Shown: piece after piece, positions 1-64,000 of the stretch | How positions within the stretch are numbered: the stretch's first letter is position 1 | Layout of the letters: every line of letters starts with the position of its first letter | Source: Octopus sinensis | Taxonomy: Eukaryota | Assembly (NCBI RefSeq): GCF_006345805.1 | Contig: NC_042999.1 | Coordinates: 158,906,001-158,970,000 of the forward strand | Reading direction: 5' to 3' | DNA: 64,000 nt | Translations under genes and position numbers: made by a program | Notes under the pieces: model-generated | What the model saw: the letters and a program-made list of their open reading frames with translations, nothing else | What the model was told of the DNA's origin: nothing | The model's database searches: none

Positions 1-549
1 GAACCTGGTATTTCTAGTCGCCCAGTTATATTTGCTTTTCCATTTTCTCTAAAATATTCTCACTGTTTTTTAGATCGTTCTCTCTCTTTTACACTATTAT
101 TCTTTATCCCTCTATTATTCCTATATAAATTTTCTGCCTCTACCTCACATACGCAAACACATATAATCAGTCAAATGTATACGATAACTCTCACATTTTC
201 GTTTTCATTATTACACTTGTACCATTATTTCAGCTAGAGTTTCCTTATCATAATCAATCTCTGACTCTTTCTGTCCCGATTTCTATTTCACTCTTTCAGC
301 GATACAGACCAAGACTTTTATATCTTTCGATTATATCTTTATCTTTACACCACTCGAAATGTCTCAGAATGTATTAAAATGTAATGAACTAAAGCAGAGG
401 CAGTTCCGTTGTCCGATATTTATTCAGAATTCAGAATTTCTAATCAAACTTCAGTTGCTCTTTCAATCAACTCTTAGATTCAGATTCTCATACTTCACAA
501 CATATTTCAGTTAAGGTAACAAATGTTAAAGTGTATGCATAATTATACA

Positions 550-680
550 AGAATATACAACACACACATATACATAACACACAAATACATAACCCACATA
601 TATACATACATACATACATAAATACATATCTTTCTATTTATACACACACACACTCACACACACACACACACACACACACG
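550..680. repeat. (CA)n/(TACA)n compound microsatellite
   Basis: Visible ACACAC and TACATACA runs. Confidence 0.9.
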
Positions 681-959
681 TATAATACTGCTTTTAATTT
701 ATAATCAACGGTTAAATTTATAGGGAGACGATGTTTTCGTATCTTTGTGATGAGAGTTATTTATACTCAAGCTGTGAAGGTTAGGCGGCAGTCGATTATA
801 TTGTATGAATCAAAATAGTGGAGAACCATTTATTTTCCGAAATCCAGAAAGATGAAAAACAATTTCAGTTGAGGCTGGTATTAGACAAAAACGTAGGTGA
901 ATAAATGGCGCCAAACAATCTGAACGGCACCGTAAGTCTCCTTTTACTGCCATATGTAT

Positions 960-972
960 GTACGTCTGTGTG

Positions 973-1035
<63 letters not shown>
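960..1035. repeat. (TA)n(GA)n compound microsatellite
   Basis: Visible dinucleotide runs; source of the spurious ERERER/LSLSLS ORFs. Confidence 0.95.
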
Positions 1036-1038
<3 letters not shown>

Positions 1039-1233
1039 ATAGTGGTACAACAATGCACCAATGTTTACTGGAAATAGCAGTCGATAATGTATATATAAAG
1101 GAAATAAGTAACAAGGATAACAAGGTATTAATGCACTAATGCCTTGACATCCTTGTTACTTATTTGCTTTCTACTCACCTTACCGGACAGACTTGGTGCC
1201 TGAACTTAAATACCTAATTGAACCGATTCTCAA

Positions 1234-1770
<537 letters not shown>

Positions 1771-1919
1771 ATATATATATATATATATATATTAACAATT
1801 AAGGAACGCCATAATAGGCCATCACAGCATCACCCACTAGAAATAACAGCCAAAGCTTCTACCGCAATAAAGATTAATTCCGTAAACAGGAGAAAATTAA
1901 AAAAAACATTTACCCTGTA

Positions 1920-2026
1920 ATTTCTTGTACGGTATACCGTTTCATCCGCTGTTTAATGGTAAACTAACCTGATTAAATTAAATCAAGCCAATCCTCCATA
2001 AGCCCTCGGATTCTTCAGCAAGAAAT
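1920..2026 (-). ncRNA. Type I hammerhead ribozyme, array copy L1
   Basis: Reverse complement of ATTTCTTG-CTGAAGA-ATCCG-(58 nt)-CGGAT-GAA-ACGG-TATA-CCGT-A-CAAGAAAT; predicted cut between 1928 and 1927. Confidence 0.88.
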
Positions 2027-2415
2027 AGCTCAAGTCGGGACAGATATATACACGAGGCATACCCAATCTTGCCAAGTCAATATCTGACCTAAAATTTTCA
2101 AATCGTCGCACTCGCGCCAAATTTATCGGCAGCAAATAGATATCAGCCGTCGATTCCATTACGGAATTAACCAAAAAATTCATAATTAATCAATATAGGG
2201 TGGCAAGGAAAATTTTGTAGAATTTTATTGCCACCAGCGGCTCAGTGGGAAAAAATTTAAATAGTCATGGACCATTTTTAAGTTCAACATTAACAATTAA
2301 GGAACGGCCATAATAGGCCATTCACCCACTAGAAATAACAGCCAAAGCTTCTACTCTACCGCAATAAAGATTAATTCCGTAAACAGGAGAAAATTAAAAA
2401 AACATTTACCCTGTA

Positions 2416-2522
2416 ATTTCTTGTACGGTATACCGTTTCATCCGCTGTTTAATGGTAAACTAACCTGATTAAATTAAATCAAGCCAATCCTCCATAAGCC
2501 CTCGGATTCTTCAGCAAGAAAT
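2416..2522 (-). ncRNA. Type I hammerhead ribozyme, array copy L2
   Basis: Same motif with all core positions intact. Confidence 0.88.
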
Positions 2523-2908
2523 AGCTCAAGTCGGGACAGATATATACACGAGGCATACCCAATCTTGCCAAGTCAATATCTGACCTAAAATTTTTCAAAT
2601 CGTCGCACTCGCGCCAAATTTATCGGCAGCAAATAGATATCAGCCGTCGATTCCATTACGGAATTAACCAAAAAATTCATAATTAATCAATATAGGGTGG
2701 CAAGGAAAATTTTGTAGAATTTTATTGCCACCAGCGGCTCAGTGGGAAAAAATTTAAATAGTCATGGACCATTTTTAAGTTCAACATTAACAATTAAGGA
2801 ACGGCCATAATAGGCCATTCACCCACTAGAAATAACAGCCAAAGCTTCTACCGCAAATAAAGATTAATTCCGTAAACAGGAGAAAATTAAAAAAACATTT
2901 ACCCTGTA

Positions 2909-3015
2909 ATTTCTTGTACGGTATACCGTTTCATCCGCTGTTTAATGGTAAACTAACCTGATTAAATTAAATCAAGCCAATCCTCCATAAGCCCTCGGAT
3001 TCTTCAGCAAGAAAT
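2909..3015 (-). ncRNA. Type I hammerhead ribozyme, array copy L3
   Basis: Same motif with all core positions intact. Confidence 0.88.
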
Positions 3016-3284
3016 AGCTCAAGTCGGGACAGATATATACACGAGGCATACCCAATCTTGCCAAGTCAATATCTGACCTAAAATTTTCAAATCGTCGCAC
3101 TCGCGCCAAATTTATCGGCAGCAAATAGATATCAGCCGTCGATTCCATTACGGAATTAACCAAAAAATTCATAATTAATCAATATAGGGCGCAATATAGG
3201 TGCGACGATTTGAAAATTTTAGGTCAGATATTGACTTGGCAAGATTGGGTATGCCTCGTGTATATATCTGTCCCGACTTGAGCT

Positions 3285-3391
3285 ATTTCTTGCTGAAGAA
3301 TCCGAGGGCTTATGGAGGATTGGCTTGATTTAATTTAATCAGGTTAGTTTACCATTAAACAGCGGATGAAACGGTATACCGTACAAGAAAT
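3285..3391 (+). ncRNA. Type I hammerhead ribozyme, array copy R1
   Basis: Stem I 3285-3292/3384-3391; CTGAAGA 3293-3299; stem II 3300-3304/3363-3367; GAAA 3368-3371; stem III ACGG/CCGT with TATA loop; GTA triplet, cut after 3383. Confidence 0.9.
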
Positions 3392-3775
3392 TACAGGGTA
3401 AATGTTTTTTTAATTTTCTCCTGTTTACGGAATTAATCTTTATTTGCGGTAGAAGCTTTGGCTGTTATTTCTAGTGGGTGAATGGCCTATTATGGCCGTT
3501 CCTTAATTGTTATGTTGAACTTAAAAATGGTCCATGACTATTTAAATTTTTTCCCACTGAGCCGCTGGTGGCAATAAAATTCTACAAAATTTTCCTTGCC
3601 ACCCTATATTGATTAATTATGAATTTTTTGGTTAATTCCGTAATGGAATCGACGGCTGATATCTATTTGCTGCCGATAAATTTGGCGCGAGTGCGACGAT
3701 TTGAAAATTTTAGGTCAGATATTGACTTGGCAAGATTGGGTATGCCTCGTGTATATATCTGTCCCGACTTGAGCT

Positions 3776-3881
3776 ATTTCTTGCTGAAGATCCGAGGGCT
3801 TATGGAGGATTGGCTTGATTTAATTTAATCAGGTTAGTTTACCATTAAACAGCGGATGAAACGGTATACCGTACAAGAAAT
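3776..3881 (+). ncRNA. Type I hammerhead ribozyme, array copy R2 (1-nt deletion at base of stem II)
   Basis: CTGAAGA-TCCG instead of CTGAAGA-ATCCG; cut predicted after 3873. Confidence 0.8.
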
Positions 3882-4263
3882 TACAGGGTAAATGTTTTTT
3901 TAATTTTCTCCTGTTACGGAATTAATCTTTATTTGCGGTAGAAGCTTTGGCTGTTATTTCTAGTGGGTGAATGGCCTATTATGGCCGTTCCTTAATTGTT
4001 AATGTTGAACTTAAAAGTGGTCCATGATTATTTAAATTTTTTCCCACTGAGCCGCTGGTGGCAATAAAATTCTACAAAATTTTCCTTGCCACCCTATATT
4101 GATTAATATGAATTTTTTGTTAATTCCGTAATGGAATCGACGGCTGATATCTATTTGCTGCCGATAAACTTGGCGCGAGTGCGACGATTTGAAAATTTTA
4201 GGTCAGATATTGACTTGGCAAGATTGGGTATGCCTCGTGTATATATCTGTCCCGACTTGAGCT

Positions 4264-4370
4264 ATTTCTTGCTGAAGAATCCGAGGGCTTATGGAGGATT
4301 GGCTTGATTTAATTTAATCAGGTTAGTTTACCATTAAACAGCGGATGAAACGGTATACCGTACAAGAAAT
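4264..4370 (+). ncRNA. Type I hammerhead ribozyme, array copy R3
   Basis: Intact motif; cut predicted after 4362. Confidence 0.88.
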
Positions 4371-4755
4371 TACAGGGTAAATGTTTTTTTAATTTTCTCC
4401 TGTTTACGGAATTAATCTTTATTTGCGGTAGAAGCTTTGGCTGTTATTTCTAGTGGGTGAATGGCCTATTATGGCCGTTCCTTAATTGTTAATGTTGAAC
4501 TTAAAAATGGTCCATGACTATTTAAATTTTTTCCCACTGAGCCGCTGGTGGCAATAAAATTCTACAAAATTTTCCTTGCCACCCTATATTGATTAATCAT
4601 GAATTTTTTGGTTAATTCCGTAATGGAATCGACGGCTGATATCTATTTGCTGCCGATAAACTTGGCGCGAGTGCGACGATTTGAAAATTTTAGGTCAGAT
4701 ATTGACTTGGCAAGATTGGGTATGCCTCGTGTATATATCTGTCCCGACTTGAGCT

Positions 4756-4862
4756 ATTTCTTGCTGAAGAATCCGAGGGCTTATGGAGGATTGGCTTGAT
4801 TTAATTTAATCAGGTTAGTTTACCATTAAACAGCGGATGAAACGGTATACCGTACAAGAAAT
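4756..4862 (+). ncRNA. Type I hammerhead ribozyme, array copy R4
   Basis: Intact motif; cut predicted after 4854. Confidence 0.88.
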
Positions 4863-5159
4863 TACAGGGTAAATGTTTTTTTAATTTTCTCCTGTTTACG
4901 GAATTAATCTTTATTTGCGGTAGAAGCTTTGGCTGTTATTTCTAGTGGGTGAATGGCCTATTATGGCCGTTCCTTAATTGTTAATGTTGAACTTAAAAAT
5001 GGTCCATGACTATTTAAATTTTTTCCCACTGAGCCGCTGGTGGCAATAAAATTCTACAAAATTTTCCTTGCCACCCTATATTGATTAATTATATATATAT
5101 ATATATATATATAATGTTATATTCCAGGATAGCCATTCCTTCTCTTTTTTTGCCAAATA

Positions 5160-5290
5160 AACACACGCACTAACTGATGTACGCAAATCTTTCGTCACAC
5201 ATCTGTGACATCTTCAGCGACACTTTCCGTTCTCGTGTATGCTCCTGCTCCGCTTAGTCTATCCTTATCTGCGCATGCGTTTTCATTTGT
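5160..5290 (-). mobile_element. PLE pseudo-LTR relic with partial hammerhead-like motif
   Basis: Reverse complement is homologous to 6640-6830; contains CTGAAGA-T-GTCAC-AGATGT-GTGAC-GAAA (5217 to 5190). Confidence 0.55.
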
Positions 5291-5422
5291 ATCTGTGTAT
5301 ATATGTGTGCGCATGTGTGTCTCTTCGTTTGTGTGTGTGTGATTTGTGTGTCTGTGTTTGTGTCTGTGCATGTGCTTGCGTGTGCGTACGCGCGTCTATG
5401 TGTTTCGCATGTGTGCTTACAT

Positions 5423-5811
5423 ACTCTTTTACTCTTTTACTTTTTTCAGTCATTTGACTGCGGCCATGCTGGTGCACCGCCTTTAGTCGAGCAAATCGAC
5501 CCCGGGACTTATTCTTTGTAAGCCCAGTACTTATTCTATCGGTCTCTTTTGCCGAACCGCTAAGTAACGGGGACGTAAACACACCAGTATCGGTTGTCAA
5601 GCAATGCTAGGGGGGACAAACACAGACACACAAACATATACATATATACGACAGGCTTCTTTCAGTTTCCGTCTACCGAATCCACCCACAAGGCATTGGT
5701 CGGCCCGGGGCTATAGCAGAAGACACTTGCCCAAGATGCTACCCAGTGGGACTGAACCCGGAACCATGTGGTTGGTTAGCAAGCTACTTACCACACAGCC
5801 ACTCCAGCGCC
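5423..5811 (-). mobile_element. tRNA-derived SINE, family A
   Basis: Reverse complement of the 1343-1770 family with (TACTCTTT)n tail. Confidence 0.9.
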
Positions 5812-6254
5812 TATATATATATGTCTATATATATATATGGGCTTACTCACTAGACTGCTTATATCCGTACCCTTTATATTGTTGTTATCGTTGTCGTCCT
5901 TAGTGGTACTTTGACTCTCTCCTCACCTATGTTTTCGCTCCTTTTGCTGCTACTGCTGCTGCTCTTGATCCTTGCTTTTGATATTGTTCTTGTGTCTTTC
6001 TGTGTTTGTATGTTTGATGGCATTGTTATAGTGGTTATTGCTGTTGTTGTTGCCGTTGTTGGTGTTGTTCATGCTGTTGTAGTTTCTGAAGTTGATGTGT
6101 GTTTGTTTGTATGTCTATATAGGTTTGCTTACTATGTTTTTGGTACCCGCGCCCTTTATATAGTATAATTTTTTGTTTCATATATTTTTCATAAGTATGT
6201 GCATATTTGTCTCTTGTGTATGTATTACATTGTTTGTACCTGTGTTCTTTCCCC

Positions 6255-6835
6255 TATGTGTCGTGTGTAGTCCTCGTGTTGTTTTGTGTAGGAGAGCGAA
6301 CAGGCGACCACTGGTGAGGGCTCAAAGAGAAAAAAAGGCTCGTCAGTGCTCTACCAGCATGCTCAAGCAGAACATAGAGGCTCGGTTAATAACATAGAAG
6401 TTAAGGTGTTATTAACGCATTGAACTAAAACTACACTTAGATTACAGAGACCAGACATGTAATAAGAGAGACCGAGCTTCAACAGAAAACACGAATGGAA
6501 CAATAACACCCCCACCATCACCACATGCACACACACACACACACAGACACACACACACACACACACACAAAACACACTGATAATCACACATATGCACACA
6601 AACGCACACACACACACCAAACACACATATACAGACATAGGCGCATGCACAGATAAGGATGCACATCAACGACGGACAAAATGGACTAAGTGGAGCAAGA
6701 GTATACACGAGGAAGGTGAGTGTCACTGAAGAGGTCACAGATGTGTGACGAGAGATTTCCGAACAATGGAAACGAATTGAAATACGAATTATAATAAACG
6801 AGTGAAGAACGAATATATAGTGCGTGTGTCTAGTT
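6255..6835 (+). mobile_element. Penelope-like element 3' relic (GIY-YIG C-terminus, CA tract, pLTR)
   Basis: By-eye translation gives xVGE..RPLVR..E then SALYQHAQAEH..IEVKVL..PSFNRKHEW, like PLE GIY-YIG C-termini; hammerhead-like motif at 6726-6753. Confidence 0.6.
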
Positions 6836-6863
6836 GGCAAAAAAAAGAAAAGAAATACAACAA

Positions 6864-7055
6864 GGCGGCGAGATGGCAGAAATATTAGCACACCAGATGA
6901 AATGCTTAGCGGTATTTCGTCTGTCTTTACGTTTTGAGTTCAAATTCCGCCGAGGTCGACTTGGCCTTCCATCCTTTTCTTGGGTCGATCTAATCGACTG
7001 GCTCCAAAAATGTCGGCCCTTGTGCCAAGAGTACAAAAGAATATCTGTTTGAAAA
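6864..7055 (+). mobile_element. tRNA-related SINE, family B
   Basis: GGCGGCGAGATGGCAGAAAT...GAGTTCAAATTCCGCCGAGGTCGAC; many copies in the window. Confidence 0.85.
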
Positions 7056-7097
7056 CATAACTTCACATCTGGAATATTACAACACAAACTCATAAAC

Positions 7098-7155
<58 letters not shown>

Positions 7156-7289
7156 TGAGAGAGCGAGAGCGAGAGAGAGAGAGATGCAAATATACATATG
7201 TTGATACATACACACGTACACATATATACGCACATGCACATATACGCAGACAAACACACATGTATGCATATATATATATATATATATAT

Positions 7290-7500
7290 TTATATTATAC
7301 CGGAGTAAACACATAACTGTGAAACAAGGTGGAAAGAAAGTACTCAAATACCAGGGGTAGAGTAATATGTTTTATTTAAAAGCAACAGAAATTTAACAAA
7401 ACCTGTTACTCGGAGTTTTAACAAAATTGTCCGACGAACGGGAACGTGAAACTCCGAGTAACAGGTTTTGTTGAATTTGTGGTGGTTTTAAATATAGTAT
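7290..7500. mobile_element. Head-to-head PLE pLTR pair in a TA tract
   Basis: 7290-7418 is the reverse complement of the pLTR also seen at 15590-15740; 7419-7500 is on +; the arms share AAACTCCGAGTAACAGGTTTTGTT. Confidence 0.75.
7420..7472 (+). ncRNA. Minimal PLE-type hammerhead ribozyme (U4C core variant)
   Basis: AACAAAATTGT-CCGACGA-ACG-GGAA-CGT-GAA-ACTC-C-GAGT-A-ACAGGTTTTGTT; stem I pairs TGT/ACA and AACAAAA/TTTTGTT; cut predicted after 7460. Confidence 0.7.
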
Positions 7501-7751
7501 ATATATCATATACATATGTATATATAACATACCAACTTAAAGACAGAAGAGGGAACATACAAGAATTTCTTATTAATCACAATTCTTTCTACACATCTAG
7601 CATAGGTTCCTCATGTGTGGGACACACATGGATTAATAACTACAACTCGTTAAAATAACTGCTCCACAATGTAACTTAGCGTTTTGTAGAAAGTCAGAAG
7701 TCTTGTCCCATGTTTTGTTTTTTGAGGTTCAAGACTTTTCATACACACCTC

Positions 7752-7755
<4 letters not shown>

Positions 7756-7816
<61 letters not shown>

Positions 7817-7880
7817 TATATGTACATACATATATAAGCATATATCAATATACATACATACATACATACATAGATACATA
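7756..7880. repeat. (TA)n/(TACA)n microsatellite
   Basis: Visible runs. Confidence 0.95.
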
Positions 7881-8127
7881 CATTTATATTTACACATGCA
7901 AGTGGTAGTCTGTCGATGAGGCAGTTAGGTATCAACACTTACCAGGAATTTTCAGCAGAAGAGGGGACAAGAATTCGCACTTTGACTAGGAGACGACCTG
8001 TCGGTGGGTGGACAGGGCATTGGAATTAATGGGTTACTCTATTCGTTTTGGCTGATTATGCATCGAGTTCAAATTTTGTCTTTTGCTTCTTCGAGTTGAA
8101 TGAAATTAAAGTATCACTCAATATTGG

Positions 8128-8718
8128 TGCATTAATCAACTAGAATACTAATAGTAGTTAACTGTAGCAGAAATAGTTTTATTGAAAATTTTAATTACAT
8201 CATTTTTCGTTGCTTTGACTTAAAGTAAACCTTGAGGCATTCTTATACGAAATTTTTTATTGTTAGAATCTTGTATGATGATCAATGCTGGAATACTAAG
8301 AGCGGTGAATAGAAACTATCTTACCCTTCAATCATTTTTTTACTGATTCTAGTTGTCTAATGATAACAATGTAAACACAATGTTATAACTGTCCATTGTA
8401 GAACAATATTCATTTCTAATTAGAGGGTAATTGAAGAACAGACAAAATAATGTTCTCGCTGAGGGTTAAATAACTTAAACAGCCTTTTAATATATATATT
8501 ACAGAGTGAGATTTCACTTCCTTTGTTTATTTCCTTCTCTCTCCTTCATCTACTTTCTTCCTCGAGAATAAATCAGTTGTGTTCGAATCTTCAGTGTGAG
8601 GAGTTCAAGCCAATGAAAATAGAAATAATACATAAACTCATAATGATTATAACATTACTGTCATCGTACTAGTATCTTAATATTATCATAACTTTACAGA
8701 AACATAAACTAACTACTA
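8128..8718 (+). repeat. ~590-bp inverted repeat, left copy (partner 14585-15187)
   Basis: Direct base-by-base comparison with the reverse complement of 14585-15187. Confidence 0.92.
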
Positions 8719-8983
8719 AACTAAATTCTTCTCGTCAAATCTTTTCGTCTTACGCCTAAATAGGAAACCACTGTCGCCATTCTTACTGAATTATGAAAAT
8801 TCTTGAATGACCGCTCTTGCTTTAATTTCTCTGTGATTTATTCAACCGTGTGAGGAAGTGGCGAAAACTTTGCTCTAAAATCTCTTGTGAAATCAAGAAC
8901 ACATGATATATTAATTTTAGCACCTGTAAATACTTCAATTATTGCTTCATATATCTGAAATATATAAAAGCATGAAAGCCGGT

Positions 8984-9325
8984 GAAGGCATACGGCTCAT
9001 GGTTAGAGTGCCAGGCTCACAAATATGAAGTAGTGAGTTCGATTCATGGACCAGGCTGTGTGTTGTGTTCTTCAGTAAGACACTTTATTTCACGTTGCTG
9101 CAGTTCACTCATCTGTAGAAATGAGTTGCAAAGTTATTGGTGCCATGCTGTATAGGCCTTTCCCTTTCCCTTGGATAACATCGCTGGCGCTGCGTGGCGA
9201 GGGGCGGCTGGTATGCATGCGCGACTGCAGGTCTTCCATAAACAACCTTGACTGGACTTGTACCTCGTAGGGTAACTCTCTAGGTGCAATCCTACGGTCG
9301 ATAAAGAAGGGGGTCTTTACGCTTT
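8984..9325 (+). mobile_element. tRNA-derived SINE, family C, with 12-bp target-site duplication
   Basis: TSD ATGAAAGCCGGT at 8972-8983 and 9326-9337; A/B-box head GGCTCATGGTTAGAGTG...GAGTTCGATTC. Confidence 0.8.
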
Positions 9326-10009
9326 ATGAAAGCCGGTAATTGTTAATGCTGTTGTAGTGTTTGCTCCCTTTTTTATTCGACAAATCCATTATGTCGAAAA
9401 GTAACTATTTTATCTCGCTGATATTTGGAAATACCTTAATAAACATTGATGAATTGTCTGAATATACCACCTGTTCTTATCACTTATTCAACATTTATAA
9501 AGGCTGCTGTATAAACATTTAGCTAGGAGGATGCCAGGACACATTTATGTTTGTCTAAATATGTATCTACATTGTGAAGGATTTTCAAAAGAGTACTAAA
9601 TAATTTGTTTCGGCATTATTTGCGAGTAAGACTTAAAATCATTTCTAGTTCAATATACTAATGTTTTAGAATGACATATGCCGTCAAGATTGTAGATAGA
9701 AAGGCGGTTGCAATAATATGGAGGGTAGTCTGGCGTATTTAGACTGCTATTTACTTTCTGCTTCCTATGGACACAGGGAACTTCTTAGTGTAACTGTTGA
9801 TCAACTTAACACTATTTCTACAAAATACTTTATTTGAACATTTTACAGTGATTTGAACATTTAAAGATGTAAAGAAATCTTGACTTTGTTGGAACGAACT
9901 TTTAGACTATAGTGGCGATTATACTAAATGACATTTCGTTTCCGACCATTGCCTGCATAAGGTAATTTATTTGTCAGGGTACTTTAATGTTATCATTGCA
10001 ATAATCTTT

Positions 10010-10217
10010 TCTGCAAGTGGCATATGGCCTGATATTCGGGGTAAGGGGGCTAGTCGATTACATCGACCCCAACACTTGACTGGTACTTGTTTTATCTACT
10101 CAATAAGAATGAAAGGTAAAGTCAACATCTGCGGAATTTAAAGTGAGAACATAAAGACGCACAGAATACCGCTAACCCGTTTCTCCAGCGTGCAAACGAG
10201 TCTGAGATCTGGCTACC
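10010..10217 (-). mobile_element. SINE family B, degenerate
   Basis: GTCGATTACATCGACCCC...GAAAGGTAAAGTCAAC...GCGGAATTT matches the family B reverse complement. Confidence 0.75.
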
Positions 10218-10679
10218 GTACACATTAATATTATAATAAGCCGTACCGGAAAATGATTATTTTTAGAGGTTAACCTGGCTTTGTATCTATAAATTTTGTT
10301 GTATCTGGAGAAGGCGGTTATGTCTGCAGCTAATTGTTTTCGGATTATTGGTCAAGATTGGAACTTATATAAGGTATATTATATTTCACCTTATGGTTAG
10401 GTTTAATATAGTGTATATTTTTATTTGTTTCTATTGTGATCATTACCATTAACTGTCTGACAATGTTTATAAATTTTTCCAAACACTATCCATTGTGAGC
10501 TATTTTATAGCATAATTTATAGCCTGTATAGCGAATTATCTTCTGAAATAAGTTAACGATGTATAATTCGCTCGGGTCTCAAGCTTCAGTCCAATCGTAT
10601 GACGTTATTAAACAACTTCAAGTCGAAACGAATTATCGTCAATTTTTCAAGGATCGCCCAGCATACAGAATAATATTAA

Positions 10680-10935
10680 TGTTCTTGATTTAATTAGAAT
10701 GTCGTGGGAAAGAATCACAAGATGGGTTCTTGAAGTCATGCCAATCAGCAGGGGACCAAGAGATAGAGTAAGAAATGCGATCGTTAGATTATATCCATAA
10801 TTTCATTTGGTCATGCTTGAGCGTCCAGCCGGAAATCTAATGCCGGTTTCTTCTGATTGGACCCAACGGAGGATGTACATGGGGAGACTACCCACACAAT
10901 ACCACTTTCAGAAGACAGGGCAGAGAAAATATATG
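10680..10935 (+). mobile_element. Degenerate RTE-type LINE 3' end
   Basis: Translation resembles an RTE C-terminus (..RGPRDRVRMRSLDYIH..WS..). Confidence 0.45.
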
Positions 10936-11178
10936 GTTGGATAATCACTAATTAAAATAAAAATTGAATTATTAATCTATTTTTAAAGAAAGGAATTTTA
11001 GCTACAGACAGGTGTAATTCTGTTATATGGAACTCTTTATTATCTATTTTACTGAACTAATTCGTAGTTGATAATCTAGCATTCCATAACGGCAACCTAG
11101 TATCCTGTTGGATATTAACAGTCATGTAACTTAAGATATATATTCACGCCATTAATAGTTATTTAGTTTGCGCGGAAA

Positions 11179-12482
11179 TTGGCAACTAAGTTCCCACGGT
11201 TTTTTTAAATTTCGGGATTTATTGCGTTTTTGAATTTTGGAATCTATCGTGTTCGAGAATTCTATTTTTGAATCATTTTGGAATCTATTTTGTTTGTGTT
11301 TTTTTTTTTAGTTATTTTTAGCTAAATTTTGTTTATATTCAGATCATTAAAATGGTATGTCAAGTTAAGAAAAACGAGCATTTTGCGACACCTCCTTCAT
11401 TTTGATTTTTAATCAAGGTTCTAAGGCCAAAGAGCTGCTCGCGACACTTGTACTGTGTATGGAGAGAGTGCCATAGCTAAAAGAACCGCTTGTGATTAGT
11501 ATGCCAAGTTCAAAAATGGAAATTTTGACCTCAAAAACGCACCCCGTTCTGGCCGTCCAGTTGAGTTCAATGAAGATCGATTAAACCAACCTTTGCACGA
11601 AAATTCTCGTCAAATGACAAGGGAAATGGCAGGGAAAATGGATTGCTCCCACACTGCTATAGAGAAGCATCTTCACTCTATGAGAAAGGTTCAGAAGTAT
11701 GGAACATGGTTTCTGCATGCTTTAAGTGGCAACAACAAAAATCAACGAGCTAAAATTTCCGCTGATTTCCTTACTCGTCACCGCTCAACTCATGGACACA
11801 AGCAACGATTTCTTTACCGAATCGTTACTGGCGACTAAAAATGGTGCTTGTACATCAATATGAATCAGCGTAAGGAATGGCTTAGCACCAGTAAACAAGC
11901 GACACCGCGAGTGAAACAAGATCTTCATCCGCGTAAAACGATGTTGTGCGTATGGTGGGACTGGGAAGGGGTTATCCATTACGAATTACTTGAACGGAAG
12001 CAAACGGTCAGCGCGGAACTCTAGGTTCAACATATGGAACGACTCAACACGGCTATTCAAGAGAAAAGACCTAATCGGCAGCATTGAGTTCTTCTGCTGC
12101 ACGACAATTCATGCCCTCATATCGCCAATATGACCAAGAAAGCCATTCAAAACCATGGCTGGGAAGTGCTGCCACACCCGCCGTACTCTTCTGATTTGGC
12201 ACCAACGGATTTCCACCTCTTTCGATCTCTTTCAAATACCTATGCGCGGAGTTTCGTTCAATATTGATGCAGAATTGAGAGCTTGGTTGTGTCAATTTAT
12301 TCGAGTCAAAATCGGGCGATTTCTACGAACGAGGTATTGAAAATATTGTTGAACGTTGTGAAGAAGTTGTAAACAACAAGGGTGAATACATTATCGATTA
12401 ATTAGTTGTAATTTTTTCATTAAACCTTTTATAAAAAAATAAATTTTAAAAAACTGCGGGAACCTAGTTGTCAACCCAATAT
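11179..12482 (+). mobile_element. Mariner (Tc1/mariner, D,D34D) DNA transposon, decayed
   Basis: TIRs TTGGCAACTAAGTTCCCACGG.. (left, outer end eroded) and ..GCGGGAACCTAGTTGTCAACCCAATA (right). Confidence 0.9.
11352..12401 (+). pseudogene. Mariner transposase pseudogene
   Basis: Fragments carry IVTGD, LLHDN and PHPPYSSDLAPTDFHLFRS motifs; stops and frameshifts present. Confidence 0.9.
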
Positions 12483-13166
12483 AAAAATCTGTTTTTAAGC
12501 TGGTAACTATTACTTTTTTCTTTCAAATTACTGATCTGGTAGTCGCAAGGGTTAATTTTTGCCTGTTAAAAAGTAAACTTTTCTTCAGACAAACCCTCCA
12601 TCAATAACCCGTAGAAAGTTGAAAAGATTTGTTAGTAAATAAGTAGATTTTCTTCTGTTCAATCTTTACGTAATAAATCTTGAAACGTTTTGGATATTTT
12701 CAAACCTACTTTTCGTTTCATACTGGAAATATCTAATTGAAAGTGTTTCAAATCCTTGTTTGTGTGAAAACACTTTTACGGTATCTGAAAGTGAACTTGC
12801 TTTCATTGGTCGTGTTCGTATACGTTTGTAGAACCAATGCATCTATCATATTCTTACGATGAGGACTTCGGCCGTTTCACTTAGACATTGAATCTCTTCT
12901 TTGTGGATTGCATCAGAATATTTAACGAAGTTTTCAAATATGCCCGTTTAATTTTCTAACTATTCGCAAATTCGGACGGGATCAATGTTTCATAGATAAA
13001 GGAGTAAAATAGGAATTTAAGAAAATGTGAGTTCATAAACGAAGAAATTTCTCGATATATAAGTTGAATTTGCGTAAGTGAAGTTTCCACTGTTGTTACT
13101 CTGCGCAAACCTTGTTGATTATTCATGCAATTGATGAAATTGCTTCTACAGTATTCTTTATTTTTT

Positions 13167-13482
13167 TACTTGTTTCAGTTATTTGACTGCGGCCATGCTG
13201 GAGCACCACCTTTAGTCGAACAAATCGACCCCAGGACTTATTCTTTGTAAGCCTAGTACTTATTCTATCGTCTCTGTTGCCGAAATGCTAAGCTATGGGG
13301 ACGTAAACACACTAACATCGGTTGTCAAACAATGGTAGGTGGACAAATACAGACACACAAATGCATACATACATTAATGTATATACGACGGGTTTCTTTC
13401 AGTTTCCGTCTACCGAATCCACCCACAAGGCTTTGGTCGGCCCGACGCTATAGTAGAAAACACTTGCCCAAGGTGGCACGCT
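13167..13482 (-). mobile_element. SINE family A, 5'-incomplete
   Basis: TTGACTGCGGCCATGCTGGAGCACC...CACTTGCCCAAGGTGGCACGC. Confidence 0.85.
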
Positions 13483-14179
13483 GTATAAAGCACAGATATA
13501 CAGAAATATTAACATATAATTGTTAATTGATTACTAACCGAATAAAATGCTGCACAAACGCATATATTTTTGCGAAGAACAGGCATTACATTCAAAATCC
13601 TATCATAGTTCAATATCTTCAGTATCGTAGACAAAATCAGAGGTAGTGAATTCTTACAGACACTTCATTCATCATTTATTAAGTAATTTACAAATACCAC
13701 CTGGCTAATATAGTTTATTTCAAGCATAATCGATTTGCTATAATCAATGCATTTCTCGTTTTGCATAAATGATATTCTAGGTATGAAAATATCTATGCGT
13801 AAATAGAATACACCACGTATGTTCTGTGTATAGAAATAGATAATGTTATAAGCATTTACCAACATTATCAGATCCAAGTGATCTGGGATCTTATCAATTT
13901 CATATTAATATTCTTACCTTGTATCATGTTGCTTCCGTTCTTCATTTGTTTTGTGTAAGAGTAATGATGTAAGGTGGCTCAGCTTCTGGCAAAAAGAAAA
14001 AGGAAAAAGAAATTCTACATCATCTAAACACTATTATTCGCCAATGTCTGACAATCGATCTATCTATAAATCAAAAAAAACATTTGGGTTTCATCCCGAC
14101 TCATAAAGCCGTTAGCCCGGTTTCCAAGTCGTTGTGGCTCATATATTCGTCCCTGTCACCTGTATTTTTTTAATGTCAT

Positions 14180-14445
14180 TTTTGCTGAACCGCTAGGCTA
14201 TGGGGACGTAAACACACCAACACCGGTTGTCAAGCAATCGTGGAGAGGACAAACACAGACACAAACACACGCACACAAGCGCGCGCACACGCACATATAC
14301 GAGGGCGTTTTTCAGTTTCTGTCCACCAAATCCACTCATAAGAGTTTAACTCTGTCCGAGACTAAAGAAGACACTTGCCAAAGATGCCACGAAGTATGGC
14401 TGAAGCTGAAACCATGTCTTTGTGAAGCAAGCTTCTTATCACACA
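14180..14445 (-). mobile_element. SINE family A, degenerate
   Basis: GGGGACGTAAACACACCAACACCGGTTGTCAAGC...GACACTTGCC. Confidence 0.8.
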
Positions 14446-14584
14446 AACTCCAAATATGCTCTGTGCCAGCAGAAGCCTTTATCTGAACGGATTTACGTCT
14501 ATTTTTCTTACGCAGTATCCATTAATATGTGGCATTCATTTCCTTCTCTTTAGTTACAAGTACGTAATTTAACATTAGCAGGAC

Positions 14585-15187
14585 TAGTAGTTAGTTTATG
14601 TTTCTGTAAATTTATGATAACATTAAGATACTAGTAAAGTTATAATCATTAAGACAGTAAAGTTATAATCATTATAAGTTTATGTATTATTTCTATTTTC
14701 ATTGGCTTGAACTCCTCACACTGAAGATTCGAACACAGCTGATTTCTTCTAGAGGAAGAAAGTAGATAAAGGAGAGAGGAGGAAATAAACAAAGGAAGTG
14801 AAATCTCACTCTGTAATATATATATTAAAAGGCTGTTTAAGTTATTTAACCCTCAGCGAGAACATTATTTTGTCTGTTCCTCAATTACCCTCTAATTAGA
14901 AATGAATATTGTTCTACAATGGACAGTTATAACATTGTGTTTACATTGTTATCATTAGACAACTAGAATCAGTAAAAAAATGATTGAAGGGTAAGATAGT
15001 TTCTATTCACCGCTCTTAGTATTCCAGCATTGATCATCATACAAGATTCTAACAATAAAAAATTTCGTATAAGAATGCCTCAAGGTTTACTTTAAGTCAA
15101 AGCAACGAAAAATGATGTAATTAAGATTTTCAATAAAACTATTTCTGCTACAGTTAACTACTATTAGTATTCTAGTTGATTAATGCA
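14585..15187 (-). repeat. ~600-bp inverted repeat, right copy (partner 8128-8718)
   Basis: Reverse complement match; only about 2 differences over 14781-15187, more in 14585-14780. Confidence 0.92.
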
Positions 15188-15272
15188 GCGATCTGGCAGA
15201 ATCGTTAACACGCCGGGCAAACTGTTTGGTCGCATTTCGTCTGTCTGTACGTTTAAGTCGATTTTGCCTTAT
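15188..15272 (+). mobile_element. SINE family B fragment at a rearrangement junction
   Basis: GCGATCTGGCAGAATCGTTAACACGCCGGGCAAA matches the family B head. Confidence 0.75.
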
Positions 15273-15277
15273 ATAAT

Positions 15278-15399
15278 TTTACAAATTTCATTGCTTTTAT
15301 TTCAAATTCCATAAAAATTGAAATTCATTTTACTTAAAATTATAGAATATTTCATTGTGAATTTCGAATTATGAACATCCAGTTTAAGTACTATAAGCA
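15278..15399 (+). repeat. 122-bp direct repeat, left copy (partner 18667-18788)
   Basis: TTTACAAATTTCATTGC...AGTACTATAAGCA in both places, about 4 mismatches. Confidence 0.9.
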
Positions 15400-15580
15400 A
15401 TTGTAACTGAATTGATTTAAGGCTTTCTTTGATTTTAAATAATATGATTTTAATTTCATATAATCGGTTATTGAAGAGACTTTTAGTTGAAAGAACCAAT
15501 GAAACAAAACCAACTTCGAATGTGTATCTATCAACTTAATTGTATATTTATACATATAACCTTGTTTTTGTTCCATTCTC

Positions 15581-16075
<495 letters not shown>

Positions 16076-16129
16076 CTAAACCACTGGTTTGAAAGTATAG
16101 TTATAGAAAAAGAAAACATTATACTAAAT

Positions 16130-16149
16130 ATACGTTGTTTCTGTTTCAG
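16130..16149 (+). promoter_or_regulatory. Putative 3' splice acceptor upstream of the GPCR coding exon
   Basis: Pyrimidine tract TTGTTTCTGTTTCAG ending 16149, 11 nt before the ATG at 16161. Confidence 0.6.
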
Positions 16150-16160
16150 AATTGTGAAAT

Positions 16161-17276
16161 ATGGAATACCAAAATTACGAAGATTCAGAGGCATATTCTA
16201 ACCTCACCAACCAATATACCTCCGACGGGCCGCTGGATTATGATGACTCTACGAAAGGATCAATCGAAAATCTAATCATCGGATTTCTCCGGAGCTACGT
16301 GAATCCGTTAATATCTACGGTTGGAATCATTGGAAATTTAATCTCAATTTGGGTGTTTTCCGCGAAAGGTCTACGAAAATTATCATCATCAGTTTATGTC
16401 CAAGCCGTACTAGTATCTGATACATTTTTCTTGGTTACAATTTTAGCAGTATGGTTGGAATCATTCAACTACATGGCAATGCATGTAAATGGAATTTGCC
16501 AAGGAAATATTTATTTGTCATATGTGAGCAGTTTCTTGTCTGTTTGGTACGTTGTATGTATTACTATTGAAAATTACATTACCATATGTCACCCACTGAA
16601 ATTAAAAACTGTGTGTACTTTTAAGCGCGCTCGAATCACCACGCTAACTTTTGCTTTCGCAGGGCTTGTCATGTTTTCCGTCATCATACCCATAACGAAA
16701 CCACAGAAGCCTTTATATTCTCCTCATAATAGTTCCGACAAGCTCGTCTGTAAAACTATTGTAGAATATACAAATTTAATGAATATTCTTACCTATGTTG
16801 ATACGGTTATTACCATTCTCTTACCCATGATTGCAATTGTTGGCTTAATTTCCATGATTATCGTGGAAACCATTCGCTCAGTGCACAAGAAACAAATTCG
16901 TTTAGCCAATAAAGAAAATCAGTCCAAAAAACTCTCTGACGTACCACAGGTACGAGTCGCCAAATTGCTTTTTGCTATATCTATTTCATTCCTGCTATTG
17001 AACTTACCAAGCTACTGTGCACGCTTGGTGTATATTTTTGTGCCTTATGCATTTCCACACGATAGCATAACCAGTTTCACTGTATATCAATGTTTACTAC
17101 ACATTAGCTATTCCAGTTTTGCATTGAAATTTTTCATATTGTATATATTCAGTGGAAATTTTCGAAAAGTTTTATTCAAAAAATTGTTTTGTTGTTTCCC
17201 ACACTTAAGTACCGATACTCGAGCAACTGAAAGAATAAAGTTAACTACTCCCGCATTCGATATGGTTCATTCGTGA
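16161..17276 (+). CDS. Class A (rhodopsin-like) GPCR, orphan peptide-receptor type (FMRFamide/SPR/GPR139-142-like grouping), 371 aa, single coding exon
   Basis: Seven hydrophobic segments; TM1 GIIGN, ICL1 LRKLSSSVY, TM2 LVSD, TM3 Cys (GICQ) with ENYITICHP, ECL2 Cys (LVCK), TM5 ILLP, TM6 LNLP, helix-8 SGNFRK; N-terminal NLT sequon. Confidence 0.93.
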   Translation: MEYQNYEDSEAYSNLTNQYTSDGPLDYDDSTKGSIENLIIGFLRSYVNPLISTVGIIGNLISIWVFSAKGLRKLSSSVYVQAVLVSDTFFLVTILAVWLESFNYMAMHVNGICQGNIYLSYVSSFLSVWYVVCITIENYITICHPLKLKTVCTFKRARITTLTFAFAGLVMFSVIIPITKPQKPLYSPHNSSDKLVCKTIVEYTNLMNILTYVDTVITILLPMIAIVGLISMIIVETIRSVHKKQIRLANKENQSKKLSDVPQVRVAKLLFAISISFLLLNLPSYCARLVYIFVPYAFPHDSITSFTVYQCLLHISYSSFALKFFILYIFSGNFRKVLFKKLFCCFPHLSTDTRATERIKLTTPAFDMVHS

Positions 17277-18496
17277 AAGGAAGCAAACACTAGAATTTGC
17301 GGAAAAATATTTATCTAAGAATTAATTTAAACAATATCATTACGCGAACTCCATGATTGAATAATCTGCATAAACTATTTCAACAATGATTTTTTTGTTG
17401 TTTTTTTTTATTTTTATCATTCTAAGCTTTTTAAAAATCATTCATTGATTTGATGAATAACTTGAAAATCATAAATGTTCCATTGCATCAACATTTATTG
17501 TTCTGGCATAAATAATTATTTCAAAGAAACATTTTGCTTATTACAAAGTTTATTTAAATAGTTTTCAAACAGAGCTCATGAGTCACTTCCTCTTTGGACA
17601 AGATAATAAAACTGTTAAAATATGAAAAAGTGGACGATCAAGTCTATTGAAAAGCAATTAGTAAGAAACAAATCACAGCTACATTTCTTAAAAACCAAAA
17701 AGATAAACGGTTTACTATAACACGAACGATTAAAGGTTATAGTTCTCTAAAAAAAACCATTGTTTTAAAAACTTTTTAATTGCATACAATTGTATCCTAA
17801 TCTTTGTATATATGGTAGCAGTACATATACGATTACTCTAAGATAATGTTCATAATCCATGATGTTAATGCATTTTGTTTTGTTTCTATACATATTTTAA
17901 ATTATGTACTTTTGGGTTTTGATGAAATCTAAAAACTTTTCGCGAACAATAGTAAGTAACACTGAAGTTCATATTATAACAGTTTTCTAATGTACTGAAA
18001 AATGTTTACTGTTTCTCCTATTATAATTTGAAATATAATTCTATTTGCAGTTTTTTTGTGAAAATGGTTAAATTAATTCGATATTGTAACGTAAGTAGTC
18101 GGAATGTGTTCATATTTTGTTAACAATTTTATATTTCAGAATGAAATTGCCAGCGAATATCACAATGTTAAGTTTAAGCTTTTATCATCATTACTCAGAT
18201 TACATGCCAATTCCTTCAGTTAGATACAGATCCTTCAAAGTTAACTTAATTGATAAAAAAAATCGCCAAAACTATATTTTGATCTGAATGCCTATGTCAG
18301 GCTTACTAACATGTGCTGAAAAGCGCTAACCTTCTCAATTCCTTTGCATATGTTTCTCTGATTTGTTACTGCATTCTTAGCTGTTTATTGAAGGTACTGG
18401 ATACAAATGAAATTAGTTAAATAACATCCTTTTACTATAATGCATAACAATTCCATATTTGATCTTCGGGAATATTATCGTTTGTTCAAGCGAATC

Positions 18497-18528
<32 letters not shown>

Positions 18529-18666
18529 GTAATTAAGTAAACTACAGATCATTAATGTTATACTCACCTATACGTTTGCAATTTTCTTTCTACATAGTGT
18601 TTTCTTATCAGGGACATCTAAGAACGATTTGTTGAATTCACTTCAATAAACAGGCTCTTCCTCAAA

Positions 18667-18788
18667 TTTACAAATTTCATTGCTTTTATTTCAAATTCCA
18701 TAAAAATTAAAATTCATTTTACTTAAAATTATAGAGTATTTCATTGTCAATTTCGAATTATGAACATTCAGTTTAAGTACTATAAGCA
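18667..18788 (+). repeat. 122-bp direct repeat, right copy (partner 15278-15399)
   Basis: Direct comparison. Confidence 0.9.
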
Positions 18789-20462
18789 CACATATCTACT
18801 GTTTACGTGAATTGGTGTTGAGTTATTAAAGCAATGATACTCTCCAATAAGACGTAGATTATTAAGTTGACTATTAAGGAAACAATTTAGAAAAATCAGT
18901 CTCAAAGCATGAAAACTGCTTAATAGTTTTTTTTATTTACTCTTAGTACTCTGCATGCAGATGCCATTCAGAAGTGGGTGACTTAATCTTTTGTCTTCGG
19001 TCAGCCATTTGCTGTTCATATAAAACAGTTGGGTTAATCTACGATGCTGCCAGCCTTGAGGTTTTTGACCTAATGTTGTCATTATTCTTTTGAAGCTACC
19101 GTATAGGTAGAAATGCTGTAACACTACATTAAATCTAGTAGTCTTTGATTTTCACACAAATTGCTTGTAGAATTTCTTTGGATGCCCTTATATCCTGACA
19201 TTGATTTTACTTTCTTCTAACAAATCTGGCAATTTGGTCCTTTATAAGAAAATATTTTTATCATTCCTAAAATGTATTGAATGGATGCAATAGTGTCTGA
19301 TTTGTACAGATCGATGACTACCCATCGTTTCCGACAGATTCTGATCTTGGACCAGTATATTAACCATATTTTCAAGCAAATATAAATCAAGAGTAGTTCT
19401 ATGATTTGACATTACAGAACTACTCTACATCATAAAATTATTATGCCGTGAGTTTCCATATTCAATTCGTGTTGAACTCAAACAGCAATGTATCAGTAAC
19501 TATTTTTTTATTTATAGACTAGTCAGAGAAGGAGGGCAAATGTTCCTGGTATATATGGTGGGCCTCCAAGATTACTAAAGAGAGGGGGGAAGAAATTCTG
19601 ATTCCTTCATCATTCTCTAATCAATTGTCTTATTCAAATACTTGACTGAACTCTACTAGGGACATCTAAGAGCTACGAATTTATCTTAAACATGTCACGA
19701 TTTAAGTCTATTACTCAAGATTAAATACAAGCAAACCAGCGGGAGTTATCAGCTTTCCCCTTACCCTGTTTTACTCTGAATGAATGAGTTAGCCTGAGAA
19801 TATGTAGAAGATACTTACTCAAATAAATTTGCAGCTGTTTCTAATAGAATCTTTTGTTTGCGAATAAAATTTGGTGCAACGTACAAAACAAAACACTGTA
19901 ATTATTGAAACGTACAAATGGTTTCTTCGACAATGACCTACTTCAAGAGGGGTGACTCGTTAACGTTATTAGCAACATATTTCCTGTAAGGACAGAGACC
20001 TTATCTCTTAATCCTTCCTTAAGCTCACACTTCTCTTCTTTAAACTGGTTTTAAAACTTCGATAAAGGATTAGTTGCTATATACGAAGAATTAAACCTCT
20101 ATATAAATAGATTCTCTTGCGATTTTCCCGAAACACATGTATACTTAAATACTGTTAACTCTGTCTAGTTTTTGTAGAGACAGGAAATTGAGAGTTAAAG
20201 CTCATCCAGGATAGAATACTGTGTATTTCACGTTACTTTCCTTAAACAAGGACTCATAAAGAAATTTCTAATGAAGTCTGCAGATCTTTTTTTATTAGGA
20301 CTGGTGGGTGGTAATACTTCGAGGTACTCAGTTGTATATCATAATCACAGGCAATATCATAGTCAGCATATTGCAGAACTGAGTACAGGATGTGATCCGA
20401 TGACACTTCGATATCTTTACCGCTTACCTTTCCATTAGTTTAACGTCCGCTGTGTTCTGTGT

Positions 20463-20866
20463 TACTCTTTTACTCTTCTACTTGTTTCAGTCATTTGACT
20501 GCGGCCATGCTGGAGCACCGCCTTTAGTCGAGCAAATCGACCCCGGGACTTATTCTTTGTAAGACCAGTAGTTATTCTATCGGTCTCTTTTTGCCGAACC
20601 GCTAAGTGACGGGGACGTAAACACACCAGCATCGGTTGTCAAGCAATGCTAGGGGGACAAACACAGACACACAAACACATACACACACACTTACATATAG
20701 ATATACATATATACGACAGGCTTCTTTCAGTTTCCGTCTACCAAATCCACTCACAAGGCCCGGGGCTATAGCAGAAGACACTTGCCCAAGATGCCACGCA
20801 GTGGGACTGAACCCGGAACCATGTGGTTGGTTAGCAAGCTACTTACCACACAGCCACTCCTGCGTC
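20463..20866 (-). mobile_element. SINE family A, near full length
   Basis: TACTCTTT tail through CCACACAGCCACTCCTGCGTC. Confidence 0.9.
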
Positions 20867-21300
20867 TAAGTGTTATCCACTTTTCCTATATAAATATATG
20901 AAACAAAAGCAAGAAGGTTACCAAAATCACAAAAGCAGCATAAAAAGGAGAAGGCTAATTTCATTGTCGACCAAAGAATTAAAAAACATTTGAGAACATT
21001 AGAAACGTAATAGTCTATCTTTTAGTAAGAGAATTAAAATCAGAACAATTTTTTACATCTCACCATAAATTCACTTACGTACAAATAAGTAGCTGTTTTT
21101 GTTTGTTTCCTCTCAATTTCCAGAGGCTTACAAAAGACAAATATTTGAATATTATTGAAAAATTGGAAACCCCATTTACAATAGGAATGCATTGACATTA
21201 GAAATATGAAACAAATTATACTTGCAGATGTGTAAAGATCATTAACTAAATGTGAATGTGTTTGTGCTTAAAGAAATCCAATGAGAATATCACTAAGTAA

Positions 21301-21520
21301 GGTGGTGAGCTGGCAGAAATGTTAGCACGATGGGTGAAATGCTTGGCGAAGTTTTATCGGTCTTTATATTCTCAGTACAAATCCCGTCGCGGCTGACTTT
21401 GCCTTTCATCCTTTCAGGGTCGATAAAATAAGTACCTGTAGAACACTGGGGTCGAAGCAATCGTCTTACTCCCTCCCTCCCCTCATATGTGCTGGCCTTT
21501 TGCCAAAATTTGGACATAAT
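21301..21520 (+). mobile_element. SINE family B
   Basis: GGTGGTGAGCTGGCAGAAAT...GGCCTTTTGCCAAAATTTG. Confidence 0.85.
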
Positions 21521-22052
21521 ATTACCGGTGAAGAGCTGTATTTAAGAAAAAGGCTATCTCCATATACGAAAATGTATATAACTAGAGCGGATAGTCCTGG
21601 AAATTGTTACAAAATAATGTATAAATATGTATAAACACTGCCAAAATGCTTGCTTTCCATCTGCTTGAATGCAAACTTATTAAACTGAGAATGTAAAATA
21701 TGTTCTACTGGAATATGATTAACAATACAATTACTAAAAACATACAAGAAATGCATCCTGTATCGCTGGTGATCTTAGATACCTATAAGTTGTTTACACA
21801 CCTAACACGTAGTCTGAGACATTACGGCAGCTGATCGACTAGTTTCTTATGTAGAATCTTGTAAAAATGATCAGATTAGTAATGTCATTCGTGCTTTTTT
21901 CCTTTTTCCTCGACCATTTACCTATCCATATGAATTATATATGAAGCAACGTACAAAGAATATTCCTGCTTTTCTAGCTGTCACCTCCTTTTCTCCCGCT
22001 CTTTATATGTATAGCCATACCTATACACACGCGCGCATACACACACACACAC

Positions 22053-22099
<47 letters not shown>

Positions 22100-24646
22100 T
22101 GTGTGTGTGATCATTTAAATAATATATAAATATAATTTTTATGTTACATAGTAAAGCACGAGAACTTGTATACCTTGTTGTAAGGATTGAAAATTGTAAC
22201 ATAAACGCCTCCTTGAAATATATAACTAGCATAAGTGAAAATAATTATACTCAGCTGAGAATTTTGGCACTGCTTGTAGAATCAATTCACAAAGCAATTT
22301 GCAACTGGTCAAGAGGAACATTAGTGTCGACTTCCAATTTCAAATGTAACGTTAATCACATCGATATCTCTGTCTCGAGGGACCTACAAGAGTCGTGAAC
22401 TCACACCCTATCTTCATGACAGAACCAACACAAAAAAAGTCAGTGTTGTTCCTGTACAATTACTATGTTGCTGTTTTAACACTAATATGAAACTGCAGAG
22501 CAACTAATAGAATCAATTGCCCAGCAAATTTGGTTTGAGAAGGAACACGTAGAATTTTTTAAAACATTTCGAGAAAAGAAAGACGATATAATATAATTCT
22601 AATTAGAAATGTAAATGAAGTTAGAAAAATCACGAAAGGTAATGAATGTTGAATAACAGAGGATGTTACTGACCAACCAACCCCCTTCAAAATCGCTGAC
22701 TTTCTTTCACCTAAATTAGAAATAACTATACAAGGTTATCTATATATTTTGTCTTTTCAGTTGCAAACACACTGATATATATTGATTGATATAAATGAAG
22801 GTTTATATGTTAAATGAATTTTTCGATTTCATACCCCACTTTTTTCTCGATCTCTTTTACGTTCTTCCAATAAATATTTTATGTGAAATCCTGGAAATTT
22901 AACTATTTAACTCGATGTATCGAATTATTCAGCCGAAACACTTTTAAGGTCACTTCTGTATTAATGTAGACTGAACCAATGAAACAAAACTTTGGGTATT
23001 CTACATTATTTAAATTCTTTAAGCAGTCTATTGTTGGAGATAATGAAAATATAATCAATATGGGATTTTAAATATATTCTCTGAATTAATCATGCTTGTG
23101 ATATGAAAAACGTAACTTATTAGATAAAAATCTGTATCGCTGTGTGTGTGTGTGTGCATGTGTGTGTGTGAGTGTGTATGTTTGTATATATGTATATATA
23201 TAATGTTATGCTTGTGTGTGTAGGAATATGCACTCGTAAGTTTGTATAAGTTCCCATGAAAATCATTGCAGAACATATTTTTGATCTATATTGTTTTCAA
23301 ACAATTCATAATACTTGCTGCATCAAATTTCAGAACGATTCTGATGCACTCCCTTGAACTATACTTAGACATTTTACCCCACTTCAATAATATCTCGAGA
23401 ACGCCATGGTGTTCTCTGAGTTCTGTGGAAGAATTCAAACATTCTTTCTTCACTTAATATTATATTCTGTGTACTAAGTACCTGGGTTGTATATTTTGAA
23501 GAATGTAAATGTAAATGGCGAATAATTTTCCGGAGAATATTTGTATTGTAATGGAATGAAAATTGCTCAATCAAAAGTTTTAAATCCTATTGAGGTATCG
23601 GTACTCGAATAAAAGCATTTTCGCTTAAACTTTGATTTTGTGTTTGCTTGATATTGTCTTAAATCTTAAGACAGTGCATTATTAGATACGCTAGAATTGA
23701 CTAATTTCATATTAATATTTTAGCTTCTTTCCTCTGAGCATTTTGAACAAATACTACCCCTGATATCCCCTTATATATTTCTGTTTCTGTAGCACCCGAT
23801 CAATGCTGATAAAGAAAACTCACGGTCATGGATTTTTTGTCATAACCATTCTGTCTTTTAATATAATTCATTATAAAACATATAAATGATTAGTTTTGAA
23901 AAGTGTAGATATGATTTGAGGGTCGTTTCTAAGGGGTTGAGCTATGACAAAGAGGTCTTTCATAGGTTAGCTATTTATGAATGACAAACACTTTCCAATC
24001 GATTATATTTCTTCATGAATATACGTGTGTCCTCCTGGTTTGAATCGAATATAATAAATATCCTCTTTTATTGTAACACACTGAAATACCTAATTGAATC
24101 TAGTATTATATATCATTCCTTTTAGTCAAAATCACATTCAGATAGGTTTTACTCTTTTGGGTGTGATGAAGGAAGAAATGGCAGTATTCAGTTCAAGCCA
24201 ATTGATTATAACATTGCCACAGAACATACAATGTCACAATACCGGAAATTATTGCTATATTTCGTTCTGCTAATTGTATGAAATACAAATGCAATGAAAT
24301 CCTATTTGACCAACACGGATACAGCACTGTTCACTCCTAACTTTTATAAATTTCCCACTTTACAAAAAGAGCATTCACAACTTCACATCTAAGACTTCCT
24401 CCAAGAATTCATGGAGGTAATATTTATTATATCATATAGCTTTTCAATTTTCAATAATAACACGTTGATCCATTATGGGTGAAAAGAAATATCGACACAC
24501 ATGACACAACAGATTTCTAAAACAAATGTATTTTGTTAGGATTCCTTAAAATTGAAGTTATTTATAGCACCATATAAACACTTTTTTCCTTATCTTGCAA
24601 TTACTAATGTATCTCGTTACTATGACCTCTGATAACAGCAGCAACA

Positions 24647-24681
<35 letters not shown>

Positions 24682-24706
24682 AATAATAAATAATAATAAT
24701 AATAAT

Positions 24707-24877
24707 TTTTTTTTTAATTTATGTATTAGACATTCACTAGTACAACACCAAAAAAACCCCCAAATATATGGCACACTAGGCATAACAACAACGTGAACTT
24801 CCAACCTATTGTCTCTTGAGGTCTCTGGGTGAGACTCGGAGCCAACTTGTACAGACATAAAGCGAAAGTCAAACATA

Positions 24878-24878
<1 letters not shown>
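24707..24878 (+). mobile_element. R4/Dong-type LINE family X, 3' UTR only
   Basis: Nearly identical to 50010-50169; bounded by (TGA)/(TAA) runs. Confidence 0.8.
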
Positions 24879-24939
<61 letters not shown>

Positions 24940-24941
<2 letters not shown>

Positions 24942-25360
24942 GGCCAACAGACCAGATATAGTTGTCAGAGATCATGAAGAAAAAAAATGCTTTCTAATTG
25001 ATGTATCAATACCGGCAGATGACAACGTGTCTCTAAAAGAAATGGAGAAATTCTCAAAATACAAAGACCTGGAAATAGAGGTAACTAGAATGTGGAATCT
25101 GAAAACAGAAACAATTCCTATCATAGTAGGTGCATTAGGCATGATAAAAAAATATTCAGACAAATACATAACAAAAACACCAGGACTTACAAACACATAT
25201 AACATACAGAAAATTGCACTACTAGGCACTGCACACATCCTACGCAGAACACTTTCCATACAATAACCATCAGAGCATCAGAACAAATCACAGCACATAC
25301 CCAAGACACACAGAGCTGCGCTCGGTAGTGAAGTGAAAGCACGCTATAAAAATAAAACTA

Positions 25361-25363
<3 letters not shown>
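24940..25363 (+). mobile_element. R4/Dong-type LINE family Y, 5'-truncated (RLE domain and 3' UTR)
   Basis: ANRPDIVVRD..CFLIDVSIPAD..KFSKYKDL; near-identical to 48421-48842; embedded in (TAA)n. Confidence 0.9.
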
Positions 25364-25430
<67 letters not shown>

Positions 25431-25448
25431 GTAATAATAATAATAATA

Positions 25449-25490
<42 letters not shown>

Positions 25491-25519
25491 ATGACGATGA
25501 TGATGATGATGATAATAAT

Positions 25520-27412
25520 AAGAATTACATACTGGATCAAAAACGATATAAAGAGACTTGACAGAAAAAAAAAACTACGAAGTTTTTGACGCTGTATGGA
25601 GCCCACCATCCGACAGCTGATATTAACCGGCTGTAGTTGAAGAGAGACCAGGTAGAAGAGGCTTAATAGAGGTAGAAGAATGTGTACAGGCGGAAAAAAA
25701 TGTCTAGTAGAGTATTTACAGAGCAGCACAGAACTGCTTAAGACAGTTAATAAAGAACAGGTGATGAAGTACGTAACAGAGAAAAGGACAAGAATGAAAT
25801 ACAGAGAACACGTCAGACAGATCGAAGAGAAAGCTCTGCTTGACTAATTTTGAGGAGCCACTGGAGACGTATGTGGAAGAAAATCTCGGGCTTGGTTAAA
25901 AAAAAAAAGAAAGAGAAAGCCTAATTGTAGCAGCCTAAGATCAAATGATAAGAACAAAAGACTAGAGAATTTTTTTTTTCAGTCATTTGACTGCAGCCAT
26001 ACTTTTTTGCCTTGGTATAAAAGATGGGCTACCGCAAATATTCTGCCTGTCAGTTGTTGGACCTTAACCAGTTGAGCATGTCTCTTAGTGGCTGACGATA
26101 TGTGCCTCTCTGATCATGAGCAGATGTAGTTGGGGAGCATCATAGCCATGTGTTAAGAGGAATGTTATGAAGTTTGGATAATTCACCTTTGGAAACATGG
26201 GTATTTTTTTCAACATCTTTAAACAACCCTTATTCAGGGATGGGCTACCCGACCTGAAGTTAAATTCTAACTATGCCCCATCTGCAACTTCTTGCTCTGT
26301 TTATCTTGATATGAGATCACCATGTCACGAACATATGGTTATGATTCATGTTCCTGGTGTACCCTTATCAGATGGGTAGTCATGAAGGCTATCCTGGGCT
26401 TCATATAATTTACCCTAGAGTCACCTTCAACTGGAGGAAGGGGACTGAATAGTTTGGACTATTGCGTGCGTATCGAACTCGGCAGCTTCGTTACATACCT
26501 AGCCCAATGTAAGGAAACTTGGTAAGTAAGGATCGAGGATGTATTGAGAGCAGAGAAAATGGAAAACAAACGAAGTACAAAGAGGACATGAAGAAGAATT
26601 ACGCATGAAGGTACTACACAATTCCATGTGACCACAACAGAAGTTGCTGGAAAAAATAGGGGGGTATTGGTTGATGAAAGAAAACCTGAAAAGAAACCGA
26701 GAGTACAGTACTGGCAATGGCAGACTAAGCTTTAGCCACGAACTGGTGGGTCAACCCGAGGAATGAGCAAGTGTCTCCGTTCTCAGCATCTGCAATAGAG
26801 TGGAAGAAACCAATGCCCATATCACGAACGAATGCATTAGACTTGTCTAAAACCATTACAAGTTGTGGCGACACGACCAGGTAACGAAAGTGCTACATTG
26901 GAAACTGTGCAATAAATGAGGGATAGAGCGATGCAAGATGTGGTATGAACAGAAGCCTCAGAGAGTAGTGGAGTCAGAGACTAGCAAAATCCTCTGAGAT
27001 TTCTCAATCCAAACAGATCAGGTGATAGAGCATAACAGACTAGCCCTAGGAGTGGACAAGGCGCACCACACATGCTATATAGCTGATGCTGCATGTCCCT
27101 TTGGCCCACGAATAATCAAGAAGGAAGGCGAAAAGACAAATAAATACAACCCTCTCTAAGTACGAAATAGCCTGGTTATGGAAAACGAAGAAATGAAGAT
27201 AGCGCCATTTATTGTTGGCTATCAGACGGCATCAAGAGGGATACAAAGGAAATTGGAATAGAGAGCCCATCCTCAGCACGGCCAGAATAATCGGCCAGGT
27301 ATTAGCTGAAAAGAACAGATAGCATGGTACCGTAGGCTGCAGGTAGGAAGCCCTCTACGCTTGTATGGCTCCAGGAGCACCAACAAAACCTGTAATAAAG
27401 AGAAATAACAAC
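25520..27412 (+). mobile_element. Old R4/Dong-type LINE relic (late RT, zinc knuckle, RLE), interrupted
   Basis: IKRLDR..LYGAHHP.ADINRL, RHDQV..LHW.LC and CYIADAACPF..KKEGEK..KY fragments; interrupted at ~25975-26430. Confidence 0.65.
26003..26430. mobile_element. Interspersed repeat of uncertain class
   Basis: Non-LINE-like block interrupting the RLE LINE relic and preceded by a family A SINE tail fragment; orientation and class not determined. Confidence 0.4.
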
Positions 27413-27427
27413 AACAGCAAGAATATA

Positions 27428-27563
27428 GGCGCAGGCGTGACTGTGAGGTAAGAAGCTTGCGTCCCAACCACATTGTTTCAGGTACAGTCCAACTGCGTGG
27501 AACCGTGGCCAAATGAATCGTTAGTGGATTTGTTATTCGGAAATTGAAATAAGCCCGTTCGTC

Positions 27564-27624
<61 letters not shown>

Positions 27625-27820
27625 GTGTGTGTGTGTGTGTTTGTGTGTGTCGTGCATGTCTGTATCTATGCCCACCCCGCTTGACAATCAGTGTTAGTGT
27701 GTTTATGCCTACGTAACTTAGAGGTTCGTCTACGTGTTCGATAGACTTAGTACTCGGCTTAAAAATTCATCAAGGTGTTGTTCCAGCATGGCCGCAGTCT
27801 AATTACTGAAAAAGTAAAAA
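27428..27820 (+). mobile_element. SINE family A, degenerate
   Basis: GGCGCAGGCGTGACTGTGAGGTAAG...CCAGCATGGCCGCAGTC. Confidence 0.85.
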
Positions 27821-28044
27821 ATAATAGTAGTAATATTAAATTGAGTTCATATTAGGAACATTCGTAATTCCTAGGGAAAACCCAGGAGTCATATTTGAAG
27901 TTCATTGGGTTCGTTAAATTGATTAGTTTTTATAAGCAGGTGTTACTAATATAAAGTTAACCACAGTGTTATGTATGTGAAGACAGAGAATAGTCACCGT
28001 GAACAAAGCTTGTAGTTTATTAGCAACAAAACCTTATTCTTTTT

Positions 28045-28435
28045 ATATTTTTTGTACTCGTTTCAGAAGTGAGACTGGCCATGAAGCATTTTTAGTCCAA
28101 TGAAGCCACCTCCAGTTCCTGTTATTTTAAGCTTGGAAGCTATTCTTTTACCGAACAGCTAAGTTATGGGTGTGTAAACACCAGACCACTGGTATTCAAG
28201 CGGTGGTGTGGAGATACACACTCACACACATACACACACACACAACAACATCAACACACACAGATGTCATTTATGTATACGACGTACTTCTTTTATTCCT
28301 TTCTACCAAATGCACTTGCAACGGATTGGTTTGCTCGAGGCTATAGTAGAAGACACTTGCTCAAGATACCACGCAGTGGGACTAAACTTAGAATCATGTG
28401 TTTGGTGAGTAAGATTCTTACCACACAGCCACGCC
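28045..28435 (-). mobile_element. SINE family A, degenerate
   Basis: GCTATAGTAGAAGACACTTG...CCACACAGCCACGCC. Confidence 0.8.
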
Positions 28436-28729
28436 CAAAACAGTTGGTCCCTGTGTGCCCTTCAAGGTGTCTAGTGTTAAACACCTACTTTAAATCCAAC
28501 AGTTTGAAAGGACGGAATAGGAAGTAAACTATTCAAAAGGCTTAAATGTTCGCGAATACATATCTTAATTGGGATCTTAGAAATAAGTTTGGTTCGTAAG
28601 AATGAAACAACACTAACTTTAAGTTCATTTTTTAAGTCATCGTAGAAGCCTTTGCTATTACGACAATATTTATATCCAGATATAAGCAAGCAGGATGCTC
28701 CAAAAAGAGTAAATAGCGTAAACATCTTA

Positions 28730-29157
28730 TTCTTTTATCTTTTCCTTCAGTAATTAGTCTGCGGCCATGCTACGGCGATGCCAAGAGGAATTTTTAGTGG
28801 AATGTATCGAAACGAGTGTTTCTTTTTTTCTTTTTCTTTAAGCTTGGTACTTACTCTTTCGGATTCTTTGTCGACCCGCTAAGTTACGAGACGTAAACAC
28901 ACCAACACTGGTTGTCAAGAGGACAAACACAAAGTCGCATACAAATATATATATGTGTGTGTGTGTATGGGTGTATGAGTGTTTGTGTACATATGAAGGT
29001 GTTCTTTCAGTTTCGGTCTACCAAGTCCATTCACAAGCCTTTTGTTGGCCCAAGGCTATAAGTAAAAACATGTGCTCAAGGTGCCATGCAATGGAACTGA
29101 ACCCGGAACTATATAGTTAAGAATCAAGCTTCTTACCACACAGCCACGCCTGCTCCT
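28730..29157 (-). mobile_element. SINE family A, degenerate
   Basis: CTGCGGCCATGC...TCTTACCACACAGCCACGCCTGCTCC. Confidence 0.8.
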
Positions 29158-29334
29158 ATGTTTATCCCACTGAAATTTGCTCAACATCATAATATCATAA
29201 AACGATGCTGTGACGTTGACTCATTTCTTTCTTGTTTACATATTTTCTATAAAGTGGGTAGAACTGTGGGATGCTAAATACCCTGAGCATAACAATGTCA
29301 GCAATATATTTACAAAACATAATAATAATCCTTT

Positions 29335-30210
29335 CTATTATAGGTACAAGGCCTGAAGTTTTGGGGAGGAGACTAGTCGATTACATCAACCCCCAGAATT
29401 TCACTGGTACTTAATTTATCGACCCCGGAAGGATGAAAGGCAAAGTCGCCCACGGGCGAATATGAAATCAGAACGGAGCGACGGGCGAAATAACGCTAAG
29501 CATTTTGTCCGGCTTGCTAACGATTACTTTCTACTCTTGACACAAGGCCTGATATAAGATCGAGACCAGTACACAACTGGTACTTAATTTATCGACTCCG
29601 AAATGATGAAGGGCAAAGTCGACCTCGGCGGAATTTGAACACAGAAAGTAAAGACAGACGAAATACCTATTTCTTTACTACCCGCAAGGGGCTAAACACA
29701 GAAGACAAACGGATTAAGTCGATTATATCGACCCCCAGTGCCTAACTGGTACTTATTTAATCGACCCCGAAAGGATGAAAGGCAAAGTTGACCTCGGCGG
29801 AATTTAAACTCAGAACGTAGCGGCAGACGAAATACCGCTAAGCATTTCGCCCGGCGTGCTAACATTTCTGCCAGCTCGCCACCATTCAAAAGATAATAAT
29901 ATCAGCAATATATAAAAAACGTGATTTACCACATAAGTGGGATAAAAGAGGATAGAATAAGACAAAAGTAACGAGTGCATTGTATAATTCTCGCAGTAAT
30001 ATTGGTTTCAAATTGTGGGACAAGACCAGTAAGTTTGGGAGAAGGGAACGAGTTTATTACATCGACCTAAGTGCTCAACTGGTACTTATTTTATCGACTC
30101 CGAAAGGATGAAAGGCAAAGGTGACCTCGGCCTAATTTGAATCCAGAACGTAAATACGGACAAAATGTCTTTTAAGTATATTTGCCGACGCGTTAACGAT
30201 TCTGCTAGAT
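29335..30210 (-). mobile_element. Cluster of four SINE family B copies
   Basis: GGTACTTA..TTTATCGAC..CGAAAGGATGAAAGGCAAAG motif at about 29405, 29578, 29748 and 30080. Confidence 0.85.
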
Positions 30211-30559
30211 TACGTCCTTAATTTTCGTAGTAATATTATTTGTAATACGTACAGAACAATTAAAGAATTCAGAATTACAGCTTTAGATTGTTTTACCAGA
30301 TAACTTTCTCTTGAACGTATCACATGTTAGAGTAAACAAGAAATGGTAGTTGGGTTGTCATATGAAGCAGGAATATTAATATGTTTTCCTTTCCTTTGCA
30401 ATAAGATTTAAATGTGAATACAGTGCTTAGGCTGCAAAATCCCCCATGAAACATAATTTCTAATTCAGAGCTGTTTTTACAATCGTTAGAAATTGCAATA
30501 ATCAAATTTATTCAAAATCGATACTCATGAATAATGCTATGCATGCATGAATACATACT

Positions 30560-30608
30560 CACACATTCATACATTCCTGAACACAAACACATATACATTC
30601 ATACATAT

Positions 30609-30660
<52 letters not shown>

Positions 30661-30856
30661 TATATATTATATATATATGTTTATACATATATATATATAT
30701 ATATAAATACATTTATGTATAATATATAAATATATGTATACATATATATTGTGTGTGTATATATATATATATACGCATACATACATATAATCACACAAGC
30801 TCACACATGCATGCTCATACACACAGACACTCACATACACACACACACACATATGT

Positions 30857-30895
<39 letters not shown>
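30560..30895. repeat. TA/CA-rich microsatellite field
   Basis: Visible runs. Confidence 0.9.
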
Positions 30896-30898
<3 letters not shown>

Positions 30899-31259
30899 AG
30901 CAGAGTAGAATAGAAAAAGGATTATTTAATATCAGTGACAGAGTTAAATCCTGTATTATGTAAGGCAAATTAACAAAACATATTGAAAGCTTCCGTTTGA
31001 TGCATCGCACAACAAATATCAAAAATTATATAGCACTCGATAAAAGAGCGTAAAATATGATATTTAAACATGCAATCAATACGTGGACAATGTCGGACGA
31101 AAGGAAGCTTGCCTCTGATGCTTCCTTTGAAAAAAAACCTATATATCCTGCTCACATGAGATAGGAAGATACATTTTCCTAATATATCAACTTTCATCAA
31201 TTCTGGAAATGCAATACCGTCACGCACACTCAAATTCAAACACAGAAAAACATACACTT

Positions 31260-31491
31260 GACACATATATATATATTTATTTATATATATTTATATATAT
31301 ATATATACATATATACATATACATATATCCATATATATACATATGTATAAATACATATATATCTATATTTATATATATATACACATATATATACATATAT
31401 ATATACAGACATATACACCTATATATACATATACATATCTATGCATATATATATACATATATATGCATATATCTATGCCTATATATATGTG

Positions 31492-31570
<79 letters not shown>
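31260..31570. repeat. TA/TACA-rich microsatellite field
   Basis: Visible runs. Confidence 0.9.
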
Positions 31571-31574
<4 letters not shown>

Positions 31575-31885
31575 GGAGTCGCCCACTGGTGATTTAATAA
31601 TATTTTTGAATCAGTCAACCTTCTATTCAGTACCTCTCCGCTACATTTGTCCTTGTCCTTATTCATAAATCTCACGACGTTTTTAGACATTCTGCTTAAG
31701 TTCCTAGAAACCTCTTTATTTGTTTATATGACAAACAGTGAAAGATATGTAACTGCCAACGATTCTAACATTATGCAAAGAAATATTTGTTCTACACTAA
31801 AATTTTTTATTCAGTTTCCCAGAAGACTGTTTGAAACGGCTCTAACATAACGTTTTATATATGAAAAACAAACAGACGTACGTGT

Positions 31886-31939
<54 letters not shown>

Positions 31940-32344
31940 GATAACTATGGATATGAATTTCAAAAATCACGTAGCATTCAATCAAATCAGGTTCAGGAGC
32001 GTAGTATCTTCATAATTTAGTAGACGGGAATGCAGTGATTACAAGAGAAACAGACAAACTTTAGATTTCTCGCTGGTGAAATTTCGAGGCCCTTCTCGAC
32101 ATGTTTTCCTCTCTAACATAATATTAAGACACTCTGTTCCTTTAAAGATGTTGCCTGCTCTTTCTATATATATATTGGCTTGGCAACTAAGTTCCCACCG
32201 TTTTTTTAAATTTTGGAATTTATTGCGGTTTTAAATTTTGGGATATATTTGGTTCGAGAATTCTATTTTTTAATCATTTTGGAATCTATTTTCTTTTACT
32301 CTAGTTAATTTTAGGTAAGTTTGGTTTATTTTCAGATCATTAAA

Positions 32345-33473
32345 ATGGAATGTCAAGTTAAGAAAAAATAGCATTTTCGACACCTCCTACTTTTTGCTTT
32401 TAATTCAGGTTCTAAGGCCGCAAAAGCTGCTCGTGACAATTGTGCTGTGTATGGAGAGAGTACAATAGCTGAAATAGTTAAGTTAGTTAATTTTTTGGGG
32501 CTCAAAAAGCAAAAAGCAAGGCCATGTAGGGGGATATGGAGTTATGTACAGGGACGGTGTTCATGCAAAGAGTTCAGGCCATTTCTGGTCAAGAGAGACT
32601 TTGAACCGAGCGCATGATTGGCGTGCCAATTTAAAAAATGGAAACTTTGACCTAAAAAACGAACCTCGCTCTGGGCCTCCAGTTGAGTTCGATGAAAATT
32701 CTCGTAAAACGACAAAGGAACTTGCAGAGAAAATGGAATGTTCCCACACTGCTATAGAGAAGCATCTTCACTCGATGGGAAAGGTTCAGAAGTATGGAGC
32801 ATGGGGTCCCCATGCTTTAAGTGACAACAGCAAAAATCAACGAGCCACAATCTCCGCTGGTTTGCTTGCTCGTCACCGCTCAACTCATGGACAAAAGCAA
32901 CAATTTTTTTTACCGAATCGTTACTGGCGACGAAAAATGATGCCTGTACATTAATATGAATCAGCGTAAGGAATGGCTTAGCTCCGATAAACAAGCGACA
33001 CCGCGAGTGAAACAAGATCTTCATCCACGTAAAATGAAGTTGTGCATATGGTGGAATTGGGAAGGGATGAAAGAGACCAAACGGTCAACGCGAAACTCAA
33101 TGTGCAACAGATGGAACGACTCAACACGGCTATTCAAGAGAAAAGACCTAATCGGCAGCATCGAGTTCTTCTGCTGCACGACAATTCATGCCCTCATATC
33201 GCCAATATGACCAAGAAAGCCATTCAAAACCATGGCTGGGAAGTGCTGCCACACCCGCCGTACTCTTCTGATTTGGCACCAACGGATTTCTACCTCTTTC
33301 GATCTCTTTTAAATGGTATGCGCGGAGTTTCGTGCAATACTGAGGCAGAATTGAGAGCTTGGTTGGATCTATCTTTCGAGTCGAAATCGGGTGATTTTTG
33401 ACAACGAGGTATTGAAAATCTTATTGAAGGCTGGGAAGTTGTAAACAACAAGGGTGAATACATTATTGATTAA
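32345..33473 (+). pseudogene. Mariner transposase pseudogene
   Basis: WGPHAL, LLHDN and PHPPYSSDLAPTDFYLFRS motifs; frameshifts, deletions and a 128-bp insertion. Confidence 0.9.
32475..32602 (-). mobile_element. Short retroposon 3' fragment inserted in the mariner
   Basis: Absent from the other mariner copy; minus strand has an ORF end (..LDQKWPELFA*) and a TTAACTAACTTAACTA tail. Confidence 0.55.
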
Positions 33474-33547
33474 TTAGTTATTTTTTATTAAACCTTCTAA
33501 AAAATTAAAATTTAAAAAAACGGCAGGAAATTAGTTGCCAACGCAAG

Positions 33548-33879
33548 ATATATATATATATATTATATATATATATATATACAGAGAGAGAGAGTGTGTG
33601 TGTGTGTGTGTGTGTGAGAAAGAGGTAGATAGATAGCTACATACATACATACATACATACAAGCATGCATACATACATACATAATGCATATATATTTAAA
33701 TACATTCCATATGCATAAATATATGCAAATAAATGTAAGTCATGATATATGGATTCAAGCAATCCGGCAGCACTCGTAAAAGTGCTCCTTAGTTTATCAT
33801 AGCATGAGGCATATAGAGTATATGGTAATATACATGAGAAAAGAATAAAAAGAATATAAAGAGATATACGATAGAGAAA

Positions 33880-33970
<91 letters not shown>

Positions 33971-34092
33971 GTTATTATTATTATTATTATATGTGTGTGT
34001 ATGTACATATTCATATCAATACATACATACACACCCATATAAATGCATGAAATACATACATATGTACATACATACATATGTACATACATACA

Positions 34093-34126
<34 letters not shown>

Positions 34127-34180
34127 AGGAAGGCACATATATATATATATAGATGTAGATGTATATATGTATAGGCAAAT
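33548..34180. repeat. Compound TA/GT/TACA/(TTA)n microsatellite field
   Basis: Visible runs. Confidence 0.9.
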
Positions 34181-34333
34181 TTATTGTTGAAAAAGCATCT
34201 AAATTCGAAAAACTTGTAGATGTTCTTAAAAGAATTTATTTAAAATCAGTTACAAGTTTTTAGGATTTAAGCGCATTTTCAACAAGTTTGCCATTATGTT
34301 TTTCTACCTGGAAATATACCCCCTCTTTTATTC

Positions 34334-34365
<32 letters not shown>

Positions 34366-34817
34366 TGTATTTATGCATGTATGTATGTGCCTGAACTTGG
34401 CATAATATTTTAGAAAGAAACTCCCTTTATAATTCTTCTATATAAAAATAGCTGACATGTTAACGGTGATTGTTAGGAATTCATTTTAATTAACTTCTTT
34501 TTGAAGACTCCGTCCACACTTAACCGTGAGTGAGAGAATGCGATTTAGCTTTCATATGAACTACTTGAAGAGAGTAGTCTACACTCTTTATAATCGACGT
34601 ATGAAAATGCAGTTACAGAAGCGAGTTTATCACTTATATTTAAAAGGAAATCTTTGTTGGGTTCCTCTATGCTGGTTTTCAAATATCCTTTTGCTGTTCT
34701 AAAACAGCTATTGTTCTGTGTAGTGCTTGTCATATATAAAGGATTTCTGCTAGTAGCATTTACTCTTGCCGTTTGGTTTTTCTTTCTTTTTAGTGCAGGA
34801 AGCTATATCTGTCTCGG

Positions 34818-35202
34818 GTGGAGGCGCAATGGCCCAGTGGTTAGGGCAGCGGACTCGCGGTCGTAGGATCGCGGTTTCGATTCCCAGACCGAGCATTGTG
34901 AGTGTTTATTGAGCGAAAACACCTAAAAGCTCCACGAGGCTCCGGCAGGGGATGGTGGTGATCCGTGCTGTACTCTTTCGCCACAAATTTCTCTCACTCT
35001 TACTTCCTGTTTCTGTTGTACATGTATTTCAAAGGGCCAGCCTTGTCACACTCTGTGTCACGCTGAATCTCCTCGAGAACTACGTTAAGGGTACACGTGT
35101 CTGTGGAATGCTCAGCCACTTGTACGTTAATTCCACGAGCAAGCTGTTCCGTTGATCGTATCAGCTGGGACCCTCATCGTCGTAACCGACGGAGTGCTCC
35201 TA
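34818..35202 (+). mobile_element. tRNA-derived SINE, family D, with 14-bp TSD
   Basis: TSD TATATCTGTCTCGG at 34804-34817 and 35203-35216; tRNA-like head GGCCCAGTGGTTAGGGC...GGTTTCGATTCCC. Confidence 0.9.
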
Positions 35203-35441
35203 TATATCTGTCTCGGATTTAGTATGATGCGTTGAAGCAAAAAGAATAAAACGGCTGAAAAATGCTTGAAAGTAACGTGTTAACGTTTTAAAGAAATATT
35301 ACATAACACATGAGTATGAGTTAGTGAGTGTGTGTGTGTGTGTGTGAGTGTGTGTATGTGTGTGTGTGAAAGAGAGAGAGTGAGACAAACAGACAGACAG
35401 ATAGAAAGACAGAGAGAGAAAGAGATAGTCGGCGCGTGTGA

Positions 35442-35640
35442 GGTGGCGAGTTGGTAGAATCGTTAGTGCGCCGGGCAAAATGCTTAGCGGCATTTCATCC
35501 TTTAGATTCTGAGTTCAAATCGCACCGAAATCGACTTTGCCTTTCATTCAATTCGGATAGATAAAATAAGTACCAGTTGAACACTGATGTAATCAACATA
35601 CCCTCATGCCCTGAAATTGCTGGCTTTGTGTCAAAACATG
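35442..35640 (+). mobile_element. SINE family B
   Basis: GGTGGCGAGTTGGTAGAATCGTTAG...GAGTTCAAAT. Confidence 0.85.
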
Positions 35641-35656
35641 AACGCAATATATATAT

Positions 35657-35842
35657 AGCTGTGTAGTAAGAAGATTGCTTCCCAGCCACATGGTTTCAGG
35701 TTCAATACTACTGTGCGGTAACTTGAGTAAGTGTCTTCAACTATAGCCTCGCGCTAACCAAAGACTTGTGAGTGCATTTAGTAGACGGAAGCTAAAAGAA
35801 ATCTGTCATATATATATATATATATATATATATATCTATATT

Positions 35843-35910
<68 letters not shown>

Positions 35911-36124
35911 TCATGTGTGTGTGTCTGTGTTTTTCTCCCCGCCTTCGCATGACAACCGATGCTAGTGTGTTTACGTCCCCATGACTTATCTGCTTGGCAC
36001 AAGAGACCGATAGAATAAGCACTAGGCTTACAAAGAATAAGTTCTGGGATCGATTTCTTCGACTGTAACCCTTTAAAACGGTGCTCCGGCATTGCCACAA
36101 TCAAATGACTGAAAGTAAAAGAAT

Positions 36125-36126
<2 letters not shown>
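35657..36126 (+). mobile_element. SINE family A
   Basis: GCTGTGTAGTAAGAAG...GGTGCTCCGGCATTGCCACAATCAAATGACTGAAAG. Confidence 0.85.
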
Positions 36127-36167
<41 letters not shown>

Positions 36168-36248
36168 TATGTATATAAACCTAAAGCTAGCTGAGTTAAA
36201 ATGGATAACGTCTAAGCAGTAGCAGTGGTTGTGGTGGTGGTGTTAGTG

Positions 36249-36297
<49 letters not shown>

Positions 36298-37169
36298 GGA
36301 ATGGTGGTGATGGTTGTGGTGAAGGAGGGGAGGTAGGGTGGAGAAAAGGAAGAGGAGACAAACGAATGCAAATTGAAGTCATTTAGTATTCCACATGAAA
36401 ATTTCTGAAAATGAAGAAATATAAACACCTAAGGAAAATAATGTAGGAGGGAAATTTTGTATGTGAAAAGATTAGACACTGAAGTGAACTGGCATCGCAG
36501 ACAATTAGGGTGTATTCATTTATTCTTATATTCTTTTGCTGCTGGGGTAGCCTACAGATATTTTTGTTAATATATGAAAGTTATTAAGTACAAATGGATA
36601 TAAAATATAATACGCAGTAATCAATAAAAAAAATACAGGAGAAATTGAACAAAATATTAAAAGATGACACACAACTTAATCGTATTTAAAATAGAAAGAA
36701 ACCAGTATAATAAAATATAGAAATGACGCGATATAGCATTCTTACATTGTACCGAATGAATATACAAGTAAGCAGGCCTATTTAAAGAGAAGCTGGCGGG
36801 TGACGAGATACGTTTCAGCATTTAGATGCGTCCCTTTAGATTTTGAGATCAAATGAAATGAGATATACCTCACCATCATAATTTCGCGTTCGATAAAATA
36901 AATAGCAGTCAGGTAATGGTGTCGATACACAGCACATAAAATATAAGGCTTGTATTTGTGACAGCCAATTCATATAGTACATTGTTGTCATTTCTCTTTC
37001 AAGATAAGCAGCTTCTATTTCATACATTTTTGTACGCTGAAGACAGTCTCGTGTTTGAAATCCTTTAATCGTGATAAAAAATTTAACATCCAGTTTCAGA
37101 TTAAATTTAGGCCTTTACATACAAACACACACTTATAATACATCACTGTGTTGACCAGACAATCGTATA

Positions 37170-37750
37170 GGGTTATATATTACTAATCACAGTGCACTTA
37201 TATTCTTCTTTTCAATGCACCCTTCACTTCAATTTGAGATAGAATGTTTTGGCTTATATCAGCTTTTAATAGCCTTGGAAGTCTTCAGAGAATCCTTTTC
37301 CCGATCTCTGCGTTAAGGCTTGATAATCACACGGATTCACCTATTTTCTCTAACCTTCACGACATATTTATGTCAGAGGCATTTGTGATTCCGGTATTCT
37401 GTGGTCTCATTGTTCATTCCACTCCGTTCCCAAATTACTTCATTGCGGGAATGATCCCGTAACGAAATGCCTAGCATGGATTTTGCCATTGACCTTCCTA
37501 TCTTTGCCTGTCGTTGCCCTTCCTTCTTTGTAGTAACTCAAGTCATAAATGCGTGTAGGAGCGTGGACAAGAGGGTTATACTGGAGAGAGGTTACGTAAG
37601 GCCTTGTGCTGTGAGAACAACATTAATGCCTTCGATTCTGCTCTTTCTTTGCACGAGGTTTCAGCAAAGATATTGGTCATCAAACAGCCTATTCAGAAGG
37701 ATCCTGGGTAAGAATTGGATCTGTATAACTCCAAGTGTTCATCGCTGAAA
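37170..37750 (-). mobile_element. RTE-clade LINE relic, 3' segment (RT domain 7 to C-terminus)
   Basis: Minus-strand translation includes ..SMLGISLRDHSRNEVIWERSG.., typical of RTE C-termini. Confidence 0.75.
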
Positions 37751-37779
37751 TGAAATCAATTAAGTTCTGGTTGACAAAT

Positions 37780-38995
37780 GGTGGCTTCTGCAGGACGTCT
37801 GCGTCTTAGTAGTACTCCACAACGACTGTAACCATAGTTTGCTACGGGAAAAATCATTATCGGTGAAATTATAAAGTAAAAGATAATGCACATCACCACG
37901 AAAAACCAACACTTCAAAATCTTCACTATGATTCAGGAGGAAACTTGAGTTACTTTGAAAAAATCGGTGAAGATTATAATCCAGAATATGTAAAGCTGCA
38001 TGTGGAAAGCGAGAACTGCAACCTCGCAGGAAGTGAAATGCAAGAGAAACGGAAGACTATGAAAGGAACAAGAAAGACCGACTTGAGTATTCCGTTTTCG
38101 AAAATTATGTATTGACATAGCTGCTGCAGAAGAAAAGAAAAGTCTAAAGTGATGCAGGAAGACAATCGATTCTCTACAGTCATAAGTATTGGGGCATGAG
38201 TCACCCATGTTGGTCATTAAAATAGAAAATGCTTTAATATTGATGAGAGATGAACCTCCTGAAAAAGATGATATAATATAGAAAAGGATAATGAGTGGTG
38301 GAGAGCACCGTAGGAAGATCTTCGTTCTACCTATCAATCGATATTTAAAAGGAGAAATAGCCTCAGTGCGGAAGAAGTTGAATACCTCCATTTTAATGAG
38401 AGTTATGGGGAAAATCTAAGAAACTATAGCCCCATATGTATCTGGTTTCATCTCTACAAGTTGTTGATAAAGATTATAGTCACCAGACTATCGAAATATT
38501 TCAATGAACAACAGCTGAGGGTGCAATCATGCTTGCAGATCCACACCCTCAATAGATCTCATAGATCTCAATAGATCTCCCTATAGCACAACATAAGAGA
38601 GAGGGAAAAAGTATTAGCATATTTTTCACTGTCCTTTGATACCCTTCGGTAGCATACAGGTGAACGAAGCACTGAAGTGTGTGGAGATGGAAGGGGTCGA
38701 GGTACATTATATCAAATTTCTCAAGGAGGCAATATTGAACCTTGCTCTGCTGTCACCACCCGCAAGAGTTTTAGACAGAAAGGCTCTCGTAACAGGAAAC
38801 ACAATCTCTTCAAAACTCTTCACTACATGTCTCACTACAAAAGATACATGTTGATAGGAAAAGTGGCATTAACACTTCTAACTTGTAGGCAGAATCGTGC
38901 ACATCGCAAAAAACAGTTAATTTGCAAATGATGCAGATCAAAGTTTCTCAGTAGATTTCAAAATAAATCATTTGGAAACAAAATACATGCGATCC
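37780..38995 (+). mobile_element. RTE-clade LINE relic, inverted 5' segment (end of APE endonuclease to RT domain 6)
   Basis: LQDVCV..CNHSLLR (SDH-like), NYSPI..LYKLL, FGSIQVNEAL, GNTISSKLFTTCL, FAND and KINHLETKYMR remnants. Confidence 0.7.
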
Positions 38996-39527
38996 AAAAA
39001 CCTAGCACAAGGCATAAGTAAACGAAAATGAAGCAGCTAGAGGCATATATTCTGAACAGCATAAACAAACCCGTGTATATAAAATACTATACAACATAAA
39101 TTCTTGATTAATTAAAATTATTTCCAACCCTAGAGTATGTGTCACAATTATCAAGTGGCAACTTAGACGAACGTTATATGAGAAGACGTGGCGATCTCAA
39201 AAGTAAAGCAGCTTCAAAGTGGTCATGCTATTTAGGAAAATTACAAGCTTATTGTCCAGAAATAAAGAGATGAATTTAATAAATCCAGAATTTATGTAGT
39301 ATGGTTTTTCAGCTATATATTTGTCTGTGTTGTTGAAATATATACCACTACTAAATGAGATCGTTCTTGCTTAATTATGCCAATTAACCAGGCAATAAAT
39401 GTGCTCTAATGTCTCTTAGAAACTGGAGATAAGTTAAAAGGGGCAATTGTGGAGCTGTTGCACACCTATTGAATTATAAACTCGTAGTCACGACTGTCCA
39501 CTTTTGTATCTCAATGTCGGATAATAA

Positions 39528-39690
39528 CATCATCATCATTGTTCGACCGTGGTCGAGACAATGGAATTTACCATGCTACGCCAGACTTCACGGTCCATCA
39601 TAGCATTACGGAGGTACTGTTGCTAGATGCCTGAATCCCTGGAGATTACATCAGGGTAGGAGTGTGTGCGCCATCTGGTATGGATGATAA
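39528..39690 (-). mobile_element. RTE-type LINE 3' end with (GAT)n tail
   Basis: Minus strand ..AMMDREVWRSMVNSIVSTTVEQ* followed by TGATGATGATG. Confidence 0.75.
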
Positions 39691-40511
39691 CAACGTTTTG
39701 ATAATGAGAATAGTCAATGGTACAGATTTAACTGATACCTACAGCATCGAATAAATAAAAACAATGCCATTTAGTACTTTTACATCAACTAAAACTCTAT
39801 AAATGTTAAAATAAATATATTATTGCGTTATGCATTAACCCTGAACATGAAATCAAGCATAACATGATTCTCTTTAAAAATATGAAAACAAATAATGTAT
39901 AAATATCACATATTTTGGCTTAGGGAAGAATGCTATTTTTAGAGGAAATTAATCATACCTTTTTTTTTAATGTGTTATATATGATATAGTTTATCAAAAG
40001 CGTGAGAATCCTTGAGAATTAAACTTGTACATTTAATAACATTTGCTTGCAGATTTAAGCAACGCTAAATTCGACCGGAAATAGATATCAGTTATCATAA
40101 GTATGAACTCCATATCTATATCTTCAGAATGTACCATCAGTTATTATATGGTGTTCTGGGGAAAATATATTAAAAATATTCTAAGAAAGAGAGTGTCCAC
40201 TCGTATCTTTTACTCAGCTTACTGCCGGCCATTATGTACACGCCTCCATCCATATTTGTCTTGATATATTCTTAACCTAACAATACCACCTGTTCATTTG
40301 TATTATGAACGATCGTTCATGTAATATTATTGTTGCTGTCATAAGCTCTGACTTTTAAATGGTATATTTTATAAATCTTGTATAGTTCATTATACCTAAC
40401 TGTGATATATTGTTGCACTTTTGCTTCAAATGTTCCGATGTTATATTTAAGTTAATCATATTCAATTTGAATAAAATGTAATCTAACAATAACGACCCAA
40501 TATTATTACAC

Positions 40512-40553
40512 TCCACACACATACACATATATACGTATTTATATATGTATATA

Positions 40554-40602
<49 letters not shown>

Positions 40603-40676
40603 GCATATATGTATATATATATATATACATATATGTATATATACATATACATGTATATATATATATACGTGTATAT

Positions 40677-40708
<32 letters not shown>

Positions 40709-40776
40709 CATACATATATATATATATTATATATATACGTATATATACATAGATGTATGTGTATATATACATACAC
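40512..40776. repeat. TA/TACA microsatellite field
   Basis: Visible runs. Confidence 0.9.
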
Positions 40777-42544
40777 AAACGCATCTGCCACTTATTTCAT
40801 ATTTCCCATTTATTAAGAAACATTTCAAATGTTAAATTTTAACCTAAAAAAGCACCGTTTCCTTTAGGATTATCAAAGGTGTTTGCAAAAAATGATCATG
40901 AGATGACAATTTTAATGGATATATTTTATATTCATTCAAAGTATAATTTTTAATGAATATATTTTAGCTTTTTTTCAAAATACCCCAGTATTATTGTTAT
41001 GATTTATGAAAAAAATTATGAAACGTTAAAAATAATATATGTGATTTTATCTTGTAACTACAGTATATTGAAACATGTGAACTTGAATGGATTGCATGGC
41101 TGTAAACAAACATGTCACTCTAGTTTGACAGGATGTATTCCAAACTAGAGTTTCTCAATAAAATTTGTGTTATATCATGAATGTGTCCGCTTTAGTTGTG
41201 AACAATAGAATATTTATGGCTGAAAGTATTTCCTTGATATAAGCTTGCTGTTTTTCTTGTTTAGGTGCAGGTTACTCTTCTTTAAAGTGACATATCACAA
41301 AGGCAGCCCAGTTCTGAACATTCCGTCGTATATATGTATTAGTCTTTTTTAAAGTCAGTATGGTGTTGCTCGAGAAAGACTACAGGATGTTTCTTGCAGG
41401 CCTAGTGAATCGTCACTTACACGGCTTTCATTCAGTATTGACATATAGAATACCTTTAAAATAATCAGAAGCAGAATCAAGCGGGAGTAACAGTCTAAAG
41501 CAACGAATAATATATTCTATATCTCAAGTAAATGGATGCTGAAAATCAGACAGACAGACAGACAGACAGACTCACACACATAGATGCATGCACGCGCGTG
41601 CGCAGAAACACACACTCACATATATGGAGGTTGCATATTTGCATTAATAGCTTATGACTTCAGGACTGAGAAACAGCACAAATTAAACAGCCCGTTGTGT
41701 CACTTAACAAGATGGCGAAACATTCATACTGGTCTAATCAATAGCGGTTTCCATTATTTAATTTAAGCTGCCAGTTGATAACTGGGCCTTATAATTTTTA
41801 CTGAAACTTTACCAAAATGCTAACCGAATATTACTAAGCATAACTGAAACAGATCCTATTTCATGTTTCAGAATTTTCCCCATTTTGTGCTTTTGTGTAA
41901 CTTGTTCAGCTACTGGTTCTAACATGAGATGCAAAAGGATAAATTCGACGAAAATTTATGCACTATCCATTGAAAATCCTCCTTCGCCAATTAGACCAGC
42001 TTCTAATGACAGAGATTTTTCCTACGGCTATAAAACCTTGCTTATTCAGATTTCAGTCACGAACAGTGAGCAGAATAATTGATCATCCACAGAGTGTGTT
42101 CAGTATGCATTTCTTTGGTTTCTATACTTTTCTGCATAAAATCATCATATCTTGTACCCTAGCTATGCTGTAAGAACATATAGTTAAAAATGGAGAGGCA
42201 ACCGCTCTTGCGTTTGCAGAAGTATATAAAATATCTTCAGACACGCTTCAATAAGATGACAAAAAGACCGATAAATTGTATGTGCTAGAATGCTAATTCT
42301 TTGAGAAGGTATCCACCGATACAGACACCACTGTATATTTTACGACAAACGAAGGAAATGCTCGACTTGCGATGTTGGTACCTATGAAGAAAATTTCAAT
42401 AATTTAAGTCTAACACATACATACCCATACACATAGAAACATTAAAGTGTATACAAGATGAAAAATCACGTATAAGGAAACACACACACACACATATATC
42501 TAGTCATTTCAAATAAAGAATCAATTCAAACAAATATTAAAATT

Positions 42545-42690
42545 AACAGCAGCGAGAGAAACTGCAAAAGGAATGTATTAGCTTGACACTCGGTAAAAGG
42601 AGAGAGTATTTGACGTTTCGAGCATAGTGTTTCGTCGAAAAGAAGAAAGGGAAAAATCCAAAGAAGGAAAAGAAATTGCCAGCAGCTCAT
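42545..42690 (-). mobile_element. PLE pLTR relic with decayed minimal hammerhead (about 42606-42645)
   Basis: Minus strand TCGACGA-A-ACAC-TAT-GCTC-GAAA-CG-TC; the palindromic ACGT stem III is typical of PLE hammerheads. Confidence 0.55.
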
Positions 42691-42717
42691 GTGTAGCTAC
42701 GTTGCTGAAGTGACCGG

Positions 42718-43815
42718 AAGTGTGTGTGCGTGCGTGTGTGTGTGTGTGTGTGTGTGTGCGTGCGTGCGTGTGTGGTATTATTGCTATGACTGTGTATTCG
42801 TGTTTGAGCAGATGATCTACGTATGACAGTGTAACTCAATGAGTAGGTTAGTAGCGGGTGTTTGATTAAGTCGAAGGAGGTGAAAAATGAGTGAGTGGGT
42901 GGGTGGGTGTGGGTAAGTGAGTGGGTGTGGCCGTGTGTGTGTGTGCGTTTGCATGAGTGCGCATAACCGAGTGAGAATGTATGTGATTGTGTGTGCGTGT
43001 ATGCATATGAGTGTGTGTATTTACATATACATATGTCTGTGTGTGTATGTGTGTATGTGTGTATATATGTACATATGGGAGCGTGTGATGTCATGTGTGT
43101 GTGGAGGTATACATATAGGCGTGCGTGTGTGTGCTTGTGTGTGCGTGTGAGTGAGAGAGAGAAAGGCGAGGTGACACGTGTGTGGATGCGTTGATGTAGC
43201 CGTACTTATGTGTTTCTGTGCGTGTATACAGGCGTGGATGTGTGTTTGTACGTGTGTGCGTGTGTGTATGTGCCCTTGTGTGCGAGTGTATGTGTGTGAG
43301 TGTATATATATATATGCGTATGAGCAGGTGTGCATGTGTGTGTACGTGTGTGCGAGTGTATATTAGAATATGCGTGTGTGCGTATGAGTGTGTATGTGTG
43401 TGTCTGTGCGTATAAGTGTGTGTGTGTATATCTGTGCGTTTGAATGTGCATGAGAGCGTGTGTGGATGTGTATGTGTGTGAATGTGCATGTGTGAGTATG
43501 GAGTGTAATGGTGTTTTTGTGTGTGTGTGTGTGTGCGTATGAGTGTGTGTGTTTGCATGTGAGGATCTCTATGTCGCTGTGTTTGTGTAGCCATGTGTGT
43601 ATGTGTCTGAGTGTGTGAGAGGGCGTGTGTGGGGTGTGTGAGTGGGTGTATGACTGTCTATGTATATATATTTGTGTGTGTGTGTGTATATGTGTATGTA
43701 TATGTGTGTGTACGTATGTTTGCGCATATGTGTATATATTATGTCTGCATAATTAGAAGGTTCTATTTGCACATGTCAGGATAAGTCAACGTGTATGTGT
43801 GTGCAATATGTGTCT
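42718..43815. repeat. 1.1-kb TG/TA-rich alternating purine-pyrimidine low-complexity tract
   Basis: Near-continuous degenerate (RY)n. Confidence 0.9.
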
Positions 43816-43934
43816 GTATATTACGCGGGGACGGGACTCGTGTATATTGGTGTGTGATGGATAGAAACTGTATAACCTGAAAATGAAAAATAAAATTAAA
43901 ATAAAATAAAAAATAAAATTACAATATCTTTAAA

Positions 43935-44430
43935 ATGCGGTGTACAAGATGTCACAGGAAGGAACGGGTTGTGTTTAGTCGAACTGAAGTATCAGTTCGG
44001 AGAGTAAAAATGTATCTCTATTCAAGGCGAAGTTTGGTGTTGGCGGAACCTTGGTGTAGGGCAAAGCCGAATACTGTGAGGTGTGAGGTGGAATGTCCCG
44101 TAAAGGAAAACTGGCGGGCAATGGAGGTATTTCTATGCAGGTGGATGTCCCGCTAAGTGTTCCGTGACACGGTTGGCTTTCTGACCAACATATAAACAGT
44201 TACATAGATTGCATCGGATGCAGTATATAAGGTGCGATGGAGTGCATGCATCGGATGTTGTATATAAGGTTAGAGGAAGTGCCTGCACTTCCCCTAACCA
44301 TATATACAGCGTCTGGTGCAATCTAAACAACGGTCTATATGCTCGATAGACGGATCATCGGCTTGCCGACCGGTTCAGGAAATACCCCTGTCGCCCGTCA
44401 TTATGTGTGTTCGTATGTTTGTGAAATCAA
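43935..44430. mobile_element. Penelope-like element GIY-YIG relic with head-to-head inverted partial copy
   Basis: Minus 44290-43950: LIYCIRCNLCNCLYVGQ..EHL.RDI..SIARQF..GHS..LRLE*RYIFTL; plus 44298-44430: IYSVWCNL..LY..RLADRFR..PVARH. Confidence 0.75.
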
Positions 44431-44689
44431 CAAGAACAGCAGAATGAATCTGTCGCAGAGAGGTGGAAAATCTAACGCTACCAGACCTTCTTCGGGGAGA
44501 ACTTGGCAGAAGTGTTATATAATTTACCAGCAAAGGTACCCGGCATTGCCCGGGAATGAAATTGTTCGTTATAGAAGAAGAAAAAAGCAAAATATTTAGT
44601 ATAGAAATTTGTTATTCAAAATTCAATTTATTCTTCAATTGGGATGCAATTTATTCTTTAATTAGGAAATCGATTCTGAATCCATAATA

Positions 44690-44705
44690 CAAAATAATAA
44701 TAATG

Positions 44706-44777
<72 letters not shown>

Positions 44778-44782
44778 TAATA
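44690..44782. repeat. (TAA)n tract at the 5' edge of the LINE nest
   Basis: Visible run. Confidence 0.95.
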
Positions 44783-44913
44783 AGAGGAGAACACCGGGGA
44801 GAGAGGAGAACACCGGGGAGAGAGGAGAACACCGGGGAGAGAGGAGAACACCGGGGAGAGAGAGAAACCCGGGGAGAGAGGAGAACATCGGGGAGAGAGG
44901 AGAACACCGGGGA
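44783..44913 (+). repeat. 19-bp minisatellite GAGAGGAGAACACCGGGGA, about 7 copies
   Basis: Direct reading; sits at the 5' end of LINE family Y. Confidence 0.95.
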
Positions 44914-47900
44914 CGTTTAAGATGTAAGAAGGAAAATTCAGAGCTCCGAAATCTATCCACAAACATCGAAAACAAGGACATCCTATGGAGCCAAAGTTTT
45001 ACTAACAAAGAATTGGACTGTATCCGAGTAAGTAATACTAATTGAAATGTATTACTATTTTCGAAACGAAATGATGTATTTTGACTCGATATCATCTCCG
45101 GCTCTAACGCAACACATGTAAACATGCGTGGAACATCACGATCATCTCCGACCCAAACACCATGTACAAAGGAACTACGAAGAAATTAAATGCCACCGAT
45201 ACTATTCAACCCAAGAATAACAATCGAGCGGTACGTACATTAAACCTACACAAAAAAATGTACGAAAAACTACACGTGCGAAATAATGTGACAACAGAAA
45301 TAAACGGACCGGTACCCTACGAAAATGACGACCGTCAAAATAATGGGCCGGACGTTGTACCTCATGTCCCGCAAATAAAACCCAAAAGACGTAAATGGAC
45401 ACGTGAGGAATACATTCCTATCTTACACGCATACTTCACAGCAGTACTCTACCCAAAAAATGAAAATACAACAACACATACATATAAAATATGGAAGGAA
45501 AATAATAGAGATATAGACTTGGATACAGCAATGAACCCTAACGTAGCTAACGTACGAAGATACATTCTCAACACAAAAAAAATATCAGAAATAGAAATAG
45601 AACACCTAAAAGAAAACATACACCAGGAAAATGTAGATAGAAGCCACACAACAATGCCCAATAATATAAACACTGAAACTGTAAAACACGAAGACAAACG
45701 CAACATTCCCAACAAACACGATGTAAACAACGAAGGGGAGCCTAATGATTATGATAATATAAAAAATAAAATAATCAAAGAACTGAAAACCACAGAGCTC
45801 AAAATGGACCACCGACCATACCTCCCAAGAATCAAAATAAACAAAATAACAACACCTATTATAAACAGCATAAACCTAGCCGTCACTGAACTGATAGCCA
45901 CTGAATAAAAAAAAAGTGATATCACTGAGCTAAATAACCTAATATACGCAGCAGCCACAGCAGCCACAAAGAAGCTGGATATTCACCCAAACCCGCCCAA
46001 ACAGGAGTACCACCACCCAAACAAACCCTGTGGATAAATAACATCCAAAGCAAAAAAAAAAATTAGAAAAGACCTGTCGATTCTTAATGAAATCAGCAAA
46101 CAATCAACGCTACTGAGCAACAAAAAGAGAACAAAAATACTCCGCAAATATAACATCACAGAGAAAGATTTGCCTGAAATAAAAGAAAAGCTGAAGCAAG
46201 ATCCTTGCCAAAGCACAAAGGATCCGCCGGTACAAGAAACGCCAACGCTTCTTTGAAGAAAACAAAAAGTTCAACTCTAACCAAAAAGTTCTACCAAGAA
46301 CTGGGAAAAAATAAAATAGAAGTCACTGCAGCACCAACGGCAGAAGAATTGGAAGAATTCTGAGGAGAAATATGGTCGGCGAACGAACCACCAAAAAAAA
46401 GGAGTATCAGAATAACAAACTCGGCATCTGAACAACTTTGGACCCCCATAACAACTGAAGAGGTCACCCAGGCACTGCAAAGACTAAGCAACTGGAAGGC
46501 ACCTGGCATGACAAGATCCCCAACTTCTGGTTGAAATATCTAACAGGAATGCACAAAAAGCTGGCTGAAAACTTTAACAAAGTACTAGCAGAGCCAGAGA
46601 CAATGCCTGAATGGCTCACGAAGGGGAAAACCATCTTAATTCCCAAATCAAATGAAACAGAAAAACCAGAAAACTACAGACCAATAACTTGCCTCCCTAC
46701 TATGTTCAAGGCATTTACTGCAGTGATATCACAAAGGCTGAACAAGCACCTGGACGAAAACAAACTGTTCCCAGAAGAGCAGAAATGATGCCGCAAAGGC
46801 TCATATGGCTGTAAAGATCAACTAATGATTAATAAAGCCATAACTGAAGACAGCCACAGAAAGAAGAAAGGCCTCAGTATGGCCTGGATTGACTACAAAA
46901 AGGCGTTTGATAGCATCCCCCACACATGGATCCTCGAAACACTAGCCATTAACAAAGTAGCACCAACAATCATAAAATTCATAGAGCACTCTATGAATAA
47001 ATGGCAAACAGTCCTACACCTCCAAACAAAAGAGGGACTCATGAAAACCATAGACATCCCCATTAGAAGAGGAATATTCCAGGGAGACACGCTCTCTCCA
47101 CTCCTTTTCTGCTTGGTACTGTCACCTCTATCTGATATGCTAAATAGAACTGGATGCGGATATAAATGTTACGGCAAAACGATCAGCCCCTTTTATATAT
47201 GGATGACCTAAAACTATACGCTGCAAATGAGAAACAGCTGGAAACACTATTAAAGACAGTTCATGGATTTACCAAAGAAATAGATACGAAATTTGGATTA
47301 GAAAATGCGCCAAAGTAACCATGAAAAGAGGAAAACTAGTTAAGAGTAACAACATCACACTAGATAAAACCAATGAAATAAAAGAATTAGACCAAAGCCA
47401 AACTTACAAATACTTAGGAGTCCATGAACTAGATAAGACACAACACACACACAAATGAAAGAGAAAATAAAAAAGAATATTATAGACGAGTTAGATCAAT
47501 ACTAACACAGAGCTCAATGCTAAAAACAAGATAATAGGTATCAACACTTTAGCTGTCCCAGTTATAAGTTACAGTTACAATATCCTTAACTGGACACGAA
47601 ATGAACTGACCAAAATAGATAGGAACACAAGAAAAATAATGACAGGATCTAGGATGCATCACCCAAAATCTGACATAGAAATACTATATATACAAGGTAT
47701 AGAAGGTGGTAGAGGCCTTATACAGCTGGAAAACTACTATAAATAACCACCATAGGACTGCAAAAATATCTACTTCAGAAGGAAGGAAAACTGATCCAGA
47801 TAGCGGCAAAACACGAGCAAAACAAAAAACTGTTCTCAGTATTTAAGGAAGCTGACAAATACAAACAAGAAATCATACCACCTAATAAACATGAAGAAGA

Positions 47901-48842
47901 AGAAGATGAAGAAACACAAAAGCTATAAAACAAATGAAATCCAAACTAAAAATAGAACAGCAACGAACCATGATAAAACGATGGCAAGAAAAGCCCCTTC
48001 ATGGTAAATACTGGACTAAACTAAACGCAAAAGAAATAGACAAAGAAAAATCCCAGCAATGGTTGAGAAGCTCAGGACTCAAAGCAGAAACATAGGGATT
48101 TTTAATTGCAGCACAAGACCAAAGCCTCCCCACCAGAAATTACCAAAAACATGTAATGAAAAGAAATATTACAAGTAACTGCAGAATATGTGGAGATGGA
48201 CAAGAAACAATAAATCATATTATCTCTAGCTGCCCAGTCTTGGCTAAGAAGGAATATTCACAGACATGACAGAGTTGGAACCTACATACATTGGAAGCTA
48301 TGCCAACATTATGGAATAACAACAGAAAAAAGATGGTATAGGTACACACCAGAAAAGGTCACAGAAAACGAGAAAGCAACCATACTCTGGGATATGCCGA
48401 TACACACAGATAGAGAAATTAAGGCCAACAGACCAGATATAGTTGTCAGAGATCATGAAGAAAAAAAATGCTTTCTAATTGATGTATCAATACCGGCTGA
48501 TGACAACGTGTCTCTAAAAGAAATGGAGAAACTCTCAAAATACAAAGACCTGGAAATAGAGGTAACTAGAATGTGGAATCTGAAAACAGAAACAATTCCT
48601 ATCATAGTAGGTGCATTAGGCATGATAAAAAATATTCAGACAAATACATAACAAAAACACCAGGACTTACAAACACATATAACATACAGAAAATTGCACT
48701 ACTAGGCACTGAACATATCCTACGCAGAACACTTTCCATACAATAACCATCAGAACATCACAACAAATCACAGCACCTACCAAGGCACACAGAGCTGTGC
48801 TCGGTAGAGAAGTGAAAGCACGCTATAAAAATAAAACTACTG
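44783..48842 (+). mobile_element. Full-length R4/Dong-type non-LTR retrotransposon, family Y (RT plus restriction-like endonuclease), disrupted
   Basis: N-terminal RRKWTREE domain; RT motifs WIDYKKAFDSIPH, GIFQGDTLSP, YMDDLKLY; CCHC knuckle CRICGDGQETINHIISSC; RLE RPD..FLIDVSIP..KLSKY; (TAA)n both sides; several stops and frameshifts. Confidence 0.92.
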
Positions 48843-48849
48843 AATAATG

Positions 48850-48914
<65 letters not shown>

Positions 48915-49610
48915 CATGTAACGATGAGATTGAAACGATAGACCACCTAATCTCAGGGTGTAGAGTCGTAGCACCTGTTGAATACAAAGCAAGACATGAC
49001 AGAGTCGGCCAATATTTACACTGGACAATATGTCGCATTATAAAATCAAAACCGCTGACAAATGGTATAAACACCATCCTGAAGCTGTGACTGAGGGAGA
49101 AAATGTGTCGATTCTATGGGACTTCCCAGTACAGACCGACAAAGCTATAATAAACCGGATATTATTAGACAAAAACGATGTGTTTATTAATTGACATGAG
49201 TATCACTTGCGATCACAATATAGCGGCGAAAGAATTTGACAAGATTAATAAATATAAAGACCTGCTAATAGAAATTGAAAAAATGTGGCATCTCAAGGCG
49301 ACTAGTACCAGTGATTGTAGGATCTCTAGGAATGATAAAAAAAAGATACTGAAACATATTTGAAAATGATTCAAGGCTTACCATCCCTACAGGAATTGCA
49401 AAAATCGTGTTAACTGGAACAGCTCATGTACTGAGAAGAGCATTATCGCTGTGAAAACATTAATGAATTTATTTATTCATTAATTTTTTAAACAGATATT
49501 TTACCTGTGAATTTGCGTGTGTAATCTGGGAATTGCATACAATTATCTGCCCTAGGTGTACGGAAAACACTCGGCGAGAAACGGAAGAAAATTGGAAGAA
49601 AGAAGGAAAA
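48915..49610 (+). mobile_element. R4/Dong-type LINE, older relative of family W, 5'-truncated at the zinc knuckle
   Basis: CNDEIETIDHLISGC..RHDRVGQYLHW; 3' UTR similar to 55380-55550. Confidence 0.8.
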
Positions 49611-49640
49611 ATAATAATATTAATAATAATTATAATAATG

Positions 49641-49701
<61 letters not shown>

Positions 49702-49720
49702 TATAATAATAATAATAATA

Positions 49721-50169
49721 AAATATCTGATATAAATATCTGTCAATACCAAAAACTGAGCAAATATAAAGATCTTGAAATAGAAATCAGCAAAATGTGG
49801 AAGCTGAAGATAAAACAATACCTGTTGTCATAGGTGCCCTAATGATAGCAAAAGGGGCTGATAGCTATAACTCAGATACCAGGAAACCCAAAAATGGCAG
49901 AAGTTCAAAAGATAGTGCTCTGGGAACTGCTCATATCCTACGCAAAATACTCTCTATGTAACTCAAGGTTAAAACAACATAATTTTCGGTAAAAAAAAAA
50001 AAAAAAAAAAAAATTTTTTTTTTTAGACATTCATTAGTACAACATCCCCACCCCCCAAATATATGGCACACTGGCATAACAACAACATGAACTTCCACCC
50101 TGTTGTCTCTTGAGGTCTCTGGGTGAGACTGGAGCCAACTTGTACAAATAAAGCAAAAGTCAAACATAG
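49721..50169 (+). mobile_element. R4/Dong-type LINE family X, 5'-truncated
   Basis: KLSKYKDLEIEISKMWKLK..PVVIGAL; 3' UTR shared with 24707-24878. Confidence 0.82.
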
Positions 50170-50198
50170 AATAATAATAATAATAATAATAATAATAA

Positions 50199-51095
50199 GA
50201 TCAATAGTGCTACGAGTTGAGAAAGAGTAGACTTCTTCTCAACGACCTTCTCTTCATGGATAATATAAAACTGATCGCAAAAACAGAGCCTGAAATAGAG
50301 AGGCTGGCTGAAGCTGTGCAAATGTGCACCAAAGATGAAGGAATGGAATTCGGTTTCTCGAAGTGTGCAGTGCGTACTCTGAAGCGCGGTAAAAGTGTAA
50401 ATTGTAAGGGCATAGAATTGCCAAACGGAGAGAGAATGGAAGACCCGGGTAATAGGATTAGGAGCTGGAAAATATCTTACACAGAGAATTGAAAGACAAA
50501 GTCATCACTGCATATTTGAAGCGCCTCAAACTTCTCTTGAATTCAAGGCTCAACCCAAGTAACCTTGTGACTGCCATCAACATATGAGCTGTTGTCGTAG
50601 TCCGCCATAGTGCACCCATCCTGAGATGGACTCAAGCTGAGATTGATCAACTCGGTCGCACTAACCGAAAGACAATGACAAGGAATAGTGCCCTCCATCC
50701 TAAGGCAAATGTACAGAGGCTCTACATGAAGAGAGATAAAGGTAGACGTGGGCTGATTAGCGTACGGGAGTGCATCAAAATGGAAAGAAGAAACATAGCA
50801 GAATATTTGGTAAACAGCAAAGAACACATGCTACATTACGCTGCTAGTGCAGAAAGAGTTGACAAAAATGGACTCGAGAGTGCTCATGAACTCCAAACAA
50901 GAACAACCAACGAGAGAGAAGAAACCCTATTCCGTATAGAATTACATGGTCAGTTCCACCATAAAACCAAATAAATCCAGAAAGGTGACCTACAAAAGGA
51001 AAACAGAAAGCCTAATCCTCGCGCCCCAGGGTCAGACATTGAACACGAACTCAGTGAAAAAGAATATATACCACTCAAGTGTATCGGACCTCTTA
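50199..51095 (+). mobile_element. R4/Dong-type LINE family V fragment (late RT)
   Basis: LLFMDNIKL..GMEFGFSKC; ALHPKANVQRLYMKRDKGRRGLISV. Confidence 0.8.
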
Positions 51096-51175
51096 TAATA
51101 ATAATGATGATGATGATAATAATAATAATAATGATAATAATAATAATAATAATGATAATAATAATAATAATAATA

Positions 51176-51214
<39 letters not shown>

Positions 51215-51589
51215 TCACTGATGGTGATGATGGTGATGATGATAATAATGATAGTAATAGTGCTGATAATCTATACACACACACACTCAAAGAGTTCAAC
51301 CAACACAAAGAAAGTATTATTTGACAGGCAAGAACTCTGGTGTTGAAGACAGTCAGCCAGCCAACCACCAAGCCAGCCAACGAGACAGACAGACACTACT
51401 GTGATGGTGATAATGATAAAAAACAAAAATAAAAAAAATAATAATAATAAGATACTGCTGTGACTACACATAAAACAATATCATTGATGATGATGGTGGT
51501 GATGGTGATGGTGATGATGATAATGATGATGGTAATGGTGGTGATAATGATGATAGTGATGGTAATGATGATGATAATAACAATAATAA
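51096..51589. repeat. (TAA)/(TGA)/(TGG) trinucleotide field
   Basis: Visible runs. Confidence 0.9.
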
Positions 51590-54500
51590 GCCGACTACGG
51601 CTGCTATAATGGTACGATTATAATTGTAACGGCAATGATGGCCGTCTCCCCACGAGCCAATCAAAGCTAAAAAATGATAACATTATCGTAGCACCAAAAT
51701 GTTTTTGGAAACTAAAAGGAAAACTAAATCAGTATACCAAATCGCTTGTCCTATGGTTAATCTGGAAGCGCGTCCCCCAGGGAAGAGCCAGCCTGGGATC
51801 GAAAAGTCATCAACTGGCACAAACTCTTCTCCGAATACGGACATGGATGGTCACTTGAACGGGAAATCCCCCAACTCGAGCCCTCCAAGTTCACCACCAC
51901 AACCACCACAGACAGAAAAATGTAAGCGGAACAAATGGACCCGAGAAGAGTATAAAGAAGTAATATACGCTTATTACTATGCATTAGGTAGGCCATCTCA
52001 AGAGAGACACACCGCAAACTCTTACAGTATATGGAGAACACGGAATCAAGACAGTAGGCCCTATTTGGACGAGAACAAATTAGCAAATGTGAGGAGGGAT
52101 ATCCTTAGAAATAACAGACTCACAGACAGTGAAATAAGCGCGATCAAGCACGCAACGGAAAATGACATAAATATAAGACACAAATGAAATGAAGAATCAG
52201 ATGAACAGTATAGCCCGCCACGAGGCTTAATTGAAAGACTGCCATCTGACCAAAGTACGCAAAGGCCTGAAGATACAAGAAATTCTATTGTACCTGTTAA
52301 AGATAGCCAGGAAAACGAAAAAACAACAGTAACTGAAGATCTCGCATTTGCTGAAGAACACAGAGAGTCTATGGCAGAAATGAGGCAGAAAATCCTGAAT
52401 ACGCTTGAAGTTGTAAAACATACAAGTATGAATGATAGAGAACCAATTCATAAACTCTCAAATACAAACCAAAATAAAAAACAAATCCAAATTGGCAACT
52501 AGGTAACAAATGAAATAATACGAGAATTAAAACCTGATTTTACTGAGTTAAATGAAATTAGTTACGCTGCTGCTAGGGCAATTGAAACCAGCTGTATGCC
52601 CCCAAAAAAACAAAGAAAACAAAACCTGGGAAGAAATCAAACCTGGAGAAGTAAAATTGAAAAAGAGATTGAATTTATGAGAGGGGAAATATCAATATTA
52701 AATGAACTAATATGTGGAAATGATGTAAGATCCAGAACAGGAAGAAAGATGAAGAGAAAATTTGGATCCTCACCAAGAGAAGAACTGATATCAATAAAAG
52801 AAACGCTGAAACAAAAAGTCCAAGCAAAAGCCCAAAGAATACGAAGATTTGAGAAGAGAAACAAGTTTTACAAGCAAAATAAGCTGTTCACATCCAATGC
52901 CAAAAAATTCTACAGAGAAATAGGGAAGGAGAAAGTAACCGTTAAAGACCCCCCTCCCATGGAAGAAGTTCAAAACTTTTGGGAAAGGATTTGGAGTGAC
53001 AAGAAGACGTACAACATAAAGGCAGACTGGATTATACAAACTGAAGGATCCTACCAAAATTTACAACAAGCATGGGAAGACATCACAATAGCAGACCTAA
53101 GAAAGGCACTCACGAAGGCCCATAATTGGAAATCCCCCGGTAAAGATAGGGTGCCAAATTTCTGGCTCGCATCGCTCCCGTGCGCACACGGTAAGCTAGT
53201 TCAGCTGCTCAATGGAATTTTGAGAGACCCAAAGAAAACACCTGAATGGTTAGCAAGTGGCATTACTTACCTACTCCCAAAGAATAACGAAACCAACCTT
53301 CCAAAAAACTATCGGCCTATAACCTGTCTATCCACCACGTATAAAATCCTAACATCTATCCTGGCGGAGAAAACATGCATTCATGGAGAACAACGATATT
53401 TTCCCCATTGAACAAAAAGGGTGCCGCCGAGGCTCTTACGGATGCAAAGATCAACTGCTAATCAATCGTATGATCCTTGAGAACTGTCACAACAAGCGCA
53501 GAAATCTCAGCACCGCATGGATTGACTACAAAAAAGCCTTCGACAGTATACCGCATCCATGGATCTTCAGATCGCTGGACATCTTCAAAATTTCCCCTGT
53601 GATTTCAAACTTCCTGAAGCACAATATGTCGTTGTGGAATACGAATCTCCAATTATACCACTCTACTGGAGTACTTGCCTCAGAAAATATAAACATCAAC
53701 TGTGGAATTTTTCAAGGTGACTCACTTTCACCTTTAATATTCTGCATAGCCCTAATACCCCTTACAAGTGAATTAAACAGAACAGGCTTTGGGTATAAAA
53801 TTGCCAATAAAAAAATAAGCCACCTATTTTATATGGATGACTTAAAACTTTATGGTAAAGACAATAATGAACTTGAAGGCCTATTGCGCACCGTGAAAGC
53901 ATTCAGCGATGACATCGGGATGGAGTTTGGACTTGAGAAGTGTGCCAAGGCCACTTTCCAGAAAGGGAAAGTGAAGACCACAAATTCAGTCGTGTTAGAT
54001 GTTGACACAGTCATAAGAGAGCTTGAGCAAGAACAAACATACAAATATTTAGGGATAAATGAAGGCTCTGGTATTCAGCATGCAAGCATGAAAGAGAAAA
54101 TCAGGAAGGAATGTTATAGGAGAGTTCGTGCAGTCCTGAAATCTGAACTAAATGCACGTAACAAGGTGTTAGCTATAAATTCCTTAGCAGTTCCAGTTGT
54201 TACTTATAGCTACAATGTGTTGAACTGGAATATGAGTGAAGTAAAGAATATAGATAGAAAAATACGCAAGCTGCTGAGTTGTAATAGGATGCACCACCAA
54301 AGGCAGACGTAGATCGCCTTACTTTCCCAGAGCCCAAGGAGGTCGAGGCCTGATCCAATTTGAACTATCTTACAAAACAACCACAATTGGACTGGCCAAA
54401 TATCTCGAAATATCGAATGACTGGATGCTAAAGCTCGTGGAAAATCACGAGAGACGAAAGAAGCTTCATTCTATCATAAAGGAAAGCAAAAAATTTGCTA

Positions 54501-55550
54501 TTGATCTCGTGCAGGATACCCAAACTGAACAACCCGAGGGAAGTACGGCAACTATTGTTGCAAAGAAGGTGAAAATGATGACAATGAAAAAAGCGCACGA
54601 GCAATTGGCTGATAGGTGGGAGGAGAAACCTCTGCACGGCAAATATGTGACCCGCAGCAAACAAGCTGATGTTGACCAGAAGCAAACCATCAGTGGCTAC
54701 GGAGCCCAGGGCTAAAAGCAGAGAGCGAAGGTTTCATCCTGGCTGCTCAAGATCAAAGCCTATTAACCCGGAACTACCAGGCCAATGTGATGAAAAATGG
54801 AGCAGACCCAAAATGCCGATTCTGCAACGACATGATTGAAACAGTGGACCACCTAATCTCTGGATGTAAATTCTTAGCACCAGTGGAGTATAAATTAAGA
54901 CATGACAGAGTTGGCCAATATCTTCACTGGCTAATAAGTCGGCATTACAATATCAAAACTGCCGACAAGTGGTATAATCACCACCATGAGGCTGTAACTG
55001 AAGGAGAAAATGTAACCATTCTGTGGGACTTTCCAGTACATACAGACCGAACCATCAAGGCCAATAAACCAGATATTATTGTGAAAGACCAAAACAATAA
55101 AGTTTGCTTATTGATCGACATGAGCATCCCCTGTGATCATAATATCTCAGCGAAACAGTTTGACAAGCTCAGAAAATATAAAGACCTACTCATTGAAATT
55201 GAGAAAATGTGGCATCTCAAGGCGGTTACAGTGCCAGTGATCGTAGGAGCACTAGGAATGATCAAGAAGGGAACCGAAAATTATATGAGAATGATCCCTG
55301 GCTTACCATCCCTGCAAGAAGTGCAAAAGATTGTCTTAACTGGTACATCACACGTATTGAGAAGAGCATTGTCGATGTGAGAACTGTTGCTGCTCATGTA
55401 TTTTAATTTAACTTAAAAAATAAAAAAAATGAACGAACTACTGAGTTTGGTTTAATGGCCTACCATTGTATACTATGAGTTTCTTTGCCCTAGGAGTCGG
55501 GAAGACACTCGGCAAGAAATGGAAGCAAATTTGAAAGAAGAAAAAAAAAA
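51590..55550 (+). mobile_element. Full-length R4/Dong-type non-LTR retrotransposon, family W, disrupted
   Basis: ORF fragments 51699-55380: RNKWTREEYKEVIYAYY; WIDYKKAFDSIPH, GIFQGDSLSP, LFYMDDLKLY; CRFCNDMIETVDHLISGC; KPD..LLIDMSIP..KLRKY; poly-A then (TAA)n. Confidence 0.93.
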
Positions 55551-55578
55551 GTAATAATAATAATAATAATAATAATAA

Positions 55579-56312
55579 CGACATGATTGAAACAGTGGAC
55601 CACCTAATCTCTGGATGTAAAGTCTTAGCACCAGTGGAGTATAAATTAAGACATGACAGAGTTGACCAATATCTACACTGGCTAATAAGTCGGCATTACA
55701 ATATCAAAACTGCCGATAAGTGGTATAATGACCACCCTGAGGCTGTAACTGAAGGAGAAAATGTAATGATTCTGTGGGACTTTCCAGTACTTACAGACCG
55801 AACCATCAAGGCCAATAAACCAGATATTGTTGTGAAAGACCAAAACAATAAAGTTTGCTTATTGATCGACATGAGCATCCCCTGTGATCATAATATCTCA
55901 GCGAAACAGTTTGACAAGCTCAGAAAATATAAAGACCTACTCATTGAAATTGAGAAAATGTGGCATCTCAAGGCGGTTACAATACCAGTGATCGTAGGAG
56001 CATTAGGAATGATTAAGAAAGGAACCGAAAATTATATGAGAATGATCCCTGGCTTACCATCCCTGCAAGAAGTGCAAAAGATTGTCTTAACCGGTACATC
56101 ACACGTATTGAGAAGAGCATTGTCGATGTGAGAACTATTACTACCCATGTATTTTAATTTAACTTTAAAAAAAAATGAACGAATTTTTGAGTTTAGTTAA
56201 ATGGCCTAGCAATGTATACTATGACTTTCTTTGCCCTAGGAGTCGGGAAGGCACTCGGCAAGAAATGGAAGCAAATTTGAAAGAAGAAAAAAAAAAAAAA
56301 AAAAAAAAAAAA
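55579..56312 (+). mobile_element. R4/Dong-type LINE family W, second copy 5'-truncated at the zinc knuckle
   Basis: Close match to 54826-55550; ORF 55583-56131. Confidence 0.9.
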
Positions 56313-56350
<38 letters not shown>

Positions 56351-56351
<1 letters not shown>

Positions 56352-57818
56352 TCAAACTTTATGGTAAAGATGAAGCCCAAGTCTGTTCCCTCGCTCATAC
56401 GGTGCATACATTCAGTGCTAATATTGGAATGGAGTTCGGACTGAGGAAGTGTGGCGTACTAGACTTGAAGAGTGGCAAAATTAAATGTATGGACGGGCTA
56501 ACGATACCGTCGGGCGAGGTTATGAAGCAGATAGAAGAGACGGGCTATAAGTACTTGGAGATTTTGGAAATGGATAAATTGATGGAGAAAGAAGTAACAG
56601 AAAGATTTAAGGTGGAGTACTTGCGCAGACTGAGACTGATTCTTAAGTCGAAATTGAATGAACGAAAAAAGATCGAAGCTACCAACACCTGGGGCGGTTT
56701 CATTCCTTAGATATGGAGCAGGAGTAATCACATGGGCAGCAGACGAACTAAACAGTTTAGACAGAAAGACAAGGAAGTTGCTTACAAGATATGGGTCACT
56801 TCACCCAAAAAGTGACAAAGACAAAATCTATGTACCAAAAAAAAAGAGTAGCAAGATGACTTATTGGATGCGAACACATATTAGAGAAGAAGAAAACAAC
56901 AGAGTATGGTATGTGAAAAAATGCCACAGAACCGCTATTATTAGAAGTAAGAAGGTCAGGCTTGTGTAGGATGGAAGACTGAAAAGATAAAGCACTATAC
57001 AAGAAATTGAAAACGAATGGAACTGAAAATAGGTGGGTAAAAAAAAGAATGCATGGTCAATTTCATAAGGATGTTGAAGACTAAAAGTGATTTAAAACCG
57101 GATAACGAGGCTCTAATCAGTGCTGCCTAAGAACAAGCACTAAGAACAAACTACATAAAATACAGAATAGACAGCACGGCAGAAAGTGATAAGTGCAGAA
57201 TCTGTGGACAAAACGGTGAAACCGTATGGTATATAACCAGCCAATGTACGCCACTAGTCCAGAAAGAATATAAGAGACGCCACCTCATTATAGCCAGGAT
57301 TCAAGTACGGACTTGAATAGAGCGAAATATTGGTACGATCTCAAACCTGAAGGTATCGTTGAAAATGGAAATGCAAAGATCCTATGGGATTTTATGATTC
57401 AGTGCGACCATGAGAGAATAGGAAAGCTAGACATAGTCTTAATTGAGGGAGAAAACAAACTATGCTGGATCATAGATATAACATGCCCAGCTGACAAGAA
57501 GGAATGCGATAAGGAAGAAAGAAATGTCGAGAGATCTGACACGTTAGCTTGTGAAGTTATGCAATTGTGGTCGATGGAAAAGGTAGAAGTAGTGCCAATA
57601 ATTGTCGGAGCCCTGGGAAGAGTGAGCAAAAATCTCGAGAAATACGTGGAAAAAATAGGGGTAGCAATAAGGGTGGAGCATTTGCAGAAAACAGCACTGC
57701 TTTGAACCGCTCGAATACTCCAGAATGTGCTCGAAAAATAAGAGGTGTTACCTTAGTTCACTGGTAGTGAACAGCTGACACTGTAGTACATCTCCAGCTT
57801 TGGAAGCTGTGCAAAGAC
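56351..57818 (+). mobile_element. R4/Dong-type LINE family U, 5'-truncated and decayed
   Basis: IGMEFGLRKC, GYKYLEI, SLHPKSD, ILWDFMIQCD..LDIV..CWIIDITCP, VVPIIVGALG. Confidence 0.85.
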
Positions 57819-57879
<61 letters not shown>

Positions 57880-57928
57880 TAATAATGATAATGATGATGA
57901 TGACGATGATGATGACGATGACGATGAC

Positions 57929-57960
<32 letters not shown>
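57819..57960. repeat. (TAA)n(TGA)n tract at the 3' edge of the LINE nest
   Basis: Visible runs. Confidence 0.95.
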
Positions 57961-57961
<1 letters not shown>

Positions 57962-60890
57962 CGGAAATACAAAATACACCACATTTATGAACGGAGATAA
58001 ATTCTATCACATTATGTTTAAGGAAATTACGTAGGACATTCTGAGTAACAACATTCTTTGTTTTCTGGTTTGGAGCATAGACAAATAAGTCTGGCAAACT
58101 ACTAACCCTGGGGCAACCAACATAAAGTTGACCATGAGAAAAGGAAAGCTCAATTAAATGCAAGCCAGTGGATTTCAAAGACTTGAGCTTTATTAGTAGA
58201 CATTGCAAAGCAGAGTCGCACTGGGAATTGCGTTCATTTGAAATCAAATGGCATGTCTGTTGGTTTGATTGGAATTCTTGGAATGAAAATCTCTTCCCCA
58301 AGGCACATCCAGTGATGGCAGTAGCTTCGATTATATTAGGTGATTATATCTTCACAATCGACCTTGTCCCATTGCATAATTTAGGAGAATCTAGATTTCT
58401 TAGAAGCATAATTAGGACTCGTACCTTAAGAAAAATATACATAACTATATGCATACATAGATGCGCATATATGTATATGTATATATATGTTTACATGTGG
58501 AGGAGTTCCAAGTGGCTCAATAGAATTAAGGAACACTGCTGGACAACTTGATTTTCATCAAAGGCGAAATCAACAAATTTGTACTCCTTAATAACTGTTG
58601 GAATCTTATTCATTAATTCTCCGTTAATCCCTGCTACTGTCTCATTTTTTGGAGCAAGAATTACCCTTTCACACAACGATTTATGTGAATTATAATTCTT
58701 ATTTTTAAGTCTGGAAATACCCTGTTCTACAATTCAGCTGGGGAATTCACCATGATAAAAATATGAGCCAAATTGATATGGTCATTCCCATCAAATGTAT
58801 GGAAGCAATTTTCTTTCTTGGTGACACGAGTAAAATATTTGTAACAGCATTGCTTTTCCCCCAAGGTAATGCAACAAAACAGAATTGCACTTGCTGTACC
58901 ATTGTCTGGCTTTGCTTCCACTATTCTCCCAGAAGGACAAACAATTCATTCTGCTTTTAAATAATCACTAAACCTAGTCACAAGTGACAGTCCAATTTGT
59001 AACATAAGCAAAGATTCAAGTTCAGCAGAAGTGTTGTGCCAATGCCACCTTATCATTTGGGATGAATGCACCGCGTCACATAGAGGTGCAATGGAAGCTC
59101 TTGGTAAGACCTTACAGGACATAATAGGCAACAATAAATCTATGGAAGGAGTTACATTACTTTTATCAAGAGATTTCAGACAGACATTTCTAGTCATTCT
59201 GAGACGAACAAGATCTGATGAAATAAAAGCATGGATTAAGTCTTCACACTTATGGAATAAAGTACAGAAATTTCCTTTTTTATAATTGGAGGAACCGAGT
59301 TGAAAACTGTTTTGCTCATTGGTCCCCATGTAATAAAACTCGCACGTTAGTAGTGAATTTCTGAACTTTATTCCATAGGTGTGAAGACTTAATCGATGCT
59401 TTTATTTCATCAGATCTTGTTCGTCTCAGAATGACTAGAAATGTCTGTCTGGAGTCTCCTGATAAAACCAATATTACTCCTCCCATAGATTTATTGCTGC
59501 CTCTGATGTCCTGTAAGGTCTTATCAAGAGCTTTAATTTCACCTCTATGTGACACGGTTCATTTATCCCAAATCACCAAATTGCATTGGCGCAACACTTC
59601 TGATGAACAGAATAGACTGTCATTTGTGACCAGTTTTAGTGGTAATTTAAAAGCAGAACGAGCTGCTCGTCCTCTTCAGAGAATAGTGGCAGAAAAGCCA
59701 GACAATGCTACAGCAAGTACAATTCTGTTTTGTTGCATTACCTTGGGGAAAAGCAATGATGTTACAAATATTTTACTCGTGTCACCAGGAGCATCAAGAA
59801 AGAAAATTTCTCCGCTTTCTTCTCTGACTGACGAAATAATTTTATCATATGCACAACGTTGTTCTGGCAGAAGTTTATGTTCATGTTCATTGACAAATGC
59901 AGCAAATTATGTGATGTCATAACTTGTCTCTCTTGCTCTATCTCTTGAAGTTAAATCACTAATTTGACAGTTTGTTTTTGGCAGTCCAGAGCTAGACGCT
60001 TGTAAATTTTTGTCTCCCATGGTCAAAACTTGATCTTCAATTTCAATCAGTGCTTGGTTAAAAATTGTTCCAGAGAACTGAATATTGATATCTGGGTTTG
60101 CCTGTTGAACTGCATATTTTAAGTCCTCCCAATGTTTCATCCAAAGCTGTAAGCGACTACCAGATTGACACGTGTTCAGTATAATTGCAAAACGGTTACG
60201 AAGGTTCCTTCGAGAATCTGATACTGATGCTTCACTCAATGCATGGTACCAGTGCTCATCATTCTCTAAATAACCTTTTTGATAGCATGTGTCCCTATAA
60301 GTTTCACACACATGACTATTTCTCATCTTCCAATCCTGGAGCGATTTAGGATCACGTACTTCAGGCAAAAGAAGCCGCAAGTAGTAGCACTCCGCTTGGC
60401 TTGACTTGGCTTGGCTGGACACTGTGAGCTCTTGCAACAGCGTTGCCACACGTTTCCTCTCGTGCCATTTATTGTTTCTGCAGGTGTAATACTTGGGTAA
60501 TTTTGGGTAAAGGAATTTTCTTGCATCTTTATGTACTTGGTACAATTTTAAAAATGCAGTAAGGGTAGCTTCTTTTGAAGAAAGTGCTTGTTGCAAGGCT
60601 GTTTGATTTGTAAAGTTAACCCTGTGGCTATTCTTTAGATGGATATTAAGATGAATGATAGCTGAGTTCCTCTCATAAAAGGGAAAATTGAAACTACGCC
60701 AAACATTCTCATTGGTACTAATGTATCTTCCCCTGTCATACTGTGCAACTTCGTCATTCTTATTTATCTGCTGACTGCCAGTCTGCATAAGAATGTATGT
60801 TGCAGCTCTAAAAAATTGTTTGAATATTTGCAAACATTCTTCAAAAGAGTTGCAGAATTCAACATTGAGTATTCGTCTTTGCTTCACTTT
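57961..60890 (-). mobile_element. Helitron RepHel relic (Rep-helicase linker and PIF1-type helicase), decayed
   Basis: GRYISTNENVWR..FPFYER..HLNIHL, YYLRLLL, YRDTC..GYLENDEHW, IWD...SH, GGVILVLSGDSRQ, CERVILAPKN, FSHGQLYVGC.RV. Confidence 0.9.
58807..59272 (+). repeat. Inverted duplication of Helitron helicase segment 59356-59808
   Basis: Reverse-complement match with scattered mismatches and small indels; 83-bp spacer. Confidence 0.88.
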
Positions 60891-60998
60891 AGAATACTGG
60901 TCATCTACATCTACCCCCGTCTCCTCTTGTAGAGAATGAGAACATTGTTTACGGAAACGCTTTTGAAAATTAAAATGGGGGTTAAATAAGTTACATGA

Positions 60999-61039
<41 letters not shown>

Positions 61040-61680
61040 GCGTGCGTGTGGGTGAGTTTGATTATTTGTTTTTGTTTCTAATAACTGTTTCTAAATTTAA
61101 GAATCATTGTGTAGAATAATGGGTTTTTTTATGCAAACACATTAATCTTTTGTTTTTCTAAAATTAGTTTAAGTTCCTAAACTTTATTAAAATTGTGAAC
61201 GAAACTGTTCTAGCATGCCTTGAAACCATGGTAACTTTTTTAAAAAATGGATTCAAAAGAAAGAAAGAAATGGGAAAACGTGACAAATTAAATGAATTTA
61301 ATAATGCACTTGAAATCAACCAGCTTTAATAAAGTGCAAACAATTGGCGTTGCTTAGAGTACTTGTAGCGACAAGTTCAGAAACGTGCTCGAAACGCCTA
61401 TTTCTAAATACTGGTGTGTCGCATGATGAGAAAAAAGTGGAAATAGAAACGTAAATATTAAACTAAAAGAAACAGCAACTAGAGATGCATATCATCATGC
61501 AATTATACTGAGCAGCTTAGAGTTATAAAGACAAATATAGAAAGAATGATGGAAACAATGTGCAAAAGAAAAGAATAACACAACACACAAGAGAAATTAC
61601 TCAAAAATATTCCTTTCTTTATGGGTCGTCTTGTGGTGAAACATACAGTCAGCGCATATGCATAAATACATGCAAATTTC

Positions 61681-61734
<54 letters not shown>

Positions 61735-62239
61735 AAGATTATCTGCTAAATTACATATTAAAGGGTGGCAGATAATTTATTCATTCATAAAGAGGCTTTT
61801 AAACAGATTTGCATGCATAAGTGTGGCTTTATTCAGATCATGCGATTGTTTTCGCATCCTGTTGCGAACCATTTGAAAACAATCCTAAAACCTGAGGAGG
61901 ACACTCCTAGATATAAACATCTGCTTACAAAGTTCTAAGTGCATCAATAAATTCTAAGCAATAACATTGCACAAATCTAATCAATAAAAATGTATCCAGA
62001 CCACAACTTCATCACAACCCAACGTACAATCCAGTTATCACTGCTCTCAAACCCACACACCCGAACCAGCTTATAATTCATCAGAGAATATATAGAGCCA
62101 AGATTAACTTGTATGGTCGAAACTTTTAAGTCACTTATAAATGATATTCTTGTTTAAGAATGATAAATTTATACTGCACAGAAGTATAAAATAACCCATC
62201 AAATTAACGTAAAATTGTTTTAATAATAACTAAATCTAA

Positions 62240-62347
62240 CACACATAGATAGACTTTTGTGTGTGTGTGTATATACATATATATGTATATACACACATAT
62301 ATATACACACATATATATACACACATGTATATATATATAAACTTATG

Positions 62348-62381
<34 letters not shown>

Positions 62382-62703
62382 ATACATATAAATACATACA
62401 TATACGTATACATATATATATATATATGTACATATTTATACATATATATGCATATATATATATATAGATATATATATATATACATACATATGCATATAAA
62501 TATATACATATTTATACACATATATATACACATATACACATATATATACACACACATATATATACATAGATATAGATATATATATATATATACACATATA
62601 TATACATATATTTATATACATATATATATGCATATATATACATATATATATACATATATACATATACATATATATATATATATATATACATACATATATA
62701 AAT

Positions 62704-62748
<45 letters not shown>

Positions 62749-62994
62749 ATATATATATGCATATAAATTTATATAAATAAGGATATGAACGTTATTTAAG
62801 ATACCAATCTTATAAGGTGGCTAGCATAGGAATAAAAACCTCAAAAGTAATAATTATTATTATCCAGAAATCCGGAATCTGGAATTATCCAGTAATTTTT
62901 TTGCTATTCTATTTTGTCTCTTTGTTTTAGAATCAAGTCTTGGCTGCTATATCTAACGTGGTGTACCTCTTAGATACCCTTAATTATTATTTAA

Positions 62995-63067
<73 letters not shown>

Positions 63068-63220
63068 CATATATATGTATATATATACATATATACATAT
63101 ATACATATATGTATATACATATAGATAGACATATTATATATATATATATATATACATACATATATACATACATATATACATACATATGTAGATACATGCA
63201 CTCACACACACACACAAACA

Positions 63221-63271
<51 letters not shown>

Positions 63272-63285
63272 GTATATATATAAGT
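62240..63285. repeat. TA/TACA/CA microsatellite fields
   Basis: Visible runs at 62240-62780 and 63000-63285. Confidence 0.92.
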
Positions 63286-63781
63286 GCACTCGTACTTTGG
63301 ACGGTGTAATGTATTATAATGGCACACTCCTTTGGACGTTCTAAGTTGAATTAGCCTGCAGTTAGAGGTCGTTTCAAGTCGATAAACGTAAATTGTATAA
63401 TTACCAATTTCGTTAGCTGTTTATTACATGATATTAAGCAACCTAAGTAATGAATAAAGTGTTTTGAACACAAACTTAGCAGTTAGTAATAAATGAAGTT
63501 CCATGTCATGAGATTTCAACTGCAGTAAGCATTAAGGATCCTATATCTTACCTGAAGCATTTTGTAGCATGTAGTTATTTTACTTGTAATGCCTGACACA
63601 AGAGCATTGAAGCTTTTTTCAATGAAATTCACGTATATTAAACAAAAGCAAACAGTTATAGCAAACACACAAATATAATAATGGTATGTACAGAAATGAA
63701 TGTCAGAGCACGCTTATGAGCGAACAGCGTGCGTGAAGTAAGACTGATCATTATAGATAATATACTATTAACAGCAATTAT

Positions 63782-63872
63782 TCAGGGTTTTAGGATAGGG
63801 CTAGGATTTTAGGGTTAGGGTTTTAGGGTTAAGGTTAGGGTTAGGGCTGGGGTTTCAGGGATAAGGTTATGG
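63782..63872 (+). repeat. Degenerate interstitial (TTAGGG)n telomere-like tract
   Basis: TTTTAGGGTTAGGGTTTTAGGGTTAAGGTTAGGGTTAGGG plus variants. Confidence 0.75.
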
Positions 63873-64000
63873 AAAAGTGAAAAAGGAAAAAATTGGATGT
63901 GGGTAAGGGGGGATTTTCAAAATTCTGATTGTTGCAATTTTTCAGAATCTCTGTATCCGAAAAGTCAATGAAATGCTTGTAGGAAGTCTGATTACTAACG

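Follow-up and report, generated by a model that had tools for sequence, protein, structure and literature searches.

An inverted tandem array with hammerhead motifs in Octopus sinensis as a likely non-LTR retrozyme

Tandem repeats that bear ribozymes are a known source of abundant animal circular RNAs which arise without back-splicing. The unit of pDo500, a hammerhead-bearing repeat, measures about 500 bp; the hammerhead of the newt repeat, in which stem III is very short, acts as a dimer, and autonomous Penelope-like elements carry minimal, dimer-dependent hammerheads. Published retrozyme units were given as 150–450 bp (PMC7229834) and, more broadly, as 51–972 bp (preprint 10.64898/2026.07.22.740005). 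Penelope-like insertions have been described in microsatellites, among them (TA)n, and as partial tandems beside which lies an inverted copy truncated at its 5' end (PMC8557442). In Octopus vulgaris, the sister species of O. sinensis, Penelope-like elements are annotated with 31 families and 336 young insertions (PMC13282606), and Naiad remnants are present in Octopus spp. (PMC8557442). None of the papers searched mentions Cephalopoda as a retrozyme host. The array described here is very likely a non-LTR retrozyme in Octopus sinensis, that is, a non-coding, ribozyme-bearing tandem repeat, known here from one locus.

The window, i.e. the whole 64-kb stretch of DNA that was analysed, matched Octopus sinensis CM016861.1 at 100% identity, which confirms the cephalopod origin proposed in the initial annotation, and the array locus corresponds to CM016861.1:158,907,791-158,911,090 (GCA_006345805.1). 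Within the window the array occupies 1791-5090 (3.3 kb) and is built of units of 489–496 bp arranged head to head in two inverted arms, with 2.8 copies on the minus and 3.9 copies on the plus strand. Tandem Repeats Finder (TRF) returned two blocks, 1791-3189 (period 497, 2.8 copies, 97% matches) and 3200-5089 (period 492, 3.9 copies, 99% matches), in agreement with the repeat array that had been claimed at 1791-5090. The arms are mutually reverse-complementary over up to 579 nt at 99% and over 313 nt at 100% identity, and the whole array holds five complete cut-to-cut monomers and four partial ones. Position A17 of the hammerhead, located by the string ACGGTATACCGTACAAGAAAT, was found on the plus strand at 3383, 3873, 4362 and 4854 (steps of 490, 489 and 492 nt); A17 of the minus strand motifs falls, in plus coordinates, at 1928, 2424 and 2917 (steps of 496 and 493 nt). 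These coordinates were identical to the four plus strand cuts, 489–492 nt apart, and the three minus strand copies annotated before. The features of the locus, from left to right, are:

1771..1790, no strand: (AT)10 microsatellite, adjoining the left (outer, 3') end of the minus arm; read from the sequence
1791..3189, minus strand: minus arm, 2.8 units (TRF, nhmmer with a unit profile, unit alignment, junction mapping)
Minus arm content, minus strand: full monomers 2916-2424 and 2423-1928, plus two partial monomers
Minus arm ends, minus strand: 5'-truncated at the centre at unit position 220; 3' end at 1791, unit position 131, ...UGUUAAU
1920..2026, minus strand: type I hammerhead, intact; predicted cut after A17 (complement of 1928); RF00163 at 21.4 bits, model 1-45
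2416..2522, minus strand: type I hammerhead, intact; predicted cut after A17 (complement of 2424); Rfam and descriptor scan
2909..3015, minus strand: type I hammerhead, intact; predicted cut after A17 (complement of 2917); Rfam and descriptor scan
3190..3199, no strand: 10-nt filler cgcaatatag at the head-to-head junction, a partial repeat of the preceding aatatagg; from comparison of the centre with in-phase units
3200..5090, plus strand: plus arm, 3.9 units (TRF, nhmmer, alignment, junction mapping)
Plus arm content, plus strand: full monomers 3384-3873, 3874-4362 and 4363-4854, plus two partial monomers
Plus arm ends, plus strand: 5'-truncated at the centre at unit position 309; 3' end at ~5090, unit position 235, ...GAUUAAU
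3285..3391, plus strand: type I hammerhead, intact; predicted cut 3383/3384; Rfam and descriptor scan
3776..3881, plus strand: hammerhead copy lacking one nucleotide (CTGAAGA-TCCG), which puts stem II out of register; unit alignment
4264..4370, plus strand: type I hammerhead, intact; predicted cut 4362/4363; minimum free energy (MFE) structure of 4266-4368 is the exact three-way junction
4756..4862, plus strand: type I hammerhead, intact; predicted cut 4854/4855; RF00163 at 21.4 bits when this stretch was searched alone
5091..5112, no strand: (AT)11 microsatellite, adjoining the right (outer, 3') end of the plus arm; read from the sequence

Hammerhead motifs were thus present in the 64-kb window at the seven positions, six of them intact. 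The intact motif spans 107 nt, with stems I, II and III of 8, 5 and 4 bp and a stem II region of 68 nt (5+58+5; descriptor scan); all six copies share the core CUGAAGA ... GAA-A ... U-A/C, where the slash marks the predicted cut behind the GUA cut site. Stem I is formed by AUUUCUUG/CAAGAAAU, stem II by AUCCG/CGGAU with a 58-nt hairpin extension and stem III by ACGG-UAUA-CCGU, and the sequence across the predicted cut runs from ...ACCGUA to CAAGAAAUU. Canonical residues occupy the core positions C3 U4 G5 A6 A7 G8 A9, G12 A13 A14, A15.1-U16.1, A17 and C1.1-G2.1; stem I is open and stems II and III are closed, giving three helices around the core, as type I requires. The 10.1-11.1 pair is A-U and not the conserved G-C (Rfam alignment). 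G10.1-C11.1 is the most conserved pair after 15.1-16.1, and an active natural hammerhead with a U-U mismatch at this place exists (PMC3088659); in the pDo500 hammerhead, compensatory changes at pair 10.1-11.1 are documented. A10.1-U11.1 is therefore a deviation that does not exclude the motif from the type I hammerheads.

Both strands of the 64 kb were scanned with a descriptor consisting of CUGANGA ... GAAA ... UH and three helices, including a relaxed run with stems of 3/2/2 bp. Beyond the six intact motifs no further hammerhead was found, even with the relaxed stems. The opposite strand of the unit held neither a hammerhead nor another ribozyme in permissive Rfam and descriptor scans, which bears out the earlier statement that it has no hammerhead core. 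The initial annotation had also credited each unit with a complete hammerhead; this holds for six of the seven copies and fails for 3776-3881, which has lost one A, had no Rfam match even at E ≤ 10 and was also missed by the descriptor scan. Since the loss shifts stem II out of register, the ribozyme here is likely to be impaired; alternatively, long-read assembly could have produced the deletion as an error in a homopolymer. The deletion marks the only position at which the hammerhead differs among the seven copies, which are ~99% identical. One of ~16 mutational events fell into the hammerhead versus 3.4 expected, a depletion that was not significant.

The Rfam model Hammerhead_1 (RF00163) aligned over its whole length (1-45) with every core position matched, at a score of 21.4 bits (E 0.0065–0.09 in local searches), below the gathering score of 34. 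A default Rfam scan of the entire window reported nothing, and the hammerhead appeared only in permissive mode. The check with the Rfam type I model that had been proposed thus gave an end-to-end alignment at a sub-threshold score. The shortfall coincides with the 58-nt loop II insert, the 6-nt stem III loop region and the A-U at 10.1-11.1; core mismatches are not its cause. Matches to MIR8007 and MIR1512 at 3037-3263 in the permissive scan (E down to 1e-13) were discarded, as they lay far below their gathering scores and reflect the long hairpin of the palindrome centre.

To estimate the chance rate, 300 dinucleotide shuffles of the window were scanned, and the seven copies, being duplicates of one sequence, were counted as one independent occurrence. 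The shuffles gave 0.28 relaxed matches per window; none had a helix total above 14 bp and none reached 5/4/3 bp, versus 17 bp (8/5/4) observed. Rough extrapolation from the shuffles leads to a rate in the order of one equally good motif per 2.7-Gb genome. For the 103-nt motif (4266-4368), both the MFE and the centroid structure were the hammerhead three-way junction (-32.9 kcal/mol, z -4.31), and 0 of 200 shuffles were as stable. An ordinary satellite or segmental tandem repeat that carries a hammerhead-like string by chance, with no cleavage and no RNA life cycle, would be compatible with the sub-threshold Rfam score, with about one such motif per genome of this size, with the expectation of chance consensus matches in very large databases (PMC3088659) and with the absence of a covariation signal, the latter being a consequence of the ~99% identity of the seven copies. 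However, such a string would need, in addition, to sit in tandem repeats with the size and composition of a retrozyme, to be the MFE structure with a 58-nt insert that cleanly extends stem II, and to be combined with retroelement-type junctions in a (TA)n target, so that this explanation is highly improbable.

The circular monomer folded with an MFE of -142.5 kcal/mol (z -5.6 to -5.9) and 59% of its bases paired, and the active hammerhead fold lay 3.8 kcal/mol above this minimum. Strongly negative z values are not unique in this repeat-rich window, as 2 of 12 control segments reached -4 or less and the minus polarity gave -4.65; the predicted self-pairing of the monomer is therefore supportive of the retrozyme reading and supportive only. 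The difference in folding energy between the strands (-142.5 versus -106.7 kcal/mol) was considered as a sign of RNA-level selection and rejected, since it is largely compositional (G+U-rich strand, 19 G-U pairs) and the z-scores are similar.

The units have a G+C content of 36.8%, which together with their length of 489–496 bp is inside the limits of retrozymes (~150–1000 bp, <45% G+C). The monomer had been called comparatively large; this does not stand, as ~490 nt is within published sizes (51–972 bp) and pDo500 is a close precedent, in fact the closest in size, going by its name and its unit of about 500 bp. The longest open reading frame (ORF) of the unit has 66 aa, and the unit is non-coding by that measure; exact-protein look-up of this ORF gave no record and a homology search no homologue. 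Besides the units themselves no terminal direct repeats were detected (TRF, self-comparison), nor an LTR, a primer-binding site or a polypurine tract, and ARAGORN found no tRNA-like part in 1-7000. The rest of the 64-kb window and 22 kb of O. vulgaris contained no second copy of the unit (blastn, nhmmer), and ribozyme pattern scans of metagenome and viral collections gave no match; the retrozyme family proposed in the initial annotation is thus represented here by a single locus. The annotated gene nearest to the array encodes a GPCR (16161-17276); the nearer ORFs are of low complexity. In O. vulgaris, which separated from O. sinensis ~2.5 My ago, the orthologous site is predicted at about 170,368,000-170,377,300 of OX597816.1.

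One type I hammerhead per unit in a single polarity, head-to-tail repeats, low G+C, no credible coding capacity and a self-paired monomer make up the sequence-testable features of metazoan non-LTR retrozymes, and every one of them is present. By these ribozyme, unit, G+C, coding and folding features the array matches the published definition (PMC7229834), and the retrozyme interpretation of the initial annotation is supported. Alternatively, an autonomous Penelope-like insertion truncated at its 5' end could have left the repeats as tandem pseudo-LTR or terminal pieces, in which case they would not be an independent, non-autonomous retrozyme. Penelope-like elements do bear hammerheads in their pseudo-LTRs and form partial tandems and inverted 5'-truncated copies, often in microsatellites (PMC8557442), and the 2026 preprint places vertebrate retrozymes as sister to Penelope-like pseudo-LTRs. 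Such an origin is nevertheless unlikely, given that the 3.3-kb array contains five full cut-to-cut monomers and nowhere encodes a reverse transcriptase or endonuclease. No Penelope-like element was found within the 64-kb window, whose reverse-transcriptase ORFs are >40 kb away from the array and without a GIY-YIG match. Moreover, the octopus stem III is a stable 4-bp hairpin, in contrast to the minimal, dimer-dependent hammerheads that autonomous Penelope-like elements carry. This reading and the retrozyme reading would overlap if pseudo-LTRs gave rise to retrozymes.

Surrounding the array is a (TA)n microsatellite, seen as (AT)n on both outer sides. The (AT)10 at 1771-1790 is not the tail of the adjacent SINE, since another full-length copy of that SINE lacks it. 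At the centre of the array the two 5' truncations meet at different unit positions (309 and 220), and both 3' ends lie exactly at UUAAU, a sequence with 8 sites per 492-nt unit (junction mapping). This architecture is typical of Penelope-like elements. The (TA)n surroundings and the two 3' ends at UUAAU, neither of which had been mentioned in the initial annotation, strengthen its proposed link to these elements.

Arms that are 99–100% complementary might also result from long-read assembly; the inversion would then be false, and the repeat with its ribozyme still real. Homopolymer indels, a typical error of long-read consensus sequences, make up many of the unit-to-unit differences, and assemblies are known to have difficulty with complex insertions of Penelope-like elements (PMC8557442). 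The palindrome is asymmetric, however, with different break positions, a 10-nt filler and unequal copy numbers, unlike a simple fold-back of a single read, and indels of 4 and 7 nt are private to the minus arm; we regard an artefact as quite unlikely. The array is flanked by an inverted SINE pair (1342-1770 and 5422-5812, ~89% identical by blastn) from a family with at least 10 copies in the window. These SINEs were considered as marks of a larger palindrome and rejected, since their mutual similarity was no higher than that to an unlinked copy.

For a retrozyme at this locus we infer the following life cycle. Sense transcription of one arm would give an oligomeric RNA, in each unit of which the type I hammerhead would fold locally and cleave, and the monomers would be closed to circles by a host tRNA ligase of the RtcB type. 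An autonomous Penelope-like element would then supply the reverse transcriptase that copies the circular or oligomeric RNA into tandem cDNA by target-primed reverse transcription, the target here being the (TA)n microsatellite. Priming at both sides of the break on UUAAU microhomologies could produce two 5'-truncated arms that are joined head to head. Tentatively, the locus might be read as a fossil of this integration step: reverse transcription of circular or oligomeric retrozyme RNA would have started on either side of a (TA)n break, with UUAAU microhomologies priming at different points of the circle, and a head-to-head junction of the 5'-truncated cDNAs would have followed; we consider this specific scenario possible but rather doubtful. 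Should other Octopus loci show the same pattern, they would give the first direct structural evidence of animal retrozymes using the Penelope-like integration machinery and having no fixed 3' end. With confirmation, the octopus retrozyme would bring the class into a neurobiological model group and provide a natural circular-RNA scaffold of ~490 nt; its unusually legible junctions would also offer a concrete test of the still inferential mobilisation of retrozymes by Penelope-like elements. Read-through transcripts of the inverted arms would form a near-perfect hairpin RNA of >1.3 kb, a possible substrate for small-RNA pathways or ADAR in an animal noted for RNA editing.

Plant LTR retrozymes (PMC4918200) resemble the octopus array, as read here, in being non-autonomous and in having hammerheads that excise a circular RNA intermediate. 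They differ in their type III hammerheads, ~350-bp LTRs, primer-binding site, polypurine tract and target-site duplications, none of which occur in the octopus array, and their high G+C and mobilisation by Gypsy elements do not apply to it either. Newt satellite 2 and Schistosoma Sm-alpha, tandem or dispersed repeats of animals, are the classical carriers of type I hammerheads and have the core and the open stem I in common with the octopus motif, whose stem III (4 bp with a UAUA loop) should let one hammerhead cleave on its own. The hammerheads of Penelope-like pseudo-LTRs (PMC8557442) share with the array the partial tandems, the inverted 5'-truncated neighbour, the insertion into (TA)n and the location of the hammerhead in the repeated part; the octopus array, in contrast, has no reverse transcriptase/GIY-YIG ORF and no recognisable 30–40-bp 'tail'. 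The clade for which a (TA)n preference was reported, Naiad, is without canonical hammerheads (PMC8557442). In pDo500 of Dolichopoda cave crickets (PMC2837043, PMC2808323), likewise a hammerhead-bearing tandem repeat, multimeric transcripts are processed to monomers; its hammerhead is compact (49 nt; double form 68 nt), with proven cleavage and compensatory changes across species, and the octopus motif has 107 nt and was read from the sequence. The metazoan non-LTR retrozymes of Acropora, Mytilus and axolotl (PMC7229834) have, like the octopus array, one type I hammerhead per unit, head-to-tail repeats of a few hundred bp, G+C <45%, no coding capacity, a self-paired monomer and Penelope-like elements in the host genus, with Mytilus (350–390 bp) as the mollusc precedent. 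The octopus unit, known from one locus, differs in the 58-nt hairpin extension of stem II and the A-U at 10.1-11.1, and at ~492 bp it is longer than theirs (~170–400 bp). The octopus array thus looks like a new cephalopod example of the known animal retrozymes and not like a new kind of element, and it leaves the picture of what retrozymes are unchanged.

The array was located at CM016861.1:158,907,791–158,911,090 (GCA_006345805.1, Octopus sinensis), and its parts were mapped as follows (window coordinates; periods and matches from Tandem Repeats Finder):

1771–1790: (AT)10, abutting the array on the left
1791–3189, minus strand: tandem array, period 497, 2.8 copies, 97% matches
3200–5089, plus strand: tandem array, period 492, 3.9 copies, 99% matches
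5091–5112: (AT)11, abutting the array on the right
3776–3881, plus strand: damaged hammerhead copy, one A lost after CUGAAGA
4599–4799, plus strand: ORF of 58–69 aa present in each unit in the same frame, overlapping the 5′ half of the hammerhead

The two adjoining arrays are reverse complements (matching over stretches of up to 579 nt with 99% identity and up to 313 nt with 100%) and therefore form a head-to-head inverted array of a single ~492-bp unit (489–496 bp, G+C 36.8%). Alignment of 5 full and 4 partial monomers of the array gave 26 variable columns, corresponding to ~16 mutational events, many being homopolymer indels. That the palindrome is an artefact of assembly was considered quite unlikely, given the asymmetric centre, the unequal arm lengths and indels private to the minus arm. 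At 3037–3263, sub-threshold Rfam matches on both strands to the plant miRNA precursors MIR1512 and MIR8007 (for the latter 75.8 bits, where the gathering score is 195) were rejected as artefacts, since a long hairpin can form around the centre of the inverted array. Read-through transcription, should it occur, could let the arms pair as >1.3-kb near-perfect double-stranded RNA.

The sequence ACGGTATACCGTACAAGAAAT was found four times on the plus strand and three times on the minus strand, placing the predicted cleavage-site nucleotide A17 at 3383, 3873, 4362 and 4854 (plus) and at 1928, 2424 and 2917 (minus, in plus coordinates), the plus-strand positions being identical to the cut sites listed in the initial annotation. 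The unit pattern is AUUUCUUG-CUGAAGA-AUCCG-(58 nt)-CGGAU-GAA-ACGG-UAUA-CCGU-A|CAAGAAAU, in which C3–A9, G12–A14, A15.1–U16.1, A17 and C1.1–G2.1 are all canonical; stem I is open and the motif is therefore type I. A descriptor scan covering both strands of the 64 kb recovered six intact motifs with stems I/II/III of 8/5/4 bp; relaxing the stems to 3/2/2 bp added no further motif. The claim that every unit carries a complete hammerhead thus holds for 6 of the 7 motifs and fails at 3776–3881, where the single-nucleotide deletion puts stem II out of register and Rfam gave no match even at E ≤ 10. When the unit was read in the opposite polarity, no ribozyme of any Rfam family was found; the initial annotation likewise reported no hammerhead core there. 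The proposed comparison with Rfam Hammerhead_1 gave full-length alignment (model positions 1–45) for six copies (E-values 0.0065–0.09 in local searches), but the 21.4 bits obtained fall short of the curated gathering score (34), and a default Rfam scan of the window reported no match. The shortfall coincides in the alignment with the 58-nt loop II insert, the longer stem III loop and A-U at 10.1–11.1, and does not stem from core mismatches. For the 103-nt segment 4266–4368, the three-way junction was both the minimum-energy and the centroid structure (−32.9 kcal/mol, z −4.31, 0 of 200 shuffles equally stable), with stem II predicted to be cleanly and coaxially extended by the 58-nt insert. TATATAT lies at 4243–4249 and at equivalent positions in other units, ~15–20 nt upstream of stem I; speculatively, this TATA-like sequence might belong to a promoter inside the unit.

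Chance expectation was estimated on 300 dinucleotide shuffles of the window, in which the relaxed descriptor matched 0.28 times per window; helices in these matches totalled at most 14 bp, none with 5/4/3-bp stems, as against 17 bp in the real motif. Being duplicates, the seven copies amount to a single independent occurrence. Extrapolating roughly, with a factor of ~0.4 for each additional bp, gave ~3e-5 equally good motifs per window and, genome-wide, on the order of one per 2.7-Gb genome, in line with a published warning that large databases yield hammerhead consensus matches by chance (PMC3088659), so that the motif alone is no proof. A fortuitous motif within an ordinary satellite was nonetheless judged very unlikely, the retrozyme case resting on the motif combined with tandem context, fold and junctions.

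In RNA sense, the 5′ ends of both arms meet centrally, truncated at different points (unit position 309 in the plus arm, 220 in the minus arm) and joined by a 10-nt filler that in part repeats the neighbouring 8 nt. Both outward 3′ ends stop precisely where a UUAAU ends (unit positions 235 and 131), a motif with only 8 sites per 492-nt unit. The bracketing microsatellite does not belong to the tail of the neighbouring SINE, since a different full-length copy of that SINE lacks it. Partial tandems, an adjacent inverted 5′-truncated copy and microsatellite targets, (TA)n for Naiads, are hallmarks of Penelope-like integration (PMC8557442). At this single locus, two distinct 3′ ends on target microhomologies are what a circular or oligomeric template lacking a fixed 3′ end would be expected to leave. 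That the repeats are pseudo-LTRs left in tandem by a truncated autonomous Penelope-like element was regarded as unlikely; this alternative would overlap the retrozyme reading if, as a 2026 preprint (10.64898/2026.07.22.740005) argues, pseudo-LTRs gave rise to retrozymes. Anatomy, computed fold, host and junctions are shown by the sequence analysis. The steps downstream of the DNA would most likely, by inference from the cited retrozyme families, comprise sense transcription (outward from the centre or from a promoter inside each unit), local hammerhead folding and cutting 3′ of GUA, closure into circles by a host RtcB-type ligase, and copying of the circle or oligomer into tandem copies by a Penelope-like reverse transcriptase target-primed at (TA)n; a break primed from both sides would account for the two inverted arms. 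The junctions make this hypothesis of retrozyme mobilisation testable.

Other features of the window were:

1342–1770, plus strand: SINE-like element of an abundant family, ~430 bp, ending in (AAAAGAGT)n
5422–5812 and 20462–20867, minus strand: further copies of this element
13157–13484, 28144–28435 and 35658–36128, among others: at least 9 further partial copies
5178–5262 and 6681–6765: 85-nt inverted repeat pair right of the array, 85% complementary, probably another dispersed repeat
16161–17276, plus strand: single-exon rhodopsin-family GPCR, 371 aa, Pfam 7tm_1
45162–47211 and 51699–56131, plus strand: LINE-like remnants with RVT_1 ORFs (E 2e-10 and 1.8e-23)
59907–60887, minus strand: ORF of 326 aa, no Pfam match, which may be a transposon-derived fragment

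The SINE copies at 1342–1770 and 5422–5812 flank the array tail to tail and look like a larger palindrome; their identity (about 89%, blastn) is not closer than to unlinked copies, and ARAGORN found no tRNA-like head on the element. No GIY-YIG match was obtained on the LINE-like remnants, so nothing in them points to a Penelope-like element; a C-terminal ORF is present as a near-identical duplicate (54787–55380 and 55583–56131). The GPCR is the sole annotated gene within the surrounding 21 kb, its ORF is on record on two chromosomes (GCA_006345805.1, O. sinensis; GCA_951406725, O. vulgaris) and its protein is identical between the two species, which diverged ~2.5 My ago (PMC10700109). Positions 6161–27276 of the window match O. 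sinensis CM016861.1 with 100% identity, which confirms the cephalopod origin. The O. vulgaris locus around this gene was 98–99% identical to the corresponding part of the window, in a comparison covering from ~6710, 1.6 kb away from the array. Some 290 bp at a low-complexity tract (~25181–25471) are present only in O. sinensis, and about 260–280 bp at two sites (~7775–7796 and ~10392–10414) only in O. vulgaris.

No paper in the literature searched ties hammerheads or retrozymes to cephalopods, and a detailed O. vulgaris repeat annotation mentions neither, while recording Penelope-like elements in 31 families including 336 young insertions (PMC13282606). Retrozymes have already been described from another mollusc and across Metazoa; judged by its sequence, the octopus array appears to be a real, well-formed case of this known class and merits a short note. 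Non-LTR retrozymes are defined as short low-G+C tandem repeats with a type I hammerhead and without LTR features, are expressed as strongly self-paired linear and circular RNAs, and accompany Penelope-like elements (PMC7229834). A search of 5.8 billion proteins gave no homologue of the unit's sole ORF (66 aa), which also lacks an exact database record and is most likely spurious. The circular monomer was predicted to fold at −142.5 kcal/mol (z about −5.7), which is supportive only, because z was also −4.65 for the minus polarity, and in this repeat-rich window it was −4 or below for 2 of 12 control segments. In the full monomer CUGAAG was predicted to be sequestered in a small alternative hairpin, with the active fold 3.8 kcal/mol above the minimum; the ribozyme fold would therefore be accessible, not dominant. 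The monomer had been called comparatively large in the initial annotation. The cricket hammerhead satellite pDo500, with a unit of about 500 bp judging by its name, is a close size precedent for the 489–496-bp octopus unit. Beside this satellite and published units of 150–450 bp (PMC7229834) and 51–972 bp (10.64898/2026.07.22.740005), the octopus monomer is not unusual in size.
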